In this document: positions 1 to 64,000 of the stretch, piece by piece
Layout: the number at the start of each line of letters is the position of its first letter
Numbering within the stretch: the first letter of the stretch is position 1
Virus record (IMG/VR): IMGVR_UViG_3300045988_100686
Location: 32,001 to 96,000 of that record
Length of the DNA stretch: 64,000 nt
Direction: 5' to 3' (one strand)
Origin: a virus
Position numbers and translations under genes: made by a program
Notes under the pieces: model-generated
Database searches by the model: none
Seen by the model: only the letters and a program-made list of their open reading frames with translations
What the model was told of the DNA's origin: nothing

Positions 1-2
1 TA

Positions 3-204
3 GCCATTGAACTCGAAAAGGAGCTTCCACCATACGATACAGGTCTCTGGGGTCATAAGAAAACAGATCAATCATGCCAATTTTTAGAAGATCTACGAAG
101 GCAAATTCAGTTTAAGGAATGGTTTTTTGGTCATTTCCACGTAATTTCTGATATAACTTATGATAACCATGAATTTCACTGTATGTACAATAATATAAAA
201 GGAA
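3..204 (+). CDS. C-terminal fragment of a metallophosphoesterase-like protein (gene starts upstream of window)
   Basis: Frame 3 is open from the window edge to the TAG at 202-204. Translation ends ...KEWFFGHFHVISDITYDNHEFHC, which carries the GHxH motif of calcineurin-like phosphoesterases. Confidence 0.4.
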
Positions 205-228
205 TAACAAGTTAGGAGGTACATAACA

Positions 229-831
229 ATGAAACTAAAATTATGCAAAAGCTTTAAGAAACTTTGGTTACCAAATCCAAAAACTGTAGTAGCAATGCAG
301 GTAGAGGAGCAGTCTATTGACACGACGCGTAAGCTAGAGTTACTAGTTAAAAAAGGATTCAAGACCTTTATCTGGGACACATCTTATTTACGCTCATACT
401 GCATAAATGACGCTTGGGTTACACAGCAGTTGTTTTTAAGACTGTATAAACAAAAAGTAAATATTGTATTTCATATTGACGACTCCATTGACTTACTTTC
501 TTTGGCAGCCATCGGAAATACATATCCAGTATATCTAAACAAATATGCAACCATAGACTTTACATCATATAAAGAATTACCATCTGAACATCGGTCAGAC
601 GTTAGAATAATGCTTGGGAAACAAGTTCAGTACTTAGAGTTCGCTAATATTAGCAATTCAGATGACCAGGAACTTCCAGCAGTTGAGGCACAAGCCATGA
701 AGCTTGTTACTGGAATCGGCGATAGCTATTTCACGAAAGTAATAGCAGCAACTTTTCTCCCGCAGCCTAGAGAAGTTGACAATGCAAAATTCTCACGTAT
801 TGAAGATCTTTTAGATGACTACCTTTATTAA
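229..831 (+). CDS. hypothetical protein
   Basis: 200-aa ORF with the SD-like sequence AGGAGGT 8 nt upstream of the ATG. No recognisable motif. Confidence 0.6.
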   Translation: MKLKLCKSFKKLWLPNPKTVVAMQVEEQSIDTTRKLELLVKKGFKTFIWDTSYLRSYCINDAWVTQQLFLRLYKQKVNIVFHIDDSIDLLSLAAIGNTYPVYLNKYATIDFTSYKELPSEHRSDVRIMLGKQVQYLEFANISNSDDQELPAVEAQAMKLVTGIGDSYFTKVIAATFLPQPREVDNAKFSRIEDLLDDYLY

Positions 832-2650
832 ACGTGGAGAAAACCTAGTATTTAAACTAGGAGTACAGGGTGTTGAAAGACTTAAAAAGGTCCTTCGACA
901 CCTTGTATATAACAAGAAAACAAAGCTATGGGAAACGCGGGCTTCCATATCTGTTTTTCTTGATCTGTATACTAAAGTACCCAAGTTATTGAATTCTAAA
1001 GACCCAGAAACAATACTTTGGGTAACACACATGAAATCCCTATACCCAAGATTACATGATATTCAGCAGGGAATAGCAAAGATTACTTTGCCAGACACAA
1101 TTGATTATGTGCTTAAGCCTTACAAGCACCAGATGGAAGCCATTGCATTCGCACTTTATATAAATAAATGTGCTCTTTGGCTAGACATGGGATTAGGTAA
1201 GACATATACAGCAATAACATTGGCTAAGATACGTCATTCGCAACGGCATTTCGGAGGCGTAAACAGAGTATTGGTTGTTGCGCCAAGATCTTTGTTATAT
1301 CAATGGGAAACAGAAATAAAAAGGTTAGTGAAGTCTGCAGAAGTATTTTCTATAGTTGGCACTCCTTATCAGAAGGAGAGAGCAATAGAGAAAATAGCTG
1401 CAGCAGATGGGTTTACTTGGACCCTAATTAGTTATGAATCTGTTGGTAATGTATATGATGAATTAGTAGCCTTAAATCATGATATGTTTATCTTAGATGA
1501 GGCAACAAAAATAAAGAATCCTAAAGCAAAGCGTACAGAGAAAACAGTTGATCTCTGCAACACTATCCGTTATGGTGTTGAGCTAACAGGAATGGCTTAC
1601 GTAAACTCTCCACTAGACCTATTTAGTCAGTTTAGTGCAATTGATCCAACCGTGTTTGGCGTAAACTCATATGTATTTTCCCATAGATACATAAACTACG
1701 CTAACATGACATTTGGAAAAATTATTCTTGGGTATAAGAACATGGAGGAACTGAAGTCACGTAGTTATTTAGCTGCATTCGCTAGAACAAAAGACCAGTG
1801 TCTTGATCTTCCAGCTCGTGTATACCAAGTGCGAAAGCTACCTGTAAATGAAGACCAGTATAAGTGGTATACGAGTCTTTTAGATCAGCTTGCACAGTCT
1901 AAGGATGGTACAGGAAACTATCAACAGACGTATGTGGTTGCATTGCTGGAAAAGTTTACCCAGATTACATCAGGTTTTATTCTTACAGATGACCATGAAT
2001 ACATCTGGTTGGACAGCCCAAAGTACGCCGAAGCATGGGATATAATTTCCAATTCCAAAGAAAAATTTATTATATGGGCAAGACATACTTACACACTTAA
2101 AAAACTTGCAGCATATTTCACTGGAAAAGAAAGGAACAAATGTAAATTAAATGTGCAAGTTCTTGATCGTCATTCATCAGCATCTGCAAGGCAGTATATA
2201 AAAGAGCAGTTTAAGAATGGAAATATTGATGTTCTTATCCTCCAGCTACAGTCCGAGTGTCGTGGTAATGACTTTACGTGTCAGACTTCAAGTGTTAGCA
2301 GTATTTTCTTTGAAAACTCTGCTAGTATTGAAGAACGTAGTCAGGCGGAAGATAGACAACATCGTATTGGTATGGTTGGAACAGCTCTCTATATTGACCT
2401 AGTATGTGAAGATACCTATGATGAAGGCATTCAAGTATTACTTGAGGGGAAGAAAACAATCACATCATATATTAGAGAACAGAACCTACAGATTCTTCTT
2501 GGTTCTGGTGGAACAATAGCGGTAAAGAAGAGCAGATCACAGAAGCGACCTAAATCACCGTCCGAGGTTGCTCAACGTGTAGCAAAGGCTGAAGAAGAGG
2601 CACAAGATTTTTCTGAGATTGAAGGAATGGAGACATTTAATGACCAATAA
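815..2650 (+). CDS. SNF2/DEAD-like SF2 helicase
   Basis: Walker A LDMGLGKTYTAITLA, DEAH-type motif II ILDEATKIKN, and a C-terminal helicase domain (QSECRGNDFT, QAEDRQHRIGM). The start is uncertain; the gene is coupled to the upstream ORF. Confidence 0.85.
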   Translation: MTTFIKRGENLVFKLGVQGVERLKKVLRHLVYNKKTKLWETRASISVFLDLYTKVPKLLNSKDPETILWVTHMKSLYPRLHDIQQGIAKITLPDTIDYVLKPYKHQMEAIAFALYINKCALWLDMGLGKTYTAITLAKIRHSQRHFGGVNRVLVVAPRSLLYQWETEIKRLVKSAEVFSIVGTPYQKERAIEKIAAADGFTWTLISYESVGNVYDELVALNHDMFILDEATKIKNPKAKRTEKTVDLCNTIRYGVELTGMAYVNSPLDLFSQFSAIDPTVFGVNSYVFSHRYINYANMTFGKIILGYKNMEELKSRSYLAAFARTKDQCLDLPARVYQVRKLPVNEDQYKWYTSLLDQLAQSKDGTGNYQQTYVVALLEKFTQITSGFILTDDHEYIWLDSPKYAEAWDIISNSKEKFIIWARHTYTLKKLAAYFTGKERNKCKLNVQVLDRHSSASARQYIKEQFKNGNIDVLILQLQSECRGNDFTCQTSSVSSIFFENSASIEERSQAEDRQHRIGMVGTALYIDLVCEDTYDEGIQVLLEGKKTITSYIREQNLQILLGSGGTIAVKKSRSQKRPKSPSEVAQRVAKAEEEAQDFSEIEGMETFNDQ

Positions 2651-2662
2651 GGGGGAATAATA

Positions 2663-3544
2663 ATGGAGTGGACAAAGTATAATTTAAATAATTATGAAGC
2701 GTCTACTGGTGTTGAAGACAACATCGTAGAAGAATGTCAGGAAGACACTTGGACTATTCTTGATGCATTAAATATTGCTGTAAAGAAAATAAATGCAGAT
2801 GAAGTAACACCTGCAGAGTATTTTAATATTTTAAAATCACAAAAACATAAAATATCTAATAACGCATTAAATAAGAGTTACGATGCTTGTTTACAGTTAG
2901 CAGATAAATATGCTAAATTAGGTCAGTTGGCTGGGCTAAAACGCATTGGATTCCAAATGGCATGTATTATTCAGGAACGTAAACTCATTGAAACAGGAAT
3001 TACAACCTACGTATATAAAGAAGACGTGATGACTTATATTGATAAGGTAAAAGATAAAAGCATAAAAATCTGTTATCTTAAAGACTATGAACGCGAGATC
3101 CCGGATGAAGTAAGTGAGACAATTCTGTCAGTTAAAGATATCTTTGATGAATTCGTTGTTATCTACACAGACTATACCATTAAGGAAACCATGAAAACAA
3201 AGGCATTCATAGAACACAAAGAAAAAGACCCTATAGTATTTGGTATTTTTACTGACAAAGAGAACATTTTCACCTTAGATCGTCTGTATTACATTGCTGA
3301 TTGGGTAGACGAATACTGTGATCTAACACTTGACAAACTTGTAGAAGAATACAAAACTATGACCGATAGACACATCACAAGAACCATGTCTACACCACTT
3401 ACACTTGAGGATGTTAAAGAGAAGATTAAGTGCCTTGAGGCAAAGGATGCGTCTAGTGGAGTCTATAAGGTTACAGATTATACACCAAGTAAAAATAAGA
3501 CGTTCTTTGAAAAAGTATCTACGTTCTTTAGCAGAAAGGATTAA
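2663..3544 (+). CDS. hypothetical protein
   Basis: 293-aa ORF with SD GGGGGAA upstream. Confidence 0.6.
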   Translation: MEWTKYNLNNYEASTGVEDNIVEECQEDTWTILDALNIAVKKINADEVTPAEYFNILKSQKHKISNNALNKSYDACLQLADKYAKLGQLAGLKRIGFQMACIIQERKLIETGITTYVYKEDVMTYIDKVKDKSIKICYLKDYEREIPDEVSETILSVKDIFDEFVVIYTDYTIKETMKTKAFIEHKEKDPIVFGIFTDKENIFTLDRLYYIADWVDEYCDLTLDKLVEEYKTMTDRHITRTMSTPLTLEDVKEKIKCLEAKDASSGVYKVTDYTPSKNKTFFEKVSTFFSRKD

Positions 3545-3588
3545 GCAACTTCTACTATAGTAATGGGAATATAAGAGGAGGTAAAAGT

Positions 3589-3771
3589 ATGAGTCCTAAG
3601 GAGTTATATGAGTGGGCGTTGGATCACAACGCTGAAGATTGCAAAATAGAATTTATGTGTTTCAACGGTAGCAGTGATTACAAGCTTCTAACAATGAAAG
3701 ATTTGGGAATATCTAAGCATTTAAACGGATCACCAGAAACAGTGTTACTAAATCTGAATAAGGGAATATAA
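3589..3771 (+). CDS. hypothetical small protein
   Basis: SD AAGAGGAGGT upstream; 60 aa. Confidence 0.5.
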   Translation: MSPKELYEWALDHNAEDCKIEFMCFNGSSDYKLLTMKDLGISKHLNGSPETVLLNLNKGI

Positions 3772-3784
3772 GGAGGAATTTAAA

Positions 3785-4141
3785 ATGTCTTGGGATTGTG
3801 TAGTAGTTTACAAAGATACTAAAGAAGACGTAAAGCTTGATAAGCCAATAGATTTAAAAGGAGGAACATACAATGTATTTGGTACAGATATTCTGTGGCT
3901 AAACGTTACTTACAACTACTCCCAGTCCTATAGAAAGAAGCTACCTGAGAGCCTACGAAGTTTAGATGGAATGGATGTAAAGGAGTCCATCCCAATTCTA
4001 CAAGACTTGGCGGATAGTCTTGGAGATGATAAAACGTCTAATTACTGGGAGCCAACAGAAGGAAACGCAAAAGCTGCACTCATGAAGTTGATTAAATTAG
4101 CTGAACTGGCACCAGACAATACAATGTGGGAGGTTGATTAA
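3785..4141 (+). CDS. hypothetical protein
   Basis: SD TAAGGAGG upstream; 118 aa. Confidence 0.55.
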   Translation: MSWDCVVVYKDTKEDVKLDKPIDLKGGTYNVFGTDILWLNVTYNYSQSYRKKLPESLRSLDGMDVKESIPILQDLADSLGDDKTSNYWEPTEGNAKAALMKLIKLAELAPDNTMWEVD

Positions 4142-4143
4142 CA

Positions 4144-4440
4144 GTGGAAACTTTAATCCCAAGTACTGCCATTCAAGCTGCAATGATTATTATTGAGGTT
4201 ACTCTTTTAATCTTGATTATTATAAGCATACAGGTATCACGAGCAATAGTTGATAAAACCAAACATAATGAATACAACGTCTCTAACAGCATTCCAAAAT
4301 TCACATACACTACGTTAAAGATAACTAAGGAGGTACAAAATGATGACAAAAAAGCAGAAAGTACTAGTAGGATTAGCGTTGATGTTGACACTAATGGCAA
4401 CATTACCTCCCAAACAACTACCAGAGTACCAAAACCCTGA
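4144..4440 (+). CDS. small membrane protein (GTG start), possible holin-like
   Basis: GGGAGG lies 10 nt before a GTG. The N-terminus is strongly hydrophobic (AIQAAMIIIEVTLLILIIISIQV). It overlaps the next gene by 100 nt, so it may be spurious. Confidence 0.35.
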   Translation: METLIPSTAIQAAMIIIEVTLLILIIISIQVSRAIVDKTKHNEYNVSNSIPKFTYTTLKITKEVQNDDKKAESTSRISVDVDTNGNITSQTTTRVPKP

Positions 4441-4792
4441 TTTACCAAAGTCTATGCAAATACGCTGGCCTACTTTTTCACAAAAGGTTGCAAATGCGGA
4501 GCAACATCATTACGTATTGCACGTAGTAGCCACAGCATACTGGACACATATTGGAGGGCATGGAATTGCATATGACGGGAATCCAGCAGTAGCATACCGT
4601 ACCCTTGCGGTTGATCCAAATATAATCCCTTTAGGATCAAAGGTGCATGTACCTGGCATTGGTTGGATGCTAGCGCATGACACTGGTAGCTCAATAAAGG
4701 GTAACAGAATTGATATTGCTATGGAATCAAATCAAGCAGCCATTAAGTGGGGAAGAAAAGAGTTGACAGTTACTGTAATTCCGCCACAGTAA
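4340..4792 (+). CDS. secreted 3D-domain (MltA-like) cell-wall hydrolase
   Basis: Signal-peptide-like N-terminus (MMTKKQKVLVGLALMLTLMA). 3D-domain signature YVLHVVATAY...DPNIIPLGSKVHVPGIGWMLAHDTGSSIKGNRIDI. SD AAGGAGGT upstream. Confidence 0.7.
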   Translation: MMTKKQKVLVGLALMLTLMATLPPKQLPEYQNPDLPKSMQIRWPTFSQKVANAEQHHYVLHVVATAYWTHIGGHGIAYDGNPAVAYRTLAVDPNIIPLGSKVHVPGIGWMLAHDTGSSIKGNRIDIAMESNQAAIKWGRKELTVTVIPPQ

Positions 4793-4808
4793 GAAAGGAG
4801 AGACAAGG

Positions 4809-5009
4809 ATGTATATGACAGTAAGAGACTTAATATCATATGCTATAGAGAATAGGTGTCTAGACTATGAAATTGCCATTGAGGGATGGGATGCTTACGG
4901 TGAGGAAACAACATTTCATCCTGGAGTAGAATGTTTACGTAGTAAACATACAAATGACTACTTAAAAATTTATGTAGATCCCACGTACCAATCAACGGAG
5001 GAAGAATAG
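4809..5009 (+). CDS. hypothetical small protein
   Basis: SD AAAGGAGAG upstream; 66 aa. Confidence 0.5.
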   Translation: MYMTVRDLISYAIENRCLDYEIAIEGWDAYGEETTFHPGVECLRSKHTNDYLKIYVDPTYQSTEEE

Positions 5010-5177
5010 ATGCATAACTACGAGGTTAGCGGCTACAATCTTTTAACTGCAGAATTAGTTATTAAAAGCTATGTATGTAAGTCTTCAGAAGTAGCACGTA
5101 TGCTGTTTCTTCAAGAAAATCCAATGTGTAATGAGGAGATACTTTGTATAAACAAAGATTCTAACAGGATTCAATAA
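5010..5177 (+). CDS. unlisted small ORF (55 aa)
   Basis: GGAGGAAG sits 7 nt before the ATG, and the ATG overlaps the upstream stop (TAGATG). It falls below the 60-aa ORF-track cutoff. Confidence 0.3.
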   Translation: MHNYEVSGYNLLTAELVIKSYVCKSSEVARMLFLQENPMCNEEILCINKDSNRIQ

Positions 5178-5192
5178 AGGAGGACAATACAA

Positions 5193-5522
5193 ATGGAAAA
5201 CTTAGATAGAATGTCTCGTTCAGAATTATTAGAATACGTAACTATTCATACCAATGAGTTAGATTTATTAGTAGCTTTAGCAGAAGAGGCTGCAGAGTTA
5301 AGCAAGGCAGCATTGAAGCTTGCAAGAGCTCGCAAATATGTAAATCATCCAACACCAGTACAGAGTGACCAGGCATTAAAAGACTTAGTAGAGGAATACA
5401 CAGATGTAAAACTTTGTGTTGACGCATTCGCAATAGATTATGATCCAGACCTGTTGCAGAAGAAAACACTGCGTTGGGCAAAGAGACTTGAAAGAGCAGC
5501 AGAGGAACAAAAGGAGGGTTAA
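5193..5522 (+). CDS. MazG-like nucleotide pyrophosphohydrolase
   Basis: Small all-alpha MazG signature ALAEEAAELSKAALK with downstream acidic residues. SD AAAGGAGG upstream. Confidence 0.7.
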   Translation: MENLDRMSRSELLEYVTIHTNELDLLVALAEEAAELSKAALKLARARKYVNHPTPVQSDQALKDLVEEYTDVKLCVDAFAIDYDPDLLQKKTLRWAKRLERAAEEQKEG

Positions 5523-5523
5523 T

Positions 5524-6078
5524 ATGAAAGTTATAATCTATATAAACATGACTACTGGGCTGGAACAACTAAAAGAATTTCAAGAAAAGTTTAAAGATGG
5601 GGAAGCAGAATTTCATTTCTCTCACTTGCAATCTACACATTTGGAACAAGTGAACTATAAAGCTTTTCTTAACTCCGTGGACAACGATATGCTTATGTAT
5701 TTAGCTTTAGATTGGCCTATATTGTTCATAGATTCAGGATCTCGCTATAAGGATGGAATTCCTCGCACAATTTATCAAGGACTTCAGTTTCTAAAATATG
5801 TTTGTACAAGAATGTGGTTTGGTGTAGATGAGAAGGACTTGTGCAAAGTAAAATGTTTTAACTGTCATAAATTCTTCCAAGGAAAGTATGCTGAGCTTTT
5901 CATCAATTCTGATACAAAGGACAATCAATTATGTAAGAAATTCAAATATTTCAAGAAATACGCAGTACCTCGTGAATACTTTAACTTAGTTGGAATCTCC
6001 CAGGTTAGCGTGTTCGACGGAAAGCCTCAAGCGTATTTAGACATTGTTTCTGAGTGTTTGACAAATAAATCTGAATAA
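5524..6078 (+). CDS. Cys-rich hypothetical protein
   Basis: The likely true start is the ATG at 5524, which has GGAGGG upstream; the ORF track extends it to 5440. Contains CKVKCFNCHK and a second Cys pair, probably a zinc-binding site. Confidence 0.55.
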   Translation: MKVIIYINMTTGLEQLKEFQEKFKDGEAEFHFSHLQSTHLEQVNYKAFLNSVDNDMLMYLALDWPILFIDSGSRYKDGIPRTIYQGLQFLKYVCTRMWFGVDEKDLCKVKCFNCHKFFQGKYAELFINSDTKDNQLCKKFKYFKKYAVPREYFNLVGISQVSVFDGKPQAYLDIVSECLTNKSE

Positions 6079-6093
6079 TTTCTCTAAAAGTGC

Positions 6094-6122
6094 TTGACAA
6101 TGCCTATCACGTATGCTATACT
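6094..6122 (+). promoter_or_regulatory. consensus sigma-A-type promoter (TTGACA-17-TATACT)
   Basis: TTGACA at 6094-6099, a 17-nt spacer, and TATACT at 6117-6122, placed 40 nt upstream of the sigma-factor gene. Confidence 0.6.
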
Positions 6123-6160
6123 GTACTCATAAACAGGAATAACAAAGCGAGGTAGGCATT

Positions 6161-7105
6161 ATGAGCACAAATACCACTCATAGCCCCTCTAATGATGACT
6201 TAGAAGCTTTAGCCGAAAAGCGAGGAGTACATAGTTCACTACTCACATTGCTTCAACATCAGAAACCTTCAGATGTTTCAGACGCAGTGTTATGTGAACA
6301 GATACGAAAAGGTGACCAGACTGCAGCTTTTCAGCTCCTTGTTCACCACTATCGCTATATTATAGCTAAAGCGATGCAGATAGCTTCCGGAAGACATTTT
6401 TCAGATGACATACTGCAAGCTGGCGCTGTAGGGTTATACGAGGCGGCTAGTAGATACGACGCTACTAAACACGTAAAGTTTCTTACATACGCACATTATT
6501 GGATACTAAAATTTCTTTATATTGAAGTACGCAATGAGCTCCTCCCTCTTGGTGGATTATATATTGCTAGAGATAATAAAGAACGACTTTTTAATTATAT
6601 AAAGTATTCAATGATGGGCTGGACAGACGCCCAAATACTAGAAAAACTAAACATTAAACAAGAAGCATTAGACGAGTTAAAGTTACTCAACAGGATTGCT
6701 TCGCGGTTAAAAAGTTTAGATGATCTACGTTCTGATGGTGATAAAGATGATTTAGATCCATATGATTTCTTAGGAATGCCAACGCATAAGAGTGCAGAGG
6801 ATGAATACATTTCCATGGAATTACAAAATTACGTAGAAGCATTAGTATCTGATTTAAAGATCACAGAACCAAAGTTGGCTAAATTTTTAAATTATGAACT
6901 TGGCCTTAATAGTCATGCACAATTAACAAAATCAGAAATATGTAAAACCCTTAAAATTTCTCCGTTGGAGTATAAAGGTCTTAAAGACTCCGGAATTCAA
7001 TACCTACGCACACAGATGATTGAAGACGGATGGATGGATAAAAAAAAGGATAAAATAAAGGAGATTGTTGATGAATGGCTCATACAAAACGAACCATCAC
7101 AGTAG
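6161..7105 (+). CDS. sigma-70 family RNA polymerase sigma factor (phage-encoded)
   Basis: Region-2-like segment DILQAGAVGLYEAASRYDATKHVKFLTYAHYWILKF, which follows the pattern of the sigma-70 -10 recognition helix. A C-terminal HTH-like region is present. Confidence 0.7.
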   Translation: MSTNTTHSPSNDDLEALAEKRGVHSSLLTLLQHQKPSDVSDAVLCEQIRKGDQTAAFQLLVHHYRYIIAKAMQIASGRHFSDDILQAGAVGLYEAASRYDATKHVKFLTYAHYWILKFLYIEVRNELLPLGGLYIARDNKERLFNYIKYSMMGWTDAQILEKLNIKQEALDELKLLNRIASRLKSLDDLRSDGDKDDLDPYDFLGMPTHKSAEDEYISMELQNYVEALVSDLKITEPKLAKFLNYELGLNSHAQLTKSEICKTLKISPLEYKGLKDSGIQYLRTQMIEDGWMDKKKDKIKEIVDEWLIQNEPSQ

Positions 7106-7662
7106 AATATTTAGCTGAGGATTCTCCTTTTACTCAATCAGATTATCTGTATTATGTTGGCATTGATCCTTCTTATTCATCAACAGGACTTGTAATTCTA
7201 GACGGGATACATAATGTACCATTAGTTAATTGTCATATTAAGGCTGGCAACCCTAAAGATCCTTTTTATGTTCGTATACGGAAATTATTAGATGCATTAT
7301 CCGATAACTTACTGCATTTCAATACCGATGATATTTATGTAGTTATGGAAGGTGCAGCATTTGCGTCTGAGTTTAATGCATTCAAATTAGGCAAACTCAG
7401 TGGAGTAATTGAATACTTTCTTGGTGAACATAAAATAGCGTATAGCCTAGTAGCTCCTACTTTTGCAAAAAAAGTTGCAACTGGAAAGGGTTCTGCAGAC
7501 AAACTAGCTGTTATGCAAGGAGTAAGGAACAAGTGGGGTTTTCGGAGTAACTGTGATGATGAAAATGACGCATATGTCATGGCGCAGATTGCACGTGGAG
7601 CTCGACCAGAAACTCCCATAAAAAAGAGGAGACAAAGCAAAAATGTTAAGTCTAGTACGTAG
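7075..7662 (+). CDS. RuvC-like Holliday junction resolvase
   Basis: YYVGIDPSYSSTGLVILDG carries the first catalytic Asp. The downstream DENDAYVMAQIARG fits the RuvC/YqgF fold. Confidence 0.6.
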   Translation: MAHTKRTITVEYLAEDSPFTQSDYLYYVGIDPSYSSTGLVILDGIHNVPLVNCHIKAGNPKDPFYVRIRKLLDALSDNLLHFNTDDIYVVMEGAAFASEFNAFKLGKLSGVIEYFLGEHKIAYSLVAPTFAKKVATGKGSADKLAVMQGVRNKWGFRSNCDDENDAYVMAQIARGARPETPIKKRRQSKNVKSST

Positions 7663-7805
7663 ATTTACAAGTAAATTCATGAAAAGTGCAACAGCAAAAA
7701 TGCTTGATTCGTTGTACACGTTTACCTACTTAGTGAGCTTAAGAGCTATTGATCTACGAGTTAGCTAAGTTGCAATATATAAAAACATGAAAGGAGACCA
7801 TTAAA

Positions 7806-8072
7806 ATGGCTTTAACTACTGTAAAGGAACTAACTGCAAAAATTGCAGAAAAAGAGGGTATGCCGAAACTTCAGGCATACAAGGTTTGGATGGACATCTG
7901 CGAGATTCTGAAAGATGAACTTACTGCAGGAAATAAAGTTCGTCTGCGTAACATTGGAACTCTTTCCCGCAGAGATCGTAAAGCAAAACCATTCCGTCTG
8001 CCGAATGGTACTGAAGGCGTAAGCACTCCAAAGTTTGGCTTCAAACTTGCTTCCAACACCTACGCTCTGTAA
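7806..8072 (+). CDS. HU/IHF-family DNA-binding protein (TF1-like)
   Basis: 88 aa with the HU fold pattern VRLRNIGTLSRRDRKAKPFRLPNGTEGVSTPKF (beta-arm). Codon usage is high-expression (CTG/CGT-rich). SD AAAGGAGACC upstream. Confidence 0.85.
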   Translation: MALTTVKELTAKIAEKEGMPKLQAYKVWMDICEILKDELTAGNKVRLRNIGTLSRRDRKAKPFRLPNGTEGVSTPKFGFKLASNTYAL

Positions 8073-8117
8073 CCAATTAGCCCTTTGGAACGTCCTTAGG
8101 GACACCTCTTTCTAACT

Positions 8118-8147
8118 TGGGGGTCGTAAAATTATCTGCGGCCCCCA
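8118..8147 (+). terminator. stable hairpin downstream of HU-like gene (possible terminator)
   Basis: TGGGGGTCG-12 nt loop-CGGCCCCCA gives an 8-9 bp GC stem. The 3' tail is only weakly U-rich. Confidence 0.35.
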
Positions 8148-8191
8148 CTCTTAGTTTATAGTAATTAGAAACCAGAAAGGAGCTACATATC

Positions 8192-8797
8192 ATGACTCAA
8201 ATCAGTGTAGCACGAGCATTAACAAAACTCAAAACAACAAAAGCAAAAATTAATGTAAAGATTAAACATATTGCTGCAAACGCATATGGAAATTCCAAGA
8301 CTACGTCAATTTTATCAAAGGTTACTAATGTGGAAGGAAACCGCAAGGAAACCACATCTCAAATAACCGCTACAATCCAGTCCTACAAGGACCTTATGAA
8401 GTACTACCGTGTAGTATCCCTGGCTATCCAAGAATCAAACAGTAAAACTATCATTCACACTGATGCCTTTGGAGATATCTCTGTAGCTGATGCTATCATT
8501 ATTACCACAAAATTAAATGATAACATTAAAGATTTCTCTAGCGCTCTTAGTACTTGCATCACAAAAGCTACTGAGTCTGCGGAAAACTTTAACAAGAAAA
8601 GTTTCTCAAAGACTATCACAGAAAGCATGGATAAAAGTACAGCTGATGCATTGTTAGCACAACCGTGTGTATATTTTAACCCAGCAGAAGCTGAAGCTGC
8701 TAACATTATGGCCCTGTATATCCATGATGAATTAAATTCTCTTATCAACGAAAGCAACGCAATTACAATGATTGATGTTCCTGATGAAGTAAACTAA
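8192..8797 (+). CDS. hypothetical protein
   Basis: SD AAAGGAG upstream; 201 aa. Confidence 0.55.
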   Translation: MTQISVARALTKLKTTKAKINVKIKHIAANAYGNSKTTSILSKVTNVEGNRKETTSQITATIQSYKDLMKYYRVVSLAIQESNSKTIIHTDAFGDISVADAIIITTKLNDNIKDFSSALSTCITKATESAENFNKKSFSKTITESMDKSTADALLAQPCVYFNPAEAEAANIMALYIHDELNSLINESNAITMIDVPDEVN

Positions 8798-8829
8798 TAC
8801 ATCAATACCTGACTGCTAATATAATAATT

Positions 8830-8903
8830 GCGGATATAGTTCAACGGTAGAATAGTGGCCTTCCAAGCCATATATGCGGGTTCGATTCCCGTTATCCGCT
8901 CCA
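8830..8903 (+). tRNA. tRNA-Gly (anticodon TCC)
   Basis: Hand-folded cloverleaf: acceptor GCGGATA/TATCCGC, anticodon loop CTTCCAA, T-loop GTTCGATTC, and an encoded CCA. Confidence 0.85.
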
Positions 8904-8967
8904 ACAAACAATATCTCCCTAGAAAGCCATGCTATTCTGGGGAGTTTTATTATTTAGGAGAAAGCGT

Positions 8968-9396
8968 ATGTCAGAAACTAACCAATCATCATTTAACACT
9001 GTAAAGTCATATTTGGTAGAAATTACCTTTAAATTTGATACAAACAGCATAATTATTTTACAAACTTTAGTAAGAGGTTTAAGTCCTCGCGATTGTCTAG
9101 GATTTGCACTAGAGAAAGCCTTGCCATTTATAGGAAACCGTGGAGTTCACTATATTACTGGAAAGCTTGTATATAATTATAGGTTTGCAAAAATTTATGC
9201 GTATAACAACGAAGGTAAACTAGTAGGTATATATAATCATACAAAGTTCAAAGATCTAGCGAGTCACATATCTAAGGTAGAAATACTAGGTGAATATGAT
9301 GACAATGATAGTCTCCCCAATAATTTAGGTGATCGAGTATATATGGATCCGGGGATTCATACAGTTAGATACAAGGAGGTTATACATGAAGACTAA
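8968..9396 (+). CDS. hypothetical protein
   Basis: The likely start is the ATG at 8968, which has TAGGAGAAAG upstream; the ORF track starts at 8929, only 26 nt after the tRNA. Confidence 0.5.
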   Translation: MSETNQSSFNTVKSYLVEITFKFDTNSIIILQTLVRGLSPRDCLGFALEKALPFIGNRGVHYITGKLVYNYRFAKIYAYNNEGKLVGIYNHTKFKDLASHISKVEILGEYDDNDSLPNNLGDRVYMDPGIHTVRYKEVIHED

Positions 9397-9778
9397 AGTT
9401 TTGTACTTAATTAGAGGGGTTCCGGGATCCGGAAAAACAACTCTTGGTAAACAATTAATTAAAGGAACTGACGGAGTAATTTTTAGTGCCGACGATTATT
9501 TTACAGCTTCTGACGGATTTTATCAATTTGATCCAAGTAGGTTATATGAGGCTCACAGATGTTGTCAGTTAGACTGTGAGTGTGCTATGATTACTGGACT
9601 AACTCCTGTAGTTGTAGCTAACGTTTTTCATAAACGACTATATATGGAGCCTTACATTGAATATGCTAAGGAAAACGGGTATCATGTAGTGGAAATCTGT
9701 GTAAAGAGTGATTTTAAAAATATACATGGATGCCCTGAAGATAAAGTAAAGTTATTCAAAGAAACTTTCGAGTACTAA
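9386..9778 (+). CDS. P-loop NTPase / kinase-like protein
   Basis: Walker A LIRGVPGSGKTTLGKQL near the N-terminus. SD AAGGAGG sits before the ATG at 9386; the ORF track starts at 9329. Confidence 0.6.
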   Translation: MKTKVLYLIRGVPGSGKTTLGKQLIKGTDGVIFSADDYFTASDGFYQFDPSRLYEAHRCCQLDCECAMITGLTPVVVANVFHKRLYMEPYIEYAKENGYHVVEICVKSDFKNIHGCPEDKVKLFKETFEY

Positions 9779-9791
9779 GGAGGAAAAGAAT

Positions 9792-10568
9792 GTGAGTAAT
9801 GTAACTGTATTTAACAATGACGTCTTTGGGGCACTAAGAACAATTGAAAGAGATGGTGAAATCTGGTTTGTAGGTAAAGAAGTTGCTGAGATGTTAGGAT
9901 ACAGTAATGCTAGAAATGCTGTAGTAAATCATGTTGATAGTGACGATAAGCTGCGTACCCAAATCGAGTACGCAGGTCAACGACGCGAAGTATCATTAAT
10001 TAACGAATCTGGACTATACTCGTTAATACTATCTAGTAAATTGCCCGCTGCTAAAGATTTCAAACGTTGGGTAACTTCAGAGGTACTTCCTAGTATTCGC
10101 AAAACAGGAAATTACAAAATTCAATCTTCAAAGGTAACACCAGAGGAACTTGAAGTACGCAAGATTGAGGCGCAGGCTAATCTAAATGCAACAAGATCAG
10201 AACAAAGTAAGTTACTTCTTTCCATAGCAGACACAGTTTCCAATGAGCTTTATAAGGAGACCCTGAAATCAGTAGCAGTAGCAACGCTTACAGGCAAAGA
10301 ATACCTGCCGCTACCAAAGATAGAATGCAACTACCATACTACTACTGAGTTAGCTACTATTTTGAGCAAAAAGTTCAATAGGAAAGTGTCAGCCAACATA
10401 GTAGGAAGGCTAACAACCAAAAATAATCTCAAAACGGAAGAATACGCAGTAAAAGTATGGGATAAAGCAAAATTCAGTAATAAACAGATAGAATCTTACA
10501 GATATAAAGATACTGTCATTGAACCTCTTTGTAAAGCTTACGAAGTATACTTACAAATTCATTCCTAA
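9792..10568 (+). CDS. Bro-N domain antirepressor-like protein
   Basis: N-terminus VFNNDVFGALRTIERDGEIWFVGKEVAEMLGY matches the Bro-N pattern. GTG start with AGGAGG 9 nt upstream. Confidence 0.75.
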   Translation: MSNVTVFNNDVFGALRTIERDGEIWFVGKEVAEMLGYSNARNAVVNHVDSDDKLRTQIEYAGQRREVSLINESGLYSLILSSKLPAAKDFKRWVTSEVLPSIRKTGNYKIQSSKVTPEELEVRKIEAQANLNATRSEQSKLLLSIADTVSNELYKETLKSVAVATLTGKEYLPLPKIECNYHTTTELATILSKKFNRKVSANIVGRLTTKNNLKTEEYAVKVWDKAKFSNKQIESYRYKDTVIEPLCKAYEVYLQIHS

Positions 10569-10592
10569 AATTGGTATAAGTATAATGTAAAA

Positions 10593-10664
10593 GAATACGT
10601 AGATCAAGCGGTAAGATCACCCTGGTACCTGCGGAGATCCGATGTTCGAGTCATCGGCGTATTC
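10593..10664 (+). ncRNA. degenerate tRNA-like element (no anticodon stem), followed by a T-run
   Basis: 7-bp acceptor-like helix (AATACGT/GCGTATT), D-arm GATC-AAGCGGTAA-GATC, and T-arm CGATG-TTCGAGT-CATCG. No anticodon helix can be formed. A TTTT run follows at 10665. Confidence 0.35.
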
Positions 10665-10694
10665 TTTTATTTTAGTTAAAGGAGGAAAAAATAA

Positions 10695-10946
10695 ATGTTT
10701 ACGAAGAAACAATATGAAGAATTTGAGGCACTTACGACTCCCGTAATCAACTGGATTAAAAGCTTAGACGATCCGGATGTATTAGTAACTATTGATGGAG
10801 CAGAAGCTGTATTACACGTTCCTCAACTTGTGAACATGGATTACGAATTTGAGGAAATGACTAAGGACCTTGATGAATTTTTAGATAGCAAAAAGGATGA
10901 AGATCCTAAAAAAGAAGCAGATAAACCGTCTACCATTTTAAACTAA
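10695..10946 (+). CDS. hypothetical acidic protein
   Basis: SD AAAGGAGG upstream; 83 aa. Confidence 0.5.
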   Translation: MFTKKQYEEFEALTTPVINWIKSLDDPDVLVTIDGAEAVLHVPQLVNMDYEFEEMTKDLDEFLDSKKDEDPKKEADKPSTILN

Positions 10947-10968
10947 GCATAAAACGGGGGAAATTACA

Positions 10969-11550
10969 ATGAAAACACACTTAAAGACACTAATAGCAAT
11001 TATCTGTGGATTAATTATCTGTGTAGTAGCTTTCAACCTTGTGAATAATAATTCAACACCAAAAGTGATACCACCAAAGGTACTACAAGATAACTTAACA
11101 AATTCCCAGATATTTTGTATGATGGGATCATATAATTTGCGTGATGAATCGTGGCACGATGACGTGATCTTGTCACCTAAGAATTATCAATTCGTAGAAA
11201 AAGACGAATTTATTAGATATCTTAGAACAGCCAAGTCATCCTCTATCCTAAACGCAGATGAACAAACCACCTTAAGAAATGACATAATTAAACTTGCTAA
11301 GTATGCTGGACGTCAAGTAACTACTAAAAACAAAGATGACCATGAGGTTACTGATTATTTTTATCTCTATGCTAATGCTGGACAGCTCTATCAAGTAACA
11401 TTTAAAGACGGTTGTATATTTAAGGCAGTCCAAACTACAGAAAAGGGATACATCTCGTTTGAGATAGCCCCTAACTTAATGTTATCACATGAATGGAAAG
11501 CGTCACCTAAATTATTACACAAATTAAACAACGAATACTGCGGCTGGTAG
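10969..11550 (+). CDS. membrane-anchored or secreted hypothetical protein
   Basis: N-terminal TM/signal segment LIAIICGLIICVVAF. SD GGGGGAA upstream. Confidence 0.55.
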   Translation: MKTHLKTLIAIICGLIICVVAFNLVNNNSTPKVIPPKVLQDNLTNSQIFCMMGSYNLRDESWHDDVILSPKNYQFVEKDEFIRYLRTAKSSSILNADEQTTLRNDIIKLAKYAGRQVTTKNKDDHEVTDYFYLYANAGQLYQVTFKDGCIFKAVQTTEKGYISFEIAPNLMLSHEWKASPKLLHKLNNEYCGW

Positions 11551-11615
11551 GTATAATTTTAGTAAAGGCAGTGTCGTTATTCAGAGGCTTTTCACAAAAA
11601 GTACATAATTTAAAG

Positions 11616-11644
11616 TTGACATTTGCTGTGCTTCTTATTATAAT
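11616..11644 (+). promoter_or_regulatory. consensus promoter (TTGACA-17-TATAAT) driving the tRNA array
   Basis: TTGACA at 11616-11621, a 17-nt spacer, and TATAAT at 11639-11644, placed 30 nt upstream of the first tRNA. Confidence 0.6.
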
Positions 11645-11673
11645 ATATGTATGAAACACAGTTTATCTTTTAA

Positions 11674-11748
11674 GGTTCAGTAGCTCAGTGGAAGAGCAGG
11701 GTACTCATAATACTCTAGTCCTGGGTTCAAACCCCAGCTGAACCTCCA
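11674..11748 (+). tRNA. tRNA-Met (anticodon CAT)
   Basis: Acceptor GGTTCAG/CTGAACC, anticodon loop CTCATAA, T-loop GTTCAAACC, and an encoded CCA. Confidence 0.85.
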
Positions 11749-11775
11749 AATTTGTTAATCACATTTAACATAAAT

Positions 11776-11860
11776 GCCGCCTTGGTGGAATTGGCAGACA
11801 CGCTAGACTTAGGATCTAGTGGATAATTCCGTAAGGGTTCGAGTCCCTTAGGCGGCACCA
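11776..11860 (+). tRNA. tRNA-Leu (anticodon TAG), long variable arm
   Basis: Acceptor GCCGCCT/AGGCGGC, anticodon stem-loop CTAGA-CTTAGGA-TCTAG, a long variable arm, T-loop GTTCGAGTC, and CCA. Confidence 0.85.
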
Positions 11861-11862
11861 AT

Positions 11863-11940
11863 TTCGGGCGTTGGTGTAATTGGTAACACTTCGGTCTCCA
11901 AAACCGACATTCTAAGTTCGAGTCTTAGACGCTTCGGCCA
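11863..11940 (+). tRNA. probable tRNA-Trp (anticodon CCA), acceptor stem not cleanly resolvable by hand
   Basis: D-arm GTGT-AATTGGTA-ACAC, anticodon arm TCGGT-CTCCAAA-ACCGA, T-arm CTAAG-TTCGAGT-CTTAG, and a 3' GCCA. I could not pair a canonical 7-bp acceptor helix. Confidence 0.45.
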
Positions 11941-11941
11941 T

Positions 11942-12018
11942 CGGGATGTAGCGCAGTTTGGTAGCGCACGTGATTTGGGATCACGGTGTCGCAGGTTCAA
12001 ATCCTGTCATCCCGACCA
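11942..12018 (+). tRNA. tRNA-Pro (anticodon TGG)
   Basis: Acceptor CGGGATG/CATCCCG, anticodon arm CGTGA-TTTGGGA-TCACG, T-loop GTTCAAATC, discriminator A and CCA. Confidence 0.85.
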
Positions 12019-12022
12019 CTAT

Positions 12023-12098
12023 GCTCCTGTGGCGCAATTGGCAGCGCAAGTGTTTTGTAAACATTAGGTTGTAGGTTCAAGTCCTATCAGGAGCTCCA
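12023..12098 (+). tRNA. tRNA-Thr (anticodon TGT)
   Basis: Acceptor GCTCCTG/CAGGAGC, anticodon arm AGTGT-TTTGTAA-ACATT, T-loop GTTCAAGTC, and CCA. Confidence 0.85.
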
Positions 12099-12101
12099 TA
12101 C

Positions 12102-12191
12102 GGAAAGGTGGTCGAGTGGTTTAAGACAGCAGTCTTGAAAACTGCCGAAGACACAAATCTTCCGTGGGTTCAAATCCCACCCTTTCCGCCA
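12102..12191 (+). tRNA. tRNA-Ser (anticodon TGA), long variable arm
   Basis: Acceptor GGAAAGG/CCTTTCC, anticodon arm GCAGT-CTTGAAA-ACTGC, a long variable arm, T-arm GTGGG-TTCAAAT-CCCAC, and CCA. Confidence 0.85.
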
Positions 12192-12555
12192 CAATTATTG
12201 TAATTATATACCGTAGTAACTTCAAAAACTGTTAACAATTAAGAAGAAAATTTCTTCATGCACACAATTTGCAAAAAGCATGACCAAATAATGAGGTTGG
12301 TGACCTGGGATTGCATGGACAAATCCAAAATAACCGGAGCGCGTTAGCTAGTTAGATAAAAGTAGCTTAGTTTCTTAGTTATACAAGTTTATAGAAGATA
12401 AGTTGAATAGACTATTACAAAAATCCTATGATCTACTTCTAGTGAAAGCTAGCAGGATAAACAGTGCCTGGAAGTTCAGACATACGGCAGGTATACAATT
12501 ATTAATATATTAGCATTAACGTGGTGTTAACCAAGTTAAACTGCTAAGTCCACTA

Positions 12556-12590
12556 GGCTCTCGGGCAACACCGAGGGCCTATTTTATTCT
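12556..12590 (+). terminator. Rho-independent terminator
   Basis: GGCTCTCGG-gcaaca-CCGAGGGCC stem followed by TATTTTATT. Confidence 0.5.
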
Positions 12591-12602
12591 TCATTTTTTT
12601 AC

Positions 12603-12631
12603 TTGACATCCGTTTTGCGGCATGATACAAT
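12603..12631 (+). promoter_or_regulatory. strong promoter with extended -10 (TTGACA-17-TGaTACAAT)
   Basis: TTGACA at 12603-12608 and TACAAT at 12626-12631, preceded by TG. Confidence 0.55.
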
Positions 12632-12679
12632 AATCATGCAAGGACATTAAATGTCAAAATTAGAAAGGAGATTACAACA

Positions 12680-13564
12680 ATGGCAAAAGAAGCTAAAACT
12701 GAAGAAGCAAAACAAATGGAAGCAGTATCCAATATTCCTGATTTTGGAGATGAATTTGAAGGTGATATTGGTATTGAAGGAGGATCAGTTACTTTCAGTT
12801 CTATTCCTGTTCTTAAATTGACTCAAGCTATGAGCCCAGAGGTTCAGGACAGAAACTTCCCAGATGTATACGCAGGTATGTTTATCAATGATACCACAAA
12901 AGAGTGCCTGGGTGAAGAAGTAACCTGTCGTATTCTGCGCACTTGGAGATCCCGTGCAAAATTTGTTCCACGTGATGCAGGCAGTGGCATTGAGTGCAGC
13001 TGTCCTACATATAATTCTCCAGATGGTGACTTTGGTAGTGAATATGGTAGCTGTCGTACTTGCATGTACAACAATTTTACGCAGTCTGATCACTGCTTGA
13101 CTCAGTATAACATGATTATTACCATTAATGACAATCCTACTGACATGTATCGTGTAATACTGTCGAAGACATCCTTCAAGGCAGGACGCACTCTTGACAC
13201 CGCTTTACGTGCATTGAGTACTCGTTACAAACGTCAACCGATTTTCATGTTCAAGGTAAAGATCTCTGCAAAAGAAGCTACTAACACCAAGATCGGCAGC
13301 AAATATTTCGTTTATAAGCTGGATGTGATTCCTCCTAAAGCAGATGAACCGCTACTGAACGAGGATTCTATCCCTGAATACATTGATGCAATGCATCAAA
13401 TCGCAGATATTCGTACTGCACAATTAGAATATCATAAACGCCAATTAACTGAGAAATCCTCCTTCGATACTGCAGGTGCGCAAACATCAACTGATTTTGA
13501 GAAGATGGGAACAGCTCTTGCAGCAGAGCTTGCACCCGGCGGATCTGAAGAGATTCCGTTTTAA
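12680..13564 (+). CDS. putative ssDNA-binding protein (gp32-like; Zn-binding, acidic C-terminal EEIPF tail)
   Basis: 294 aa. Cys cluster CSCPTYNSPDGDFGSEYGSCRTCMYNN...HC. The C-terminus ...GGSEEIPF resembles the SSB DDDIPF tail. Codon usage is high-expression, and the gene sits between a strong promoter and a terminator. Confidence 0.45.
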   Translation: MAKEAKTEEAKQMEAVSNIPDFGDEFEGDIGIEGGSVTFSSIPVLKLTQAMSPEVQDRNFPDVYAGMFINDTTKECLGEEVTCRILRTWRSRAKFVPRDAGSGIECSCPTYNSPDGDFGSEYGSCRTCMYNNFTQSDHCLTQYNMIITINDNPTDMYRVILSKTSFKAGRTLDTALRALSTRYKRQPIFMFKVKISAKEATNTKIGSKYFVYKLDVIPPKADEPLLNEDSIPEYIDAMHQIADIRTAQLEYHKRQLTEKSSFDTAGAQTSTDFEKMGTALAAELAPGGSEEIPF

Positions 13565-13580
13565 TTAGTAAATTACATAA

Positions 13581-13616
13581 GGGGTTGAGGAGAGTGTTCT
13601 TCAACCCCGTATTTTT
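13581..13616 (+). terminator. Rho-independent terminator
   Basis: GGGGTTGA-11 nt loop-TCAACCCC followed by GTATTTTT. Confidence 0.6.
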
Positions 13617-13632
13617 GAAAGGAGTTTTTTAG

Positions 13633-14133
13633 ATGTCTAATCTTGAACCTAAATCCACTGAAGTTAAACAGGAAGAAACAAGCGTAGAACAACAAGAAAC
13701 AGCAAAGGAATACCCAGTAATTCACTGTCAACGAGTTGTTCCCGGGAAAACAGCAGAGTCTATGGAAGATATTGAAGGTCTTGTAATTCAGCTTTCAGAA
13801 AATGGTGCGCTTTCACCTGAGTTGGTTCCCAAGTTCATCATGAATATGGATGTTGCAAAGCTTCCTAATGGAAGAACAACAATTGTGTCAGCTAGATGCC
13901 GCAACAATTTTATCATCACTGAAACTATCTCATCCCCAAGTCCAGATACTTATGATGAACAGGCAGCTGTTGAGATTTGCCGTAATAAAATTTATAGTAG
14001 ACTATGGGAAATGTTGCAATTCTTATATGCGACTGCAATAGTAACAACCAATACTATCGTATCTGAGTATAACGCTGCGCAACAGATTCCTGAGTCTGTA
14101 ACAAATGAAAGGACTGAAGAAAATGATGACTGA
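13633..14133 (+). CDS. hypothetical protein
   Basis: SD AAAGGAG upstream; 166 aa. Confidence 0.55.
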   Translation: MSNLEPKSTEVKQEETSVEQQETAKEYPVIHCQRVVPGKTAESMEDIEGLVIQLSENGALSPELVPKFIMNMDVAKLPNGRTTIVSARCRNNFIITETISSPSPDTYDEQAAVEICRNKIYSRLWEMLQFLYATAIVTTNTIVSEYNAAQQIPESVTNERTEENDD

Positions 14134-14647
14134 TCCTAGATCTTTCACTGAACTCACAAACTCTAACGTATCACAAGACAGCTGGATAGATCTGGCAGTA
14201 GAGAAACTCATTGATCCAATGTTTTATACAAAATCAACTGCATATAGTGACAATAGTGATCAATTTCATTCAATCAGGGAACTTGCTCGTCGTAATTTTC
14301 CAAAAGAGTATGAGGCTAATGAGTGGTATGCGATGGCGCACGTTGTAGGAATTCTCGTAGATAAACATCATGTAGCATTAGCAAAGACACCAGATGTCTA
14401 CGAAAACCGTGATCGTGCAGTGGATTGCGTTGTATACGAATTTTTTAGACTGCGTTTCATTCTTCTAGGGAATGAACTTGAAAAATCACATACTCTAGAG
14501 CAGATTCAAGAAAAATGCCAAATGAGTAAAATGGAATCAGAAAAACTACAAGGAGCAGTAGTACATGAATGTTCAAAATGCAACTGCAAAGGAAACAATA
14601 GAAAACTATCTTTCGATTACTTGGCTAATAAAGAATCCAAAGATTAG
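14123..14647 (+). CDS. hypothetical protein
   Basis: The ORF track starts at 14105. An internal ATG at 14123 would remove the overlap with the upstream gene. The C-terminus carries CSKCNCKGN. Confidence 0.45.
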   Translation: MMTDPRSFTELTNSNVSQDSWIDLAVEKLIDPMFYTKSTAYSDNSDQFHSIRELARRNFPKEYEANEWYAMAHVVGILVDKHHVALAKTPDVYENRDRAVDCVVYEFFRLRFILLGNELEKSHTLEQIQEKCQMSKMESEKLQGAVVHECSKCNCKGNNRKLSFDYLANKESKD

Positions 14648-15167
14648 AGAGTTTACACAGAGATTTATCCAAGAAAAAGTCCCAGATTACTTCATGTGGA
14701 TACCTGCTAGTGCATCAGGAAAATACCATCCTATGGATTCTCTCGGAGATGGTGGTCTAGTAAGACATTCTATGTCAGTAGCAATCGTAGCTCAAGCAAT
14801 TTGTGAACTTGAATATCTACAAGTTACCCCAGTTGATAAAAGTTTTATTCTTGCTGCATGTTTGCTTCATGATACCTTTAAACAAGGAAGATCTGAATCA
14901 GGAACTACAGTTAGGACTCACCCCAACATTGCTGCTCAAGAAATATATAATTTTGGCAAAGAAATTGGGGAAGAAAAGATTGGGAAATCAATAGCTACAC
15001 TTGTGGTATCACATATGGGACAATGGGGGAATCAGAAACCAGGTTCCCGTGTGCAATTTCTTGTGCATCTTGCAGACTTCATCTCAAGTAGACGCTGGGT
15101 AACAATTGATTACACAGATACTATTGAGAGAGCGAAGCGAGCAAAGGAAGCACTGAATCACAAATAA
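14565..15167 (+). CDS. HD-domain phosphohydrolase
   Basis: H...HD signature (VRHSMSVA ... LLHDTFK ... VVSHMGQWG). AGGAG sits 9 nt before the ATG. It overlaps the upstream ORF by 83 nt. Confidence 0.7.
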   Translation: MNVQNATAKETIENYLSITWLIKNPKIREFTQRFIQEKVPDYFMWIPASASGKYHPMDSLGDGGLVRHSMSVAIVAQAICELEYLQVTPVDKSFILAACLLHDTFKQGRSESGTTVRTHPNIAAQEIYNFGKEIGEEKIGKSIATLVVSHMGQWGNQKPGSRVQFLVHLADFISSRRWVTIDYTDTIERAKRAKEALNHK

Positions 15168-15185
15168 ATAAAAGAGGTCAAGATT

Positions 15186-16037
15186 ATGAGCGAACACGTT
15201 ATTAATGGCGACCTAGATATGTTACTAGGGGAGGCTAAATACCTCCCCTGGTCTTCTTCTAGGGTAGATACAGCGTGCAGTTGTCTTTACAAGTTTTACA
15301 AGGTTTATATGGAAGGGTACAAGGAAGAGTCATCTGCGCTCACTCTTGGGAGCTTAACACATGAGATACTTGCTAAATCTATAAATGACGGCAGTCCGTC
15401 CATCCTAAAGCTACAGAGTTGGCTACACCAATCATATGAACTTTATAGAGATAAAGATACTACTGGAGAAATTTATTCTGAAGTAGATAGATTTCTTCAA
15501 TATATAATGGAGTTCACAATTAAATGGAAAAATTTCTTATCACAAGAGGGAATCCCTGAAGATCACGTGGAAGAGCCATATGGCTTAACTCAGAGATGTG
15601 GTGCAGCCCCATATATTCCAACAGAAGCTAATTCTACATACTTCCGAGGAATTGTAGACTTATGGGCATATGATCCAAATAAATGTATACTGTATATTGT
15701 AGATCATAAGACAAATAAGTCAGCACTTTCTAAACAGCGAGTCAAAGAACATCCGCAGCTAAATCTTTATACAATGATGCTAACAAGCATTTTTCAATTA
15801 CCATGGAGGAAAGCGGTTGTAGGCTTAAACTTCATTCGTAAGGAAAAGGTTGTATGGAACACTATATATCCTAAAGAAGCAGAAGAGTTTCGAGATAAAT
15901 ATTGGAATACACTGAAATATTTAGAATATAAATTGTGGGAAGCAGAAAGTGATATGGTTTGGCCCGCAACACGGTCATTTAAATGTAACTGGTGTACATT
16001 TAAAAGCTCTTGCAATTCGTACTTGAATAAAGTATAA
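15186..16037 (+). CDS. PD-(D/E)XK nuclease, Cas4/RecB-like (4-Cys cluster)
   Basis: Nuclease core GIVDLWAYD...YIVDHKTNKS...QLNLY. An N-terminal Cys (DTACSC) plus the C-terminal CNWCTFKSSC form a Cas4-like Fe-S/Cys arrangement. Confidence 0.65.
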   Translation: MSEHVINGDLDMLLGEAKYLPWSSSRVDTACSCLYKFYKVYMEGYKEESSALTLGSLTHEILAKSINDGSPSILKLQSWLHQSYELYRDKDTTGEIYSEVDRFLQYIMEFTIKWKNFLSQEGIPEDHVEEPYGLTQRCGAAPYIPTEANSTYFRGIVDLWAYDPNKCILYIVDHKTNKSALSKQRVKEHPQLNLYTMMLTSIFQLPWRKAVVGLNFIRKEKVVWNTIYPKEAEEFRDKYWNTLKYLEYKLWEAESDMVWPATRSFKCNWCTFKSSCNSYLNKV

Positions 16038-16072
16038 TAGAATTGCAGACTAAAAAGAAAGGTTGTGAGCAT

Positions 16073-19000
16073 ATGTTAGTAGAAGCTTTTGAAACCGCTT
16101 TTCCCAACCATGATTTTGGATGGCGGCAAAGCGGATCAAGTGCTCTTGGATTTTGCCCTTTTCATAATGATAAGCATCAACGTTCATTAAGCGTTTATCT
16201 CAATGACATGGGAGAAGAACGTTGGCATTGTTTTGCTGAGTCTATTGGAGGTGGGCTCATTGAAATTATCAAGCGTTCAGGGCTTCCAGAGACATCATCC
16301 ACCGAGGGCGCAAACTACTGGTTGGTGCAACATGGTTTTATTCAAGAAACCGAGCAACAAGTAGCTGCAAGTAAACGTAATCGTGCACTACGTGAATTCC
16401 TAGAGTGGACCAACAAATTATTAATGGAGTCTGAGGATGCTGCCGGGCTTCGTTCATATATAGCAAGTAGACATATTGATGTTCGTACTATTCCTATGGC
16501 ACCTATTGGATTCTACCCTACTGTATCTGAGGTCGAGTCCTGGTTATCAGAACATAACTACTATGAGTTACTAGAACCTGAGTTAATACCAGAACGCAGG
16601 CACGAACCTCTTGTAACAGGGTCTCTACTTATGTTTTACCGTCATTCCTATGAAGAATTTGGTAGAATAAAGATTCGCAATGTATTCAAGGAGAAGGATG
16701 GGAATAAAGTCACTATGTTTCTTGGGCGTAAAACTTCTAAGAAAGAGAGCGCTGGTTATTTCAGTTGGAACATGCATGGTAGCCCATCTGAAGATGCTAT
16801 TCTTGTAGAAGGAGAGTTTGACGTAGGCGCTCTTACTAGTATGGTATATACATATGATGATACTGCGGTTGAGCCAATATACTGCTTTAGTGGCGGTGGA
16901 AACCTAAACTACGGCATAGGAATCTTGACTAACATGGGTAAAAAGAACCTCTACGTAATGCCGGATAACGACGACGCAGGAATGGATTACGCATATAAAT
17001 TGGCTGACGCATTCCCACAAACTTTTATAATAGTTCCCCATGACTACAAGGAAAAGGACGATCCTGCATCTTGGGCTGCAGATCATACTTTTGATGACTT
17101 ACAGGCAGCATATAACGCAAGAACACCTGCTTTTAGCTGGATTGGTACTCGACTCGCAGATTCTGCTAAAGACGCAACAATAGAAGAACAGTCAACAATT
17201 AAAACTAAGTTGATTAAGTATGCAAAGAAGCTGCGTCCGATTGACCGTGAACTGTTTTTGAAGAGCTATGGAGCCATCTCTGGAGTATCTTTACCTGCAC
17301 TTATTGAAGAAGTAGAAGATAGTTCTGAAGTTAGGTACAGAAAGGTACTCAATGAAATGGGCTACGGAATTCAGATGCGGGTAGAGACTAAAAATAGTAT
17401 AAATTGGGAACAGATTTCTAACATCATAATGGAAACTGAACGTGATATACTATTAGATGCTGGTGATGACGACGTAGAACGTAAGATTGTTCTACGTGTA
17501 TCCTTGGCTTCCAGGTCAGAGCGACTAGAACTTAGTCCTGAAGAATATGCAGATGATAAGAAGCTGTACTCTTCTGTAGTAACCCTATTAGGATCCCGTG
17601 TATGGGTAAAGCCAAGATGCATGAGTTATATGCGTGAATCTTGCAACTTACTTTCTAGAAATCATCTTCAAGATATTCCAGAGGAAATGATTTACACACA
17701 TACCGGGTGGCGTGGGGACCGATATATTTCCCCAACAGGATTTATCAATGCAGAGGGGTTTCATAAGCTAAATGACATCAAGGTGGAACTCCCTGATAAC
17801 CCAGCTTATATGCGTAATTATTACCTTGATGATCCACCTGCAGACTTGGAGTTTGTAAAGAATCTAATTAGGGAAGAAATTCTTAAGGTATTTCCATATC
17901 AAGTAACCTTACCTTACTTGGCACATATCTTTTGGTCACCATTAGCTCATTTTGTTCCCATGGCTAAACCTGTATGTCTTTGGGTAGTAGGCTTAACAGG
18001 AAGTTTCAAAACAAGTTATACGGGTCTTATGGCTAGCTTTTTTGGAAACTTTAAAACTGGCGACTTTGAGACATGGAGATCAACAACTAATGCTATTGAG
18101 AAAAATGGCTATTTTGTCAAAGACATGCCATATGTAGTTGATGATTACAAGGGCGTAGACATCAATCCCAAGGCTCTTACAAGCTGTATTCAGAACTATG
18201 GTGACCGTCATGGCCGTGGCCGTATGCGTGCAGATTTAAACATTGGCAAAACTTGGTATATCCGTGGAAACATGATTTCCACAGCAGAAGATATTCCACA
18301 GGGTGAGGCTTCTGTACTTTCTCGTATACTCCTGCTTAAAATACCTGGACGAGGAAATTCTGAGCATCTTACCAGGGCGCAAGCAAATGCTAATTTACTA
18401 CCAGGACTCATGAGTAAGTATATTCAGTTTCTTTGTCAACGTAAACTTCGTGAGCATGACTATGAACTTCTTCTTGCAGAAAGACGTTCTAAATACAAGG
18501 CATTTCATGGTCGTGTATCTGAATCTCTGGCTGCTAACTCTATCGCATGGGATGCAGTAGCGGAGTTTCTAGGCTTAGAAGACTTACAGTCAGAATATGA
18601 TTTTGCGATTGAGGAAATATTGCACACAATGAACATGTCTACTCGTGATGAACAAGCTGGATTTGTTTTTATTTCCACACTAACAGAGTTGCTTCAGTCT
18701 GGACAGTGCTATCTTGAAGGTTACAATGGAATGGACGATACAGAGCACCCAGAAAACGCTAAGAGAATTGGTTGGATAACACCATCAGAGGTATACTTGT
18801 TGGGAAGCCTTGCATTGGCAGAAGTTAACAAATTCCGTATCTCAGTAAACGGAGTTGGACTAAAGTACTCTACAAGTGCTATTTATGACCAGTTAATCCA
18901 CGCAGGACAAGTAAAACCTGCTAAAAATGGTGGACCAACTAATATTGTAAAGATTAATAAACAATCTGTACGTGTTCTAAAGTTCAGAAGGGGGGTTCTA

Positions 19001-19096
19001 GAGCATTACGATGAAGCACCTACAAATTCTATCCAACTTGATTCCGCTGTCATTCGGGATCAGCAGGAAGGCACTGAGAAAAACGACCTCTGGTAA
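16073..19096 (+). CDS. DNA primase-helicase (Zn-finger + TOPRIM + D5-like P-loop NTPase)
   Basis: CHC2-like Zn finger (CPFHNDKHQRS...WHCF), TOPRIM acidic motif (VMPDNDDAGMDYA), and a Walker-A-like segment (VVGLTGSFKTSYTG). The likely start is the ATG at 16073; the ORF track begins at a TTG at 16043. Confidence 0.75.
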   Translation: MLVEAFETAFPNHDFGWRQSGSSALGFCPFHNDKHQRSLSVYLNDMGEERWHCFAESIGGGLIEIIKRSGLPETSSTEGANYWLVQHGFIQETEQQVAASKRNRALREFLEWTNKLLMESEDAAGLRSYIASRHIDVRTIPMAPIGFYPTVSEVESWLSEHNYYELLEPELIPERRHEPLVTGSLLMFYRHSYEEFGRIKIRNVFKEKDGNKVTMFLGRKTSKKESAGYFSWNMHGSPSEDAILVEGEFDVGALTSMVYTYDDTAVEPIYCFSGGGNLNYGIGILTNMGKKNLYVMPDNDDAGMDYAYKLADAFPQTFIIVPHDYKEKDDPASWAADHTFDDLQAAYNARTPAFSWIGTRLADSAKDATIEEQSTIKTKLIKYAKKLRPIDRELFLKSYGAISGVSLPALIEEVEDSSEVRYRKVLNEMGYGIQMRVETKNSINWEQISNIIMETERDILLDAGDDDVERKIVLRVSLASRSERLELSPEEYADDKKLYSSVVTLLGSRVWVKPRCMSYMRESCNLLSRNHLQDIPEEMIYTHTGWRGDRYISPTGFINAEGFHKLNDIKVELPDNPAYMRNYYLDDPPADLEFVKNLIREEILKVFPYQVTLPYLAHIFWSPLAHFVPMAKPVCLWVVGLTGSFKTSYTGLMASFFGNFKTGDFETWRSTTNAIEKNGYFVKDMPYVVDDYKGVDINPKALTSCIQNYGDRHGRGRMRADLNIGKTWYIRGNMISTAEDIPQGEASVLSRILLLKIPGRGNSEHLTRAQANANLLPGLMSKYIQFLCQRKLREHDYELLLAERRSKYKAFHGRVSESLAANSIAWDAVAEFLGLEDLQSEYDFAIEEILHTMNMSTRDEQAGFVFISTLTELLQSGQCYLEGYNGMDDTEHPENAKRIGWITPSEVYLLGSLALAEVNKFRISVNGVGLKYSTSAIYDQLIHAGQVKPAKNGGPTNIVKINKQSVRVLKFRRGVLEHYDEAPTNSIQLDSAVIRDQQEGTEKNDLW

Positions 19097-21803
19097 CGGA
19101 GATGTTGAACCAGATTTAACACAACTTACCAGTGATGTGATTCCTGCTTTCCATTGCAATAAATGTACTCTGCATAATCAAAGTTCTCCATGCTTTACCT
19201 CTGATAGACTACTATTGACGGGTAAGCATAGAGAATCTGATACAGAACGAATTATTATGTTGATTACAGGTGCTCCAGTTTCTGACAACGCCCTGGTTTC
19301 TAAGGAAGCCAGGGACCTTATTAGGAGTTGGACGCGAGAACATATTACTGCTAACAAAGTGTATTTAACCTCAGTAGTAAAATGTCCGCATACTAAAGAC
19401 CCAACAAAGTTAATGATTCAGTGTTGTGAAGAAAGACTTCGGCAAGAACTTCTTAACATCCAGCCTGACGTCATTATTTGCATGGGAAAGGCAGCAGCAG
19501 TACCTTTCAATCTTGGCGGAAAGATGACAGAGCTGCTAAACAGAGTTATGACGGTAAAGCCTTTGACTTATTCATTCAGTGCTCCAGGTAAAGACACTAA
19601 ACGCATTGTAACTAGAGAAGCCAAAATTATAGTCACCTATGATCCTGTAAAGTTTGTGAGTGACATCAAGGTACGAAGTGCCGTGGAAGCTTGTTTCAGA
19701 CAGGCAGAAAGGCTATCACTAGGTGCTACAATTAAACCACCAGATAAATACTATCTCATTGAGTCCCCTAGAGAGTTTGAGGACTGGGTTGAAAGGCACC
19801 TCACAGATGAGCGACTAAATAAACGTGTACACGCGTTCGATATTGAGACAAATGGTCGTTCAATTCATCCAAAAACTGAATTTGATGCTCAATATCCTCC
19901 AAAGCTACGTTGTGTAAGCTTCTCTTGGGGACCAGGCATGGCTATTTGTGTACCTTATGAGAATGACCCAGCATATCATGTACCCCTAAAAAGATTTATG
20001 GAATCTGGTATTCAATTTACAGGGCATAACGTGGCATTCGATATTTTCTTTTTAAAACTTGTCAATGATATTCATACAAAGCACTTATCCGGAGATACGA
20101 TGCTTATGGCAGCGATGCTAAACCCTGGTAAAGGTAAGTATGGATATGGCTTAAAACCCTTAGCTGCAGAATGGACAGACCTTGGTGGCTACGAAACTGA
20201 TATGAAATCCACTCCAGATACTCTGGATGAACAGGGACGAATAACTGAGACCAAGTGGGAAAAAGTAGACATGGATGTTATGGCACCCTATAACTGTGCT
20301 GACGCTGATGCTACCTTGCAAATTTATCATATCTTTATGGGCTTCTTTAAAGAACGCAAAATGCTTCCCGCTCATTGGGTTATGACTCATGCATTGTTTC
20401 CGTTAGCAGAAATGGAGCACAATGGGTTCCTTGTTGACAGGAACTGGGTAGATACTAGCCGTAAAAAGATCGAAGACATTGTTGTACGGTATGAACAGCA
20501 ACTAAAAGAACTTTGCGGTGGTAAGGAGTACCTATGGTCATCTCCCGATGCTCTGAGTATGGTCATGTACGATGAGTTTAAGTACCCAGTTCCTAACCTA
20601 GATCCTTTCGCTGTCGGTAGATCTGATGAAGATGATTCCTCTGACTCAAGCAGACCTACAAATGATGCAGCTTTATCCATTATCAATACTCCGTTTACAC
20701 AGACGATTCGTAAATACCGTCGTGCAACAAAATTATTATCCACGTTTTTTAATGGATATCTTGTTCATACAGGATTAGACAATAGACTACGTGCAGACTT
20801 TAATCTTGTTGGTACGGTCACAGGAAGACTTTCGTCATCTGGGGATGCTAACCTTCAAAACATCCCGTCAGGTATGCCGTCTACAGCACCTGGTTATGAA
20901 GAACTCCATGAGTTCAAAGTTAAGAAAGCCTTTATTCCTCGCCCTGGGTGGAAGATAGTAAACGCAGACCAATCGCAGTTGGAACTTCGTATAGCTGGAG
21001 CTGTGTCTAACGAGGAACTGTTCATCAAGTCCTATAAAAACCAGATAGACATGCATTCACGTAATGCAAAAGTATCCTTTGGATTACAAGTAGATCAACG
21101 AGAATATGAAGCTGAAGCTTTAGCAAAAGGATTTCTACGTGGATCAGAGGACTTCAATGTTTACGTGGAACGTGCAGTATGTAAGTATATCAAAAAGCAC
21201 TACCCTGAAGAACGGCAAGCAGCAAAGACTGTATCCTTTGGTATTCTTTATGGAATGTCTAAATGGGGATTGGCACAGTCACTCAATGCTGATGGCCGTG
21301 ATGCAGGTAGTACACGTATTTGGACTCCAGATGAATGCCAGCAGTTAATTTCTAAGTTTAAGCTTGGATATCCAACTTTAACTCGTTGGCAAGCAGGGTT
21401 GATTCAGTTTGCACATAAAAACGGATATACGTATACGGTGTTTGGCCGTCGTCGTTACCTGCCTGATATAAATTCAGCAGATAGACAGCTAAAAGGCAGA
21501 GCAGAGCGTGCAGCTATTAATACACCAGTACAATCAGCAGGTTCTGATTTCATGATGTCTGGCGTATATCAGATGTATAAAGAACTGGATTATACTAAGT
21601 ATCGTTTCTGTGCTACTGTGCATGATTCCATAGTCTGTGAAGTTCAGGAAGACTATATTCCTGAGTTTTGTAAAATTTCTAAGCAATGCTTGGAGCATCC
21701 ACACATAGGTAATACTGAGATTCCACTGTGCAGTGTAATGCCGTTCATTGCAGAGTTTGAAGTTGGTAATTCTTATGGTACTATGGAAGGCTATGAAGTA
21801 TAA
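19011..21803 (+). CDS. family-A DNA polymerase with N-terminal UDG-family-4-like domain and 3'-5' exonuclease domain
   Basis: UDG4-like segment (CNKCTLH ... IMLITGAPVSD ... VKCPHTKDP). PolA motif A DQSQLELRIAGAVS, motif B RQAAKTVSFGILYGMS, and motif C VHDSIVCEV. The start is unclear; the ORF overlaps the primase gene by 85 nt with no SD. Confidence 0.85.
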   Translation: MKHLQILSNLIPLSFGISRKALRKTTSGNGDVEPDLTQLTSDVIPAFHCNKCTLHNQSSPCFTSDRLLLTGKHRESDTERIIMLITGAPVSDNALVSKEARDLIRSWTREHITANKVYLTSVVKCPHTKDPTKLMIQCCEERLRQELLNIQPDVIICMGKAAAVPFNLGGKMTELLNRVMTVKPLTYSFSAPGKDTKRIVTREAKIIVTYDPVKFVSDIKVRSAVEACFRQAERLSLGATIKPPDKYYLIESPREFEDWVERHLTDERLNKRVHAFDIETNGRSIHPKTEFDAQYPPKLRCVSFSWGPGMAICVPYENDPAYHVPLKRFMESGIQFTGHNVAFDIFFLKLVNDIHTKHLSGDTMLMAAMLNPGKGKYGYGLKPLAAEWTDLGGYETDMKSTPDTLDEQGRITETKWEKVDMDVMAPYNCADADATLQIYHIFMGFFKERKMLPAHWVMTHALFPLAEMEHNGFLVDRNWVDTSRKKIEDIVVRYEQQLKELCGGKEYLWSSPDALSMVMYDEFKYPVPNLDPFAVGRSDEDDSSDSSRPTNDAALSIINTPFTQTIRKYRRATKLLSTFFNGYLVHTGLDNRLRADFNLVGTVTGRLSSSGDANLQNIPSGMPSTAPGYEELHEFKVKKAFIPRPGWKIVNADQSQLELRIAGAVSNEELFIKSYKNQIDMHSRNAKVSFGLQVDQREYEAEALAKGFLRGSEDFNVYVERAVCKYIKKHYPEERQAAKTVSFGILYGMSKWGLAQSLNADGRDAGSTRIWTPDECQQLISKFKLGYPTLTRWQAGLIQFAHKNGYTYTVFGRRRYLPDINSADRQLKGRAERAAINTPVQSAGSDFMMSGVYQMYKELDYTKYRFCATVHDSIVCEVQEDYIPEFCKISKQCLEHPHIGNTEIPLCSVMPFIAEFEVGNSYGTMEGYEV

Positions 21804-21822
21804 AAGAAAGGAATGAGGAACA

Positions 21823-22551
21823 ATGGCTAACGAAATTCAAATATTTAGCAATGAAACATTTGGACAGTTAAGAACTATCAAGATAAACGGAGAGATATGG
21901 TTTGTAGCAAAAGATGTCTGTGATGCGTTAGAGATTAAAAATTCCAGGGATGCCTTAACAAGACTTGATGCTGATGAAAAGAATACCGTAGTTTTAACCG
22001 ACGGTATTGGAAATCCTAACAAATCCGTAGTAAATGAGTATGGACTATATACATTAGTGCTTTCAAGCCGTAAGCCTGAGGCAAAAACATTTAAACGTTG
22101 GGTTACTCATGATGTGTTGCCATCTATACGTAAAACTGGGCAATACAGTAATTTGCCTCAGGATTATTTAAGTGCACTGAAAGCACTTGTTGCTAGTGAA
22201 GAAGCTAAACAGAAAGCAGAGTTGGAACTCGCCATTGCACAGCCTAAAGCCAACTACACGGACAATGTTCTTTCCTCTGAAGGCTACATGACTGCGACCC
22301 AGATTGCTAAAGATTATGGAAAGTCTGCAAAGTGGTTAAACAAACTGCTTCATGTGGAAGAAATTCAGTATAAGAGTGGCAACCAATGGATTCTTTATGC
22401 TAAGTATGCTGACAAGGGATATACTGTGTCTGGTACTTGTGTTGTATGTGATAATTCCTACGTATCTACCTATTGGACTCAGGAGGGACGCAAGTTTATA
22501 TATGATCTTATTAAAGATAAATATGGTTTGACTCCGAGAAACGAGGAGTAA
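21823..22551 (+). CDS. Bro-N / KilA-C antirepressor-like protein (second paralog)
   Basis: Bro-N N-terminus IFSNETFGQLRTIKINGEIWFVAKDVCDAL, paralogous to the protein at 9792-10568. The C-terminal part resembles KilA-C/ORF6C. Confidence 0.75.
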   Translation: MANEIQIFSNETFGQLRTIKINGEIWFVAKDVCDALEIKNSRDALTRLDADEKNTVVLTDGIGNPNKSVVNEYGLYTLVLSSRKPEAKTFKRWVTHDVLPSIRKTGQYSNLPQDYLSALKALVASEEAKQKAELELAIAQPKANYTDNVLSSEGYMTATQIAKDYGKSAKWLNKLLHVEEIQYKSGNQWILYAKYADKGYTVSGTCVVCDNSYVSTYWTQEGRKFIYDLIKDKYGLTPRNEE

Positions 22552-22572
22552 GTAGTTTTGTCAGAGAGGCGT

Positions 22573-22606
22573 CATAACGGCGTCTCTCTTTTATTATAAG
22601 GAGGTA
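22573..22606 (+). terminator. Rho-independent terminator
   Basis: AGAGAGGCG-loop-CGTCTCTCT (one G-T pair) followed by TTTTATT. Confidence 0.5.
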
Positions 22607-22612
22607 ATTAAA

Positions 22613-22813
22613 ATGACATTTCAGTACAAACAAGTAACATTTTTAAACAAAAGAGACCCCCGGTTGAGCACAGCTGACCAAGTAATTAAGATCTCTAATG
22701 ATTTATATCTGGTAGCTTGCAATCATACTACTCCGTTATTACAGTCTGCAAGTGAAGTGTGCCAAATAGGTAAACTCCTTGGATTCCTTTCCAAAGGAAA
22801 TATTTCCAAATAG
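22613..22813 (+). CDS. hypothetical small protein
   Basis: SD AAGGAGGT upstream; 66 aa. Confidence 0.45.
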   Translation: MTFQYKQVTFLNKRDPRLSTADQVIKISNDLYLVACNHTTPLLQSASEVCQIGKLLGFLSKGNISK

Positions 22814-22854
22814 ATTCCTAAAATTGGTATAAGTATATAAAGGAGGTGACATTG

Positions 22855-23136
22855 ATGGTGCCTAAAAATTTAGATACTATGCGCAGAGAAACGGAGATTG
22901 GACTACACGATCCGCAGGAAATCCAAGATGAATTTATGGTATCTATGCAGAAGCTTACTACTATGCTCCTAGAAGTTAAAACACAGGAACTAGAAGATTC
23001 TCAGCGTACTCTACAAAAATTTAATAAAGATTTTTCACTCCTTCAAGCAATGGAGTACTGGGCATATCTTACTATAGCATTCATTTTGGGTGTTATATCA
23101 GGGATAGGGATTATAAAAACCGTTCTCGAAAAGTAG
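22855..23136 (+). CDS. small protein with C-terminal TM segment
   Basis: ATG at 22855 with AAGGAGG 8 nt upstream; the ORF track starts at a GTG at 22846. C-terminal TM segment YLTIAFILGVISGIGIIKTVL. Confidence 0.5.
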   Translation: MVPKNLDTMRRETEIGLHDPQEIQDEFMVSMQKLTTMLLEVKTQELEDSQRTLQKFNKDFSLLQAMEYWAYLTIAFILGVISGIGIIKTVLEK

Positions 23137-23163
23137 TTTAGGTTAAGGAGGTAGGTGAGTGAT

Positions 23164-23283
23164 ATGTGGGGAGATCCGGGCTTACTGTTGGTTATGCTAA
23201 GATACCTAAGAATTATGCTGTTATGCATGTGTCTATGTGTATTTATAATAATAGCATTTATCAACTATATTATTGCTAGTTAA
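23164..23283 (+). CDS. unlisted 39-aa hydrophobic peptide
   Basis: Strong SD TTAAGGAGGTAGG 7 nt before the ATG. Sequence MWGDPGLLLVMLRYLRIMLLCMCLCVFIIIAFINYIIAS. Below the ORF-track size cutoff. Confidence 0.3.
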   Translation: MWGDPGLLLVMLRYLRIMLLCMCLCVFIIIAFINYIIAS

Positions 23284-23297
23284 AGGAGGTGAGGTTA

Positions 23298-23819
23298 ATG
23301 AATATTGTAGAAGACGTACTTCAAAAGTTGGGTGTGAAAAAGAGAGAAATCTTTACAATTGATGAGTCACGAAGATTACTAATGATTGATACATTTGGAA
23401 CTATATGGACTCCAAAATGTCCAGACAACCCTACAGGTAATTGGGAGACGATTAGCATTGACGTATCAAAATTACTTAGTAGCACTGCATCCATAACGCA
23501 TATTCCTTGGTTGCCGCATACAGGTCAGCCATATTATGCGTTAGTGGATCAGGAGTCTGTGGAACCTGCAAGAACCTATGGTTTTGCGAATAAAACGTAC
23601 CTTTTAATACTTGAGTGTAGATACTGGAAAAATGACATTCTAGAAAGAGCACTGTATAGAATGAATATGGTCTTTCAAACATTTGAAGAGTGTAATGCAG
23701 CCAGGTCAGCATTAATTAAACGGTATCCCAATGTCTATGGCGTTGCAGAGGTGGATAAACGTGCAGATTGCATCGTTAGAGCTGTCCAGGGACACACAGA
23801 TTACATTAAAAAACTCTAA
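23298..23819 (+). CDS. hypothetical protein
   Basis: ATG at 23298 with AAAGGAGGTGAGG upstream; the ORF track starts at a GTG at 23289. Confidence 0.55.
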   Translation: MNIVEDVLQKLGVKKREIFTIDESRRLLMIDTFGTIWTPKCPDNPTGNWETISIDVSKLLSSTASITHIPWLPHTGQPYYALVDQESVEPARTYGFANKTYLLILECRYWKNDILERALYRMNMVFQTFEECNAARSALIKRYPNVYGVAEVDKRADCIVRAVQGHTDYIKKL

Positions 23820-23835
23820 GGGGTGGAGATAAATC

Positions 23836-25128
23836 ATGGAAATGCAAGTAGATATAATTAAAGACTTAAAAGAATACAATATTTATTTATTAAGGACTAC
23901 TGGGTCTAAGGATATGTTGAGCGTAGGGTTATCAAGGGCCAACATTACATACGCCATTTTAATTCACAGCATTTGTACAGCGCGAAATAAAGGAGAGACC
24001 TGGCAAATAACGTTAGATGACCTGGCTAAAACTTTTTGCATGGATAAAGTACAGTTGCGAAAATATGCAGTATACCTTGTAAAATTAGGTGTATTAGATG
24101 TTGTTGATAACAACACCTTTATGCCAAAAATGGGCAGTGCACCTGAACAACCATTGTTTATCCCAGTATATACACGCGGTGCCACATTAGAGGATAAAGA
24201 GCTTTGGAGTCCACGCACTCGTATGCTTAGGTCACCGAGGGATACAGCAAATCCTCCAAAGCTTCCCAATGGTGCTATAGGAGCATCCCCAGAGTTATTT
24301 AGTGGCGGGCATACGCTAATCGCTTACAACTACAGGGGATTAGTTAGCGGAACAAACGAGCCAATTAATATAATTGTAGCACACAGTAGTATAAATAGAT
24401 TCTCTGAAACTCTAAAGGCTGCCTGGTTTGCGTCAAACGGTGTAAAGCAAATACCAAATGGTTACGCAGTTTTAAAACAGGGATCGAATTTTTGGGACAT
24501 TGCTACACCTGATCATTTTAAGTCTAATGACTATTGTAAACCTGATTGTGCGCCTGTTCCCTTCTGGCAGGATATTAATGTTAATTTGTTCTTTGGAAAT
24601 ACTGCATCAGAATCCGCCAGAGGAGGATTATATCGTAAACTCCTGCTTCATACACAGGATGTTGTAAAAGACAATCCTCAGTTGCTCCCGTGGATTACTA
24701 ACGTAGGCGTAGGGAACTATATCGAGCTAGTAAAAGAAAGTGGACTTAAAGTTGCGAAAATGCAGCAAGAAGAACTAGTAAAAATGACTACACAGGGCAA
24801 ACGAACTAGTACTACTAGGTTGGTAGCTGAGGAAAAAATCAAGGTTGTTAAACATAATGAACAACACGTAGCTAATGAACAATACGTAGCTAATGAACAA
24901 CATGTAGCTAATGAACAACATGTAGTCAATGAACAACAAGTAGCTAGTGAGCAACGCTTTGAACCTCAGCCAGCACTTAGTATTCGTGGTAGACTTAATC
25001 TGTCATTCACATCTTCTCAGCTAATTCGCAGAGTATTCTCAAGCGACCTTGATGAGTCAACTCAAGATATCCTTGTGGAACACATTATCCAGGCACGTAT
25101 GTGGAAACACTATAATCGCATGAAATAA
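23836..25128 (+). CDS. hypothetical protein with wHTH-like N-terminus and C-proximal hexapeptide tandem repeats
   Basis: SD GGGGTGGAG upstream. Contains (Q/Y)HVANE repeated five times, encoded by an 18-bp tandem repeat. Confidence 0.55.
   Translation: MEMQVDIIKDLKEYNIYLLRTTGSKDMLSVGLSRANITYAILIHSICTARNKGETWQITLDDLAKTFCMDKVQLRKYAVYLVKLGVLDVVDNNTFMPKMGSAPEQPLFIPVYTRGATLEDKELWSPRTRMLRSPRDTANPPKLPNGAIGASPELFSGGHTLIAYNYRGLVSGTNEPINIIVAHSSINRFSETLKAAWFASNGVKQIPNGYAVLKQGSNFWDIATPDHFKSNDYCKPDCAPVPFWQDINVNLFFGNTASESARGGLYRKLLLHTQDVVKDNPQLLPWITNVGVGNYIELVKESGLKVAKMQQEELVKMTTQGKRTSTTRLVAEEKIKVVKHNEQHVANEQYVANEQHVANEQHVVNEQQVASEQRFEPQPALSIRGRLNLSFTSSQLIRRVFSSDLDESTQDILVEHIIQARMWKHYNRMK
24857..24958 (+). 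repeat. 18-bp tandem repeat x5-6 (AATGAACAACAYGTAGCT)
   Basis: Direct reading shows near-perfect units from 24857, encoding NEQHVA repeats. Confidence 0.8.
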
Positions 25129-25133
25129 CAAAA

Positions 25134-25184
25134 AGCCCCGAGACGTAGTGAAAACTACGTTCTCAGGGCTTCTCTTTTTTTTTT
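25134..25184. terminator. bidirectional Rho-independent terminator between convergent modules
   Basis: AGCCCCGAGACGTAGT-gaaa-ACTACGTTCTCAGGGCT stem, with an A-run on the 5' side and a T9 run on the 3' side. Confidence 0.6.
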
Positions 25185-25455
25185 AGCCAACTGTTGTGCG
25201 GTTATTAGCTGCAATTACTGACGCACCACAGCTTACTGGAGCTCCATTTCCAGCTACAGCTTGCCCACTTACAGTTGTTCTCCCTGTGGCAGCGTGACCA
25301 GTAATTAATTTGCCATTATGTCCAGGTATTGGGTCCGGTGATACTGAAGAACCAACGTGTGCTACATTGCTACCAGCTACAGTCGTCCTAGTGGATCCGG
25401 AGGTTACAGAGCCACCGTGTGAATCAGCGTCCCCTACTACACATACAGCACCCAT
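25183..25455 (-). CDS. PAAR-like spike-tip protein
   Basis: 90 aa, Gly/Ser/Thr/Val-rich with a pattern like GDADSHGGSVTSGS...VAHVGSSVSP. SD AAAGGAG upstream on the minus strand. Confidence 0.55.
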   Translation of the reverse strand: MGAVCVVGDADSHGGSVTSGSTRTTVAGSNVAHVGSSVSPDPIPGHNGKLITGHAATGRTTVSGQAVAGNGAPVSCGASVIAANNRTTVG

Positions 25456-25472
25456 AGTCCTACTCCTTTCTT

Positions 25473-26249
25473 TTATGGAAGTTTAACACTAGAAACGTTT
25501 AAACAGTCAAAGTTGTCTGCGTTAAAGGTAATATTTGTTCCGTTAAGAGTAACATTTTTAGCAGTAATCGTTGTATTTCTATCAGCGTCTACATGTAAAA
25601 ATTCTACTCCATTGATATTTAGTTGAATAACGTCAGCATCTTTACCTATGTTTAGATTAACTACTGAAGTTCCTGTACGCTCCCCTACCGTCCTGCGTAC
25701 ATTGATAGTAGTGTTTGTATTATCTGATGTATCTACTTCACAGAATATGTCTGCAGGACCAGATCGTAGTCTGAAAATGCTACACCAGTTTTCCCAAATA
25801 CAGTTTAACATGTTCCATATTGAAGCTAGCTTTCCAGGGGACATGACAATCTTTTTCATATTATCTGTAAACGTTTCTTCTGCACCCATGGATGTTGTAG
25901 CTGAAGTATTTCCAGGCAACGTTCCGCTATTTCTCATCGTAGACGGACCTCGATTAATCGTAGCATTCGTAGGAGATAATACTTGACCATTCGTGTCTGC
26001 ATTTACATTTATTGGAGAGAACGTACCTAGAATAAATGTTTCTTCTCCAGCCTGCGTAAACAAACATGGAGCATTAATGCTCGGTGGAGTTACTGCGTAA
26101 GCACCATTTCGTGGATCATATCTTGAGAATTGACATACAACATTCTGCAGTATTCCACTCCCATCATATGGAACTACTGTAGCTGTCATGGTGTTTGGGT
26201 CATACGCAGTGACTATGCCACGGCGTATTAATCCAGGATGATTAGCCAT
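25473..26249 (-). CDS. baseplate central spike (gpV/gp5-like OB-fold N-terminus + beta-helical C-terminus)
   Basis: N-terminus RRGIVTAYDPNTMTATVVPYDG...VCQFSRY is gpV-like. The C-terminus carries N-x-T-rich repeats. It lies immediately upstream of PAAR. Confidence 0.5.
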   Translation of the reverse strand: MANHPGLIRRGIVTAYDPNTMTATVVPYDGSGILQNVVCQFSRYDPRNGAYAVTPPSINAPCLFTQAGEETFILGTFSPINVNADTNGQVLSPTNATINRGPSTMRNSGTLPGNTSATTSMGAEETFTDNMKKIVMSPGKLASIWNMLNCIWENWCSIFRLRSGPADIFCEVDTSDNTNTTINVRRTVGERTGTSVVNLNIGKDADVIQLNINGVEFLHVDADRNTTITAKNVTLNGTNITFNADNFDCLNVSSVKLP

Positions 26250-26264
26250 TTTTAACCTTCTTTC

Positions 26265-27293
26265 TTACAACTTCCATAGGTTATCATTATTAAATTTCAA
26301 CCCAGAACTACTACTACTAGAAGTATTGGAGCTGTCGATATAATCATTCAAGCCTCTGTCAAGTGCATCACCTGTTGATAATGAGCTTTTGACGCCTGCA
26401 GTTGACACATCTTTAACTGCAGAGGATATTGCCTTATCTAACCCGTTGCCAGAAGAAGACGATTGGACGGAGTCCTGTGCAGCTACTGTTTCTGCTGTTC
26501 CCGCAGTCAACTCTCCAACGCCAATACATCTACCATAAACAATTCCTACGTTGTCAAGTATTTGATAACTACCAGCATTTAATCCCATAGATACAGAAGT
26601 GATTGCACAGCGTTCAAAGTATAACGTACTTATAGATTGCTCCCTACTGGGGGTAAGGAACATTGCCATTATTCCAAATAGCGGTTTCATTGTGAGCGAT
26701 TGAGTAGAATAATTCCAGTTAGGTAGGATGTGCAATCTATTAGTAAGACTGGAGTACGTTCCACACAGTCTACCCATAGTCATTGATCCAGCCTGGGACT
26801 TTCCAGGGATAACAATATTCTCCTCGCAGCGCAGTTCCTTAAATGTTGTTACATTAATACTGCTAGAAAATTGCCAATTCTGGCACAAACCTATAGGTAC
26901 TAACTCTGCTCCTGTGTTCAAATTGGAGTATAACGGCTCACCTGCAAATAGTAGGACAGAGTCTGCAGTGGCGAAGTTCTCGGGGGTAGTTTCCATTTCC
27001 ACCCATTTGAAAGACCCCGTGTTAGCATCTCCACTAGATGTTTGAGTATGAGCGGCTTCACCAGCAACAGAGGAGTTTGTCAGTCCTAAGATGTTAAGAA
27101 TGTTGGTAACATTATCTCCAACACGTAACATTCTATTAAGTTGTAACGGTACCTTGGGTAGCTTTACTAATCCTAGTGTTGCACTGCTAATACCATTACG
27201 TAAACCGTTATAACTATTTTTTAGCGCGGTAGTATCATTAACTACTGTTTGCGCACCATTAAGAAAAGTGAGTGCTTGTGAAGCCCAATTCAT
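26265..27293 (-). CDS. baseplate/tail hypothetical protein
   Basis: 342 aa with a Ser-rich stretch, in the tail module. Confidence 0.5.
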   Translation of the reverse strand: MNWASQALTFLNGAQTVVNDTTALKNSYNGLRNGISSATLGLVKLPKVPLQLNRMLRVGDNVTNILNILGLTNSSVAGEAAHTQTSSGDANTGSFKWVEMETTPENFATADSVLLFAGEPLYSNLNTGAELVPIGLCQNWQFSSSINVTTFKELRCEENIVIPGKSQAGSMTMGRLCGTYSSLTNRLHILPNWNYSTQSLTMKPLFGIMAMFLTPSREQSISTLYFERCAITSVSMGLNAGSYQILDNVGIVYGRCIGVGELTAGTAETVAAQDSVQSSSSGNGLDKAISSAVKDVSTAGVKSSLSTGDALDRGLNDYIDSSNTSSSSSSGLKFNNDNLWKL

Positions 27294-27299
27294 AGTCGG

Positions 27300-27872
27300 T
27301 TATCCCTCTTTAGATTTATTTTTCAGACTGTGATATAGTCCTTGGATTTTCTCAGGAAGGTAACGCGCAGCTCCATACACTGCTATAGGTCGTATTGTAC
27401 CAAACCCATAGGTAGCTAAGCCTGCATATGGACCTAAGCGTTTGTTGAGTCCTCTTACTTTTACACCAGTCATCCCCGCATTACGCAGTAGTTTGTGTCC
27501 TCTAATGGATGCGTCAGCCTCCATTATAAACTGTGGAATTCTTACTGCAGTTTGTATTCCTGCGAAGCCTCTACCTAGTATATCCACAGCTTTCTGCGTA
27601 TTTGGGTCATCTGACCTATAACTGCCAAGTCCCAGAGTAAGTAGTCCTTTGTGAGGTATTTTATCTAAGTGTCTCATCTCAAAGTACCTACCTTTATTCG
27701 CCAAGTTTTTCAGGGTACCTGACTGTAATGCGTGTCCCAGTTCGTGCGCAATTGTGCCTGCTGTAGCATTTCTTCCTTTACCTATATACACTTCATGAAG
27801 TGTATTGCCTTGAATTGATGTACCGAGATCTCTTTCATAAGCGGTATTGGGATCCATAAACCCAATATTCAT
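27300..27872 (-). CDS. HExxH zinc metallopeptidase-like protein
   Basis: TAGTIAHELGHALQSG carries the zincin HExxH motif. Confidence 0.55.
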   Translation of the reverse strand: MNIGFMDPNTAYERDLGTSIQGNTLHEVYIGKGRNATAGTIAHELGHALQSGTLKNLANKGRYFEMRHLDKIPHKGLLTLGLGSYRSDDPNTQKAVDILGRGFAGIQTAVRIPQFIMEADASIRGHKLLRNAGMTGVKVRGLNKRLGPYAGLATYGFGTIRPIAVYGAARYLPEKIQGLYHSLKNKSKEG

Positions 27873-28159
27873 TTTGCGTATAACTTTATTGCCTTTTTCC
27901 AGCCTATATGTGGAGCGTCGTCTGTACCAGTATTTACCCTGCGGAATCCAGCTGAAGATAAGAGTTTATCTATTATATTTTCTTGCATAGCATTTCTTCT
28001 AGGACTTACCTTCCAGGATTGCAAGTTTGAGTCTAGGTGTTTGTTATATGTATTCCAGGCTTTATTAACAAGCTTTTGCGCACCAAATCCTCCAGCAAGC
28101 GCAGGTATTCCAAGGTAATGACTAGGCGTAGTATTCTTTTGTTCCTTCTTATTCGTCAT
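27869..28159 (-). CDS. hypothetical protein
   Basis: 96 aa, coupled to neighbouring genes. Confidence 0.45.
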   Translation of the reverse strand: MTNKKEQKNTTPSHYLGIPALAGGFGAQKLVNKAWNTYNKHLDSNLQSWKVSPRRNAMQENIIDKLLSSAGFRRVNTGTDDAPHIGWKKAIKLYAK

Positions 28160-28212
28160 ATATTAATGCCCTCAACACTATAGATTTAACTCCATAGAAA
28201 GATATATAATAT

Positions 28213-28959
28213 TTACAGTCCAATCATGGTATCATCACTCAAAGCAAAGGGACCAACCGCTTTAAGCGCACGTACACGCTCGAAATTAAATGACATACTG
28301 TCAATCATCTGAAATTGTCCTTGAGACATGCCAGATTGATTACCAAGCAACATACATTGCTCAAGAAAATTAATAGCAGTTACACGCTGGCGTGGGTCAC
28401 GTTTTACCTCGATTAAGCCAAATGGAATCTTATATAGAAGTGAGTTCATGCCGCCAGAAGAAATGACTCTGTCTAGTCTGTCAGAGGTATCTAGATCAAA
28501 GATATTAATGGACTGTGCGTTTAGTCCTTGAATCCACTCTTTTGCGTCACCTGCAATTCTGTCAATTATATCAGGAAGACTGTCAGTAGCAAGGATCCAT
28601 GCAATGGTTGGACGGTACAATGCTGCTGCAAGGGAGTTGCCATGAATAGACAAGCGACTAATCATACCACTACCCATTGCTGTTCCAGATGCACCAGTCT
28701 TTCTTGAAGAACCAATCTCAGCGATAAACTGGCCACTCAGTCCTTCATTATATGAAAATTGTTGAGCAAATCCTACTGGGAATAGCGGGATATCACTAAA
28801 AGAATCACCCACTTGCAGGAAAGGTACTGTAGAAAGAAGTAGAGACGAGTCGGCAGTAGTAAAGTCTGTAGCATCAGAAACTGCTTCAACAAATTGTTGT
28901 CTGTAATCAGTGCCTGTTAGTTGGTCTGATTTAAGTATATTATTTGTAGGCTGTGCCAT
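28213..28959 (-). CDS. tail structural protein (paralog A)
   Basis: Shares EIGS-RK----G-S-G--IS core and overall similarity with the protein at 28978-29649. Confidence 0.5.
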   Translation of the reverse strand: MAQPTNNILKSDQLTGTDYRQQFVEAVSDATDFTTADSSLLLSTVPFLQVGDSFSDIPLFPVGFAQQFSYNEGLSGQFIAEIGSSRKTGASGTAMGSGMISRLSIHGNSLAAALYRPTIAWILATDSLPDIIDRIAGDAKEWIQGLNAQSINIFDLDTSDRLDRVISSGGMNSLLYKIPFGLIEVKRDPRQRVTAINFLEQCMLLGNQSGMSQGQFQMIDSMSFNFERVRALKAVGPFALSDDTMIGL

Positions 28960-28977
28960 TAGTTCTCACCTCTTTCC

Positions 28978-29649
28978 TTAGTAAGAATCAACGTGTTGTC
29001 CAACGTTGTCTTCATTCTCCCACATTGGAACAAGCTGTTCATATAGTAAGTTAAAGTTATCTACTACAAGGAAGCTTCCAGCTTGATAGCCACGAGAAAC
29101 TCCCATGCATAAGCATTGCTCAAACATATAGCATGAGTATGTGCGACCTGCGGGATCACCTTCAATAACAACTATTCCCATGGGAGTACGAAGTTTATCA
29201 AGGTTCAAGCCAACGGCAGCTCCCCATTCTTTCTCAGTCCAATAGTTTTTGTCAATATTAAACGTTCTACCATACTTAGAAAGAATGTTGATAGGACTGT
29301 TGCCGTTAACTACCATTTTGGAGATACTGATGCTTCCACCTTGAGATGATCCAACAGTAGCACGTTTACGACGTGAACCAATTTCACCGATAAGAGAAGC
29401 ATTCAATCCCTCAGAGAAACTGAAACTTTGTGTCAATCCAATCGGGGTAACTTTTGTAACTTTATCGTGTAACCAATGGTCTGCCATGCAGATCAGGGTG
29501 TTATCAGGAGTCATTAGGTCAACAGCTAGTCTAAGCTGTTCTACCCAGTTATAATGGGGAGCACCTGTGGAACTCAGCAGTTCGTTGAGCGTTTGTTCCT
29601 TTACTACACCACCCATAGATTTAATAGGGCTGATATTATAATCTGCCAT
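28978..29649 (-). CDS. tail structural protein (paralog B)
   Basis: Paralogous to the protein at 28213-28959. Confidence 0.5.
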   Translation of the reverse strand: MADYNISPIKSMGGVVKEQTLNELLSSTGAPHYNWVEQLRLAVDLMTPDNTLICMADHWLHDKVTKVTPIGLTQSFSFSEGLNASLIGEIGSRRKRATVGSSQGGSISISKMVVNGNSPINILSKYGRTFNIDKNYWTEKEWGAAVGLNLDKLRTPMGIVVIEGDPAGRTYSCYMFEQCLCMGVSRGYQAGSFLVVDNFNLLYEQLVPMWENEDNVGQHVDSY

Positions 29650-29665
29650 CTGGAGATATCCCTCC

Positions 29666-31273
29666 TTAATCTAAAAGAGAATTTATTTCTTTTACAATAG
29701 ACTGTTTTTTATCTCCAACTTGAGCCAAGTAGTTATCAATGGCTGTGTTGGCAGGTCTGTTAAACCATTTTTGAAAGGTTGTTTTTGGTAATGTAGACCT
29801 GTATTCTTCCACGATTACCTTGCGTTCACTTTCTGGCAAGGATTCGTGGGATTTATAACGAATTGCCCTAGCTTCAGCTTGGTCTGTCTTTGACTTATTG
29901 AAGTGGGGCTCAAGAATCTGCATTAAACGAGTATTTTTTAGGTTTAAACCTTCACTGCCACTGCTAGACAGTAATAGTACTTGAGGTTTCTTTGTATTAC
30001 TATTATACTTGTCAATGAGTTCTTGCTTTTCATTTTTTGTAAGCTTCCCAGTATAAACTAGAGGCTGGATACCTGCATCTTGTAGTGCCTGTGCATATGG
30101 TTTAAGCCCTGCGTCTAGGTAGTTAGAATAGACAACACCGCGGAACCCTGGTTTCTCTTTAGCTTTAGACAACATAGAAGACACTGCAGCCATAATCTTA
30201 GGACTATCTGTGTATCTACCCTTGTCGTCATGATGCAATGTAGAATCTGCTACCTGACGTACACCTTGAGAAAATACGTTGAGTCTACTAGCCTGTTGAA
30301 CTGTAAGTGGCATATTACCCTCAATATTCTTACGAATGTCTTTCGGAATATCTTTTTCCACTGCTTTATATACAGCCGCCTGACGAGGTGACATTTCTAC
30401 GTTGATTACCTTTCGTTCCACACTAGGGAAGTCTCCTGCATTTCTAGGTGTTTCATAGTGGTCTACAAATGGTGTTAGTAGGCTAGCTAGATGAGATTTG
30501 TTGCGTATCTTCCAGGTTTTATCATCTATAAACCTGCTATTGAACTCATGTTGAGTAGTAGGTAACTTTACTCCTGGATTAGACAGGTTTATCAAATTGC
30601 ACATATCTACAGGGTTGTTATACGCCGCAGTGCCTGTCAGAAGAAGAACCTTGTTAGATTTATCCATAAGCTTACGTAGCTGTCTAGCTCTATTCGTGTC
30701 GGTATTACGAAGTCTGTGGGCTTCGTCAAATACCGTCAAAGCGTAGTGTTTACGATTTAATTCATCAATATGATTAGCCGCTCTATCATAACTGATAATA
30801 TCTATCTTTCGTTTTAAGTTCTTAAAACCATGTTTATCAAGTTCTTCATTGTAGTTATTTACAAGCGATGCAGGTACAACCACCAGTCCCCTAGCTTTAG
30901 GGTTTTGTTTCAATGCAGTATCAAGTGCACCAAGGGATGTCAGTGTCTTTCCTGAACCCATAGAGTGGTAAGCAACAATTCCGTGAGGTCCTGTAGGATC
31001 ATTAACCTTGTCTACTACTCGTTGCTGATAGGGTTTCAACTCCGTGGAAGCAGTCTTCTTTTGAGAAAACCTAGTAGATGCTGCTACACCTATAGGAGTG
31101 GCACGCTTACGACTAGCTAGAGTATCATTTGAAGGTCTTTGAGATCCCCAGAATGTTGATTTTGTGAAATTACTCTCACTAGTGCTGTGTCCCCCTTGCA
31201 TTCCACCGGATAAAGGCTTTGGTGCAGGCGTTTTTGATACTGTTGGAGTAAGTGGTTTATATTGATTTGTCAT
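29666..31273 (-). CDS. SF2 (DEAD/DEAH, SNF2-like) helicase encoded inside the virion module
   Basis: Motif I SMGSGKTLTSLGAL, motif II VFDEAHRLRN, LLLTGTAAYN, and a C-terminal helicase domain ending QAEARAIR. Confidence 0.75.
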   Translation of the reverse strand: MTNQYKPLTPTVSKTPAPKPLSGGMQGGHSTSESNFTKSTFWGSQRPSNDTLASRKRATPIGVAASTRFSQKKTASTELKPYQQRVVDKVNDPTGPHGIVAYHSMGSGKTLTSLGALDTALKQNPKARGLVVVPASLVNNYNEELDKHGFKNLKRKIDIISYDRAANHIDELNRKHYALTVFDEAHRLRNTDTNRARQLRKLMDKSNKVLLLTGTAAYNNPVDMCNLINLSNPGVKLPTTQHEFNSRFIDDKTWKIRNKSHLASLLTPFVDHYETPRNAGDFPSVERKVINVEMSPRQAAVYKAVEKDIPKDIRKNIEGNMPLTVQQASRLNVFSQGVRQVADSTLHHDDKGRYTDSPKIMAAVSSMLSKAKEKPGFRGVVYSNYLDAGLKPYAQALQDAGIQPLVYTGKLTKNEKQELIDKYNSNTKKPQVLLLSSSGSEGLNLKNTRLMQILEPHFNKSKTDQAEARAIRYKSHESLPESERKVIVEEYRSTLPKTTFQKWFNRPANTAIDNYLAQVGDKKQSIVKEINSLLD

Positions 31274-31279
31274 AATATA

Positions 31280-32779
31280 TTAGTCAGAGTAGTCCTTATA
31301 AAGTCCATAGATATTCTTAGCACCGAGTGCTGCGCCACCAACAATGCCTATTGCACCTATTTCTGGCATTGTACTATGGAGTAATTCTCTACCAGCAAGC
31401 ATTCCTGAGATGCCGCCAGCCACTCCTGCTACATGTTTGGCTTTATTTGTTGAGAGTGTGTCTACAACCTTTTGGAATACTGAACGATCTCGTTTGGGCT
31501 TTGGTACTGGATTGAGTTCCTCAGCTAATGCGGCAGTCTTTTCTTTTCCTGTGTTTAGAAGATTATTACCTCTTCTCCAGTTAATTATTCTAGGAGAATT
31601 AGGATTTTCTGGGAGGTATCCATTCGCTTTTAAGATGTTCTGCATGATAGTATTCATTGCGTTAGTTTTAGCCAATGTTTTTGGAAAGCTATTATGAAAA
31701 TATCTTAATAGTTTACTTGCTACTTTTTTCCCTCTATACTTTGGATGAACTACTAATTCCTCTAGCAAAGAATAACCTTCAGGGCGACCACTTTCTCGTA
31801 GAAATCCAATAATTTTATTTTTATCTGTAGCAACATAGCAATGCTTACCACTCCGAATAATCTGTCGTATCAATGCAGCTTTGGTATTATATGCTAAAAA
31901 TTTTACATCTTCAGCACTTAATGAATTAAATAATTCCAGGATTGCATTTAAGTCTGTGGCGTCTGCTTTGCGAATATTAACATCAGTACGTGCTTGTGTT
32001 TTTAATGGGTTGAGTTCCTCCGCCAATGCGGCAGTCTTTTGATTCTCCCAATAACCAGGTTTATACTTTCGTATATATGGCTTTATGGATTTCCTAAACT
32101 TTTGAAGTTCTTTTCTGTACTTTTTATCTGCAAGGGTATCACCATTCATAGCTTTAATTCGCAGTGTATTTAAGTTACTAAATACTTTGGGAGTTACAGT
32201 TTGATCATAGCGCTTCTGAAAATCAGCTTTATATGCATCCTGTATCGGATCTAGTTGTTTTTGCAAGGCATCATTATTATTAATTGCTGTATGATATTGT
32301 TTATCATAAGCGTCAAACTTCCTAGTATCAGAAGAAGGAAATTTTTTACTTAACACGGCAGCGCCTAGCATTCCCATTCCACCAATAGCTGCCTTAACAC
32401 CAATATCAGATACCTTTTTATTCGGAATATGCGCTGCCAATGCACCTGCAGCGGTTAAACCTAGACCACCAGCAGTAAGTCTAAAAGCCCAATCAGGTTT
32501 GTTGACGTCTATATCCGGAAAATCTGGAGGCTTTTTATACCCAGGCATATCAGATACATATGCTGGTACACCGCTTTCTTCACCTGCATAAGCAAATTCG
32601 TTACGTAGAACACGATTCATGAAATAAGGATCTTCATCTTCATACTGGATATCTTTACCAATTTCTGGATTAAAGTTTAGCTTGTGCTCTTCTAATACTT
32701 TAGGATCCTTACTCCAAGAAGGTTCCAAGACTGGCAAATAAGTTGCAACCTTCATCATGTATAAGTCTTTGTTTACCAT
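31280..32779 (-). CDS. GNAT-family acetyltransferase domain protein with glycine-zipper/TM segments
   Basis: GNAT core LVVHPKYRGKKVASKLL with flanking beta strands. Gly-zipper segments lie at both ends. An internal duplicated peptide TAALAEELNP is encoded by a 34-bp direct repeat. Confidence 0.6.
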   Translation of the reverse strand: MVNKDLYMMKVATYLPVLEPSWSKDPKVLEEHKLNFNPEIGKDIQYEDEDPYFMNRVLRNEFAYAGEESGVPAYVSDMPGYKKPPDFPDIDVNKPDWAFRLTAGGLGLTAAGALAAHIPNKKVSDIGVKAAIGGMGMLGAAVLSKKFPSSDTRKFDAYDKQYHTAINNNDALQKQLDPIQDAYKADFQKRYDQTVTPKVFSNLNTLRIKAMNGDTLADKKYRKELQKFRKSIKPYIRKYKPGYWENQKTAALAEELNPLKTQARTDVNIRKADATDLNAILELFNSLSAEDVKFLAYNTKAALIRQIIRSGKHCYVATDKNKIIGFLRESGRPEGYSLLEELVVHPKYRGKKVASKLLRYFHNSFPKTLAKTNAMNTIMQNILKANGYLPENPNSPRIINWRRGNNLLNTGKEKTAALAEELNPVPKPKRDRSVFQKVVDTLSTNKAKHVAGVAGGISGMLAGRELLHSTMPEIGAIGIVGGAALGAKNIYGLYKDYSD

Positions 32780-32848
32780 TAATTACCCACCTTTATAAAA
32801 GATTCCCTCCTCTGAGCCAGAACCCAGAGGGGGGGGGATATAGATCCG

Positions 32849-34822
32849 TTATACCTGGAGAACTACGTCTACAGCGTTAACAGGATATGGGATTTCAATC
32901 TTAATGGTAGGCTTAATAGTATCAGCCTTAGTTTCAACGGATACTAGGGTGCCACCGAGAAGAATAGGTCCAATGTACTGATAAGATGTACCAGTCATGT
33001 CAGTAGTGCACGAATTGATAACGTTCTTAACAAGGGTCACAGAAATGTTATTTACGTTGTATTTACCAAGAACTGGTTTCAGATTATCTTTGTAGTACTT
33101 AGATGCATAGTCTACAACCGCTACACAGCTGCTCTCACATGTTTCAAGCTGAGTAGTATCAGTAGTTGTCTGATAGAGTACATATGGTAGTTCCTCTGGT
33201 TCATCTTGGAGTACCCAGAATACACCTTGTCCAGCCATTTCATCCAGCTGGTCTTTAGTAAACAATTTATTAGCACGTAGTACACGTTTAATACCACTCA
33301 AGCTAATAGTTGAGAAACCTTGATGTGGTGGGTAGCCTGCACGCATAGCGCCAAGTGTTACACACAGATAATAAGATGGAACCATTACGTCAACCGAGTT
33401 AACGTTCAGCATAATGGTATCAGGCATTACGTAGTGCAAACGTTTGTTGCTGTAAGACTTCGCAATAGCACCAATTGCGTCTGCTACACCTTGAGTGTCC
33501 AGTACACGAACGATCTCATAATTTACAGATGTAGCTGATGCAACAGTTAATTTTTCCTCGGTTTCTACGTATCCTTCAGATGTGCGTTGCCACTTCATTG
33601 TGCTGAAGGAAGCAACACTATCATTAAGAATTTCAGTAAGCTGGAGGGAATACTGATATTCGTTCTTGGTATCATAAACATCCATGAAATCAGTTACTCT
33701 AGCTCCAGAGGATACGAACATGCCGTTTGCAATATCCTTCAAATAGCAGGAATCAGCATTTAATCCAGCTACAAGGGATCCCTCATTAATCTCAATCATA
33801 ACTTTGGTGCTAGGCATCGGACCACTACCAAACATTGTGCGCCACATGCTCTTCTCAGGTTTACTCATTGTAGCACAATGGCTTGCGTATGCACTAATAA
33901 CATCTTTATCTTGTGTGAGAGGTACAATTACATATATTTTTTCGTTAGTTGAAAGAATGTCCAGTGCCTTAATATAACCGTTGTTATCATCAGACTCAAT
34001 AGGAAGAATACGGTAACTCATATCACTCACAGCGGCAGATACAAGTCTAGCAGCTACTGACATTGGGTTATTGATATTCAAGCTACCAATTTTTGCTGTT
34101 GCTACACTCTGGCTAGTGATGGTCATAAAATCATTAGCAATATCTGTACGGAGTGCACGGTAACTTACCTTTGTGGTAGCAGACACAACTGTAGCAGCAG
34201 TTTCAAGTACTTCAGTAGCTACCTGTGCTCCTGCTAAAATAGTGAATCCAGCTTTATCAGCCTTTACAAACTGCGACTCTAGAATGTGGGTTTCGTTTGT
34301 AGGGCGCTTAATTACGGCTGTAACTGTAGCCCCACTATCAGGGTTTGGTAGGTTGCGTTTCAAAGTGATGGTTTTACCATCTTCACTTACTGTTTGAATT
34401 GAGGACGAATAAGTCAATTCTTCAGCTGCTGTCTTATATGTAATGTCAATAAAATCGCCTGCTTTTACAACTGCGTCAGAAAACTCCAGGCTGGGGGTTC
34501 CATTTACAACAGTTACAGGAGAAGAATTACTAACAACTACTGCACTGTTTAGTACAGTTGATGTTTTTGGCCAAACTTTTACATAAACGTCAGACAGAGA
34601 TATAGAAACAGAAGCAGGGTCAATAATAGAACCCAGCATCTGATTTACATACTTGCTAGTATAGTTCTCAGTGGATAGAGTATAATCGTTTACTTTAACG
34701 TTCTCTTCTACTTGGTACACTGGGCCTACAATGCATAGGTCAAAAAAAGGAGTGGTAATAGAAGGATTGGTGGTAAGTAGTTCTTGATATACTCTAACCG
34801 ACGGAGTACGGAAAGTTGACAT
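32849..34822 (-). CDS. large virion structural protein
   Basis: 657 aa; SD AAGGCGGTG upstream. No diagnostic motif recognised. Confidence 0.5.
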   Translation of the reverse strand: MSTFRTPSVRVYQELLTTNPSITTPFFDLCIVGPVYQVEENVKVNDYTLSTENYTSKYVNQMLGSIIDPASVSISLSDVYVKVWPKTSTVLNSAVVVSNSSPVTVVNGTPSLEFSDAVVKAGDFIDITYKTAAEELTYSSSIQTVSEDGKTITLKRNLPNPDSGATVTAVIKRPTNETHILESQFVKADKAGFTILAGAQVATEVLETAATVVSATTKVSYRALRTDIANDFMTITSQSVATAKIGSLNINNPMSVAARLVSAAVSDMSYRILPIESDDNNGYIKALDILSTNEKIYVIVPLTQDKDVISAYASHCATMSKPEKSMWRTMFGSGPMPSTKVMIEINEGSLVAGLNADSCYLKDIANGMFVSSGARVTDFMDVYDTKNEYQYSLQLTEILNDSVASFSTMKWQRTSEGYVETEEKLTVASATSVNYEIVRVLDTQGVADAIGAIAKSYSNKRLHYVMPDTIMLNVNSVDVMVPSYYLCVTLGAMRAGYPPHQGFSTISLSGIKRVLRANKLFTKDQLDEMAGQGVFWVLQDEPEELPYVLYQTTTDTTQLETCESSCVAVVDYASKYYKDNLKPVLGKYNVNNISVTLVKNVINSCTTDMTGTSYQYIGPILLGGTLVSVETKADTIKPTIKIEIPYPVNAVDVVLQV

Positions 34823-34892
34823 TAAGTTTTCACCGCCTTTTAAGAATGAAAGATGTTTGAGAAGTTCTTTCGTATGATAATATTATACCTAA

Positions 34893-35741
34893 TTATGTCT
34901 CTGGCTCTCCTGGCTGGTATCCCTTAGTAGAATCTTTTGTCACTTTAAAACGCAGGTTTACCACATTGTCATCAATGCCGTCTGCAGTGTAATCACTAGA
35001 TACTCCACCAGTGCCACCCCAGTTACCATTTTGTCCACCAGAATTAGTGCCGCCAACATTGCCAATATTAATATCGTTACCTTTTTCATCTTTGTCTCCT
35101 GGTTTTGGTGTAGTTCTGCCGTTTACAGGGGTAAGTACAGTTTCAATGCTCTTCAGTAGTTCTCCCGAGTCTACTGGTTGCCACATTCTAGCTAATGTGT
35201 AAGAGTATGAGAAATTTACCATAGCCGTAAATTGAGAGTTCCAGCCAGTCTGTCCTGTTTTAGCAGCAGGGCTAATTTGGGCGTCACTGATATTTTGGAT
35301 TTGCAGGATATTGGCAATCAGTGGTCTACAGAGTTCAATAGCAATGGCTACCTCGTATGCCAACTCATCAGCATCATCCTTGTTGGGGGAATGTACATGA
35401 ATGCTAGTTGAACTATTTATATTGAACTGCTGTTTCATATCCCATATGTACTCTTTTTCTATAAGTTTGCCATTGACATACCCTAGTTGGTTAAATACTC
35501 GGTCGGTGCCTCCATTGAATCCCGCAGGAGAAACCATTGTTGCCCCGTTTTCAACCACTATCAGCGGCATCCCCTTTTGCAAATTATCATCCTCTGCATA
35601 CTCAGGAGCGATATCAATCTGGGTAAGGCTCGCATCTGGGTCCCAGACGTATTCAACATGATTCCTAAAATAATTTTGGAGAAAACATAGAAAAAGAGTA
35701 TTTATAATTCTAGGAGATAGTCTAGAAAACGATTTCCCCAT
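34893..35741 (-). CDS. virion protein with Gly-rich C-terminal region
   Basis: 282 aa containing GNVGGTNSGGQNGNWGGTGG. Confidence 0.5.
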   Translation of the reverse strand: MGKSFSRLSPRIINTLFLCFLQNYFRNHVEYVWDPDASLTQIDIAPEYAEDDNLQKGMPLIVVENGATMVSPAGFNGGTDRVFNQLGYVNGKLIEKEYIWDMKQQFNINSSTSIHVHSPNKDDADELAYEVAIAIELCRPLIANILQIQNISDAQISPAAKTGQTGWNSQFTAMVNFSYSYTLARMWQPVDSGELLKSIETVLTPVNGRTTPKPGDKDEKGNDINIGNVGGTNSGGQNGNWGGTGGVSSDYTADGIDDNVVNLRFKVTKDSTKGYQPGEPET

Positions 35742-36582
35742 GTCTAGAGTCCTCCTTTTTTGGATTGAACGGTATTCTATCTAGTAGTTTATAAATGCTT
35801 AAATCATCTTCCTGTGACTGTAGTACTAAGTCTTGTTTTGTTACTACACGTTTATGCGTAGATAGACCTATTTGAGCTACATGCCAAATTTCACGAGTAT
35901 TAGCATCCACAAGGACATCCCCTAGACTTATCCTGGGAAACCCGGTTGTCCACCCCTGTATATTTCCTGGTACCTCGGTATCATCTAATGATTGGTTAAC
36001 AGTAGTATGTTCTCCAGATAGCGATACGTAGATTCCTATTGGATCATAATATCCATTTAGGTAACCTGTCCCTAGGCATACTGGGCAGTTAGACATTGAC
36101 CTAGTACCGCGTAAAGTATCATAACACTTGGGGCATCTTTCCTTGAGTCTTCGACGTATAAATAGATACATTAAGTTCCCAGCATGTCCCTCTCTCAGCA
36201 TGATAGCGTGGCGTCTGGAAATCTCCATTCCATATAAGTTTGGTTCATGTTCGTTAGATACTACTCTGCTACACTTGTCTACTGCTGGAAAGCGGAGTCT
36301 ATAATACACCATGGGACTACGATAATATGTAGCCATGCTGTGGTCATCTAGGAAATAAGGTGGAGAGAATAAATGTAGTGTTGCTACCGGGATAAATTCA
36401 GAAAGAGGGGAATCAGATACCTCCAAGTATGCTTCTTCTTCTCCGTTTCCAAAGTATTCTGCAGGAATTTCTGACCAAACTATAATAAGCTTTCTAGCGG
36501 ATTCTTTATAAACTACTATCTTAATACTAGGGTCAGTAAGCTGTTTATTTTCACCAAAGATAGTATTATCTAGGCTACTCAT
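35722..36582 (-). CDS. virion protein with zinc-ribbon (CPKC...CPVC)
   Basis: RCPKCYDTLRGTRSMSNCPVCLGTGY. Confidence 0.5.
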   Translation of the reverse strand: MSSLDNTIFGENKQLTDPSIKIVVYKESARKLIIVWSEIPAEYFGNGEEEAYLEVSDSPLSEFIPVATLHLFSPPYFLDDHSMATYYRSPMVYYRLRFPAVDKCSRVVSNEHEPNLYGMEISRRHAIMLREGHAGNLMYLFIRRRLKERCPKCYDTLRGTRSMSNCPVCLGTGYLNGYYDPIGIYVSLSGEHTTVNQSLDDTEVPGNIQGWTTGFPRISLGDVLVDANTREIWHVAQIGLSTHKRVVTKQDLVLQSQEDDLSIYKLLDRIPFNPKKEDSRHGEIVF

Positions 36583-37322
36583 TATGTATCATCCTCTCGT
36601 TTGTTCAGCCATAGTGGCAACGCTGGACCATCGAAGCACGCTAAGGCCATGTATCTTTCTGTATAGTAGCTCTGTATATCCTCAATCGTAGCTTCTGTGC
36701 CTCTATACCTTGCATTTATTGTGTAACTACCCTTTAGATACGTATACGCTAAGCCTGCTACAGGAGCCCAAGCATCTACAAGTAATTGCTTGTGAATAAA
36801 ACCTTCTTGACCATACAATGGATCACCATAAGGACCATGTCCATAAGGTCTGCCAGCCGGAGCGTTATCATCGTGTGGGGTCTCAGTATAGTTTAATTTA
36901 TGTTTTGGTGTTGTATATCCCTGGCTGACATAATCAGGAATAGGTTTGGGAAGAGTAGAATATTCAATAGTATAGTCTACAATTCCTGACCCTGGATCGG
37001 TGTTCTTAGGGATAATAGTGTGGAGAATAAACCACGTTATCTCCCCAGGTGCTAGATTTCCAAGTTCTCCCAAAATAGACTGATATCTATTCGTTGGCGT
37101 AGATATTTTAAAGTAATCAGAGATATCACCGACTTCTTTAATCTGTATATTCTGTGCAGGAGTGTCACCCTCATTCCGGATATATATAGTTTGATTGACT
37201 ATCTCTCCGGTATCACCATTCAATCCAGATTTTGGCCCCATGTCTAGTGTGTATGAGATAACATCAAAGAATACCGGTAGGGTGCATTGTTCATCATAGT
37301 AACACTTTATCAGTGCACTCAT
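36582..37322 (-). CDS. virion protein, N-terminal domain paralogous to the protein at 37319-37732
   Basis: Shared N-terminal pattern K-F-D--CT...G-NG-TGE----Y--N-G. Confidence 0.5.
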   Translation of the reverse strand: MSALIKCYYDEQCTLPVFFDVISYTLDMGPKSGLNGDTGEIVNQTIYIRNEGDTPAQNIQIKEVGDISDYFKISTPTNRYQSILGELGNLAPGEITWFILHTIIPKNTDPGSGIVDYTIEYSTLPKPIPDYVSQGYTTPKHKLNYTETPHDDNAPAGRPYGHGPYGDPLYGQEGFIHKQLLVDAWAPVAGLAYTYLKGSYTINARYRGTEATIEDIQSYYTERYMALACFDGPALPLWLNKREDDT

Positions 37323-37732
37323 ACTGCCACCTCCCTGGTATCTGTATACGGGTTATGAAAAGTCTCATCAATTTCTGGAAGAGTGTAATAGTCGAATACT
37401 AGCTGGAAATTGCAGTCAGTCGCAGGTGTCCAGCGAGGCACGTATACTATCATTTTTACTTCTCTAACTTCTAGCTCTTTCAGGTCACCAATAAATGGTT
37501 CCTCAATGGTTAGGTAATCTTGCCCGTGTTTTACATCCTGCAAGAATATTTTAGTGTGCAGTGCTGCACGTGTCCCTACGTTTTTTACGTAGACAGATGA
37601 TCTCCATACCTCTCCAGTATTACCATTGATACCTTTTTTAGTACCTAGAAACAATAGAGGATTATTGTTTGCTGATAAAGGTAGTTCTTGCGTACACTCT
37701 TTATCTACAAATATTTTAAGTTGTGCTGCCAT
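37319..37732 (-). CDS. virion protein (paralogous domain)
   Basis: 137 aa, similar to the N-terminus of the protein at 36582-37322. Confidence 0.5.
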   Translation of the reverse strand: MAAQLKIFVDKECTQELPLSANNNPLLFLGTKKGINGNTGEVWRSSVYVKNVGTRAALHTKIFLQDVKHGQDYLTIEEPFIGDLKELEVREVKMIVYVPRWTPATDCNFQLVFDYYTLPEIDETFHNPYTDTREVAV

Positions 37733-37733
37733 T

Positions 37734-38393
37734 TTAATGAAAACCTGGATTTGGAATCTTGTGTTGAGATTTAGCGTTAGCTCTATCTAGTTTTTCAGTA
37801 GCATCATTTTTTGCAATTACTGCACCCATAATAGGAGTCGCAAGACTGCCAGCAGCACTCAAAGCTCCTGCAATCTTTTCAGGGTTTTCCTCTGCATATA
37901 CGTTTGCTGCCACTAATTTCATAGCCACTTTGTCCATCCCTGGTTGCACTGCGTTGTACAATCCAATAGTTATAGCTTCTCTGTTTTCATCAGGCAACTC
38001 ATTGTATAGCAGATATGCATTATAAGCATACTTTGTAGGAACAGTATATGCTTCAGAACCCATTGTGGCTGCTGCTATTTTTACAAATTCTTGTAGTCCA
38101 GTGTTGTCAAAGTATTCATTATTTGCCATTTTTTTAATTTTTCCCTTTTCTTCAATTAAGTCACGCTCGTGCTGCTTAGCCCTATTATAAAATCTACGGT
38201 TTACAAGCAGCCCTAAACCTGCAAGCCCACTTCCAATTACACCTGCGCGGGTAATACGTTGCAGTCTATTCAACGGGAGCTTTGAAAAATGCTTATCAAT
38301 TTTATATTGGGCAATTCCTGCACCTATTCCCGTACCAGCAGCAATAAGCTGGTTTATTTTGTTCTGTTTTTCAACTCGTGTCTCCGCTGCCAT
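37734..38393 (-). CDS. glycine-zipper membrane protein
   Basis: AAGTGIGAGIA and GVIGSGLAGLGLLV segments. Confidence 0.5.
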   Translation of the reverse strand: MAAETRVEKQNKINQLIAAGTGIGAGIAQYKIDKHFSKLPLNRLQRITRAGVIGSGLAGLGLLVNRRFYNRAKQHERDLIEEKGKIKKMANNEYFDNTGLQEFVKIAAATMGSEAYTVPTKYAYNAYLLYNELPDENREAITIGLYNAVQPGMDKVAMKLVAANVYAEENPEKIAGALSAAGSLATPIMGAVIAKNDATEKLDRANAKSQHKIPNPGFH

Positions 38394-38407
38394 AGTATCA
38401 CCTCATA

Positions 38408-38890
38408 CTAGCATAAGTGTCCATAGCACTCATTGATATTCAGAGTTCTTTTAATTGCCGTAGTCTCTTGAGACACCTTTGCTTCTAGTTCTTGTCTTAG
38501 AGCGGAAAATTGCTGGCTCTTATAATATATAGTAGACTGGATTCCGCCATCAGAATATTGCATTTCGCCACGTAATTCAATCAATGCAGTGAGTTTCAAT
38601 GCCTCTACCATTGCGGAGTCTAACAGAAGTTTACGTCTTGGAAAATCTTCCATGGTATATTGGCGATATATGTGTGGAGGAGTATCATTGAACAATGTTA
38701 CTGCCCAGTCAATACATTTCCAAAGCTGTTCATCTGTTAGGTGCTCCTGATATAGTGGTATATTCTTAGTGGCAAAGTCCATCAATGCTAGACGTAGATC
38801 TGAAGGTGTTACAACAGATTTTTGTTCCAGAGTCTTGCTAATTGCTAAAACCTTAGGATCTATGTCTTCGGTTTTTAAGGTATCACTCAT
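38408..38890 (-). CDS. hypothetical virion protein
   Basis: 160 aa. Confidence 0.5.
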   Translation of the reverse strand: MSDTLKTEDIDPKVLAISKTLEQKSVVTPSDLRLALMDFATKNIPLYQEHLTDEQLWKCIDWAVTLFNDTPPHIYRQYTMEDFPRRKLLLDSAMVEALKLTALIELRGEMQYSDGGIQSTIYYKSQQFSALRQELEAKVSQETTAIKRTLNINECYGHLC

Positions 38891-38979
38891 TTAACCTCCT
38901 AAATAAGAAAAAGACCGCCGCCGAAATAGCGACGGCCTTAATGGCCTAAGCCGTATAATGAGGAGCTACTTATCAGGGG

Positions 38980-39291
38980 TTAGCGGATAGTAGCTACAAA
39001 TGTTTCAAGTGCTGATGCTGTTTTCTCTGGACGTGTAGCATATTGTTTATACGCATCATATAAACCACGTACACCGTAGCCGGTACCTGCAAGACCTGCA
39101 AGGGATCCAAGGCCGCCTGCTGCAAGTGCAAGGTTAGTATGACCTTTTAACCCTAGTGGTATTGCAGCGCTATTGAGTGCACCTGAGGCTAGACCCATGC
39201 CGAAACCCATTCCGATGTCTCTTGAGAGTCTATTGGAGTAGAATTGATTATCTTTATCTGCTGCACATTTATATAGATAATATGGATTCAT
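38980..39291 (-). CDS. small glycine-zipper protein with C-terminal SALETFVATIR motif
   Basis: GMGFGMGLASGALNSAAIPLG...LAAGGLGSLAGLAGTGYG. The C-terminus resembles that of the protein at 39319-40836. Confidence 0.5.
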   Translation of the reverse strand: MNPYYLYKCAADKDNQFYSNRLSRDIGMGFGMGLASGALNSAAIPLGLKGHTNLALAAGGLGSLAGLAGTGYGVRGLYDAYKQYATRPEKTASALETFVATIR

Positions 39292-39318
39292 TGCATTAAT
39301 CTCCTTATTCTAATACAG

Positions 39319-40836
39319 TTACTGACGAGAAGTAGCTACAAAGTTCTCTAAAGCTGATGCAGCAGGACCACCAACAGCGCCACCAATAGCAGCTCCAATG
39401 CCTGCGCCTACGCGGGGAGCATTAAATCTACCACCAATCATTGCACCTGCAGTTGCACCTGCAGCGGAGCCTAGAGCGGATCCTGCAATAGGAACGAATT
39501 CATTAGCCTGCTTTTCCATATAGTCGCAGTAATCTAGATAATCTGCAGCGTCTGTATAGAGTTCCTCTGCATATGCCATTTTTTCAAGGCAGTCATCATA
39601 GAGAGCTTCTGCAGAGTCCATTGCATATGCTGCTTCTTCTGGGTAAATACCAGTGTAATCTACAGAAGCTAGTTTATCCATGTAGTCTTCATACGGATCA
39701 TAGTCATAAATGCTAGCTTGTTTTTCTTTATATTTCTTGTAGCCGTAAGCTGCGCCCCCAAGAGCTGCAGTAGCTCCTGCACCATAAGCCAGTTGTTTAT
39801 TGGACACCGGAATCGTGTTGCGAGTCATCTGCAGTGCGGTCTTAACATCTTTCCAGCTTCTATTTTTAATGCCTTGTCCAATAAGACTTAATCCTGCTTT
39901 AAAGTCACCAATTCCTGCAGTTTTAGCGAATGGGTCAATACCATTTTGATACATATTAACTGCTTCATCCATAGTTAGGCCTCTGGATGCTAATTCAGCT
40001 TTGGCGTTTCTGTAGCGATTATGTACGTATGCGGCTGCACCACCAAGAGCTGCTGCACCTGCCACACCAGCGCCGACACGACCAGGATGATTCTTTGTGT
40101 ATCCCCAAGCAGCCTTGCCTTTACCCTTCACATAATTGTAACCCTTGCCGACGGTGTCTTTTACGGACTGCCAACGGCTTTTGTCTTCTGCAGCTTGCTT
40201 AGCCATTTCACACGCAGCTATCTGCTTAGCCTTTGCGAGTTGCATCTGCTCAGATGGGCTAGCATATACACTTGCACCCTGAGAGGTAGGACTTAGAGTT
40301 GCATTATTGGTCATTCCCAGTACTCCCTCAGAGCCAGCTTCTGGTGCTGGTTGTGCTTCCAGAGGGATACTCATATCTGCAGCGTATTTTGCGAGTTCAC
40401 AAACATTATATAAATCATTATTCATTGATACTTCATTCTCCTCTATTCTTGCAGTCTTTTCAGCATTTTGTCCAGCTTTATGCCTTTTATATGCAATAGC
40501 GCCTGCGGAACCAATAGCACCTGCGGAACCTGCTGTTAGTGCAATTTTTTTACGTATGCTAGATGTTCTAGCTTTTTCAACCTGAAGTTTATGTTTTGCA
40601 GCTTGTAATAATGGAGAAAGCTCTTTGAGTTTATTAGCAGCGGATTGTCTTAATCCAGTGCCAATAGTAGGTGTAGTAGCAAAAGCCTTAGTAATATCTA
40701 CATCCTGCTGTATTCTTGCAACTTGTTTCTGAGCTGCCCTTACATTCTTACCACGGGCAACTCTTATAAGTTTAGTAACAGAATCTCGAAACCCAGCTTC
40801 CTTTTGCATATCATTTAATGTATTTGATAATTCCAT
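39319..40836 (-). CDS. large Ala/Gly-rich internal virion (ejection-type) protein with C-terminal SALENFVATSRQ motif
   Basis: Multiple glycine-zipper segments, N-terminal coiled-coil-like region, 505 aa. Confidence 0.5.
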   Translation of the reverse strand: MELSNTLNDMQKEAGFRDSVTKLIRVARGKNVRAAQKQVARIQQDVDITKAFATTPTIGTGLRQSAANKLKELSPLLQAAKHKLQVEKARTSSIRKKIALTAGSAGAIGSAGAIAYKRHKAGQNAEKTARIEENEVSMNNDLYNVCELAKYAADMSIPLEAQPAPEAGSEGVLGMTNNATLSPTSQGASVYASPSEQMQLAKAKQIAACEMAKQAAEDKSRWQSVKDTVGKGYNYVKGKGKAAWGYTKNHPGRVGAGVAGAAALGGAAAYVHNRYRNAKAELASRGLTMDEAVNMYQNGIDPFAKTAGIGDFKAGLSLIGQGIKNRSWKDVKTALQMTRNTIPVSNKQLAYGAGATAALGGAAYGYKKYKEKQASIYDYDPYEDYMDKLASVDYTGIYPEEAAYAMDSAEALYDDCLEKMAYAEELYTDAADYLDYCDYMEKQANEFVPIAGSALGSAAGATAGAMIGGRFNAPRVGAGIGAAIGGAVGGPAASALENFVATSRQ

Positions 40837-40865
40837 GTCATCTTGTTTATCTACGATAGTATTAA

Positions 40866-42428
40866 TTAGTCTCTGTTGCGGGGTATAGGATTAGAAAACT
40901 TTTTGTATCCATCATACACGGTTTTACCAAGTAACGCCCCACCCAGAGCGTTTGCTGCAGCTCCCGCAAGATATACCTTGCCTACGGCACCGGGCTTCGT
41001 TGCTCCTGGGGATCCGGCTGCGTATCGCAAGAAATTACCTGCGCCTGTAAGCCCTGCCCCTATAAGACCATTTCTAATTAAATGGGTCTCACCAATGTTT
41101 TCTGGAGCATAATTTTCGTTATATTTTTGACGTAGCTTGTGCGCACCATATATACCACCAGCTAAAGCTCCAGCTCCTAGGCCGATTTTCCACTTATTTG
41201 CTTTTAGCCAAGGTTTCGCGTTCTCATATCCCCAAGAACGAATCATTCGGGATTCTTCATCTAGTCCTCCTAAGGCTGTAGCTACACGTTTTAGTTCTTC
41301 ACTTTCTGTTGACGCCTTTTTTTCTCTAGGTTTATATTTTACAGCTTTATAAGCATTATAAAGTCCTTTGGTTGCATCAACTGTGGCTAAGCCTTGAAGT
41401 GCACGCCCAGCATTGTTGCTGATAGCCCCTAAAATTGGATGTTCCTTTTTGATGAACTTACCAGTCAGACGAAGCGCGTCACCGGATATTCCATGCTTAA
41501 GGTACTGTTTAAGATTTGACTTAAAATTTGCTGAGTATGGGTTTGTTTCACTACTGAATTCAACAGGAATACCATTTCTTTTAGCGTAAGCATTTGCTCC
41601 CATTCCCAAGGCTCCAGCTCCTAGGAAAGCGGTTTCTATTGGATTCTTCCTTGCGTAGGCTGCCAATATATTCCCCACCCCAGCAACTTTTTCTGGCTGA
41701 TTATTTTGAGGCTGAGGAGCAAGCATATGACCTGCGAGGTATCCAGCACCTAGGGCACCTACAGCAGTACTAACAGGATGACGTTGGATGAAAGATTTAT
41801 TTGGTGTTGTAGAAGCTGCCGTATTTGCAGTTTCACTAACACCTGAAGTGTTCTTAAGAAACTTCGATTTATACTTTTGAGCAACATCACCAATACCGTT
41901 TTTTATCTGAGTCCCAGTAAATTTGGTGGAGCCTTTAAATGCTCTCCAACTTTTATCTTTAAACACAGAATCTTTCATCATGTTAAGTCCATGCTTAAAT
42001 GATGTCCACCCTGCTTGTTTTTCCAATGCTAGCATTGCTAGCTCTGGGTAAAGCTGTGAAGCTGTTTTTTCTGAAGGTTCTAAAGTGTTTCGCTTTGATA
42101 ACGCATATCCTGCACCTGAAAGTCCCAGTCCAGTAGTACCAACTTTATCTATGTAATTATTGTTATTCATTTCGTTGTTACATGAAGCTTGAATTGGGGT
42201 CGACCTAGGTTTCTTATTAATAAAAGATCCCCCCAATCCTCCCACAAGTGCTCCAAAACCTGCAGAGGCTAGACTGCTTGTAGCTAGATGCCCATAACCC
42301 TTGAACTTACTTGCTAATAATTGTTTTCCAATGTTAGCAGCTGTGAATCCAAGTGCTCCTGCTGCAGCTCCTGGAAGCATCATGGTTCCAGTGTCTGCTG
42401 GAGTAATTGTAGAAACTTGCCTTTCCAT
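40866..42428 (-). CDS. large glycine-zipper-rich internal virion protein
   Basis: More than six GxxxG-type hydrophobic segments; 520 aa. Confidence 0.5.
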   Translation of the reverse strand: MERQVSTITPADTGTMMLPGAAAGALGFTAANIGKQLLASKFKGYGHLATSSLASAGFGALVGGLGGSFINKKPRSTPIQASCNNEMNNNNYIDKVGTTGLGLSGAGYALSKRNTLEPSEKTASQLYPELAMLALEKQAGWTSFKHGLNMMKDSVFKDKSWRAFKGSTKFTGTQIKNGIGDVAQKYKSKFLKNTSGVSETANTAASTTPNKSFIQRHPVSTAVGALGAGYLAGHMLAPQPQNNQPEKVAGVGNILAAYARKNPIETAFLGAGALGMGANAYAKRNGIPVEFSSETNPYSANFKSNLKQYLKHGISGDALRLTGKFIKKEHPILGAISNNAGRALQGLATVDATKGLYNAYKAVKYKPREKKASTESEELKRVATALGGLDEESRMIRSWGYENAKPWLKANKWKIGLGAGALAGGIYGAHKLRQKYNENYAPENIGETHLIRNGLIGAGLTGAGNFLRYAAGSPGATKPGAVGKVYLAGAAANALGGALLGKTVYDGYKKFSNPIPRNRD

Positions 42429-42802
42429 TATTCTTGGGTAGCCTCTTCTGCTGTTGGAGCAGGAGTAGCTTTTCGTGTTCTAGTAGTTTTAGTTGATTTA
42501 GAAGTACTTTGTACTACTGGGGGTTCAGGTGTTTGCTTCGGTGCTGCCTTTACAGCACTACGTGGGCCATTGGAAACAGCGCCAGCATCAAAGCTTACAG
42601 CTTTTACAACGTTACCAGTAATACCAGTTTTTACTAAACCGGGATCATTGGAAATAGAAACTAACTTAGCACTTTCTAGTTCTTTTACGCGAGTAACTAG
42701 TTCAATGTTGGAGTCATCAATATAATGATTGATTTCACCGACTGCTAGGTTTAATCTTCCATCAATGCCCAGGATAGCATTATGTAGATTAGAAATAAAC
42801 AC
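42428..42802 (-). CDS. hypothetical head-associated protein
   Basis: 124 aa with a basic, Pro/Thr-rich C-terminus. Confidence 0.45.
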   Translation of the reverse strand: MFISNLHNAILGIDGRLNLAVGEINHYIDDSNIELVTRVKELESAKLVSISNDPGLVKTGITGNVVKAVSFDAGAVSNGPRSAVKAAPKQTPEPPVVQSTSKSTKTTRTRKATPAPTAEEATQE

Positions 42803-42865
42803 TAGGGTTATCCCTCTCTTTCTTAAAGTATAGTAATGAGGGAGGGGTAACCTCCCTCTAATGAG

Positions 42866-43804
42866 TTAGTCTTCGTAACCAGCGCCAGTCAGTTTAATCT
42901 TTGCGACACCGTTATCGTTACCAATTGAAATACCAATGTTCTCCCACAGATGGAAGGTAAACTTGTTGGCTTTGGTTTCCATAAATGCTTTAACGTCAGT
43001 CAGGACGTCAAATACACCAAGGTATTCAGGGGTAGAGAACAGATAAATGTGACCCGGTTTTACAATTTCATTCTTGATGGAACGAACGAAGTTGTAACCC
43101 AACAGCTTAGTATAGCTGTAACCATTATGGATGATATCTTCCATAACCTGAGAACCAGCTGCAGGCTGTTGCAGTTTCAGCAGGTCCATCCAGTCAGATT
43201 CACTGATCAAAATAGTGCCGATAGGTACTTGACGTTTAACCAGGAGTTTCAGGCCTTCAGCCAGGATAGACGGAGTAAACGGACCAGCTGCAGTGTAAAC
43301 TGCGGTACCAGCTTTTTCCGCTTCTTTCTTCTTCAGAATATCATCCACAGTAGAAATAAATAGTTTATCTTCTGTAGCCTGAATATCTTTCAGATAGTTC
43401 TCTTGGATAATTTGTTTAATAGGTACTCTGTAGGTCATCAACTCTTCAGTGAGTTTGTGGAATTCCTCAGACTGAATATGAGTATAGAATACCTGGAATT
43501 TATCACCGATATAGTATCTCTGTTGAGCTTGCTCACTGAAAGTTACAGGGTAAGCCTCAGATACTTTATCTTTGTGGATAATACGCATCGGGGAATCTGA
43601 ATCAACAGCTTGGTCCAGATCTGCTGCGGTAATTTGTTTCGGGGGAATAATTTTACGAGTGAAGGAACCTTCACGGATTTTTACACGGCAGAACTCAGTA
43701 GCACTACCTGCAACCTTTTCCAAACCTTCCTGAGAAGAAATCTTTTGGACAAAGGAAGTGTTGTATAACATTGCATCATTTGCGTTGTCGAGAATTACGC
43801 TCAT
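42866..43804 (-). CDS. putative major capsid protein
   Basis: 312 aa with markedly high-expression codon usage, sitting immediately after a decoration-like gene and downstream of a scaffold-like gene. Assigned by gene order and composition only. Confidence 0.45.
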   Translation of the reverse strand: MSVILDNANDAMLYNTSFVQKISSQEGLEKVAGSATEFCRVKIREGSFTRKIIPPKQITAADLDQAVDSDSPMRIIHKDKVSEAYPVTFSEQAQQRYYIGDKFQVFYTHIQSEEFHKLTEELMTYRVPIKQIIQENYLKDIQATEDKLFISTVDDILKKKEAEKAGTAVYTAAGPFTPSILAEGLKLLVKRQVPIGTILISESDWMDLLKLQQPAAGSQVMEDIIHNGYSYTKLLGYNFVRSIKNEIVKPGHIYLFSTPEYLGVFDVLTDVKAFMETKANKFTFHLWENIGISIGNDNGVAKIKLTGAGYED

Positions 43805-43832
43805 TCTATTTATACACCGTCCTTATTGTCTA

Positions 43833-44225
43833 TTAAGCAAACATAAAGGTTACGACACCGTTAGTCATATCTTTAATTGCGTAACCAATAACATCTGACT
43901 TATCAGCAGACTTATCCACTTTACCATCGTTTACAGTCAGAGCATCACCTGCTACAATTGATACTGCAGCAACTTTGTCTGTCTCCAAAACTCCTGATTT
44001 TGCAGTTACACAGTCTACACGATTCAGATAACGGGTATCATAGAAGCGACCATTACCACGATAAACTGGCACGCAGAGTCCTTGGGACGGATCCCATTGA
44101 CCTGTTTGTTTCTTTACGGCACCACTATCAAATACTGCCCAATCACCCTGATCCAGGATTTCGCCGTCCTTAACTGGAAGGCTTTTGATATTTGCAGTTT
44201 CTTGACCACTTAAAATATTAAGCAT
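43833..44225 (-). CDS. head decoration-like protein
   Basis: 130 aa, beta-rich, with high-expression codon usage. Size and position match a lambda gpD-like decoration slot. Confidence 0.4.
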   Translation of the reverse strand: MLNILSGQETANIKSLPVKDGEILDQGDWAVFDSGAVKKQTGQWDPSQGLCVPVYRGNGRFYDTRYLNRVDCVTAKSGVLETDKVAAVSIVAGDALTVNDGKVDKSADKSDVIGYAIKDMTNGVVTFMFA

Positions 44226-44246
44226 TCGGGAATTCTCCTCCTTATA

Positions 44247-44564
44247 TTAACCTAAAATTGCTTTATCCAGAGGATCCATTGATCCTCCAAAATATCCACC
44301 AGTGGAGACTTCCCCAAGTGCGTCAACGCTACCAGTAGGTAGGTCATTGACCACGGATTTCATGGATGCAATTTTTTGTGGGTTTTTAGTTAAAAATTCT
44401 ATATAATCATTACGTTGAGATTCTTTAACCATACCATGTTGAATCATCAAATTAGTTGTTTCTGCTGCTTCTTTTTGTAGGTTATTAGAATACTCCATTA
44501 CACTTGCGGCTTTTTCAAGTAAGGTTGCCGCATTCAAAAGTTCTTGTTGGATATCAGAACCCAT
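44247..44564 (-). CDS. hypothetical head-module protein
   Basis: 105 aa. Confidence 0.45.
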   Translation of the reverse strand: MGSDIQQELLNAATLLEKAASVMEYSNNLQKEAAETTNLMIQHGMVKESQRNDYIEFLTKNPQKIASMKSVVNDLPTGSVDALGEVSTGGYFGGSMDPLDKAILG

Positions 44565-44576
44565 GTGGGCACCTCC

Positions 44577-45098
44577 TTATTGTTCCTGTGGTTTGCTACG
44601 AAGTTTATCAAGAAGCTCTGTGCCTTTCATTTGAGCAAGTATACCTGTTGCCAATGCTCCTGCACCTGCTACTGGCTTCATTATACTCGGACGTTCAATC
44701 TCTCGATAAAGAACCTTTCCATCTTTACCAGCACCTGGAACCAGAACATTTTTGCCATTCTTTGTTTCCATGTGAACTTTGTATTTTGATTTGCTCGTCC
44801 ACATGTCATGCCAGAGACCAGATTTTGACCTGCCACGTATCATAGCACCTAATCCAGTGTCTGCAGCAGTAAGCCCAGAGTCTAATTTATTTAAGGCTTT
44901 AGAAACAGTCGGAGCACCAAAAGCATCAGCTTTAGCAAGCCCGTCTATTATGTTCCTATGAATTGCCAGTCCTCCGACTTCCCCTGACTGCCGTATGTAG
45001 GGTGTTGCTCGCTGAATTTCTCGCTTAGCATACCGGAGTCTGTTCTTTGCAAAATTGGCTATACCGTTTAGAAAAGCAGCTTCTTTTTCAATAGACAT
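44577..45098 (-). CDS. hypothetical head-module protein
   Basis: 173 aa. Confidence 0.5.
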   Translation of the reverse strand: MSIEKEAAFLNGIANFAKNRLRYAKREIQRATPYIRQSGEVGGLAIHRNIIDGLAKADAFGAPTVSKALNKLDSGLTAADTGLGAMIRGRSKSGLWHDMWTSKSKYKVHMETKNGKNVLVPGAGKDGKVLYREIERPSIMKPVAGAGALATGILAQMKGTELLDKLRSKPQEQ

Positions 45099-45274
45099 TA
45101 ATCTTCTAGTGCAAAGCCAGCCAGCAAGCCATCCATGTACTCTGCGCGAGCAGTAGAGGCAGGGGCAGTCGCACTAGCTACTTTGTCAAGCGAATATGAT
45201 TCTTCTGTAGCAAACTGGCGTAAAAGGGATGCACAGTCACGCATGTCCTGAACCAGTTGTTCATTGTCGTTCAT
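45098..45274 (-). CDS. unlisted small ORF (58 aa)
   Basis: Minus-strand AAAGGAGAC sits 7 nt before the ATG. Its stop overlaps the next start (TAATG). Below the ORF-track cutoff. Confidence 0.35.
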   Translation of the reverse strand: MNDNEQLVQDMRDCASLLRQFATEESYSLDKVASATAPASTARAEYMDGLLAGFALED

Positions 45275-45296
45275 GTAAAGTCTCCTTTACTGAGAG

Positions 45297-45896
45297 TTAC
45301 GCAATACCTTGAATAGCCTGTGCTGCGCTACCAACAGCTTGGCTTGCCTGAGCAACGTATGCTTCGAGTTCTGGATCTGCTACTGCTTCATGAGCTTGGC
45401 GCGCCAGTGTCATGTTCTCAGCAGCGGTTGCCATAGATTGTGCAGCAGTATTTGGATCACCTTGATCAGCAGATGCAATGGCGTCATTTGCAGCCTGAAC
45501 TGCTAGTTCTGCATGAGCTTTACCTGCTTCACGCAGTTGATCTGCGGATGCTTGTTGGGTGCTTACAAGGTTAGCGCCACCAGATTGTGGGGAATAAGTT
45601 TCAGCGATTTTTTCAAGGCTAGCGTATACTGCAGTGTCAATCATGTCTGCAATAGAAGCTTGCTTTACAATTTCTTCCTCCGGATCAAAACCAAGAGATG
45701 CGGACAATCTATAGTGGAAAGTATCATATGCCTGATTGCCCATGATGTCGCCAGTGATGCTAGCAACTTTAGTTACGCGTTCTGCGTCCGCAATGCCTTG
45801 TTCATGTGCGGTCTTCAACAAAGAATTATCTTCTAGATTTACTCGTGCACTCGCTTGTTTAACAAGGTCTGCAATAGTAGTTTTTTGGTTTGACAT
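45297..45896 (-). CDS. Ala-rich alpha-helical protein, scaffold-like
   Basis: 199 aa, Ala/Gln/Glu-rich, low complexity, positioned upstream of the capsid-like gene. Confidence 0.45.
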   Translation of the reverse strand: MSNQKTTIADLVKQASARVNLEDNSLLKTAHEQGIADAERVTKVASITGDIMGNQAYDTFHYRLSASLGFDPEEEIVKQASIADMIDTAVYASLEKIAETYSPQSGGANLVSTQQASADQLREAGKAHAELAVQAANDAIASADQGDPNTAAQSMATAAENMTLARQAHEAVADPELEAYVAQASQAVGSAAQAIQGIA

Positions 45897-45987
45897 TGTC
45901 GTCTTGCACCATCCTTTACGAAATGAGTAGAATTTGTCGATTATCTACTTGTGGTATATTATACCTGATTTTATTTATTAGACTAAT

Positions 45988-47910
45988 TTATTTCATGGTT
46001 CTATCAATCAATGCATTATCTATTGCATTTCCTGCTAGACTTGATACTAGTGATTGACCTCTTCCTCTGAATATTATACCGTTAAGTAATGTTGTGCCAA
46101 CATTTGCAACGGTGTCTCCAAATGCTGCCAATTTTTCATGAAATTCTACGTTTCCTGCTGTTTTTAACATGCTCTGCTCTACATTAGAATGTTTCTGTAA
46201 TGCAATATTTACTGCTACAGGAGCAACTAGAGATATAATATCATCTGTTTCTGCTGCACATTTCTCTAGATTATTATAGTTATCTGTGGATATAAAATGA
46301 CTCATCACAAATGGTATCACAGGTTCGTTTATACTCGATGTTTTCTGCATCTGTAGTTCCTGCGGGGTTGGTGTTGCTTTCTTAGAGTGGAGTAAAGCTG
46401 CTGCTGCCGTTAAAATTGCCCAAACCTTAGGATCAGTTAGTAGCTTCTTGACCGTCGGTACATTATTGTACGCTGCGTAAAGTGCCCCAAGAGTATATCC
46501 AGTTACTGCAGGGTTTAGTGGCGGCTTTTTGTTTCGCAAGTACATCTCATACTGCTGAGGTGTCATTTGTACTGGCACAGTAGCATAGGGATCTTGTTGA
46601 ACTAAAATTGTTCCCGGCACTTGATCTCCTGCGATATTGGTACAGCTCTCCGGAATGCGAACTTGTCCGAAAGTTAGAGCAGGATTCATAGCCCATGCAG
46701 TACTCGGAATATCAATGTTTAATGCAGCTAACTTCTCTACACTGTCCATTACTGCAGGAAGGAAAGATGAACGCTTAATTAGGAATGGTTCAACTAATCT
46801 GCTTACCTGCTTTATGGTTTCTCCTCCAGGATTTGATACTGGTTTCGCTGCCAATAATCCTGACAATACTTCTCCAAATGAATCCAAGGGCAGGCCACGT
46901 TGAACGATAATTATTCTTGTAGCTTCACGAGGTTTCAACTGGATGGCATTTGCGAATAAACTCTTTAAAATGTCTGGGAAAGAATATCTTAATGCAAGAT
47001 GATCAAGCAGCGGAATAGGCAAATCTGGTTGCATTTCTTTTATCACCGGGTTGACCCCTGCTATTCCTGCGTTCATTACTCTTACTGCACCAGAGTTTAT
47101 TCGTTTAATCATTGCCAACTTATTAAAACTTGGTGTTGACGCTGTTTTTAGGAGTTCGTCGTCTTCAATATCAAAAGTACGTGCTACCTGAGCAACTGGA
47201 ATACAATTACCTAGATTTTCAAAGTAATCTGCACATTCATCTTGTAGACTGCGTTGATCTGCGCTGGCTACTTTTGATAACACATATGCAATTCTGTCAG
47301 CACGGTGGCGCACGATAGAAATATCAAAGAACGTTGGATTATAATTTATCATAAACGGTTGTTTGCCGTCGGGGTAAATCTTTTTCTTGTCATACTTTAT
47401 ATGAGAACAGTAGTCTGATTTTCTACGTGCTTTATTGCCACAGATGGAGCACACATCATAGGCTACTCTGCAACCCATACTTACTTCAAGCTGTTCCCCA
47501 GCTTCCTGCCTGCGAACAAACTCTGCACCCTTGATTTTATCAATGGCTAGAATAAGTTCTACGCGATGCATTTTTGGATTGTACCATGAGAATACTACTT
47601 TGCCATAATCTTGACTAGTAGGCTTATTGTCATGCTCTTTAAATACTTTTGCTGTTGTAACAAAGGTGTTGTGTCTAGCAATCAGGTCCTTTTCGGGGAA
47701 GTAGTCACCGTTAATATTGCAACCATAGTATTCACCAGCGCCCATAGCTATTACATGCAAATACATGAAACCTGGATCAGGGGTAAAAGTAGACAAGAAT
47801 TCTGTTATTTCAGGACTCTGTCCTCGTAGTTCATCAAAGTTCGCAAGTTTTACTCTTGCTTCACCTGTATTCTCAAAGGTACTTCCTAGAGAATATTGTT
47901 TACCAAGCAT
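45988..47910 (-). CDS. large head-module protein (possible portal or prohead component) with Cys cluster
   Basis: 640 aa containing CRVAYDVCSICGNKARRKSDYCSH. Shares the FFD-S/T-V-R-RADR-AY motif with the protein at 49921-50691. Confidence 0.4.
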   Translation of the reverse strand: MLGKQYSLGSTFENTGEARVKLANFDELRGQSPEITEFLSTFTPDPGFMYLHVIAMGAGEYYGCNINGDYFPEKDLIARHNTFVTTAKVFKEHDNKPTSQDYGKVVFSWYNPKMHRVELILAIDKIKGAEFVRRQEAGEQLEVSMGCRVAYDVCSICGNKARRKSDYCSHIKYDKKKIYPDGKQPFMINYNPTFFDISIVRHRADRIAYVLSKVASADQRSLQDECADYFENLGNCIPVAQVARTFDIEDDELLKTASTPSFNKLAMIKRINSGAVRVMNAGIAGVNPVIKEMQPDLPIPLLDHLALRYSFPDILKSLFANAIQLKPREATRIIIVQRGLPLDSFGEVLSGLLAAKPVSNPGGETIKQVSRLVEPFLIKRSSFLPAVMDSVEKLAALNIDIPSTAWAMNPALTFGQVRIPESCTNIAGDQVPGTILVQQDPYATVPVQMTPQQYEMYLRNKKPPLNPAVTGYTLGALYAAYNNVPTVKKLLTDPKVWAILTAAAALLHSKKATPTPQELQMQKTSSINEPVIPFVMSHFISTDNYNNLEKCAAETDDIISLVAPVAVNIALQKHSNVEQSMLKTAGNVEFHEKLAAFGDTVANVGTTLLNGIIFRGRGQSLVSSLAGNAIDNALIDRTMK

Positions 47911-47922
47911 CTCTTAGCCTCC

Positions 47923-48138
47923 TTATTTATCAAGGAGCATTCTGCCTATAAAGTCGTTCATGATTTCTCTTCCAGCTGCTTGGCTTGCTACCTTTCCAAA
48001 CTCAAGATTGTCTCCGTAGAAGCTGTCTTCAAAGCCAGCAAGGTAGGCTGGGAGAGTTAGGTCTTCATTAGCTCTTTCGGCAGCTGTTTTCTCATTTAAT
48101 TGAGAAACAAATAGTCCTAGCCCAAACCAATCTTCCAT
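47923..48138 (-). CDS. hypothetical small protein
   Basis: 71 aa. Confidence 0.4.
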   Translation of the reverse strand: MEDWFGLGLFVSQLNEKTAAERANEDLTLPAYLAGFEDSFYGDNLEFGKVASQAAGREIMNDFIGRMLLDK

Positions 48139-48833
48139 TATTTTACTCCTTTGAATGCCTCTCTACCAACAGCTTCTGCACCACTACGGATTACTGCACC
48201 CGTAAGCTGTGTTCCAAGAGAGCTGAAGTTACTCTTGTTAGCCTCACGATTGCGGAGCACTTGTCCTTCAAGACCCAGTAGCTCTCCCATTGTTGCCATG
48301 TTTAGATGGCCCTCAGCATCAAGCATAGATTCTAAGTAATTTGCAAGCAGTCTAGGTTCTGCCGCAACTGTTGGAGATGCCTTGATGATCATTGGCATAT
48401 ATCCTTTTAGAACTTCATATCCATGACGTTGAAGAGTCGGAGACATTTGGATTGCTGTGCGTAGAGATTCATCATATTTAGAAGCATTCATTTGGTTAGC
48501 AATGTAGTCAATTCCTTTTGCTGCGCCCGCTGCTACTGCTGCTGCACCTAAGGCACCCACACCCTGAAGAAACCCATTCTTGAGAGCCGGACTGACAGAG
48601 AATCCTGCTGCTGTTTTTTCTTGACCAACGGAGTATCCTCTTTGCCATTCCACGGGGCCAGAGTACTCTGTATTTGAACTGGCAGTTTTTTCGGCTTCAG
48701 CGGACTTATTTTGCTGAAATTCAATTGGGCCAGCATTTGCGCCTTTGAAAAGCATTTTTCTGCTCACTCTCCCTGTTAATTTTGTATTAAACCCACTATA
48801 TGGGGATTTTGGTATTGTTATTTTAGGTATCAT
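48138..48833 (-). CDS. hypothetical virion protein
   Basis: 231 aa. Confidence 0.5.
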   Translation of the reverse strand: MIPKITIPKSPYSGFNTKLTGRVSRKMLFKGANAGPIEFQQNKSAEAEKTASSNTEYSGPVEWQRGYSVGQEKTAAGFSVSPALKNGFLQGVGALGAAAVAAGAAKGIDYIANQMNASKYDESLRTAIQMSPTLQRHGYEVLKGYMPMIIKASPTVAAEPRLLANYLESMLDAEGHLNMATMGELLGLEGQVLRNREANKSNFSSLGTQLTGAVIRSGAEAVGREAFKGVK

Positions 48834-48835
48834 AG

Positions 48836-49078
48836 TTAATTGTTGCTATTCAGTATCATGTGTTTTGCAAGCTCAGCGGCTGCTCCAACTGAAATTGCCC
48901 CTATGCCCTGAAGCATTCCTTGTCTAACTGCAGGATTAAGATGTACTTCTAGGTGCCTATTAGCATCATGATCAAACTCTACTGGACCGTTGTTAAGTAC
49001 GTATGTCCCTGCTGTTTTTATGGTGTGCTTGCTTTGGAATTCAATTGGAGTATTCATATCAGTCGCCAATTTCTGCAC
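48836..49078 (-). CDS. hypothetical small protein
   Basis: 80 aa. Confidence 0.4.
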   Translation of the reverse strand: MQKLATDMNTPIEFQSKHTIKTAGTYVLNNGPVEFDHDANRHLEVHLNPAVRQGMLQGIGAISVGAAAELAKHMILNSNN

Positions 49079-49904
49079 CGTATGCTTGCAATACTCGTTT
49101 ACATGCTTCAGTTACATCAGAGGATGCTGCAATCTTAGTGTTCCATACATCTTCAGATCTTCCCAGTAAATCTGGGTCAACATACTCACTTGCAAGCTTT
49201 TCGGTGAATTGATTAAAAATTTCACGTATTGCAGGTTGTTGCTCAGGGAACATATTGAGGCATTCGTATTCAGACTCAGCTAATGATTTGTCTTCTGACA
49301 GGGAAGCCTGTTTTACAATTCTGTACATGTCGGTTAGAGCAGTCTCCTGGTCTAGCTCTGCTTTCATTGCAGCAACCCCCACATCTGAAGCGTTCTTTTC
49401 CATGTCACAAATTATTCTGCACATCTCACGTGAATCTGCATCAATCGCTGGTGCGTAAGCAGTATCACTTGCAGTCTTCTTAAAATCCTCGTTTATCCCG
49501 AAGATATCATCAGCAGACACTGCAGCTAGTTTTTCTTGGAAAGACTTTGAAAACCTTGAAACAGTGGAAATTCTAGGAAGACTAGATTCTACACTTGCGG
49601 CCTTAAAAAGTCCTGTTGTAGGAGCTTCAACTTTTACATCGTTAGCCTTTGGAAGCACGGATGATGTTTTAACTCCTAAAATTACTTCAGGACTAGCAAC
49701 TTCAAAGTCTGTTTCACCAGGGTATACTCTAAGAAATGCTTCTGTGTTTGTGCGTTCAATCAATCTTTGAGTTTGATCTGTATTTAGCCCTAAGTCGCCT
49801 GCTTTCTTTATGACTCCAGTATTTAGTGATACATGGTTGTCCATGAAATCTGTTACGATTTCTTGAGCGGCAGTCAACAGAGAGCTATCTGATACACTGG
49901 ACAA
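49059..49904 (-). CDS. hypothetical protein
   Basis: 281 aa. Confidence 0.5.
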   Translation of the reverse strand: MSSVSDSSLLTAAQEIVTDFMDNHVSLNTGVIKKAGDLGLNTDQTQRLIERTNTEAFLRVYPGETDFEVASPEVILGVKTSSVLPKANDVKVEAPTTGLFKAASVESSLPRISTVSRFSKSFQEKLAAVSADDIFGINEDFKKTASDTAYAPAIDADSREMCRIICDMEKNASDVGVAAMKAELDQETALTDMYRIVKQASLSEDKSLAESEYECLNMFPEQQPAIREIFNQFTEKLASEYVDPDLLGRSEDVWNTKIAASSDVTEACKRVLQAYGAEIGD

Positions 49905-49920
49905 TATAGTGCCCTCCTTT

Positions 49921-50691
49921 CTACTCTAAGTCATCAATTCCAATCTCTGGTGCAGGTCGAGTCTCAAGTGCAATCTTGAGTTCCTTAATTCCTCCATCAG
50001 CAGTATTGGCTGCCTTGAGTTCTCTATATATTTCTATTGTTCGTTTTACCCATTCTTGGGCACACTTCTGATCATCGTTATCGTCATTGTCAGCACGGTT
50101 AATTGCCTGTTTATAAGCCACTCCAAAAAGGTTTGCCAACGCTTTATCCATACGGATTTTTGCTGGCATGTTGAATACACTTGTAAGTACATAGTCAACA
50201 CCTTTCTGCTCTGCCATATTTTTTATGCGGGCGTCCTCTCCAATGGTGCCGCGCAGCAAGTATGCCATTCTGTCAGCACGTGTACGCCATACGGTAACGT
50301 CAAAGAATACATTAGCGTATGTTTCTACCATTGAAGACTTTTGTCCAAGGTCGGCTGCTACTTCTTCAGGCAGTAGTCCTGACATTAGCATAATTTCGAT
50401 GAGTTGACGCTGCTTTGTATCAAGAAATAGTCCCATACATTCTGCTATGCAAAAGTATGAATCAGTATAGTCTTCACGCATGATAGCGTCAACGATTTCA
50501 TCCGTGAGTTCGTCGTTGGTCTCAAACGGATAGTATACATCTATATCGCTTTTGAGCCCAAAAGCTTCTGGAGCTATTTCGTCATAAATTTTTAAATTTT
50601 TGACATCGCTCCTAATAGTGTCTATCGCTTTATATATTCGCCAAGATGGATGACGAATTTTGGCTGATGTATAGCGATCAAGCACACTCAC
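49921..50691 (-). CDS. HTH-containing protein (sigma-70 region-4-like / small-terminase-like HTH)
   Basis: TKQRQLIEIMLMSGLLPEEVAADLGQKSSMVETY HTH, followed by FFDVTVWRTRADRMAYLL, the motif shared with the protein at 45988-47910. Confidence 0.4.
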   Translation of the reverse strand: MSVLDRYTSAKIRHPSWRIYKAIDTIRSDVKNLKIYDEIAPEAFGLKSDIDVYYPFETNDELTDEIVDAIMREDYTDSYFCIAECMGLFLDTKQRQLIEIMLMSGLLPEEVAADLGQKSSMVETYANVFFDVTVWRTRADRMAYLLRGTIGEDARIKNMAEQKGVDYVLTSVFNMPAKIRMDKALANLFGVAYKQAINRADNDDNDDQKCAQEWVKRTIEIYRELKAANTADGGIKELKIALETRPAPEIGIDDLE

Positions 50692-50710
50692 GCCATCTCA
50701 CCTCCGCTAA

Positions 50711-52732
50711 TTAGTATCCTTGCTGTGGGAGCTGTAGTCCCAAGGAAGTCAGCACGTCGGTTAGTTTTTGAATTGCTAAACGAACATCCTGCTCCTTGAG
50801 GAATCCAAGTTGTCCTTGGCGAATCAAGAAGATTACCTGGCTTAAATAGCTTACGGCTCTCATAATACTATCGCTAGTTCTTTGTAGCATGTCCTGGCTA
50901 GCCATATTAGTCGCTGCAAGATTTGACATTACCATTGCATCCATTGTTTGGGGAGAGTTTATTGTTACAACATTCTCCATATCCTTAGATGTCACAGGGA
51001 GTTGTGCAGAAGTATTGATCCCTGCACCACTAGGATTGTTTGTTGACATCATCTGGGTTGGGGTTTGCTGCTGAAGCTGTGTCTGCATAGCGGCATCACT
51101 GTCATCACTGCCAGTCATTGTACCTTTACGGTCTCTTTTAGTCTTATCAGGGTTATCATTTAGAGCATCTGCCTGTTTTTCTACTGGCTCAAATACCTCA
51201 AAGACGCATTTACCAATGTTGCTTGCTACGTTAGTAATATTTACTGCATCCTCGTAAGAGCAAGCGTACTTGCTCATTAATGCGTAGGGGCAATTAACCA
51301 CTGAGTGACTAGTACCATCAATAATAATGTTCCCTTCGTTATCTCTGGAGACACTGCCATTCACGCCAGACATCGTAACAGTGTCAGTAATGTCTTCTTC
51401 GTTAGCTACTGCCAGTTGGTTATCTGGAACCTCATAGAAGGTATCTCCCATGGTGTAATCTTGTGGTTTATGTGTTATGTAACTATACAAACGTACAAGA
51501 TTTTTCCCGCCAGTGCGAATGACACTTTCTACCCTACCGAAGTCTTTTAAATAATTCTCCAGGATAATACCAACCATGCCTATAGCTGGAGTATCAGGTG
51601 TACCTAGCTCGGCTAGCATCTGACCACTTACCTCCAACCGTGTGGTTGATTTTATTGCAGTTGCGAATCCGTAACCATGATTTGATATAAACAACTCTCT
51701 GTCAAGGTTGCCATATCCGTCAGCCCTGTCTACATCAGCTCTAGTAAAATCTCTAAATGGTTCATTTACTGAGTCTGCCTTGCGATCAGTTACGCCACCA
51801 GTAAAGGTACTAACATTTATGATAATACCTTTTACTCGTGTGCCATCTTTGAGATACGCGTTTGATATAGAAATGTTTGGTACGCTACCTCTTCTGCTAG
51901 CCCTGAACATGTCGTCTTCATTGAATAAATCAAAGCTATCATCTGCTGCCAATGTTGTTAGCTCTTGTTCGCCAGGGATATGAATAGCGGCAACTTTTTC
52001 GCGATAGTCTCTTACAAGTGGTACACCATTTAACAATGCAGTACGCTCATATTCTGTAGCGCCTGCTAGTTTACAAAAGTCGCCAACTTGGGAGCCTGTC
52101 AGCTCCTCTCCATTTCCGAAGAATCTATCGCCATCTTTACTGATGATAATAAGATCTGGAATATCACTTGCTGCCATCTTTTCTGTTGCTTGCGGCTCTT
52201 CTGTTGATCTTTCATATAATGCAGTAAGCAACTCTGGCGTATTATTTGCCATCCATGTTGCTACACTTGCACTCTTTTCAATCTCACCAACTATCTTTTT
52301 TACGGAGTCTATACTTGCATACTTGACAGAATCTACAGTCTTTATGTGTTTGATGCGTCTGCCAGGGCCCTCGTAGTCTTCATCTCTCTCTGTAGCGTTT
52401 TCTACGGGCTCACCAATTACGTTATCTGCATATATTTTTTGTAAAAAAATAGGAGACAGTGGATAAAATTTTGGTTCTCCTGCTCCAATATCAGTTACCA
52501 GGATATCAATGGGTGCAAGTTTATTTGCACGGATAGTTACTGGTGCTGATGCAATGCCGCCAAGGAATTCAATGAGTGCGTCTGCGTTGCCAGTAGACAC
52601 GTCCATGTTGGACCATGTAATATTGGTTACATAAGATGTTGCCTCTGGTATGCTCTGAGCAAGTGTGCTCATTATTGCACTATTCCATGATTGCATATCT
52701 GGAGGGAGCGGATACCATAAATCTGGATTCAT
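50711..52732 (-). CDS. large hypothetical virion/packaging-region protein
   Basis: 673 aa with no Walker A motif. Function unknown. Confidence 0.5.
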   Translation of the reverse strand: MNPDLWYPLPPDMQSWNSAIMSTLAQSIPEATSYVTNITWSNMDVSTGNADALIEFLGGIASAPVTIRANKLAPIDILVTDIGAGEPKFYPLSPIFLQKIYADNVIGEPVENATERDEDYEGPGRRIKHIKTVDSVKYASIDSVKKIVGEIEKSASVATWMANNTPELLTALYERSTEEPQATEKMAASDIPDLIIISKDGDRFFGNGEELTGSQVGDFCKLAGATEYERTALLNGVPLVRDYREKVAAIHIPGEQELTTLAADDSFDLFNEDDMFRASRRGSVPNISISNAYLKDGTRVKGIIINVSTFTGGVTDRKADSVNEPFRDFTRADVDRADGYGNLDRELFISNHGYGFATAIKSTTRLEVSGQMLAELGTPDTPAIGMVGIILENYLKDFGRVESVIRTGGKNLVRLYSYITHKPQDYTMGDTFYEVPDNQLAVANEEDITDTVTMSGVNGSVSRDNEGNIIIDGTSHSVVNCPYALMSKYACSYEDAVNITNVASNIGKCVFEVFEPVEKQADALNDNPDKTKRDRKGTMTGSDDSDAAMQTQLQQQTPTQMMSTNNPSGAGINTSAQLPVTSKDMENVVTINSPQTMDAMVMSNLAATNMASQDMLQRTSDSIMRAVSYLSQVIFLIRQGQLGFLKEQDVRLAIQKLTDVLTSLGLQLPQQGY

Positions 52733-52777
52733 GGAGTAACCTCCTTTAACTTTATAAACATATTATACCTAAGGATG

Positions 52778-53290
52778 TCATCCTTTTGGCATCTGTTTTA
52801 CTGCGTCAGCAATTGTTTTATATAGAAGAGCTCCAGTTGCTACATTACCTGCAGTAGCTAGCGCTCCAGCGGCACGGGTCTCATTCTTTGTAATCCCAAG
52901 ATCCCTAAAGTTTAATGTACCAGACCCATTCTGGATTCTTTGCTTGATTGTCTTGTAAGTGATTAAGAATGATGGTGCTGAAGCAATAAGTGATGCTACT
53001 TGTAGTAAATGTGGTTTTTGACGTGCACTAATAAGTTGTCCAATGTCAATCGTTGTTCTAATTGCACCTTTGATAGCCAAAGCAGCGACAAGAACAAAGA
53101 TTTTACGAATAACAAGCTCTTTTTTGCTCAGCTGAAATCCATCTGTTATCTCTTCTTTTGACATTACTGTATGATCTGGGATTAAGTAAATAGCTGCTAC
53201 ACAGACTACTAGGGGAATACCCTTGCTTATTAAAAACCGTTTTACTTGTTCTCCAATTATATTTGCGAGCATTTGTTCGTCTCTGCCCAT
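52778..53290 (-). CDS. membrane protein (multi-TM)
   Basis: IPLVVCVAAIYLI and FVLVAALAIKGAI hydrophobic segments. Confidence 0.5.
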   Translation of the reverse strand: MGRDEQMLANIIGEQVKRFLISKGIPLVVCVAAIYLIPDHTVMSKEEITDGFQLSKKELVIRKIFVLVAALAIKGAIRTTIDIGQLISARQKPHLLQVASLIASAPSFLITYKTIKQRIQNGSGTLNFRDLGITKNETRAAGALATAGNVATGALLYKTIADAVKQMPKG

Positions 53291-55992
53291 TAGTACCTCC
53301 CGTCTTTACCTTTTCCGAATCCTGTTCCGCGTGCGTAGGAAGGAATAGGATTATAAGAGTGTAATGGACTACGTGATTGTGTAGCAGCGTTATCAATAAG
53401 CTTCTCTTTTAAGTATTTAAATCCAAAGTTAGCCATCCAATCATGTTTGTAGGTTGGGGCTTTATTGGTACCCTTCTGGAAGGGAACAAACTTTGGTGGA
53501 CGCTTGCTAGGATTCTTGCGAATATCTGCTGCTAGCTGGTTATAGTCTACTACGTCTCCTTCAATGAGATCATCAAAATCTCCCGGATCAATAATCTGTA
53601 CGTAGTTTATTAATCCACGAGCGATTACCTCAAAGTTTTTCTTTACACTATCGAGTCCTGCACCATGGTACAGAGTATCAAGACTCTGAATAAACTGCTT
53701 GCGACCAGTATCTATGCCTTTGTAAGGTACAACCTTGCTAATGTTTAGAATACCGTCTGTTAATGGGTCGCCAGCTTCTACTCTATCCCCAACCTTTACT
53801 TTCAGTGTTCTTGTTGGCGGTATGTAGTACTTCTTACGGCCTATGTATACGTTCTGTCCGCCTGCAGGTGCTGCCTGTATGTTTGTGATTGTTCCAGATA
53901 CTTCAGTAATAACTGCTGCACCACTAAACTTAGTGGACATATTAAAGAACGCCTTTACCGTGTTAAAACCAATTGCCTCACCTGCTGCAGTACCTGCTGT
54001 ATGTTTAGATGACAGGCCTAACTGTGTAAAAGGTTCTGAAATAGCGTGAGCAGATACTACACCTACATTTTCACCGATATCAGGGAATTTCAATTTCTCG
54101 TTGTACCCGTAGCAATATTGGCATACACCATCATGTGCTTCACATGTAGCTGGGCTACGTACCTCAACCTGAGGAACTCCACGACGTTTTAATTGTTCAT
54201 AATAGTTGGCATCGATAAACTTGTTTGTCTTCGCCTCAACACGGTTAATGATATTCTTAGTATCGTTAATGTCACGTACTAAACCACGTTTACATCCGCA
54301 ATCCTTTTTGGTAACTACGATATCAAGTACGTTGCCAATAAGTTCTTTTGCTAATGCGCCTGCAGGAGCTACGGATAGCTTTGCACCAACAGTACCTTTA
54401 CGGGTGCCATAGGATGATACAAAGTAATCGGCAGGACTTAGACCCTCGTTGTATGATGTGTGAATCAAGGAAGGAATAAGTTTATCTTTAGGATCTGCTA
54501 CTACTGTAGGACTAGTTATGATCTGCATTACTTGTCCTTTTGACCCCTTGGAGCCTGTATATGCCCACTGCTGGAATGTGTTGTCAGTTGCCTCATCTGT
54601 GAGTTTCTGTGCAAATGCCTGAGCTTTACGTAATATCTTGCCTTTTTCTGCATCGACTTGTTTGGGTGTAAGATCTTTGCGTTTGTCAATATCTGCCAGC
54701 TCTTGGTCAATCTTATTGAAGTATATGTTACGCTTTTTCTTCAACTCATCCATATCGAAGTCAGTTGCTTTGTAAGATACACCTAATCTATAGGCAAATA
54801 ATGCTCCCAACTCTTTTAGACCATCAGCAATCCTGGTATATTCTTTTGGCCATCTCTGTCCTACCTGGGTAAGAAGGCCGCTCATTACGGATTTATTCCA
54901 CACTTTGTCATAATTACGCAATGGCATTGGGAATAGCTCATTGATAAGTACTGCACCTGCAGTTGTCTTAAACTGTCTGTATTGAACAGGGGCGTCTGGC
55001 TTAATCATTCCCATGCGGATATTTTCGTGAAGCTGTTTAACGTTTTGTACAGGAGTGAATCGTGTACTTTTATCAAACGTTGGGAGAGTCTTTGTTGCTG
55101 CAAATAATCCAAACACTGATTCCTGCTGTGGTAACATCATAGGTCCCATGTTGCGGGGTGAGAATAAGTTGTGACTTGGAGTCATTTTCTCCAGTGCTTC
55201 TAACCTTGCTTCTTCCGTTGCAGGTACATGAAGCTGCATGGTATCATAAACTAGAATACCGTTGGCTATGAAAAGTGGAAACTCCGGGACCGTGAAGTCG
55301 TAAGTTATTTCTTCTCGGTCAACTTCTTCTACAGAAGTCACCTCATCCCATACATATGGCAGGTTTAAATATGGATTTGCTGGGTTTACCTTAGCTACAT
55401 CACTGATCTGTACTAGTGCGCCATTCTCTGGTATTCTTACTGCGTTGTAGTCCAAGTATAAACGTGTGTTTACTATTTTGCAAAAGATACCCTGACGTGC
55501 TAGTATTACTTTAGCTAATTCTAGCTCTTGCTTATCCTTTACCTTCCAGTACATACTAGGATTTTCTGTGTTATCTGTGGTATCAAAGTGGACCATTGCT
55601 AACAATGCCGTGCCAAGATCATCTGTTGATAAATTTAGCATATAATATGAAAACTTGTTTGGTTTAAAGTTATCCATTGCAAACTTACGCATAGCTTTTG
55701 CTTGTGCAGTTTTCTTTGGAATATATGATATCATACGCATTATAGGCACGAATTTACCAAGTGCATCCTGGGGAGGTAATGGAGCAAAAAATGTTTCACT
55801 TCCGTTTGTTGCCAATGAGTGGTCATCGGTTACTGTGATCTCGTAGCCACAAGAGGTGCAGATTCTGTACATCTTCCCATGCTCTGTGTGTACACTTCGC
55901 TCAGTGTAATCCATGAATTCATTGGTGTTTGTAGCAGGGCAATAGGTTAATACTTTTCCCTTAACTACAGTTGAGTTACTTTGGGTACTCAT
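53290..55992 (-). CDS. RNA polymerase beta-prime-like protein (C-terminal-half homolog) with N-terminal intein-like element
   Basis: Three strong beta-prime motifs. (1) LHVPATEEARLEALEKMTPSHNLFSPRNMGPMMLPQQESVFGLF matches the VHVPLSLEAQLEAR...SPANGEP...PSQD..LG segment after the catalytic loop. (2) The bridge-helix region TGSKGSKGQVMQI...SYNEGLSPADYFVSSYGTRKGTVGAKLSVAPAGALAKELIGNVLD matches SGARG...FREGL..[33 protein letters not shown]. (3) The trigger-loop region AISEPFTQLGLSSKHTAGTA matches GEPGTQLTMRTFHTGG. In the N-terminal 250 aa, C18 plus ITVTDDHSLATNG (block B, TxxH-like) and TYDFTVPEFPLFIANGILVYD|T (blocks F/G) resemble intein splicing motifs. SD GGAGG upstream. Confidence 0.7.
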   Translation of the reverse strand: MSTQSNSTVVKGKVLTYCPATNTNEFMDYTERSVHTEHGKMYRICTSCGYEITVTDDHSLATNGSETFFAPLPPQDALGKFVPIMRMISYIPKKTAQAKAMRKFAMDNFKPNKFSYYMLNLSTDDLGTALLAMVHFDTTDNTENPSMYWKVKDKQELELAKVILARQGIFCKIVNTRLYLDYNAVRIPENGALVQISDVAKVNPANPYLNLPYVWDEVTSVEEVDREEITYDFTVPEFPLFIANGILVYDTMQLHVPATEEARLEALEKMTPSHNLFSPRNMGPMMLPQQESVFGLFAATKTLPTFDKSTRFTPVQNVKQLHENIRMGMIKPDAPVQYRQFKTTAGAVLINELFPMPLRNYDKVWNKSVMSGLLTQVGQRWPKEYTRIADGLKELGALFAYRLGVSYKATDFDMDELKKKRNIYFNKIDQELADIDKRKDLTPKQVDAEKGKILRKAQAFAQKLTDEATDNTFQQWAYTGSKGSKGQVMQIITSPTVVADPKDKLIPSLIHTSYNEGLSPADYFVSSYGTRKGTVGAKLSVAPAGALAKELIGNVLDIVVTKKDCGCKRGLVRDINDTKNIINRVEAKTNKFIDANYYEQLKRRGVPQVEVRSPATCEAHDGVCQYCYGYNEKLKFPDIGENVGVVSAHAISEPFTQLGLSSKHTAGTAAGEAIGFNTVKAFFNMSTKFSGAAVITEVSGTITNIQAAPAGGQNVYIGRKKYYIPPTRTLKVKVGDRVEAGDPLTDGILNISKVVPYKGIDTGRKQFIQSLDTLYHGAGLDSVKKNFEVIARGLINYVQIIDPGDFDDLIEGDVVDYNQLAADIRKNPSKRPPKFVPFQKGTNKAPTYKHDWMANFGFKYLKEKLIDNAATQSRSPLHSYNPIPSYARGTGFGKGKDGRY

Positions 55993-56063
55993 TAAATTTC
56001 TAAACCTCCAATCTAATCTAGGTTTCTAAAGATCATTATACCGGGAAATTATGTAACAAAAAA

Positions 56064-56108
56064 TCGTAAAAGTAATGGTATAAGTATTATGTAGAAGAAT
56101 ATAATTAC
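56064..56108 (+). promoter_or_regulatory. divergent-region control element: AATGGTATAAGTAT extended -10-like box plus 9-bp perfect palindrome AGAAGAATA-N8-TATTCTTCT
   Basis: The TGGTATAAGTAT box also occurs at 10572 and 22825. The palindrome lies at 56083-56108, between the divergent virion and Ubl modules. Confidence 0.4.
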
Positions 56109-56149
56109 GTATTCTTCTATAAAAATTAAGGGGGGAGACGACTCTGTCA

Positions 56150-56509
56150 ATGATTCCTTTAAGTCAAATTTATAAGAGGGAGAAGATTATTCTTACAATA
56201 AAGAATAGTAAAGATCTTATTAAGGAAGTATCCATTAATGGAGTAAACTTACTTAGTAAGACTTTATCACTTATTGTTAATCCTGATTTAAACTGTGACC
56301 TCTTCCTGTTGAGAACCACAAAGTCAGGAGGAATAGTCTTCGAGCAATCAACAAAAGGGAATATTAGAATTACGATCTCCTCTAATATTTCCCTTGAATC
56401 AACCACAGATAGACCTACAACAAATTTCATAAGGGTATCTCAACGAGAGAAAAAGAATAGGCAGTGGACAATCTGTGAGCGATTCTATACCTTGGAGATC
56501 AATAGTTAA
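56150..56509 (+). CDS. hypothetical protein
   Basis: 119 aa with AAGGGGGGAG upstream. AT-rich and of low complexity. Confidence 0.4.
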   Translation: MIPLSQIYKREKIILTIKNSKDLIKEVSINGVNLLSKTLSLIVNPDLNCDLFLLRTTKSGGIVFEQSTKGNIRITISSNISLESTTDRPTTNFIRVSQREKKNRQWTICERFYTLEINS

Positions 56510-56528
56510 ACGAAAGAAGGATTTTATT

Positions 56529-56759
56529 ATGAACACTAATCTGACCCGCATTGTATTTATCTCTGGCCAAACTCAACCGTACGTATTCAGCCCGGACGAC
56601 GGCGCAAATGATCTTACTGACGCTCAGATCTTGGAATGCATCGCTGCAACTGATCCGTCTGTTAACACTTCTGCTCGCCTGGCTTGGCAGCAAACCCAAT
56701 ACAATGGTGAGCAAGTTCTCTCCGCAACCTATGTGCCGCAAGCACAAACCAAAGGTTAA
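56529..56759 (+). CDS. ubiquitin-like protein (76 aa, C-terminal Gly) - candidate Ubl of a conjugation system
   Basis: The ATG at 56529 has AGAAGGA 7 nt upstream. 76 aa ending ...QAQTKG then stop. The N-terminus MNTNLTRIVFISGQ echoes the ubiquitin beta-1 strand. GC-richer, high-expression codon usage. The ORF track's 56475 start overlaps the upstream ORF. Confidence 0.5.
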   Translation: MNTNLTRIVFISGQTQPYVFSPDDGANDLTDAQILECIAATDPSVNTSARLAWQQTQYNGEQVLSATYVPQAQTKG

Positions 56760-56952
56760 TCTGCTGGGTTTCTCTAATTAATTGATCTAGCCTTGTTAGG
56801 CTACGATTACTGTGTAGCATTTTCTGGTAAAAATTTAATATTGAATTAGAATATTATGATGGCATAATCGTTCTAAAGACAATTGCATATTGAAAGACCT
56901 AGATAGTCGGTAATAGGTGAACAGAAAGACTTAATCTTCTACAAGTTATACG

Positions 56953-57004
56953 CAAGGGGTCTATGTAGTCTTCGGACTGCATAGATTCCCTAAAATTTTT
57001 TTTT
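56953..57004 (+). terminator. hairpin with UUCG tetraloop followed by T-run
   Basis: GGGGTCTATGTAGTC-TTCG-GACTGCATAGATTCCC, then TAAAATTTTTTTTT. Confidence 0.5.
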
Positions 57005-57027
57005 AGTACTTTGAAAGGAGGATAATA

Positions 57028-57312
57028 ATGGGTGTTCAGTCTGAAATAGATAAAGTTATAGGAGAACTTCCTGAGATTAAACCTCTCAGCTTTTATATTG
57101 AAGAGTTACGGAAGTATTTAGACACAACGACTCCTCTTGAGGAAATGTTTAAAAAGCCTTTCCCAGAAGAACTGATACGTAAATTTCTAGCTGCAAAACA
57201 AGATAATTCACAGAGAAGAAATGAGCTGCTCGTAAAGCAGGTCTGGGAGATTGTAGTTGATCTTCCTGTTGCACCTGTACCAGAATCTAGTAAAAGGAGG
57301 AGAGTAATGTGA
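57028..57312 (+). CDS. hypothetical protein (first gene of the E2-JAB-E1 operon)
   Basis: SD AAAGGAGG upstream; 94 aa; stop overlaps the next start (ATGTGA). Confidence 0.5.
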   Translation: MGVQSEIDKVIGELPEIKPLSFYIEELRKYLDTTTPLEEMFKKPFPEELIRKFLAAKQDNSQRRNELLVKQVWEIVVDLPVAPVPESSKRRRVM

Positions 57313-58793
57313 GTAATGAAAATATGGCTTCAGGCTATATAAATTATATTGCTGATGCTAGTACCTCAGTAATTGGACGTAATAGAGGGAAGTGGGAATT
57401 GTCACAAAAGTATGTTCAGTATTTAGATGATACTACTGAATATGCACTTGGACTAATATTTGGACCTTATCAGCTTAATCATTTTGGTTGCTACGTAGCA
57501 ACTAGAATATTTTCTTCTATTCTTACTCCTGGTAAGAAAAACGGGTTAATGACACCCAATGAAGCTCGTGGAGCTATTGAAGATAATCTTTACTGTGATG
57601 TGAATTTGCCGACATTGTTTTTCAATGCCTTGGTGCTCTTAAAATTCATGCAGTTCGGAGACGATACTTTTGCTTCCCCTACAGCTTTCAAGTATATAAA
57701 ACGAGTCCAGACAAGTGGATCCCGAGGAACTATTGTTAACATGAAAATTATTCCATTTGTATCTGGGCTTGTTACTCCAGAGACAATGCTTAAGGGAGTA
57801 AAGATCCTGTGTGCAATAGCTGCATTAAAACCAGAGGTATATGAAGCAGTTCAAGAAATATACAATGATATTAATAAAGAATTACTCAGAAATATAATGG
57901 TAAATGCATCTGAATTGCTTGACCTTAGGATAGAGAGTGGCAAAATTGCAATACCTATGTTTAAACTTGGTGCTCCTGGTATCCCGCTCGAACTTGTACT
58001 CGATGATTATAAGGAGTTTTCACTTAAGCTCGAAGAACTTGCCTCTAGAATTTTAGAGGCGTGCAATGGTAGCTTAGAAGATTTCCTTCAAGCTATATTT
58101 GCTCTTGACATTGATAATATAACTACCTATAAGGAGGAAAACACAATGATGGTTGTAACTGAAATACTGAGGAATCTGATTAATAAAGGTATACTGATTA
58201 CTCGTGATGGCAGACTGCTGTCCATCAACATTACTGATGAAGATACTGTTCAGGTTAATCCTTTCAATAATAATGATGCGGAACGCCCGACTATTGCAAA
58301 TTTGACCATTGAACGTAACGGTACTACAGAGGAAATCATTACTCTGAAGGATGATAGATTAGAACATATTATTGATACCGCTCAAAACGTTCTGAATTCT
58401 AGTGTAAACAATGCTATCAACAATGACAGAAATGTCAGAGTACAGCGTGCTTCTATGGCATCTGCTACACCTGCTACACCGGAAATGCGTAGAAATGCTG
58501 ACGGGTCTATTTCTGTGCATAGAACAGTTGGCTCTTTCCGTATGTGGGCCCCAGCTACTCCTGCAGAGGCAGCTCAATTTGAGCGTACACAGCAACAACA
58601 AGCTCAACAAGATCAGCTTGCAGCTGGTGAGGATACAGAACGGGATGCCATTGTTGAAACCGTAGAAGATAGTCCTGAAGATATTGTCATGGTTTCTGTT
58701 GTGGAAAACAATAGTGTGCGTGTAAGACGTATGACTCGTGAAGAAGCTGAAGATCAAGAACTTGCTATCGTAAGTGTTATTGAAAGACGGTGA
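57309..58793 (+). CDS. hypothetical 494-aa protein in the Ubl-conjugation operon (possible adaptor/target-recognition component)
   Basis: GTG start with GGAGG 8 nt upstream. The C-terminus is acidic and Gln-rich. Confidence 0.5.
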   Translation: MSNENMASGYINYIADASTSVIGRNRGKWELSQKYVQYLDDTTEYALGLIFGPYQLNHFGCYVATRIFSSILTPGKKNGLMTPNEARGAIEDNLYCDVNLPTLFFNALVLLKFMQFGDDTFASPTAFKYIKRVQTSGSRGTIVNMKIIPFVSGLVTPETMLKGVKILCAIAALKPEVYEAVQEIYNDINKELLRNIMVNASELLDLRIESGKIAIPMFKLGAPGIPLELVLDDYKEFSLKLEELASRILEACNGSLEDFLQAIFALDIDNITTYKEENTMMVVTEILRNLINKGILITRDGRLLSINITDEDTVQVNPFNNNDAERPTIANLTIERNGTTEEIITLKDDRLEHIIDTAQNVLNSSVNNAINNDRNVRVQRASMASATPATPEMRRNADGSISVHRTVGSFRMWAPATPAEAAQFERTQQQQAQQDQLAAGEDTERDAIVETVEDSPEDIVMVSVVENNSVRVRRMTREEAEDQELAIVSVIERR

Positions 58794-58800
58794 TTATACA

Positions 58801-59607
58801 ATGGCTATGAATATTAAAAAGATAGAATTTGAAGACAATTCTGCTGTAGTAACCATGAGGGATCCTGACGAACTTATTGGTCTTGTACGTAAAAGAGTGT
58901 CGATTGATGCTCTAATTCAAGCCCTTGGAAAGATTAGTACATCCCAATCTATGCTTATTCCTCCTAACTGCAGGGGCATTTGGGAGACTAAAAACAATAA
59001 GTATTTCCTGTTTATCATCCCGGCACACATGGGCAAGACTGCCGTAGTGTGGTATAAAACTGACACTGATAACTATGGAGCTCCGGGTAGTAGTACTAAG
59101 TTGGAGAACCAGCCTGAACATATTCAGTCAATGTATGAAGACTCAGAAGACAGTGACTACATTAGAGTGTTCAACACTCCATTCCCAGATGCGTGTGTGT
59201 TGATTAAAATGACAAAGGCTGGTAGCAATAAACTTATGTTTAATGATATCAGAGCATGGTCTATTAAGAGTACTATGCTTCCTCTAGATAAAACAGCAGT
59301 ATACCGCTGGCCGTTCTTTAATATGTATGGTGATGCAAGAGTATGCATTGGTGATATCCCCAGAGAGTATCCTAATGTAGAATCTGTTGCTAGTATTATT
59401 AATTACCTATATATTGGCGTAGGTAACCATGATCTTGATCATACTCCATATGTAATTCCTGATAATAAGTTTGGAATCAAAAATTCTTTTCAGTTGGTCA
59501 AATACCTTGATGAAAACAAGTTGACTGTATTTCCAAGGGAGTTACTGTGTAGTTTTGGTACATCGATCATTGAAACAGTAGAAAATATTGTTGCTAATGG
59601 AAATTAA
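58801..59607 (+). CDS. E2-like (UBC-fold) ubiquitin-conjugating enzyme homolog
   Basis: FFNMYGDARVCIGDI...VESVASIINYLY aligns with the UBC core FHPNVYADGSICLDIL...VSSILTSIQSLL; the catalytic Cys sits in RVCIG. The ORF track starts at a GTG at 58774. Confidence 0.5.
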   Translation: MAMNIKKIEFEDNSAVVTMRDPDELIGLVRKRVSIDALIQALGKISTSQSMLIPPNCRGIWETKNNKYFLFIIPAHMGKTAVVWYKTDTDNYGAPGSSTKLENQPEHIQSMYEDSEDSDYIRVFNTPFPDACVLIKMTKAGSNKLMFNDIRAWSIKSTMLPLDKTAVYRWPFFNMYGDARVCIGDIPREYPNVESVASIINYLYIGVGNHDLDHTPYVIPDNKFGIKNSFQLVKYLDENKLTVFPRELLCSFGTSIIETVENIVANGN

Positions 59608-59621
59608 TGGAGGTAAAAATA

Positions 59622-61472
59622 ATGGCAGTTCCAAACCAATATAATAAATATGCTTCTTTATATACTGTGCCCAAAAAGCCAGAACTCACAGACGTCCAAA
59701 AACGTCTTATTGAACGTATGCAACGTAGTCGCTGCAAAATCTGGGAGTCCTATGCTGCGTATACTGCAGCTGATGAATCTGATAAGAAACCAGACAATTA
59801 CTTCCCAACTAAAACTGGTTGGGGTATTGCGCGCAAGCGTGTTCTCAATGGTAATAGTGTGGAGTTCGTTACAACTGTTCCAGAATGTCCGCTGGTTGAT
59901 GAAATCCAACCCAAAGTTGTTCTTGATATTCATAATAAAATCCCTGGATCTCTGCTCCAGGAGATTCTTGCAAACTTTAACAAAGTATGCGAGGACTCTA
60001 ATAATGAGTGTGCTGCTCAGATTTACCGTGAGCGAGATGGTGAAAGAAAGTATTTCATTTATTACCCTGAACAAAAGGTGTCTACTGCTCAAGTAACCTA
60101 TACTCATGATCCACAGCTCATGGAACTCGCAAAGGCATATGACCTCATCATGGAGCTGCATTCCCATGATTCTATGGGTGCATTCTGGTCTGGCACAGAT
60201 GACAGTAATGAGAACACTTGTGGATTCTACATGGTAATTGGCAGATTTAACTCTTCTGTAGTTGAGTACAAATGCCGTGCAAAACTTGATAAACTGTATG
60301 CTGATTTTAATTGCTCTGAAATCTTTGATTTCGGTGACACACCTGAAGAACAAATCCTTACTCGTGAAAACTTTATTGCTCCGAATGATGAACTGGATAA
60401 GAAGATCACAAAAGAAAGCCTTACTTATTATAATGGTGCGTATCAAGCTTGTTATGACATGTGGAACTATGGTGGTTATTCTTATCAAGGATACAATGAC
60501 TATAATTATGGTAAATCAACTAAGAAATCTCAGAGATACCTTGCTAAAACAGAACTGGCTGCACGTAAACGCTTGATGGCTAAATTGAAGAATGCTCCGG
60601 AATCCATCTTCCCGGAAGACGCTCTTTATAATGAGCTCTGGGATCATGCAGACTATATCAAAGCCAGAAAACGTTGGGAATGCTGTGGGTACTATGATAA
60701 CCAGGAGGCCATGAAGGAATGCTGGAAACGAATCCCAAAAAACCAGGCAGGCGCGGAAGAGGAGGTGAGTCAAGACGCCGTCGTTGCCTCTGATTATGTA
60801 ACTCGTATGAGCAAGTGCTACTCTGCAGATGGGTTCCAAAATACCCATACAGCTGGTGGAGTTGCCACTGGCATTGAAACTGCGGAATATCTTGCTGGTA
60901 ATGGAGATGAGGCAGCTGCACGTTATGGCACGCTTCCGGGCAAGATTCAACAATACAGTAATTTTGATTTAGATCTTGGCACTGCTGATGTGAATGACCA
61001 AGACTACAATGATAATCTTAATATGGCTGTGGCTAGCAGAACTGAGTCCCAGTCTAACATTGAGACATTCTTGCAGGAAGGAATGGGCGGGGTCCGTGAA
61101 GAGACTGAAAACAAATTTATTGCTAATGTAATGAATATTGCGTTTCTTCACACCCCGTCAGCCAGTATCAACGTCGGAGTGTTCTGGGAGTTGCTTACAC
61201 CGGTTGAGAAAACTAGACTGGCAAAAGCATTCCACTGCTCTGTTATGGATCTTGCTACTCTGCTTATTGGCAGCAGCGCTGTTGTTGCATCTCCTGATGT
61301 AGCAGAGTTCCTGTATAAGTGCATCCTTGGTGATGCTAAGTATGTAGAATGTAAGCTTGGTCTTATTACCAGTAAGGTCATGGCTGAAAAGCCGTCTACT
61401 GCTGCTCAATTTGTAGCACTCATCCATGAGATGCTTGAGGTTGAAAGAGATGTTAAGGAGGCAAAGGAATGA
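59622..61472 (+). CDS. JAB/MPN (JAMM) metallopeptidase-domain protein (deubiquitinase-like)
   Basis: JAMM motif ELHSHDSMGAFWSGTDD (HxHx7Sx2D) with an upstream Glu. The ATG at 59622 has TGGAGGT 8 nt upstream. The stop overlaps the E1 start (ATGA). Confidence 0.7.
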   Translation: MAVPNQYNKYASLYTVPKKPELTDVQKRLIERMQRSRCKIWESYAAYTAADESDKKPDNYFPTKTGWGIARKRVLNGNSVEFVTTVPECPLVDEIQPKVVLDIHNKIPGSLLQEILANFNKVCEDSNNECAAQIYRERDGERKYFIYYPEQKVSTAQVTYTHDPQLMELAKAYDLIMELHSHDSMGAFWSGTDDSNENTCGFYMVIGRFNSSVVEYKCRAKLDKLYADFNCSEIFDFGDTPEEQILTRENFIAPNDELDKKITKESLTYYNGAYQACYDMWNYGGYSYQGYNDYNYGKSTKKSQRYLAKTELAARKRLMAKLKNAPESIFPEDALYNELWDHADYIKARKRWECCGYYDNQEAMKECWKRIPKNQAGAEEEVSQDAVVASDYVTRMSKCYSADGFQNTHTAGGVATGIETAEYLAGNGDEAAARYGTLPGKIQQYSNFDLDLGTADVNDQDYNDNLNMAVASRTESQSNIETFLQEGMGGVREETENKFIANVMNIAFLHTPSASINVGVFWELLTPVEKTRLAKAFHCSVMDLATLLIGSSAVVASPDVAEFLYKCILGDAKYVECKLGLITSKVMAEKPSTAAQFVALIHEMLEVERDVKEAKE

Positions 61473-62974
61473 AGAAAACTGTGTTAGCTATCGGGCCTGC
61501 TAGTCCGTATGTGAATCTCTTGGCAACTGTTCAAGAGCATTTAAATGACTTAAGTGTCATTAAACCTAATTTTAATAACCTTCATATCATTCAGCTCGGT
61601 GCTGGTGGTACTGGCGGTTATGTAGCGTATGAAATACTTCGTATGCTTGGTAATATTCCAGAGGTGTTAAAACCGTATATCCATTATACACTGATAGATG
61701 GTGATACGTATGAGCCAAAGAATATTGGCAGACAACTTTGCTGTGAAGATGATATCGGTAAGTATAAAGCTCAGGTCCTCGTTGAAGAGTATGGAGAACT
61801 CTTTGGTGTTACTCCAGACCAAGCGTCTCATATCGATGAGTATTTTACTGCTATCAGCCAGCTGGCTGTTCTTCCAAAATTCCCTCTGCCAATCTGGTCT
61901 GTATTTGTAGACGATGAAGTAGAAAAGTTCTTCAAAGACTCTGAAGCTGCAGTTGCACTTAATTCTAAACAGCCACATATCAATGCAACAGCTACGTCAT
62001 TTATCATTATTGACTGTGTTGACAAAAATGCTCCGCGTAAACTATTACATGATTACTTTACAGATATCTCCAGTTTGCCCAGTACTTTGGCGCGTCTGAA
62101 CTATTGTTGCAATGCTGTTCCTGACTGTGATAAGATCACTGCTACTGGGCAGCAAATCATTGCACATAACAACGGTGGTAACAGCCTGCTTGGAAGTATG
62201 TACGGTGTCACCCCGATTCGTGATATCTACATCATCTCATCCGGCAATGGCAAGTATACTGGCCAAGTATCCTGGGGAAGAAAAAGCTTCCTTGGTAACT
62301 CCAGTGGTTCTATGCACTACAAGGATATCTTTGGTGACAAGGATGTATCTTCTATTATTGGACCTAAGATTAATACGAATGATGAAGTAGAGGCTGTCGA
62401 TATTACTCCGGGTATGACAGACGCTGATGTAAACCAGTTGCGGCTTAAAGCATTGGCTGAGGAGTATTTTACACCGTCTAATGTAAAGAGATTCCAGGAT
62501 AATGTATTCCAAGAAATTGTGGATCCTGCTACTGGCAGATTGTCAAATGGTTACATTAAGTCTATCCCGATTCCAATTACTAACCCAGAGGAACCTGAGC
62601 TTGAAACTGGACACCCGATGCTCAAAAACATGAATATGTTCATGTCTGCTTTTATGTCTACACCTACTCCGTATGACAGGTTCCCGGAGCTTACAGACCT
62701 TGAGATTGATGCAAGAGAAGAGGCGATGAGCTGCGCGGAGCGTGCAGAACATAATGTACAGTCTATCAATGCTAATAAAACTGCTGCAGCTCTTGTAGTA
62801 AATTACTTCACATCTATCTTTAATGGTATGTATATGTTTGAAAAGGAAGTACCCGTTCTTACTACTGAGACTACACGTTTCAACATATTAACGGGCGAGT
62901 ACTCTTCTGACCCGATTACTACGGATTCTCTGCGTATCCCTGTGGAAACACGCAAAAGAGTTCGCGCATTTTAA
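61469..62974 (+). CDS. E1-like ThiF/MoeB-family adenylyltransferase
   Basis: Nucleotide-binding loop HIIQLGAGGTGGYVAYEI and YTLIDGDTYEPKNIGRQL, which matches the ThiF/MoeB D-D-V-SNL-RQ pattern. SD GGAGGCAAAGGA upstream. Confidence 0.75.
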   Translation: MKKTVLAIGPASPYVNLLATVQEHLNDLSVIKPNFNNLHIIQLGAGGTGGYVAYEILRMLGNIPEVLKPYIHYTLIDGDTYEPKNIGRQLCCEDDIGKYKAQVLVEEYGELFGVTPDQASHIDEYFTAISQLAVLPKFPLPIWSVFVDDEVEKFFKDSEAAVALNSKQPHINATATSFIIIDCVDKNAPRKLLHDYFTDISSLPSTLARLNYCCNAVPDCDKITATGQQIIAHNNGGNSLLGSMYGVTPIRDIYIISSGNGKYTGQVSWGRKSFLGNSSGSMHYKDIFGDKDVSSIIGPKINTNDEVEAVDITPGMTDADVNQLRLKALAEEYFTPSNVKRFQDNVFQEIVDPATGRLSNGYIKSIPIPITNPEEPELETGHPMLKNMNMFMSAFMSTPTPYDRFPELTDLEIDAREEAMSCAERAEHNVQSINANKTAAALVVNYFTSIFNGMYMFEKEVPVLTTETTRFNILTGEYSSDPITTDSLRIPVETRKRVRAF

Positions 62975-62980
62975 GCTAAC

Positions 62981-63016
62981 GGTGGGCTCTTTGTGAGTCC
63001 ACCTTTTATTTTTTAT
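62981..63016 (+). terminator. Rho-independent terminator after the E1 gene
   Basis: GGTGGGCTC-tttgt-GAGTCCACC followed by TTTTATTTTTT. Confidence 0.55.
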
Positions 63017-63029
63017 GGAGGTATGCTAT

Positions 63030-64000
63030 ATGCAAATCCCAAGTTGGTTTATGGATAAGTATTTTCCAGAAGGTAGCGCACGCTCTGCTATAGTCTGTGA
63101 TGACGGAGAATTAAAATCATTCTTACGAATGGAAGCAGATGATAAGAATGCTGGGTGCGAAATCTTTGGTGATTATAGCTACGTGGAAGATATCATGGCA
63201 GTAATGTGTGAACCTGTTGTGGCCCATGAATTATCACTGCCAGCGCTTGAAGACTTAGTTCCTGATAAATATCATATATATAGGGTTATTCCACCATATT
63301 ATCTGCAGTTGTGGTACAAATATCAGCTGTCAAATAGGGGCATGACAAGTAGCTATACAGAAGATAAATTTAAGGTTGATTTTATTACTGCGTATATCAT
63401 TGAGTTCCCATGGGAACAGATGTCAAGTTGTAGCAGAAGAAAAACGAGATCAAAAAATGATGTAGACCACTGTATGTATGACAAAAATTTATTTAATGCT
63501 TGGTGTTATCAAAAAGATACTATTGAGGCTGTAGCACAGTTTCTTAATATCTGTAGAATCCCTGCATCTGAGGAAGAGATTGCGAAACTATTTATATCTA
63601 GGTTTATCTGGTATAGCTTTGTGACTCAATTGGATCTGCTGGATAGCATAGAAATAGGGGAATGGCTTGATTTTTATAATGGAGCACCGTATAGATCAAG
63701 ATGCGTTGATAGAAACTATGAGTTGAATTCTAGAAAAAGTTGTGGCCACTGGGGTGGTCTCATGGCTGCAGGGATTAAGATAAGCCGTATCCTGGAATAT
63801 CCTAGAAATGCTGATTCAGTAAAATCTAGAGTCTTGCAAAGGGCTAGGCTCTTAGTTGTAATGTTTTGTATGTCCCAGTCACCCAGAACGGTGAAGCTGA
63901 TCATTGAAGGTCTTATGACGTTTTCTGCGTCAATATCAGGTACATGGATGTTAAGCATCATTGAACCACTGGTAAGGGAGGTGGAGCCTTCATGGCTAAA
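63030..64000 (+). CDS. hypothetical protein, 3'-truncated by window end
   Basis: ATG at 63030 with GGAGG 8 nt upstream. The frame stays open to position 64000. Confidence 0.5.
   Translation, partial: MQIPSWFMDKYFPEGSARSAIVCDDGELKSFLRMEADDKNAGCEIFGDYSYVEDIMAVMCEPVVAHELSLPALEDLVPDKYHIYRVIPPYYLQLWYKYQLSNRGMTSSYTEDKFKVDFITAYIIEFPWEQMSSCSRRKTRSKNDVDHCMYDKNLFNAWCYQKDTIEAVAQFLNICRIPASEEEIAKLFISRFIWYSFVTQLDLLDSIEIGEWLDFYNGAPYRSRCVDRNYELNSRKSCGHWGGLMAAGIKISRILEYPRNADSVKSRVLQRARLLVVMFCMSQSPRTVKLIIEGLMTFSASISGTWMLSIIEPLVREVEPSWL

Follow-up and report, generated by a model that had tools for sequence, protein, structure and literature searches.

We analyzed a 64,000-nucleotide stretch of a gut phage genome (the window) whose late operon encodes two enzymes among its structural genes, a SNF2-family helicase and a 499-aa protein with a GNAT acetyltransferase domain. 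With a probability of about 0.6, both proteins are capsid-internal cargo that is trimmed by the prohead protease and delivered with the DNA. Both carry putative address and cleavage signals shared with the head proteins, which makes loading into the capsid and injection with the DNA probable. The two proteins would be synthesized late, alongside the virion, and enter the prohead, where the T4 gp21-like protease of the phage would trim them before the next host receives them together with the DNA. The address signal would be a short leader whose last residues are [YF]-[LM]-x-K-[IVLT]-A, and the minimal cleavage site would be K-x-A followed by a small residue. The preliminary description of this DNA had suggested that the two enzymes are packaged. 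This idea gained support from the presence of a helicase orthologue in virions of Salmonella phage Arash and from the head-protein signals in both proteins, but the functional pairing and the membrane tether that went with it did not.

Both open reading frames lie on the minus strand at the positions described earlier (Table 1). Minus-strand genes run continuously from 55992 to 25183 with short gaps, in keeping with the uninterrupted operon that had been claimed, except that a terminator-like hairpin with a 12-bp stem (38911-38939, minus strand) separates the head and tail modules. The RNA polymerase (RNAP) subunit that opens the operon is a homologue of Arash virion protein gp216. The 657-aa protein encoded upstream is a homologue of Arash gp236, which bears the annotation "structural protein". 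The plus-strand SNF2 helicase is grouped with primase and DNA polymerase genes; its Arash counterpart, gp198, does not appear in the available Arash virion data.

Table 1. Coordinates of features in the window.
Feature	Position	Strand	Evidence or remark
Second SNF2 helicase, distantly related	815..2650	+	22% identity to late-operon helicase
PAAR spike-tip protein, last gene of operon	25183..25455	-	Pfam 1e-10
SNF2-family helicase/translocase, 535 aa	29666..31273	-	orthologue of Arash virion protein gp217
Helicase core, ~aa 78-476	29846..31042	-	motifs GSGKT, DEAH, QAEARAIR
Putative prohead-protease site K-T-A-S, helicase aa 73-76	31046..31057	-	
Helicase N-terminal extension, aa 1-75	31049..31273	-	lineage-specific
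Modular "cassette" protein, 499 aa	31280..32779	-	
C-terminal glycine-rich helical domain, aa 425-499	31283..31507	-	conserved
Linker 2, KTAALAEELNP, aa 414-424	31505..31542	-	second 38-nt repeat copy
GNAT acetyltransferase domain, aa 266-405	31565..31984	-	
Linker 1, KTAALAEELNP, aa 248-258	32003..32040	-	one 38-nt direct-repeat copy
Variable cassette 1, aa 13-247	32039..32743	-	
12-residue leader MVNKDLYMMKVA	32744..32779	-	MINKDLYMMKVA in relatives
657-aa structural protein, conserved upstream neighbour	32849..34822	-	homologue of Arash gp236
Head module	37734..52732	-	48 K-x-A-[ASG] sites vs 10.5 expected
Major capsid protein	42866..43804	-	
Capsid N-terminal site LEKVAG, aa 30-33	43706-43717	-	position conserved in L006, Arash
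Prohead protease fused to scaffold-like region, 640 aa	45988..47910	-	
Protease fold, aa 1-203 of the 640-aa protein	47302-47910	-	pLDDT > 90, Foldseek match to T4 gp21
RNA polymerase beta' C-terminal subunit with intein, first gene of late operon	53290..55992	-	

The helicase is a complete minimal SNF2 ATPase, a dsDNA translocase that is retained in the structural gene block across the whole phage clade. It scored 85.2 bits against Pfam SNF2-rel_dom (cut-off 24.9) and 46.4 against Helicase_C (cut-off 23.5), and also matched ResIII and DEAD. PHROG profile phrog_62, annotated "DNA helicase", matched at 3.6e-56, and the best solved structure was the Sulfolobus SNF2/Rad54 core (1z63, 1.2e-19). 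These matches bear out the complete DEAH/SNF2-like helicase that had been read from the GSGKT, DEAH and QAEARAIR motifs in its translation. Vaccinia NPH-I (6rfl_Y) was also matched weakly by sequence (5e-6); this SNF2-family ATPase of the viral RNAP is packaged in the virion. The N-terminal extension (aa 1-75) is rich in S, T, P, G and K, gave no domain match and is missing from homologues at 50-62% identity. The putative K-T-A-S site lies a few residues ahead of the conserved core start PYQQRVV, and the Y-L of the leader consensus is missing from its context, SQKKTAS.

Arash is the nearest cultured phage, and its gp217 is 37.9% identical to the helicase over 85% of the helicase. LC-MS of purified virions (PMC10585845) covered 100% of gp217, with 38 unique peptides and 1148 spectra. 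These counts are comparable to those of RNAP beta' gp216, which had 40 peptides and 1210 spectra, and of the capsid protein, which had 30 peptides and 1333 spectra; helicases gp193 and gp197 gave 2 unique peptides each. The helicase gene resides in the structural operon in every relative examined (identity 38-97%), among them L001, L004, L005, L006, L007 and L008 (identity down to 46%). In Arash it directly follows the virion RNAP beta' gene, in L011 and L012 it sits among the beta'N, beta'C and beta genes, and in cyanophage PA-SR01 it lies within the head module. When 50,697 phage records were searched with the helicase by tblastn (E <= 1e-20), only Arash and PA-SR01 were found.

We consider it unlikely that the helicase is an ordinary late DNA-metabolism enzyme of the late operon, acting for example in recombination-dependent replication, concatemer processing or packaging, and that its detection in Arash reflects a co-purified abundant protein. 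Phage replication modules often contain SNF2 helicases, the phrog_62 annotation would suit such an enzyme, and the leader described below is missing in many close homologues. The Arash authors themselves cautioned that abundant enzymes may co-purify and classed 116 of 272 proteins as "virion" (PMC10585845), and helicases are reported to be absent from phiKZ virion proteomes (10.1101/2024.03.24.586471). However, a different SNF2 helicase is already encoded in the window beside the primase and polymerase genes, and gp217 alone among the Arash helicases, in the data available, has spectral counts like those of the capsid protein. The structural-operon position is kept across the relatives, and 41 of 120 homologues share a leader with neighbouring non-helicase genes.

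As capsid cargo, the helicase most likely acts together with the multisubunit virion RNAP packaged alongside it when infection begins, a link drawn from gene neighbourhood alone. It might recycle or release the RNAP, strip proteins from the incoming DNA or aid DNA entry. Because the gene is adjacent to the RNAP gene in Arash and flanked by RNAP genes in L011 and L012, this partnership fits the helicase better than the counter-defence role suggested previously. In the available Arash data, the virion proteins with the highest scores are RNAP beta and beta' (PMC10585845). An association between helicase and RNAP was already proposed for jumbo phages, where the group-1 Swi2/Snf2 helicase, proposed to be RapA-like, tracks RNAP genes as the helicase gene does here (Iyer et al. 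2021, PMC7824862); the subunit most tracked by the SNF2 ATPase gene is beta' C-terminal. Functionally, such a helicase is analogous to E. coli RapA and poxvirus NPH-I. The N-terminal RNAP-binding domains of RapA are missing here, where a bare 460-aa core is joined to a leader or extension. The SNF2 helicase gp233 of PhiPA3 co-localises with assembled virions (PMC10245766).

The cleavage motif K-x-A-[ASG] was enriched ~4.6-fold in the head module, and 0 of 2000 residue shuffles, which preserve composition, reached the observed 48. By the same shuffle counts there was no enrichment in tail (1 vs 0.96 expected), baseplate (1 vs 1.17) or replication proteins (plus-strand genes, 7 vs 8.06). Narrower forms of the motif also exceeded expectation: EK.A[ASG] occurred 22 times vs 0.82 expected and KTA[AS] 10 times vs 0.68, a count reached in 0 of 5000 shuffles. 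These tests are post hoc, since the motif was spotted first and the statistics were run afterwards. Motif matches are confined to the structural strand in all relatives, and Arash head proteins gp220-226 contain many K-x-A sites. Taken alone, the cassette protein (3 vs 1.13 expected, shuffle fraction 0.11) and the helicase (1 vs 0.73, shuffle fraction 0.51) gave non-significant counts, so the case for these two proteins rests on site placement and on their relatives.

The enzyme expected to cut at these sites is encoded in the same module. The first 203 residues of the 640-aa protein form a predicted fold with pLDDT > 90, whose best PDB match was the T4 gp21 prohead protease (5jbl, E 5e-5, probability 1.0); HCMV protease was a lower-ranked Foldseek match. 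Residues H93, S144 and H170 are invariant among 40 homologues. The 640-aa protein has K-x-A sites at aa 21, 213, 255 and others downstream. A K-x-A lies ahead of the fold (~aa 21-38) in nearly all 40 homologues and straight after it (~aa 208-224) in most. Herpesvirus assemblin belongs to the same fold class as T4 gp21, although its sequence similarity to the 640-aa protease is very remote. The residues favoured by assemblin are Ala at P1 and Ser at P1', and the enzyme frees itself from a scaffold fusion. This preference resembles the K-x-A followed by S that we infer here, and by analogy the 640-aa protein may release itself at aa 213 and 255.

A common leader points in the same direction. M-x-N-[KR]-Y-L-x-K-[IL]-A opens 41 of the 120 helicase homologues, in the near-identical form MNKYLEKIA, and 0 of the 28 plus-strand genes of the window. 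Non-helicase neighbour genes in L008, L011 and L012 open with MINIEYLEKIA, MINLEYLEKVA and MINKYLEKIA. The window's cassette protein and its relatives begin with the leaders given in Table 1. The leader motif repeats at domain junctions inside multidomain forms (P0167, P0176, P0191, P0196, P0209), and in P0117 the helicase is joined via LLKTAA to a glycine-rich module. Neither leader nor site was present in the nearest relatives outside the lineage (L006, P0116-P0125, P0132) or in Arash gp217; since gp217 is packaged though leaderless, the leader is not required for incorporation. Leader-like N-termini also occur on baseplate-region genes of L006 and L007, and the signal may therefore not be exclusive to capsid cargo.

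Sequence comparison indicates that the 499-aa protein is a hypervariable polyprotein, in which exchangeable cassettes lie between a 12-residue leader and a glycine-rich C-terminus that are both constant. Its order is leader, cassette 1, linker, GNAT, linker and C-terminal glycine-rich domain. DNA homology to allelic genes ends exactly where the leader ends; compared with GNAT-less alleles, it breaks at 32745 and picks up again at ~31540, in linker 2. Cassette 1 combines a glycine-rich segment and a long helical hairpin with a small fold at its N-terminus, and it is one of at least 6 interchangeable paralogous cassette types. The cassette boundaries match K-x-A sites to within a codon: K-x-A closes the leader and brackets the GNAT cassette. 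AlphaFold predicted disorder (pLDDT < 50) for aa 1-12, 249-265 and 406-432. Allele length varies between 297 and 711 aa in phages that have identical lengths for their other tail genes. The C-terminal domain belongs to a very narrow family (8 cluster representatives in 1.84 billion proteins), and the gene is absent or relocated in more distant relatives.

The GNAT core reported previously was borne out by Pfam (Acetyltransf_7, 39.2, cut-off 27; Acetyltransf_1, 33.7, cut-off 20.7; Acetyltransf_10, 29.2, cut-off 23.6), by a confident AlphaFold domain at aa 266-405 and by Foldseek, which gave 119 PDB matches at E <= 0.001, the best 50 of the 119 being all GNAT-type acetyltransferases. In Amidohydro_2+GNAT proteins of gut Clostridia, the domain matches the complete C-terminal domain at 55-65% identity; it appears to be a recent capture from Clostridia and is limited to one sub-lineage of the hypervariable gene. 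In this lineage, the complete Clostridia GNAT would have been inserted between two KTAALAEELNP linker copies. Cleavage of the linkers inside the capsid would release an enzyme of ~165 residues, which would be ejected to modify host or defence proteins. Its acetyl-CoA loop reads R-G-K-K-V-A, in which Lys replaces a Gly that is invariant in 11 of 11 aligned non-cassette homologues, so the domain may be impaired. Of the glycine-zipper membrane segments noted earlier, GxxxG-type G/A-rich stretches were found at ~aa 100-148 and 440-490, but they had no Pfam glycine-zipper match and low AlphaFold confidence. A membrane-tethered acetyltransferase is doubtful, as two putative protease sites in the predicted disordered linkers bracket the GNAT and may allow its free release.

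It is quite improbable that the 499-aa protein is instead a membrane-inserting ejection, channel or tape-measure-like tail protein, with a possibly inactive GNAT as a passenger "moron" of no injected function and K-x-A as mere composition of Ala/Lys-rich helical head and scaffold proteins. In favour of this reading are the long helices and the transmembrane-like, glycine-rich segments, the position between a tail structural gene and baseplate genes, the Gly to Lys change, the tiny family with GNAT in one sub-lineage only and the non-significant motif count. However, the allele lengths are incompatible with a length ruler, and the head-module excess persists in shuffles that preserve composition. 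The sites keep their positions around the fold in nearly all 40 diverged protease homologues and at the capsid N-terminus, the cassette boundaries coincide with them, and the GNAT is complete and confidently folded.

Capsid cargo of this kind has a precedent in T4, where capsid-targeting sequences of 10-20 residues are cut off by gp21 (PMC5694885). In IPI-III and Alt, as proposed here, N-terminal leaders of this length are common to unrelated cargo proteins, the cargo includes a host-modifying enzyme and the cargo loci are hypervariable (PMC5694885, PMC5512222); the protease has the gp21 fold in both. The T4 leader is unrelated in sequence, and T4 cuts after Glu (L/I-x-E) whereas K-x-A followed by a small residue is predicted here. 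The T4 cargo is an ADP-ribosyltransferase; here it would be a SNF2 helicase and a GNAT, with the GNAT embedded in a multi-cassette polyprotein. In phiKZ, SPN3US and 201phi2-1, a short motif marks the processing sites of many head proteins, paralogous cargo families occur and the protease cleaves itself after its fold, where a putative site also lies here (PMC5694885). Ejection proteins and virion RNAP of SPN3US and phiKZ are processed at A-x-E, unlike K-x-A here (PMC5694885). These phages carry a multisubunit RNAP in the virion, as Arash does (beta, beta') in the available data, and have genomes > 200 kb compared with contigs of ~148 kb in this lineage.

Very improbable is an injected pair in the manner of P1 Dar, with the helicase shielding DNA from restriction and the GNAT acetylating a defence protein: packaging is documented for the SNF2-containing DarB and for polyvalent proteins that carry SNF2 and GNAT domains (PMC5512222), the helicase weakly matched phrog_11801 (a 2269-position profile, "DNA methyltransferase", 1.1e-4) and the cassette locus is hypervariable as arms-race genes would be, but the helicase has no methyltransferase partner domain, and a conserved, RNAP-tracking helicase and a GNAT confined to one sub-lineage of a gene lost or moved in distant relatives do not form a functional pair. 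DarB and polyvalent proteins are packaged multi-domain effectors, often with SNF2 and GNAT, that are processed by a protease (Iyer et al. 2017, PMC5512222). Unlike these, the window helicase is without methyltransferase, zincin peptidase or large polyvalent-protein domains, and we rejected it as a DarB relative by architecture on the absent methyltransferase domain. Its long homologues are multi-module in a polyvalent-like way (LigD_N, helicase and further modules). Polyvalent proteins use a built-in peptidase, whereas the modules here are bounded by a motif of prohead-protease type.

The two enzyme genes were found on the minus strand where the preliminary description had placed them, with 69 nt ahead of the first gene, 6 nt between the genes and 16 nt past the second. 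They lie in a minus-strand block that starts with an RNA polymerase gene and ends with the PAAR spike tip. DNA polymerase A and primase are encoded on the opposite (plus) strand. A promoter and terminator scan revealed no terminator-like hairpin between the two genes and their neighbours. No separate transcription unit was seen around them. Promoter-like sites numbered 42 versus 40 by chance. The block had been described as an uninterrupted operon. It is a single run of minus-strand genes, but it contains one strong terminator-like hairpin. Most neighbouring genes matched nothing in PHROGs or Pfam. The 657-aa protein, compared with PDB sequences alone and as a 5-sequence profile, gave nothing usable, and its identity as tail sheath was not confirmed.

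Coordinates of features in the window and in the loci of other phages
Feature	Source	Position	Strand	Remarks
Second SNF2 helicase gene	window	815-2650	+	With primase and polymerase genes; 22% identical to the helicase; Arash counterpart gp198
Transposase-like ORF	window	2663-3544	+	phrog_10081, 2.5e-67; directly after the second SNF2 helicase
Late gene block	window	55992-25183	-	Holds both enzyme genes
Baseplate-region gene	window	27300-27872	-	190 aa; weak Zn_peptidase_2 match, 3.2e-4, below cut-off
Helicase gene	window	29666-31273	-	535 aa
Cassette (GNAT) protein gene	window	31280-32779	-	499 aa
Return of DNA identity to GNAT-less alleles	window	~31540-31542		Second linker
Altered acetyl-CoA loop	window	31714-31725	-	aa 352-355
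End of DNA identity to GNAT-less alleles	window	32745/32744		Last leader base
Terminator-like hairpin	window	38911-38939	-	12-bp stem, 7 GC pairs, then T-run; between 103-aa and 160-aa genes, roughly at the head/tail module boundary
Three glycine-rich protein genes	window	38980-42428	-	520, 505 and 103 aa; just after the capsid gene
Capsid protein gene	window	42866-43804	-
Protease gene	window	45988-47910	-	640 aa
RNA polymerase beta′ C-terminal subunit gene	window	53290-55992	-	First gene of late block; intein-like insertion (Pfam Intein_splicing, aa 34-248, 1.2e-7, under the curated cut-off)
Protein with JAB-domain match	window	59607-61472	+	621 aa; 8e-6, just over cut-off
Baseplate-region genes with leader-like N-termini	L006	15369-18528
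Baseplate-region genes with leader-like N-termini	L007	12894-14260
Gene of P0069, with embedded GNAT	L010	1760-2710		Unrelated phage
LigD_N neighbour or fusion	L011	9541-10008
LigD_N neighbour or fusion	L012	10001-11932
Helicase	L013 (PA-SR01), N-terminus	5575-6100

Metagenomic contigs of ~146-152 kb encode proteins identical or nearly identical to those of the window; judged by sample labels, some of these contigs appear to come from human-gut metagenomes. The nearest cultured phage is the Salmonella myovirus Arash (180.8 kb), with 35.5% identity in the capsid protein and 37.9% in the helicase. Arash also has homologues of beta′, the protease, the capsid protein and three tail proteins. Among 50,697 phage records, neither megablast of the region nor tblastn of the GNAT protein gave a match, and IMG/VR scans with both proteins gave no relatives. 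Genomic contexts of relatives were reached via cluster members other than P0001, as none is on record for exactly P0001.

Judged from its domains and motifs, the 535-aa protein is a complete SNF2-family ATPase. It matches Pfam SNF2-rel_dom at 85.2 bits (cut-off 24.9), Helicase_C at 46.4 bits (cut-off 23.5) and PHROG phrog_62 at 3.6e-56. The ATPase motifs that had been read from it, GSGKT (I), DEAH (II) and QAEARAIR (VI), all occur in the translation, and the homologues that we read retain them. Its best solved relative is 1z63, the minimal Sulfolobus SNF2/Rad54 core (1.2e-19, aligned over aa 78-473). Residues 77-147 also give a weak partial match to phrog_11801. The N-terminus carries a low-complexity extension of 75 aa, rich in S/T/P/G/K and ending in SQKKTA/STELK (slash, putative cleavage position), after which the core starts with PYQQRVV. 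The extension is restricted to the closest relatives, and a form with 77% identity reads IKTSA/TELK at this site.

The helicase gene holds a conserved place in the structural block. Five loci of relatives (L001, L004-L007) share the order 657-aa protein, a variable gene or none, helicase, 223-aa and 248-aa genes and, further on, PAAR, and in another (L008) the helicase is the final gene of the tail block. The Arash gene directly follows that for RNA polymerase beta′, with overlapping stop and start codons. In L011 and L012, whose helicases are ~39-40% identical, it lies among the beta′N, beta′C and beta genes, and in the cyanophage PA-SR01 it is inside the head module.

The strongest single evidence for packaging is the Arash helicase, gp217. 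In the Arash study, LC-MS of gradient-purified particles identified gp217 by 38 unique peptides and 1148 spectra at 100% coverage, compared with 40 peptides and 1210 spectra for beta′ (gp216) and 30 peptides and 1333 spectra for the capsid protein (gp226) (PMC10585845). Two other helicases, gp193 and gp197, have 2 unique peptides each (PMC10585845). A total of 116 proteins were called virion proteins, and carry-over is raised there by the authors themselves; they list gp217 among the virion enzymes and explain the presence of these enzymes only in general terms (PMC10585845).

The 499-aa protein consists of a leader, a first cassette, a linker, the GNAT domain, a second linker and a C-terminal glycine-rich domain. 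The GNAT core noted earlier is borne out by profile searches, since three Pfam thresholds are passed (Acetyltransf_7, 39.2 with cut-off 27; Acetyltransf_1, 33.7 with cut-off 20.7; Acetyltransf_10, 29.2 with cut-off 23.6). The AlphaFold domain (aa 266-405) has block-mean pLDDT values mostly of 73-91. Foldseek returned 119 PDB matches at E <= 0.001, and all 50 of the 50 matches listed are GNAT-type acetyltransferases; the closest solved structures among them are 3bln and 3fnc, uncharacterised small GNATs. The acetyl-CoA loop (Q/R-x-x-G-x-G/A) was not recovered: the window protein, P0003 and P0006 read R-G-K-K-V-A. The loop glycine is kept in 11 of 11 aligned homologues outside the cassette family (R-G-K-G-V-A and variants). 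Its replacement by lysine also makes KVAS, a putative protease motif, inside the fold. It may be due to chance, or the domain may be inactive or bind its cofactor differently. Only the fold is matched, and catalytic activity is uncertain.

In the homologues of the GNAT protein, KTAA was first noticed at every module junction. The window protein carries sites at MVNKDLYMMKVA/T (aa 1-12), ENQKTA/ALAEELNP (aa 248) and GKEKTA/ALAEELNP (aa 414). In the AlphaFold model, aa 1-12, 249-265 and 406-432 are predicted to be disordered (pLDDT <50), and the modules between these stretches are folded. The two linkers form a 38-nt direct repeat whose copies are 89% identical. DNA identity to GNAT-less alleles (~90%) ends exactly with the leader and returns in the second linker. 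Across the family, a single leader and a single C-terminal glycine-rich domain stay constant, and the cassettes vary and number one to four; the majority of the cassettes are paralogues of ~200 aa ending in PYVRDYSKQKTAA. Otherwise near-identical phages, with other tail genes of equal length, carry alleles of 297, 322, 467, 486, 499 and 711 aa, which led us to reject a tape measure role for the 499-aa protein.

Searching exhaustively with the C-terminal domain, we found 8 cluster representatives among 1.84 billion proteins. No other enzymatic cassette is present among these 8, so the idea of a carrier for many different effectors is without support so far. The GNAT is confined to one sub-lineage of the family. 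It is the full-length counterpart of the C-terminal domain in bacterial Amidohydro_2+GNAT proteins (55-65% identity), which are largely gut-metagenomic, with Bengtsoniella intestinalis (Oscillospiraceae) as a named example. This affinity points to capture of the domain from a host-range bacterium. A further member of this GNAT subfamily is part of P0069, a protein encoded beside terminase and portal genes in an unrelated phage. Two copies of a 25-aa motif, DUF7211 (HYGIPGMKWG), flank the GNAT of P0069, which parallels the duplicated linkers around the window GNAT.

We then counted the motif across the window. Expected values were obtained by shuffling the residues of each protein, and the tests are post hoc. 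KTA[AS] occurs 10 times in annotated minus-strand proteins and once more in a small unannotated ORF, against a single plus-strand occurrence. The general form K-x-A-[ASG] is concentrated in the head module.

Observed and expected motif counts in the window proteins
Motif	Proteins	Observed	Expected	Shuffles reaching the observed count
KTA[AS]	minus strand	10	0.68	0/5000
EK.A[ASG]	minus strand	22	0.82	0/1000 (maximum 5)
EK.A[ASG]	plus strand	1	0.54
K.A[ASG]	head module	48	10.5	0/2000
K.A[ASG]	tail	1	0.96	fraction 0.62
K.A[ASG]	baseplate	1	1.17	fraction 0.70
K.A[ASG]	plus strand	7	8.06	fraction 0.71

Post hoc as these tests are, independent data agree with them. All fetched relatives have motif matches on the structural strand only. 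The sites in Arash are dense in the head proteins gp220-226, and not in tail proteins. A single N-terminal site of the capsid protein has kept its position: it reads LEKVAG (aa 30) in the window, VEKMAG in L006 and VKEAG in Arash. Counted alone, the sites in the helicase and the cassette protein are not statistically significant; their weight comes from their placement and from the comparison of leaders across the clade.

A protease that might cut at these sites is encoded in the head module. The 640-aa protein matches a PHROG annotated as head maturation protease. Searched against PDB by sequence, alone and as a 40-sequence profile, it gave nothing usable, and its fold was identified by structure-based search only. 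The AlphaFold model, built on a 40-sequence alignment, has pLDDT >90 at aa 1-203 and is disordered past aa 203. The sole significant Foldseek match in PDB is T4 gp21 (5jbl, E 5e-5, probability 1.0), with the HCMV protease lower in the list. H93, S144 and H170 are invariant in the alignment. A K-x-A-small site lies ahead of the fold (aa 21-38) in nearly all of the 40 homologues (29-72% identity) and another right after it (~aa 208-224) in most of them, an arrangement that would be expected for self-processing. Such a site, with Ala at P1 followed by Ser, Ala or Gly at P1′, is reminiscent of herpesvirus assemblin. The T4, phiKZ, 201phi2-1 and SPN3US proteases of the gp21 fold all cut after Glu, and proteases of the T4 and phiKZ types trim off their own ends (PMC5694885). 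Some homologues of the window protease (P0235, P0236) contain Hint or homing-endonuclease domains.

A short leader ending in the putative site is found in 41 of the 120 best helicase homologues, in the forms MNKYLEKIA, MNKYLVKIA, MTNRYLLKIA, MINIDYLVKLA or MINTDYLRKIA. None of the 28 plus-strand proteins of the window has it. The window helicase has its 75-aa extension, ending in KTAS, in place of the leader. The cassette-protein leader MVNKDLYMMKVA (MINKDLYMMKVA in relatives) is clearly a variant of the clade leader. Four genes of L008 start with MINxEYLEK[IV]A, the helicase and three non-helicase genes (MINIEYLEKIA, MINIEYLEKVA, MINLEYLEKVA). In L011 and L012 the helicase starts with MNKYLEKIA and the gene after it with MINKYLEKIA or MTNKYLEKIA. 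The motif also recurs inside longer multidomain homologues, exactly at domain junctions. It stands ahead of the helicase in the LigD_N fusions P0196, P0201, P0207 and P0230, twice in P0209, and past the helicase in P0167, P0176 and P0191, the last of which has four copies in all. In P0117, LLKTA/A joins the helicase to a glycine-rich module resembling those of the cassette proteins.

The leader is absent from L006, from several homologues at 55-62% identity and from Arash gp217. As gp217 is packaged without it, incorporation may also run via binding to other cargo, for example RNA polymerase. No paper containing the leader sequence was found in our literature search.

We consider the most probable reading, at roughly 0.6 and with more confidence for the helicase than for the GNAT, to be that both proteins are capsid cargo. 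The helicase would enter the prohead via its N-terminal extension or via RNA polymerase, and the cassette protein via its leader. Both would be trimmed there by the gp21-like protease and exit the capsid together with the DNA. The helicase, a predicted dsDNA translocase, would most plausibly assist a co-injected multisubunit RNA polymerase, and cleavage would set the GNAT free as a separate enzyme. The partnership with RNA polymerase is suggested by the gene neighbourhood in Arash, L011 and L012; for jumbo phages, others have put forward such an association (PMC7824862), and the SNF2 helicase of PhiPA3 localises with assembled virions (PMC10245766).

T4 (IP/Alt), phiKZ and SPN3US are known to package internal or ejection proteins that have targeting leaders and are processed by the prohead protease (PMC5694885). 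The short leader of the window clade, common to unrelated proteins and ending in the putative protease motif, follows the pattern of the T4 capsid-targeting sequence (PMC5694885). As in the T4 IP/Alt type, a predicted gp21/assemblin-fold protease occurs together with its putative motif, which is seen in the capsid protein, in scaffold-like proteins and in the protease itself, and several proteins of the clade with no other relationship have a short leader in common. P1 DarB and polyvalent proteins are known packaged effectors that contain SNF2 domains (PMC5512222). Of the P1 Dar proteins named in the preliminary description, DarB is not matched in architecture, as the helicase has no fused or paired adenine methyltransferase. 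In Pfam searches, neither the two proteins and eight neighbours nor the other operon genes had a methyltransferase domain, and DarB-type membership was rejected. The one hint of such a domain is the weak partial match of the helicase to phrog_11801, a profile annotated as DNA methyltransferase. RapA/HepA membership was also rejected, since the bare core with its 75-aa extension lacks the N-terminal RNA polymerase-binding domains and any extra Pfam domain; a functional analogy to RapA/HepA is possible.

Three elements appear to be new: a putative cleavage code of K-x-A rather than x-x-E together with the NKYLEKIA leader, the SNF2 helicase as widespread tagged cargo, and a linker-delimited cassette polyprotein with a captured host GNAT.

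A wider reading is more tentative, and we put it somewhat short of even odds. A large and mostly uncultured clade of phages with their own multisubunit RNA polymerase would load arbitrary enzymes into the capsid by a portable peptide code. The clade would comprise Arash-like phages, the window gut phage, L008, L011, L012 and possibly the cyanophage PA-SR01. The code would consist of an N-terminal or inter-domain tag, with the consensus N-K-Y-L-E-K-I-A, and a gp21-fold protease of herpesvirus-like specificity that cuts after Ala (P1) and not after Glu. The candidate cargo would include the SNF2 translocase, which would serve the injected RNA polymerase as cofactor, along with LigD-type phosphoesterase domains and, in the window lineage, the host-derived GNAT. 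The cassette gene would carry effectors and be primed for recombination, with its modules exchanged at the protease-site linkers.

If true, this would provide a new and easily recognised cargo-loading and cleavage code, by which virion-delivered proteins could be predicted from sequence in thousands of uncultured phage genomes. A chromatin-remodeller-type motor would join the short list of phage-injected enzymes, with a parallel in poxviruses, which use a packaged SNF2 ATPase with their own RNA polymerase. A host acetyltransferase domain would be seen midway in its conversion to an injected effector, via insertion between duplicated protease-site linkers. A tag of 9-12 residues that steers foreign proteins into capsids might also be used in phage engineering, as the T4 capsid-targeting sequence already has been. 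If false, two enzymes in a late operon of a poorly known group of gut phages have at least been cleanly annotated.

Several minor observations were made in relatives and in the head module. In distant relatives, LigD_N (3′-phosphoesterase-type, PF13298) is encoded just upstream of the helicase or fused to it (L011, L012, P0196, P0201, P0207, P0209, P0230), and NKYLEKIA lies between the two domains in the fusions. Leader-like N-termini are also present in the baseplate regions of L006 and L007 (MNFFYKLAS, MDFLYKLAK, MAFIKQAG, ...YAEKIAS). Cargo genes may be dispersed among tail genes there, or else the signal also marks proteins other than capsid cargo. The PA-SR01 helicase has a 140-aa extension with two Tat-signal-like strings, MNRRNFLKNLGS and SRRQFLKNAAKP, the second of which contains K-N-A-A. 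A Tat signal in this N-terminus (MNRRNFLK) was rejected, as no hydrophobic stretch follows either copy. The three glycine-rich proteins encoded after the capsid gene are full of K-x-A sites, and two of them have similar tails, KTASALETFVATIR and AASALENFVATSRQ. These genes vary in number and length among near-identical phages (564+373+165 aa in L001, 576+511+103 aa in L004), and the region looks like a second hypervariable cargo locus.

Follow-up and report, generated by a model that had tools for sequence, protein, structure and literature searches.

A phage RNA polymerase half that is probably the C-terminal precursor of an atypically split intein

Introduction

The cyanobacterial DnaE split inteins (Ssp, Npu) are divided at the site of endonuclease insertion, into an N-fragment of about 100–120 aa and a C-fragment of about 35 aa. 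Inteins that end in Asp are a known minority; Amitai, Dassa and Pietrokovski reportedly described in 2004 inteins that end in Asp or Gln instead of Asn, and we are aware of no characterised Asp-terminated intein that is naturally split. We also know of no characterised natural split intein that retains in its C-fragment an insert of about 120 aa, as is found in the intein described here.

Atypically split inteins have N-fragments of about 15–37 aa and are split at the S1 or the S2 site (PMC13014065). Two of them, AceL-TerL and GOS-TerL, occur naturally in metagenomic terminase genes of phages (Thiel et al. 2014; Bachmann & Mootz 2015, both as cited in PMC13014065). According to a 2026 paper (PMC13014065), the sole known natural intein that is both cysteine-less and atypically split is PolB16 OarG (Pasch et al. 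2023, PMC10189870), and the same paper reports that it performs poorly. For phage RNA polymerases, Yutin et al. described that the RNAP ORFs of intron- and intein-rich 'Zeta' crAss-like phages are broken within the DxDxD motif. In Salmonella phage Arash, a distant relative of the phage considered here, the homologous beta, beta-prime and sigma proteins were found by mass spectrometry among the most abundant virion proteins (PMC10585845).

The subject of this work is a 900-aa open reading frame in the window, by which we mean the whole 64,000-nucleotide stretch of viral DNA that was analysed. In our view this ORF is likely to encode the C-terminal precursor of a class-1 intein that is naturally and atypically split and lies in a phage RNA polymerase, the halves of which are rejoined by trans-splicing. 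As AceL-TerL and GOS-TerL are summarised in the paper that cites them, the present intein shares with them a short N-fragment (25 to ~37 aa in theirs, 24–32 aa here), a split after the first helix ('S2'), a C-fragment that carries most of the Hint fold and a location in phage genes known from metagenomes only. By the same summary it differs from them in its host protein (RNA polymerase instead of terminase), in its junctions (Ser1 and Thr+1, where theirs have Cys at one or both), in its last residue (Asp, theirs Asn) and in its C-fragment, which has 250 aa with an endonuclease-like remnant, whereas theirs has ~100 aa and no insert. Like PolB16 OarG it has catalytic positions without Cys (Ser1, Ser/Thr+1), a short N-fragment, an origin in gut metagenomes and a phage-type host gene, but in PolB16 the split follows strand beta-2 (15 aa), the host protein is a DNA polymerase and the last residue is Asn. 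With the DnaE inteins it would share the rejoining by trans-splicing of an essential polymerase subunit from two distant genes on opposite strands, although those are cysteine-dependent, end in Asn and differ in their split point. The C-terminal Asp would replace Asn for cyclisation as in the Asp- or Gln-ended inteins, which unlike this one are contiguous (cis). In phiKZ-like jumbo phages and Arash-like phages a bacterial-type beta/beta-prime polymerase is likewise encoded in pieces, but these assemble non-covalently, their breaks lie outside the catalytic loop and they carry no intein fragments; the Arash break is 87 aa after DYDGD, and the Arash beta-prime-C gene also precedes head genes. 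A search of one literature collection found no intein at NADFDGD and no split intein in a phage RNA polymerase; the one apparent match was a split PolB intein.

Results

The 900-aa ORF reported in an earlier note on this DNA is present on the minus strand, with every string quoted there. It is the first gene of a minus-strand block that includes a head-maturation-protease-domain protein (45988..47910) and the major head protein (42866..43804), in agreement with the claim that it heads a structural operon; upstream of it lie a divergent intergenic region and then plus-strand genes.

53290..55992, minus strand: whole ORF, the putative precursor of C-intein fragment and beta-prime-C; 900 aa and stop (translation; Pfam Intein_splicing and Rpb1_3/4/5)
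56005..56009, minus strand: Shine-Dalgarno sequence GGAGG, read directly from the sequence; the ATG at 55992 lies 12 nt downstream

With this Shine-Dalgarno sequence and the ATG at 55992 the C-part gene has its own translation start. A scan for promoters and terminators gave a signal not above the shuffled expectation and was uninformative. The architecture of the C-part is common to 48 homologous clusters (90%-identity clusters), that is, to 104 member sequences in the window's cluster and to 47 further clusters, from independent samples. The protein is currently deposited as 'hypothetical protein'.

About 650 aa of the ORF are the C-terminal portion of beta-prime.

53290..55239, minus strand: remainder of the C-extein, residues 252–900 and stop; beta-prime starting at MQLHVP and spanning domains 3–5 (Pfam Rpb1_3/4/5)
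53950..54444, minus strand: RNA_pol_Rpb1_5 match, residues 517–681 (Pfam E = 8.8e-21), the best-conserved stretch of the polymerase half

The matches to Rpb1_3 and Rpb1_4 were weaker than that to Rpb1_5. The C-extein aligns to solved beta-prime chains, with the bacterial-type domains 3–5 present, and phage and bacterial rpoC were matched by the ORF in tblastn. The homology to beta-prime downstream of the active site, proposed from the letters alone, is thus significant in both the profile search and tblastn. A DFDGD-like motif was found neither in the ORF nor elsewhere in the window, all six frames considered, and a partner gene inside the window was rejected on this ground.

The AlphaFold model of residues 1–262 (pLDDT 86, pTM 0.84) gives residues 1–250 an intein (Hint) fold with a degenerate endonuclease-like insert. 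Among the 50 Foldseek matches listed from the PDB, ranks 1–41 were all inteins, with E down to 1e-7, and rank 42, the sole non-intein of the 50, was the Hedgehog autoprocessing (Hint) domain, which is related to inteins. The Pfam profile Intein_splicing aligned residues 34–248 to its positions 42–153 of 155, at E = 1e-7 to 1e-8 and 32.1–35.5 bits, just below the gathering cut-off of 35.8. The first ~41 positions of the profile are missing from this match, and the first ~25–40 intein residues are absent from the ORF.

55960..55992, minus strand: variable N-terminal tail, residues 1–11, the free end of the C-intein fragment; 12% mean pairwise identity, length varying across the family
55738..55959, minus strand: Hint N-lobe, residues 12–85; 62% mean pairwise identity, beta-strands of high pLDDT, alignment to DnaB and CDC21 inteins
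55819..55830, minus strand: intein block B, T55-D-D-H58 (TxxH); T55, D57 and H58 do not vary in alignments of 19 and of 21 family members
55378..55737, minus strand: insert between the Hint lobes, residues 86–205; alpha/beta domain, 21% mean pairwise identity
55243..55377, minus strand: Hint C-lobe, residues 206–250, blocks F and G, TYDFTVPEFPLFIANGILVYD; 68% mean pairwise identity
55240..55242, minus strand: Thr251, the +1 residue; first C-extein residue and predicted transesterification nucleophile, invariant in 48/48 clusters

The variable tail is modelled with pLDDT below 50 in its residues 1–6, and the N-lobe starts at the strand that follows helix alpha-1 of ordinary inteins. The best structural matches are endonuclease-carrying inteins, namely PhoVMA (7qst, E = 1e-7, TM 0.62), TliVMA and PI-PfuI, and no Pfam endonuclease domain was matched in the insert; in the model the insert resembles the homing-endonuclease part of large inteins and is probably inactive.

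The stretch FIANGILVYD/T (the slash marks the splice junction here and below) had been taken for a replaced Asp loop. It is the C-terminal splice motif, intein blocks F/G, and not a homologue of NADFDGDQ, and the intact AADFDGD ends a separate partner protein. D250, which on that reading could have been the one Mg-binding aspartate left, is instead the last residue of the intein; by alignment T251 occupies the position directly after the third catalytic Asp of beta-prime. In phmmer the C-lobe stretch was paired with blocks F/G of inteins of solved structure, CDC21 and DnaB. The block-F Asp is D232, in TYDFTVP, and D232, N244 and D250 are invariant. Block G is without the usual His-Asn and ends in Tyr249-Asp250, with a [YF]D ending in 48/48 clusters, and both cyclisation-assisting histidines are absent, the penultimate residue being Tyr and the block-F position Pro/Leu. 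Neither position 1 nor position +1 of the intein is Cys, these being Ser1 and Thr+1 instead; the lack of Cys holds for the catalytic positions and not for the entire protein, in which non-catalytic cysteines (e.g. C18, C45, C48) occur. Upstream of block B, H35 is invariant and H38 near-invariant. The residue before H38 is Lys in many family members and Glu in the window, and neither histidine is consistently preceded by Lys or Arg, as is the histidine of the PolB16 'NX' motif (PMC10189870).

The N-terminal partner was taken from a strain with a 98% identical C-part and from family contigs, not from the window's own contig. The search for a beta-prime N-half and a beta homologue that had been advised earlier yielded none in the window by the DFDGD motif and, in the strain with the 98% identical C-part, a 1371-aa beta/beta-prime-N fusion that ends AADFDGD/SVAGDTQVLVQDLHGNITLKQIKDVE and stop. 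Its 26-aa N-intein fragment starts with Ser and reads, in the window's lineage, SVAGDTQVLVQDL[H/Q]GNITLKQIKDVE. A single contig of that strain, BOND22-1 scaffold_37 (149,583 bp), carries the C-part at 15,162–17,873 (plus strand), 98.2% identical to that of the window, and the N-part at 113,812–117,927 on the opposite (minus) strand. On the IMG/VR family contig 3300045988_113839 the N-part and the C-part are 51 kb apart, again on opposite strands, and two further pairs were found in the window's own cluster on contigs equally long. The same genomes encode a full beta subunit plus the intact AADFDGD half. The phage polymerase is matched by Pfam Rpb2_6 with E = 5e-56; membership in the 'Zeta' crAss-like phages was considered and is not established: Pfam recognises the polymerase readily, unlike crAss-type enzymes, and the phage GenBank set holds no close relative. 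The partner has been deposited simply as 'bifunctional RNA polymerase subunit beta/beta-prime'.

All 34 distinct partner tails read DFDGD/S-V-x-G-D-T-x-V...IKDV, with 24–32 aa before the stop, and the stop codon is backed by further in-frame stops. The split point, after the ...IKDV helix, is the S2 site as defined in PMC13014065. A phmmer search aligned the tail GDSVAGDTQVLVQDLHGNITLKQIKDV with GGALAGDSLVTLVDSGLQVPIKELV, the N-terminal stretch of the Npu DnaB mini-intein; when the N-fragment and the C-fragment were fused, the Pfam intein match was not extended over the tail. The sequences of the two fragments fit a single Hint domain that they would complete together.

The product spliced in silico aligns to bacterial beta-prime with E = 2e-75, ungapped through ADFDGD/TMQLHVP. 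Its predicted junction peptide is GFAADFDGDTMQLHVPATEEAR, and the related phage L019 has the contiguous, intein-free sequence NADFDGDTMAMYVPVTEEA.

Relatives differ in the arrangement of this site. In phages L017, L131, P0093, P0135 and P0149 an intein with a [YWF]D/T ending lies in cis inside one continuous ORF, which implies splicing by Asp-terminated inteins at this site. In sister lineages the same insertion site is split after 12–13 aa, split after 24 aa or unsplit. Some related inteins at the site start with Phe, Tyr, Gln or Glu, so the standard first step is closed to some members of the wider group. Intein-free splits of beta-prime in relatives lie 84–142 aa after DFDGD, mostly 84–92 aa, and never inside the loop. 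A scan of IMG/VR for ADFDGD followed by Cys returned beta-prime-N genes of jumbo phages in which a Cys occurs naturally at this place, along with a gut-phage group split after 12–13 aa; it missed the family of the window because the intein there starts with Ser.

Discussion

With the anatomy, the fold, the partner, the co-occurrence of both halves on one contig and the conservation pattern observed, the polymerase is most likely stitched together after translation; we infer both the splicing and its chemistry. The core of this phage polymerase is a fusion of bacterial-type beta and beta-prime, with its gene in the window's lineage broken exactly after the third catalytic Asp of NADFDGD. Gene 1, beyond the window, ~50 kb away and on the other strand, supplies beta and beta-prime-N ending in AADFDGD, followed by the 26-aa N-intein fragment, and gene 2, the ORF, supplies the 250-aa C-intein fragment followed by beta-prime-C starting TMQLHVP. 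The short N-fragment would contribute the first strands and the helix of the Hint fold and dock onto the C-fragment. Ser1 would then carry out the N-to-O acyl shift, the N-extein would be transferred to Thr+1 by transesterification, cyclisation of Asp250 would release the intein, and an O-to-N shift would leave a D-T peptide bond. The expected product is one polypeptide of ~1995 aa with the active-site loop ...AADFDGDTMQLHVP... intact. The earlier note had offered half of a split RNAP and an active site completed by splicing as separate possibilities; each was half right and they are correct jointly, as complementary fragments of one intein in two genes whose products are presumably spliced.

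In conservation the Hint lobes, with mean pairwise identities of 62% and 68%, equal or exceed the polymerase extein (58%), against 21% in the insert, and both halves are kept across dozens of 90%-identity clusters. An intein that no longer splices might be retained as a non-covalent clamp, its Hint domain staying on the mature enzyme and its fragments holding the polymerase halves together. Split-intein fragments associate tightly, other phage polymerases function as non-covalent fragments, e.g. Arash gp206 and gp216, and the change of the terminal Asn to Asp and the loss of both assisting histidines point the same way. What makes such a clamp unlikely is that the residues needed for chemistry only are invariant: Ser1 (block A) in 34/34 tails, TxxH (T55, H58), D232, D250 and Thr+1 in 59/59 junctions. 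Moreover, the same Asp-ended intein occurs in cis in uninterrupted ORFs, and, judging from RNAP structures, a domain of ~276 aa would have to stay on the Mg-binding loop at the enzyme centre.

Thr+1 bears equally on cleavage without ligation, in which the intein would cut itself free and leave beta/beta-prime-N with its DFDGD end and beta-prime-C starting at Thr251 to assemble as separate subunits. Asp cyclisation is possible without a branched intermediate. Thr+1 is unneeded for cleavage, yet it stands at each of the 59 distinct intein junctions found here in the various phage lineages, versus 61 of 151 intein-free alleles (40%), and no intein-free relative is split at the DFDGD/T position. 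We regard this course as very unlikely, even though C-terminal cleavage is a frequent side reaction of atypical and cysteine-less split inteins (PMC13014065).

The headline of the earlier note, in which the ORF is a beta-prime mimic devoid of catalytic activity and acts by binding or hijacking the RNA polymerase of the host, is refuted and keeps hardly any credibility: the ORF alone is indeed without DFDGD, but its supposed mutated loop is the intein, and the same genomes encode the missing half with AADFDGD and full beta, the two halves making a colinear beta-prime. An assembly artefact, a pseudogene or RNA-level joining by an intron is just as improbable, for although the sequences come from metagenome assemblies and related gut phages are intron-rich (PMC7886860), the architecture is repeated in the 104 cluster members and the 47 clusters from independent samples, the gene comes with a ribosome-binding site and an ATG of its own, and the halves lie 50 kb apart on opposite strands. 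RNA-level joining was rejected: Rfam matched no intron within 52000–58000, and none of the window's 8 tRNAs is a suppressor.

For the trans-spliced polymerase, packaging in the virion is plausible, indirectly, by analogy with Arash and from the place of the gene in front of the head genes, and we infer an enzyme that is made late and possibly packaged. More tentatively, a clade of ~150-kb human-gut phages may depend on trans-splicing for the catalytic centre of its polymerase, perhaps of a virion-packaged one, with an intein that would combine traits new together in natural split inteins: Ser1/Thr+1, a C-terminal Asp, an N-fragment of 24–32 aa and an endonuclease remnant.

Protein engineers seek natural split inteins that combine a short N-fragment with Cys-free catalytic positions, and this family offers dozens of diverged, co-evolved pairs, together with relatives that have N-fragments of 12–13 aa. 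A polymerase half that is devoid of the catalytic aspartates would here be a trans-splicing precursor and not a pseudo-enzyme, which corrects a tempting misreading, and other 'broken' polymerase genes of gut phages may have the same explanation. The split points of the sister lineages (12–13 aa, 24 aa, unsplit) form a natural series. If trans-splicing occurs as proposed, the active-site loop of an essential enzyme is assembled post-translationally from two genes 50 kb apart. Splicing would then double as a checkpoint: as long as one of the two late proteins is missing, the polymerase would stay inactive.

An intein domain precedes the C-terminal half of beta-prime

The 900-aa ORF described in the earlier note was found on the minus strand with all of the strings quoted for it. 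It opens a long block of minus-strand genes, and 5' of it lie a divergent intergenic region and then plus-strand genes.

53290..55992, minus strand: ORF of 900 aa (window protein)
12 nt before the ATG at 55992, minus strand: ribosome-binding site GGAGG, the gene's own

Pfam searches matched RNA_pol_Rpb1_5 to residues 517-681 (E=8.8e-21) and, more weakly, Rpb1_3 and Rpb1_4, so the claimed homology to beta-prime is real. The catalytic triad is indeed missing from the protein, and no DFDGD-like motif was detected in any frame of the 64-kb window. The conserved S-K-H-T/S-G-G motif of beta-prime-C is uninterrupted (GLSSKHTAGTAA). In the related contig L069 the beta-prime-C gene (9992..12319) carries an extra intein-like insertion (...GLKCLHPDT...LIVSNSKHSGG) at this motif, and the polymerase thus has several intein insertion points.

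The N-terminal 250 residues of the window protein are not polymerase. The Pfam model Intein_splicing matched residues 34-248 with its positions 42-153 of 155, and since the match begins at position 42, the protein has no counterpart of the model's first ~41 positions. The stretch that had been aligned as a replaced Asp loop, TYDFTVPEFPLFIANGILVYD followed by T, looks like intein blocks F and G with the first extein residue after them, and in a phmmer search this region aligned to blocks F/G in solved inteins, CDC21-1 and DnaB. AlphaFold modelled residues 1-262 from 21 family sequences with a mean pLDDT of 86 and a pTM of 0.84. Inteins were the top 41 of the 50 PDB matches listed by Foldseek, and the sole non-intein among the 50, at rank 42, was the Hedgehog autoprocessing domain, which is related to them. 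The best matches were endonuclease-carrying inteins, PhoVMA (7qst; E=1e-7, TM 0.62), TliVMA, PI-TkoII and PI-PfuI, with mini-inteins next. The three methods thus agree against the loop alignment. Block B is T55-D-D-H58; H35, invariant in the C-part family, and H38, nearly so, are candidates for the 'NX' histidine of Ser1 inteins (PMC10189870). Where large inteins have their homing endonuclease, this protein has an alpha/beta insert (residues ~86-205). Its conservation, the lowest in the protein, and the lack of a Pfam match make a dead endonuclease remnant the probable reading.

The partner gene carries DFDGD and the N-terminal intein fragment

The partner was first recovered with a profile of the region preceding DFDGD, on the family contig IMGVR_UViG_3300045988_113839 (151,701 bp).

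58,231-60,921, minus strand: C-part (intein C-fragment and beta-prime C-terminal half)
111,990-117,263, plus strand: partner ORF of 1757 aa, ending ...LIIKGFNADFDGD, then, past the junction, SVAGDTLVCVKDLTGRIKLKQIKDVD and a stop

A protein search with the 1757-aa ORF gave ~30 partner clusters (P0054-P0087, 1313-1791 aa), and all complete partners end with DFDGD followed by SV[ASHG]GDTxV...IKDV, the tail extending 24-32 aa past the motif. The 34 distinct tails all have Ser1 and Gly4, 32 of them have Asp5 and 33 have Thr6. [quoted passage not shown] In the window's lineage the partner is cluster P0066 (1371 aa), which contains Rpb2_6 (E=5e-56), Rpb1_1 and Rpb1_2, the beta homolog and beta-prime N-terminal half that the earlier note had proposed to look for; its tail reads SVAGDTQVLVQDL[H/Q]GNITLKQIKDVE, followed by a stop and more in-frame stops. 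Both parts were located on one contig of a close strain, ena:ERZ28569827:BOND22-1 scaffold_37 (149,583 bp).

15,162-17,873, plus strand: C-part P0210, which shares its 90% cluster with the window protein (98.2% identity)
113,812-117,927, minus strand: N-part P0175

Two size-matched contigs (147,544 and 73,336 bp) also link the C-part and partner clusters; the linkage rests on the strain with the 98.2%-identical C-part and on family contigs rather than on the exact contig of the window. In the exact strain (ENA ERZ28595695, LIJU14-1 scaffold_53, 147,653 bp) the partner is predicted to lie ~51 kb past the gene's 5' end, on what is the plus strand in the window's orientation. The split RNAP with a partner elsewhere and the active site completed by protein splicing, offered as separate readings, belong together: complementary intein fragments lie on the two genes, and from them we infer the reaction.

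Many family members, for example L248 (1984..7257), have a second intein in the beta part of the partner; it is complete, has an endonuclease-type domain, starts near ...NLKCPSGDMT... and ends ...GLVIHNT (proteins of 1747-1791 aa). The window's lineage, with its 1371-aa partner, does not have it. In this lineage an IS605 OrfB/TnpB-like gene (Cas12f1-like_TNB; L254:7082..8248, also L255-L258, L261, L263, L265-L267) sits two genes upstream of the N-part, and downstream in L254 are genes for the large terminase (20575..22191) and a reverse transcriptase (RVT_1, from 22938). A Bro-N/ANT gene (L253-L256) comes after the N-part gene, elsewhere in the genome from the 242-aa ORF at window 21823..22551 (plus strand), whose C-terminal end (22230..22542) shares 73-75% DNA identity with it; by sequence the two look like diverged paralogues.

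The two halves join in register at a conserved junction

When the window protein, beginning at T251 (+1, the first C-extein residue), was attached in silico to the partner cut off after DFDGD, the result was ...PPLVIKGFAADFDGDTMQLHVPATEEARLEALEK..., which matched solved bacterial beta-prime chains with E=2e-75. One ungapped stretch crosses the junction (adfdgdtmqlhvpateea versus ADFDGDqMAVHlPlsaEA), so the insertion point of the intein is immediately after the third catalytic Asp. The intact DFDGD on the partner and the colinear joining of the halves refute the pseudo-enzyme reading.

[YF]D followed by T was kept in 48 of 48 C-part clusters (49-99% identical), and T55, D57, H58, D232, N244, D250 and T251 are invariant in this family. 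Mean pairwise identity reached 62% in the N-lobe and 68% in the C-lobe of the Hint splicing fold, compared with 58% in the polymerase extein, 21% in the insert and 12% in the N-tail; by this measure the constraint on the splicing domain is no weaker than that on the enzyme around it. Thr occupies +1 at all 59 distinct intein junctions at the DFDGD site from all phage lineages collected, versus Ala 72, Thr 61, Gln 13, Lys 4 and Cys 1 in intein-free alleles, counts that are phylogenetically non-independent and include several deep lineages.

In most related IMG/VR phages one gene, for a giant beta/beta-prime-N fusion containing [NG]ADFDGD[AT]M.[YH]VP, ends ~88-90 aa past DFDGD and another encodes beta-prime-C, the same two-gene layout as gp206 and gp216 of the distantly related Salmonella phage Arash. 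The entire enzyme is in one ORF in L019, with NADFDGDTMAMYVPVTEEA, and in L017, L053, L066, L068, L131 and L154 a full intein directly follows DFDGD inside one ORF. Gene breaks at the DFDGD site were accompanied by intein fragments every time; intein-free breaks lie 84-142 aa downstream.

Trans-splicing is the best-supported mechanism

Of the mechanisms considered, protein trans-splicing by an atypically split class-1 intein has the best support. The 26-aa N-fragment and the 250-aa C-fragment would rebuild the intein, Ser1 and Thr+1 would provide oxyester chemistry at the junction, and the C-terminal Asp would cyclise, yielding one polypeptide of ~1995 aa (1345 + 650) with the predicted junction-spanning tryptic peptide GFAADFDGDTMQLHVPATEEAR. 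The intein family is without a catalytic cysteine. The intein terminus is Asp in place of Asn, and with Tyr249 as the penultimate residue and Pro/Leu at the block-F position both assisting histidines are absent. Because of these replacements two alternatives were kept: intein fragments that hold the halves together as a non-splicing clamp, which we consider improbable, and cleavage without ligation of the polymerase halves, to which we give a still smaller chance. The Asp-type ending, [YWFQ]D followed by T, also occurs in inteins within continuous ORFs (L017, L131, L154, P0093, P0135, P0149), and these must splice in cis if their polymerases are to work.

Trans-splicing would place the family beside natural atypically split inteins, whose N-fragments have 15-37 aa and whose known split points are S1 (VidaL, PolB16) and S2 (AceL-TerL, GOS-TerL) (PMC13014065, 2026, Mootz laboratory). 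Its split point fits the S2 type. What sets it apart is its host protein, its terminal Asp and the large insert that its C-fragment retains. In the literature searched, neither an intein at NADFDGD nor a phage RNA polymerase with a split intein is described. In 'Zeta' crAss-like gut phages RNAP ORFs are broken even within DxDxD, and unknown expression mechanisms were invoked (Yutin et al., PMC7886860); the window polymerase, in contrast, is of an easily recognised bacterial type, and we could not place the window in that group.

A sister group is split at the same site after just 12-13 intein residues (GADFDGD, then CQWGHVFLLTKS and a stop; L161:4270..7650 and 13015..13983, also L092, L108, L128, L134, L139, L140, L144), which would undercut the shortest characterised natural N-fragment (15 aa). 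These are phage contigs of 90-174 kb whose IMG/VR sample id matches that of the family contigs, and their C-part lies ~6 kb downstream, beyond unrelated genes that include an OrfB/TnpB-like transposase gene on the opposite strand. In L069 (15..2633 and 2642..4783) the split follows 24 residues, the ORFs are 9 nt apart and the intein begins with Phe; other inteins ending SN before T start with Tyr, Gln or Glu (L068, P0100, P0142, P0164). Since none of these residues is a nucleophile, such inteins use another splicing route or are inactive.

Genomic context and virion packaging

The window also holds the following genes.

6161..7105, plus strand: sigma-70 region 2 protein, 314 aa (E=1.5e-8)
8830..12191, plus strand: eight tRNA genes (Gly x2, Met, Leu, Trp, Pro, Thr, Ser), no suppressor among them
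16043..19096, plus strand: primase/helicase-like protein, 1017 aa (zinc finger, Toprim, DUF927), its end overlapped by the next gene
19011..21803, plus strand: family-A DNA polymerase with N-terminal UDG-like domain (UDG E=1.5e-10)
31280..32779, minus strand: GNAT acetyltransferase-domain protein, 499 aa, inside the structural block
42866..43804, minus strand: major head protein
45988..47910, minus strand: 640-aa protein with a head-maturation-protease domain; the match covers residues ~36-229 of this much longer protein
57309..58793, plus strand: 494-aa protein, no match, preceding the next run
58774..62974, plus strand: three genes, Prok-E2_D (E2-like), JAB-domain and ThiF/E1-like

The run of three, directly across the divergent intergenic region, looks like a phage-carried ubiquitin-like conjugation set. 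The earlier note had placed the polymerase gene at the head of a virion module, and the block that it heads does hold the head-maturation-protease-domain protein and the major head protein; Arash gp216 likewise precedes structural genes. Purified Arash virions contain gp206, gp216 and a sigma factor among their most abundant proteins (PMC10585845). The phage of the window also encodes a sigma-70 region-2 protein, a candidate for the specificity factor of the phage polymerase; in Arash a sigma factor is packaged along with the polymerase. The head-gene context, the abundance in Arash virions and the sigma gene of the window make it plausible, by analogy, that this polymerase is packaged in the virion.

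Follow-up and report, generated by a model that had tools for sequence, protein, structure and literature searches.

A probable C-terminal fragment of a naturally split intein at the catalytic loop of a bacteriophage RNA polymerase beta-prime gene

The window analyzed here is a stretch of viral DNA of 64,000 nucleotides (positions 32,001 to 96,000 of IMG/VR record IMGVR_UViG_3300045988_100686). Its minus strand carries an open reading frame (ORF) of 900 amino acids at 53290..55992, in which a putative C-terminal intein fragment (IntC; aa 1-250) is followed by the last 60% or so of an RNA polymerase beta-prime subunit (beta'C; aa 251-900). In a profile search, residues 250-874 of the ORF were aligned with positions 446-1119 of the 1147 positions of TIGR02386 (rpoC; E=4.6e-86), and the score of 289.6 bits against a cutoff of 963.5 identifies the C-terminal part of beta-prime only. 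Residue 250, aligned with profile position 446 just past the catalytic Asp triad, is where the beta-prime homology sets in again. This agrees with the initial annotation in locating an intein-like domain where the NADFDGD motif belongs; the residues assigned to that domain, 18-250, do correspond to 55243-55941. The remainder of the C-extein, at 53293..55239 (-), runs from TMQLHVPATEEARLE to the C-terminus and comprises Pfam Rpb1 domains 3, 4 and 5. The gene stands at the head of an extended minus-strand block, one of whose genes is head-protease-like.

A GGAGG motif resembling a ribosome-binding site was read at 56005..56009 (-), 12 nt upstream of the ATG at 55992. Further upstream the frame is closed by an in-frame TAG at 56026-56028, and no ATG, GTG or TTG was found between this TAG and the ATG, which removes the earlier suggestions that the annotated start could be wrong or that translation could begin at an upstream non-AUG codon. 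The exact window protein was found on several contigs, and the same architecture was recovered in 48 homologs of 50-99% identity, each a protein cluster, whose source assemblies (ENA, Logan, JGI and NCBI) are independent. Among 50,697 phage records, the nearest cultured relatives were Vibrio phage D69 and Salmonella phage Arash, with only 30% identity over the whole protein, and neither megablast of the gene nor tblastn of aa 1-250 against these records gave a match.

Profile searches, an AlphaFold model and a fold search of the PDB identify aa 12-250 as a Hint/intein domain. Pfam Intein_splicing (PF14890) matched the ORF at E=1e-8 with 35.5 bits, slightly below its cutoff of 35.8, while TIGR01445 (intein_Nterm) reached 24.8 bits against 24.5 and TIGR01443 (intein_Cterm) 21.7 bits against 15.6, the last at blocks F/G. 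The model of aa 1-258 had a pLDDT of 89.7 and a pTM of 0.87. All significant Foldseek matches in the PDB were inteins, headed by 7qst (E=6.7e-8) and followed by 7qss, 1dq3, 2lqm, 6frg and 5o9i; by sequence, the C-terminal Hint part also matched the PDB inteins 6rpq, 4o1r and 1mi8. The Hint fold anticipated by the initial annotation is thereby present in both profile and structure prediction, and its core idea of an intein-derived Hint domain at the NADFDGD site of a beta-prime gene was right. Among the individual families that it proposed for comparison, Intein_splicing gave a signal and Hint_2 and LAGLIDADG did not; Pfam Hint likewise had no match to the window protein.

The domain is divided into segments of very unequal conservation. 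The leader MSTQSNSTVVK (aa 1-11; 55960..55992, minus strand as for all features of the ORF) is modeled at low pLDDT and varies from 2 to 30 residues among homologs, with 20% mean pairwise identity and 45% gaps; it aligns with the linker of unbroken inteins at the same site and is interpreted as a broken intein surface loop. The N-terminal part of the Hint core (aa 12-85; 55738..55959), matched in part by TIGR01445 and modeled with beta strands, shows 62% mean pairwise identity and includes block B, ITVTDDHSLAT (aa 52-62; 55807-55839), in which T55, D57 and H58 do not vary among 45 homologs, so that the block B formerly recognized from its TxxH pattern is genuine. The C-terminal part of the core (aa 206-250; 55243..55377), with 70% pairwise identity, ends in blocks F/G, ITYDFTVPEFPLFIANGILVYD (aa 229-250; 55243-55308), whose last residue is Asp250; the TIGR01443 match upholds the earlier reading of this stretch, followed by Thr, as blocks F and G. 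Y231, D232 and D250 are invariant in the 45 homologs, as is Thr251 (55240..55242), the +1 residue, which opens the C-extein and is the predicted second nucleophile. With 62-70% identity in the Hint core compared with 60% in the polymerase extein, 25% in the insert described below and 20% in the leader, the alignment indicates that the Hint core is under purifying selection and is as conserved as the polymerase. The IntC of the window contains four cysteines, which are not conserved and apparently not catalytic.

Between the two halves of the core lies an inserted alpha/beta domain (aa 86-205; 55378..55737) that contains the helix DLGTALLAMVHFD, formerly regarded as a weak LAGLIDADG-like stretch. 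No LAGLIDADG family of Pfam matched the 900-aa ORF at E<=10, and that part of the proposal found no profile support. The stretch does lie within a folded insert, and the best fold matches, 7qst, 7qss and 1dq3, are endonuclease-bearing inteins with highest query TM-scores of 0.56-0.64. DSSP assigned helix 123-133, two strands, helix 154-166 and two further strands, that is, one alpha-beta-beta-alpha-beta-beta unit at aa 123-180, the insert having been compared only as part of the whole model. With 25% pairwise identity and one invariant column in 120, the insert is probably a decayed remnant of a homing endonuclease or of a DNA-recognition domain.

What the ORF lacks is block A. Positions 1-41 of the 155 of PF14890 were unmatched, the alignment beginning at position 42, and positions 1-49 of TIGR01445 were likewise unmatched, aa 31-62 of the ORF covering profile positions 50-83 of 83. 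As judged from these profiles, the 900-aa ORF by itself is an incomplete intein.

The missing portion could be located in related genomes. There, genes encoding a fusion of beta with beta-prime through ADFDGD (Pfam Rpb2_6, Rpb1_1 and Rpb1_2, where the window ORF supplies Rpb1 domains 3-5) end as "...ADFDGD/SVSGDTxV...IKDVE" followed by a stop, the slash here and below marking the intein junction, and carry an N-terminal intein fragment (IntN) of 24-33 residues that begins with Ser1. The exhaustive profile search returned beta-prime-N proteins that stop 24-27 aa past ADFDGD, with the tail SVSGDTWV...IKDVE. The tail ADFDGD/SV[SA]G[DE]T...IKDV[ED] and stop was read in nine proteins, and ADFDGD with the same IntN tail was present at seven loci. 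Across all IntN tails, including later finds, Ser1 was found without exception, and V or I at position 2, G at 4, D or E at 5 and T or S at 6 were conserved; the pattern S-V-[SA]-G-[DE]-T-x-V...IK[DE]V corresponds to block A only, with Ser1 as the nucleophile. One of the recovered partner proteins (P0324) comes from a 2.2-kb contig of a different assembly and is 76% identical to the partner at another locus (L050). The catalytic loop had been described as degenerate in the initial annotation; in the relatives ADFDGD is encoded intact, on the partner gene.

Both genes were found together on four IMG/VR contigs (3300045988_167780, 3300045988_152794, 3300045988_113839 and 3300042923_000307), where they lie 20-51 kb apart on opposite strands. 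On contig 3300045988_167780 the partner occupies 21,143-26,434 (+) and the IntC-beta'C gene 133,138-130,448 (-). The beta/beta-prime-N-IntN gene of the relatives is located about 50 kb from the IntC-beta'C gene, on the other strand; it adjoins a gene of 542 aa whose position is the one that the annotated portal gene has in Arash. When IntN and IntC of three pairs were fused in silico, TIGR01445 scored 32.6-38.4 bits over profile positions 2-83 of 83, whereas IntC alone from the same pairs scored 24.5-25 bits from position 50 or 56 to 83. Judged by this profile, the two fragments together make a complete match to the intein N-terminal region.

In the window itself, a six-frame scan of the 64 kb for DxDGD/NADxD motifs, tblastn of Arash gp206 against the 64 kb and a search of ten large window ORFs for RNA polymerase domains were all negative, and no polymerase N-half was detected in 10-kb extensions past both window ends or in the 10-kb flanks of the gene on 12 related contigs. 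A DNA pattern search of viral contigs for Y-x-A-D-[FY]-D-G-D-Cys yielded one irrelevant match, the pattern having specified Cys as the nucleophile in place of Ser. Arash-like proteins swamped a word-indexed protein search with a profile of Arash and D69, and the clade emerged in the exhaustive profile search. From relatives whose IntC-beta'C proteins are 50% and 68-69% identical to that of the window, we infer that the partner gene of the window phage exists outside the 64-kb window.

At the same DFDGD/ site, the beta/beta-prime ORFs of related phages contain unbroken inteins, at nine loci and in five proteins, among others. Each is a single polypeptide of 169-660 aa inside one beta/beta-prime ORF, and some are about 30% identical to aa 16-165 of the window ORF. 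They share the insertion point and a +1 Thr, Ser or Cys with the window element, and many also have Ser1 and a C-terminal Asp; the difference is that they form one polypeptide where the window element is divided over two genes, and the alignment puts its break point at their variable linker. Their endings are mostly Asp-terminal (..YD/T, ..QD/T, ..WD/C and ..ND/T), some being HN/T, and every one with a credible block-G junction has Thr, Ser or Cys at +1. Intein-free relatives read DFDGD-[ATQS]xxx[HY]xP at the same site. Since most of the unbroken inteins at this site in related phages have an Asp terminus, the substitution of YD for HN in the window intein is not taken as decay, and the view that it marks a dead intein was rejected on account of these endings together with the conservation of the Hint core. 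Asp and Gln at the C-terminus of an intein are able to cyclize, and in characterized inteins a C-terminal Asp and a penultimate Tyr are associated with less efficient chemistries (PMC4031507).

Collectively, these results favor a split intein over any of the three accounts first offered for an N-extein of only 17 residues. We consider it probable (about 0.8) that aa 1-250 represent the IntC of a class-1 intein whose split is natural and atypical, and that trans-splicing completes the catalytic loop. The intein would interrupt a phage multisubunit RNA polymerase immediately past the NADFDGD catalytic loop of beta-prime, and trans-splicing of the window IntC with an IntN is the most likely outcome. 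In the proposed scheme, whose chemical steps are each drawn from the established class-1 mechanism, two precursors would be translated separately and the short IntN would bind IntC, thus completing the Hint fold. Ser1 would form the first ester, which Thr251 at +1 would attack; cyclization of Asp250 would then free an intein of about 28 kDa, and a peptide bond would form to give "...ADFDGD-TMQLHVP...", with a predicted junction peptide of "...ADFDGD-TMQLHVPATEEAR". The result would be a beta/beta-prime polymerase in one chain of about 2,000 residues, its catalytic loop intact, and the insert at aa 86-205 would be a decaying leftover of the homing-endonuclease region.

It is unlikely, though conceivable, that IntN and IntC associate and no ligation follows. 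The pair would then provide non-covalent docking, or a protease-like maturation device confined to N- and C-terminal cleavage, and the polymerase would function in two chains with the break at the catalytic loop. Phage and cyanobacterial beta-prime does work with a split at other places, as in Arash and D69, whose genes end about 88 aa past DYDGD; a C-terminal Asp in an intein with no penultimate His could favor cleavage side reactions (PMC4031507), and a docking module would likewise show conservation of the Hint core. Against this, unbroken same-site inteins with ..YD/T and ..QD/T endings interrupt otherwise intact beta/beta-prime ORFs of 2,000-3,000 aa, and these must be excised with ligation because those polymerases otherwise would not work. 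All catalytic positions are moreover invariant, including the +1 Thr, which is needed for ligation only, and the active center would probably be obstructed by a 276-residue domain retained beside the Mg-binding Asp triad.

We regard as very improbable a complete cis-acting intein or BIL domain that begins at Cys18 (55939..55941), after a 17-residue N-extein, and releases a beta-prime C-terminal fragment. The window sequence does have Cys18, and blocks B, F and G are present. Cys at this position is nevertheless shared with a single homolog; the consensus is Asn, and nearly all homologs have Asn, Asp, Lys, Ser or Arg. The residues preceding the VLTY motif number from 2 to 30 at 20% identity, and many homologs start just 2-3 residues upstream of it. 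Residue 18 also aligns with an internal strand, and not with position 1, of the unbroken same-site inteins. On these two alignments Cys18 was rejected as the start of a cis-intein or BIL domain, and the cysteine with which the intein had been thought to begin is a chance residue and not a nucleophile. Since block A is absent, the ORF is not a self-contained BIL/Hint autoprocessing domain: the first 41-49 intein-profile positions that it leaves unmatched are supplied by the partner tail. BIL and Hedgehog-type domains are also set apart by the lack here of a conserved nucleophile at the domain start and by insertion at the most conserved beta-prime motif, such domains being found typically at variable positions of their host proteins. 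That the element is a functionless decayed relic, a pseudogene or an assembly artefact is hardly credible, for despite its poorly conserved insert and a Pfam score slightly below the gathering threshold, its ORF is intact behind an RBS-like motif, its Hint core is conserved like the polymerase, and both the architecture and the exact protein recur as described above.

The split intein proposed here is closest in layout to the GOS-, AceL- and Cat-TerL inteins of phage terminases, in which an IntN of 25-37 aa is complemented by an IntC with every motif but N1 (PMC2677866, PMC11766414). These are likewise of phage origin and split near the N-terminus, with an IntN of block A/N1 only, and the window block F/G resembles that of unbroken phage TerL inteins, ITYDFTVPxTHSFxxNGILGSN/T. 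They differ in host protein (terminase large subunit versus RNA polymerase beta/beta-prime), in nucleophiles (Cys1/Cys+1 or Ser1/Cys+1 versus Ser1/Thr+1 in the window clade), in C-terminal residue (Asn versus Asp) and in IntC length (104-122 aa versus 250 aa with a 120-residue insert); the two genes of the window clade, unlike theirs, lie tens of kb apart on opposite strands. Atypical split inteins have an IntN of about 15-37 aa, and PolB16 is, according to a 2026 paper, the only known natural cysteine-less example (PMC13014065). PolB16 shares with the window clade a natural split near the N-terminus and catalytic nucleophiles that are Ser and Thr only, whereas its IntN has 15 aa and its extein is DNA polymerase B, compared with an IntN of 24-33 aa and a terminal Asp in the window clade. 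Cyanobacterial DnaE and other canonical split inteins resemble the present proposal in having two genes that each encode half of an essential enzyme with an intein fragment and are ligated by trans-splicing. Their break falls at the endonuclease insertion point (IntN about 100-120 aa, IntC about 35-50 aa), while that of the window element falls after block A and the endonuclease-site insert is within IntC.

As regards the polymerase, beta-prime is also encoded by two genes in cyanobacteria (RpoC1/RpoC2), in Arash (gp206/gp216) and in Vibrio phage D69. In the two phages beta is fused to beta-prime-N as in the window clade, beta'C is about 30% identical to that of the window, and the break comes about 88 residues past the Asp triad; all of these intein-free split beta-primes have no intein fragments and assemble non-covalently. 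Inteins are known in archaeal Mja rPol A' and A'' and in eukaryotic and NCLDV RPB2/RPA2/RPC2 (PMC1635734), which resemble that of the window in occupying highly conserved sites near the active center of a multisubunit enzyme; as described there, they are unbroken and non-bacteriophage inteins in different subunits or at different sites. In the searchable literature, neither a split intein nor the DFDGD/ insertion site has been described for a phage RNA polymerase.

At least 12 different IntN sequences that begin with Ser1 and have 24-33 residues occur naturally in the window clade, which also offers dozens of IntC variants followed by Thr+1 and four IntN/IntC pairs from single contigs. More natural candidates with short, synthesizable N-fragments are wanted for protein semisynthesis (PMC13014065), and the element, with an IntN of about 26 residues and a C-terminal Asp, would represent a second family of natural inteins that are cysteine-less and atypically split. 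Asp-ending inteins being the norm at the DFDGD/ site, these sequences also form a natural series for studies of Asp-dependent C-terminal cleavage. A more tentative and rather doubtful idea is that the split of the catalytic loop is more than a frozen accident and is used as a post-translational switch, in which an active polymerase would need expression of both transcription units as well as splicing, and by which its assembly, or its loading into virions, would be tied to the infection program. If trans-splicing does occur, a phage multisubunit RNA polymerase would acquire its complete catalytic center only post-translationally, from the products of genes tens of kilobases apart.

The 900-aa open reading frame that holds the intein-like region (53290-55992, minus strand) is preceded on the same strand by a GGAGG at 56005-56009, 5' of the ATG at 55992, and by an in-frame TAG at 56026-56028 that shuts the frame; an AT-rich divergent intergenic region lies upstream. 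With no alternative in-frame start between this TAG and the ATG, the protein cannot be extended N-terminally and the annotated start, which had been questioned, stands. From residue 250 onward the protein is the last ~60% of an RNA polymerase beta-prime subunit of bacterial type, as profile search matched aa 250-874 to positions 446-1119 of TIGR02386 (E=4.6e-86) and Pfam search found Rpb1 domains 3, 4 and 5. The window's D250-TMQLHVP lines up with D-QMAVHVP, the sequence that comes after NADFDG in bacterial beta-prime such as that of E. coli. The exact protein is also present in sample ERR414371 and assembly GCA_900525205.1.

The initial annotation had read residues 18-250 as an intein at the catalytic loop, beginning with Cys18 after a 17-aa N-extein, and its observation is largely confirmed. 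The intein signal is real by both profile and structure: Pfam Intein_splicing matched with E=1e-8 (35.5 bits, narrowly missing the cutoff of 35.8), NCBIfam intein_Nterm and intein_Cterm scored 24.8 and 21.7 against cutoffs of 24.5 and 15.6, and the PDB sequence matches were the inteins 6rpq, 4o1r and 1mi8. The AlphaFold model of aa 1-258, built from 32 homologs, was confident (pLDDT 89.7, pTM 0.87), and all its significant Foldseek matches in the PDB were inteins: first three that bear an endonuclease, PhoVMA (7qst, E=6.7e-8), TliVMA and PI-PfuI, and then mini-inteins. The annotation would have been refuted had neither profiles nor structure given a Hint signal, and it passes on this count. 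The location at the catalytic loop stood, and it is the proposed anatomy that did not. Profile matches begin late, at position 42/155 in Pfam and 50/83 in TIGR01445, and block A, with the first nucleophile, is absent from the window ORF in both profile alignments; the Cys18 of the window sequence is shared by just one homolog in an alignment of 45, where the consensus is Asn. The architecture is that of the C-terminal half (IntC) of a split intein, a reading to which we assign a probability of about 0.93.

The N-terminal half (IntN) was found on a partner gene in related phages. In the 64-kb window, a motif scan found no DxDGD in any frame, and no similarity was detected to the beta/beta-prime-N fusion of Salmonella phage Arash (gp206) or Vibrio phage D69, the nearest cultured relatives. 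A profile of the beta-prime region up to DxDGD, derived from Arash-like proteins, was searched exhaustively against 1.84 billion representative proteins, and four of the matches (P0202, P0230, P0275 and P0291) stop 24-27 residues past the motif, reading ...ADFDGD/SVSGDTWVIVQDDTGYIELKQIKDVE. Such a tail is a classic example of intein block A, its first residue being Ser; additional partner proteins (P0324, P0326, P0328-P0331) carry a like tail of 24-33 aa with invariant Ser1.

Scanning of IMG/VR with the partner proteins placed the partner gene (+) and the IntC-beta-prime gene (-) together on four contigs: 3300045988_167780 (158.8 kb; partner 21,143-26,434, IntC gene 133,138-130,448), 3300045988_152794 (~41.8-47.1 kb and 153.9-151.2 kb), 3300045988_113839 (112.0-117.3 kb and 60.9-58.2 kb) and 3300042923_000307 (22.0-26.1 kb and 1.8-0 kb). 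The IntC-bearing proteins encoded there share 68-69% and 50% identity with that of the window, and the partner is present in relatives at both levels. The related locus L050 has as its partner gene a beta/beta-prime-N fusion of 1,763 aa adjoining a 542-aa gene, which lies where Arash has its annotated portal gene, so that the gene order agrees with that of Arash. From the geometry of the relatives, the window's own partner should lie ~47-51 kb past position 56,000 on the plus strand, outside the window; a tblastn query suited to it is ADFDGDSVSGETVVVVQDESGKITAKQIKDVE.

The two fragments complement one another at the profile level. IntC by itself scored 24.5-25 bits against TIGR01445 (profile 50/56-83), while the window IntC joined to the P0324 tail and two natural same-contig pairs scored 32.6, 38.4 and 33.6 bits over profile 2-83/83. 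Adding the IntN tail makes the partial match full-length.

Unbroken inteins of 169-660 aa occupy the same site, right after DFDGD, in beta/beta-prime ORFs (2,100-3,000 aa) from related phages, and their C-terminal junctions read ..IIVHN/T, ..VIVHN/T, ..VVVYD/T, ..TIVQD/T, ..AAVWD/C and ..LVVND/T. Among the 150 closest representative proteins, around two dozen carry an insertion at this site with an intein-type C-terminal junction, and most of these end in Asp. Since such inteins break up the catalytic loop in genes that are intact elsewhere, the Asp terminus must allow splicing here; cyclisation of Asp or Gln intein termini is documented (PMC4031507). Several share ~30% identity with window aa 16-165, a stretch that takes in the insert, and joint alignment places the break of the split form in a variable linker that connects the second strand to 'VLTY'. 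Intein-free relatives have A, T, Q or S directly after DFDGD, and at occupied sites with a credible block-G junction the next residue is T, S or C in every case. A second unbroken group at the beta-prime DxDGD ends in ...GVILSN/T (P0189, P0233, P0273, P0281, P0293, P0313); after the motif, most members start with a non-nucleophilic residue (Q, D, Y, K or A) and P0189 with Cys. The group may represent another class of intein, or the motif boundary used may be offset. In one related contig (L040 13310-13829) beta-prime resumes in a reading frame other than that of the intein C-terminus, and the ORF stops at 13513; a frameshift from sequencing, a pseudogene or a further type of break could account for this.

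The 45 aligned homologs (50-99% identity, all ~860-905 aa) share a common architecture, and many start with M-x-K-VLTY, placing the first conserved strand just 2-3 residues in. Invariant positions are T55, D57 and H58 of block B, Y231 and D232 of block F, D250 and T251. Over 43 homologs, mean pairwise identity was 62% and 70% in the N and C parts of the Hint core, 60% in the polymerase extein, 25% in the insert (aa 86-205; 1/120 columns invariant) and 20% in the leader (aa 1-11). The splicing core is as strictly conserved as the essential polymerase. The insert folds in the AlphaFold model as one alpha-beta-beta-alpha-beta-beta unit with best Foldseek matches to endonuclease-bearing inteins, and Pfam search of the window protein gave no LAGLIDADG match in it. 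It appears to be decaying, as expected because an intein that is split and fixed can no longer home.

The anatomy is seen in the genes themselves; the chemical steps are drawn from the established class-1 pathway (PMC4031507). An IntN of ~26 residues would dock onto IntC, Ser1 would make an ester, Thr251 would attack it, Asp250 would cyclise and the exteins would be ligated, giving ...ADFDGD-TMQLHVP..., with the predicted junction peptide ...ADFDGD-TMQLHVPATEEAR. For the L050/L006 genome, the product would comprise ~1,346 + 650 residues once its beta part has also lost another intein, which is unbroken and 385 aa long. The fragments might instead associate or cleave without ligation, which is improbable, as the +1 Thr is invariant and unbroken inteins occupy the same site; active trans-splicing is the likely outcome.

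Polymerase genes of the window's clade are heavily colonised by inteins. The second L050 intein (partner gene 6926-12217, aa 573-957 of 1,763) is a separate LAGLIDADG type bordered by ...NLK/CPSGEM...LVIHN/TFL, and L065 (2342-5767) holds another unbroken one (GDKM/CYSDD...FCGN/TGVHGNK). In one lineage a group I intron (L065 5755-5973, +; Rfam RF00028, full-length model, 62.3 bits vs gathering score 50, E=1.5e-15) splits the beta gene between '...RVNPG' and 'MAGK...'. Proteins of 1,113-1,165 aa in a large Arash-related group (P0114-P0173) comprise beta with only the first ~130 beta-prime residues, so that beta-prime is broken at yet another position in these lineages. Outside the polymerase, the window's 640-aa head-protease-like protein (45988-47910, minus strand; PHROG matches) has homologs of 1,070 and 831 aa in related contigs (L001 17967-21179; L002 17969-20464) with Hint, Hom_end_hint and LAGLIDADG_3 domains, by which they hold an intein that the window copy lacks.

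Directly on the other side of the divergent region, as seen from the polymerase gene, three neighbouring genes (58774-62974, +) look like a phage ubiquitin-like conjugation or deconjugation set. Their products of 277, 621 and 501 aa gave weak or faint signals for Prok-E2_D, Prok-JAB (E=8e-6) and ThiF/E1-like, respectively. A 314-aa putative Sigma70_r2 gene (6161-7105, +), called by position correspondence with L027 15347-16291 rather than by direct domain scan, lies ~50 kb from the polymerase gene; Arash and D69 likewise encode sigma factors near polymerase genes. The window further carries eight tRNA genes on the plus strand (Gly x2, Met, Leu, Trp, Pro, Thr, Ser; 8830-8903, 10593-10665, 11674-12191), six of them tightly clustered at 11.7-12.2 kb, and a 1,017-aa primase-like protein (16043-19096, +; Zn ribbon, Toprim, DUF927) whose ORF overlaps by 86 nt that of a family A DNA polymerase (19011-21803, +) with an N-terminal uracil-DNA-glycosylase-superfamily domain and a 3'-5' exonuclease domain.

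Overall, the architecture matches the rare atypical split of the phage terminase inteins GOS-TerL, AceL-TerL and Cat-TerL, in which IntN has 25-37 aa and IntC has all motifs but N1 (PMC2677866, PMC11766414), and the window's block F/G is similar to unbroken TerL inteins that the scan picked up incidentally. The window element differs from these in its host protein (RNA polymerase), nucleophiles (Ser1, Thr+1) and C-terminal Asp, and in the large insert kept by IntC. In full-text searches, of incomplete literature coverage, neither a split intein nor this insertion site was found described for a phage RNA polymerase. PolB16 is described in a 2026 paper as the sole known natural cysteine-less, atypically split intein (PMC13014065), and the window clade would be the second such family beside it.
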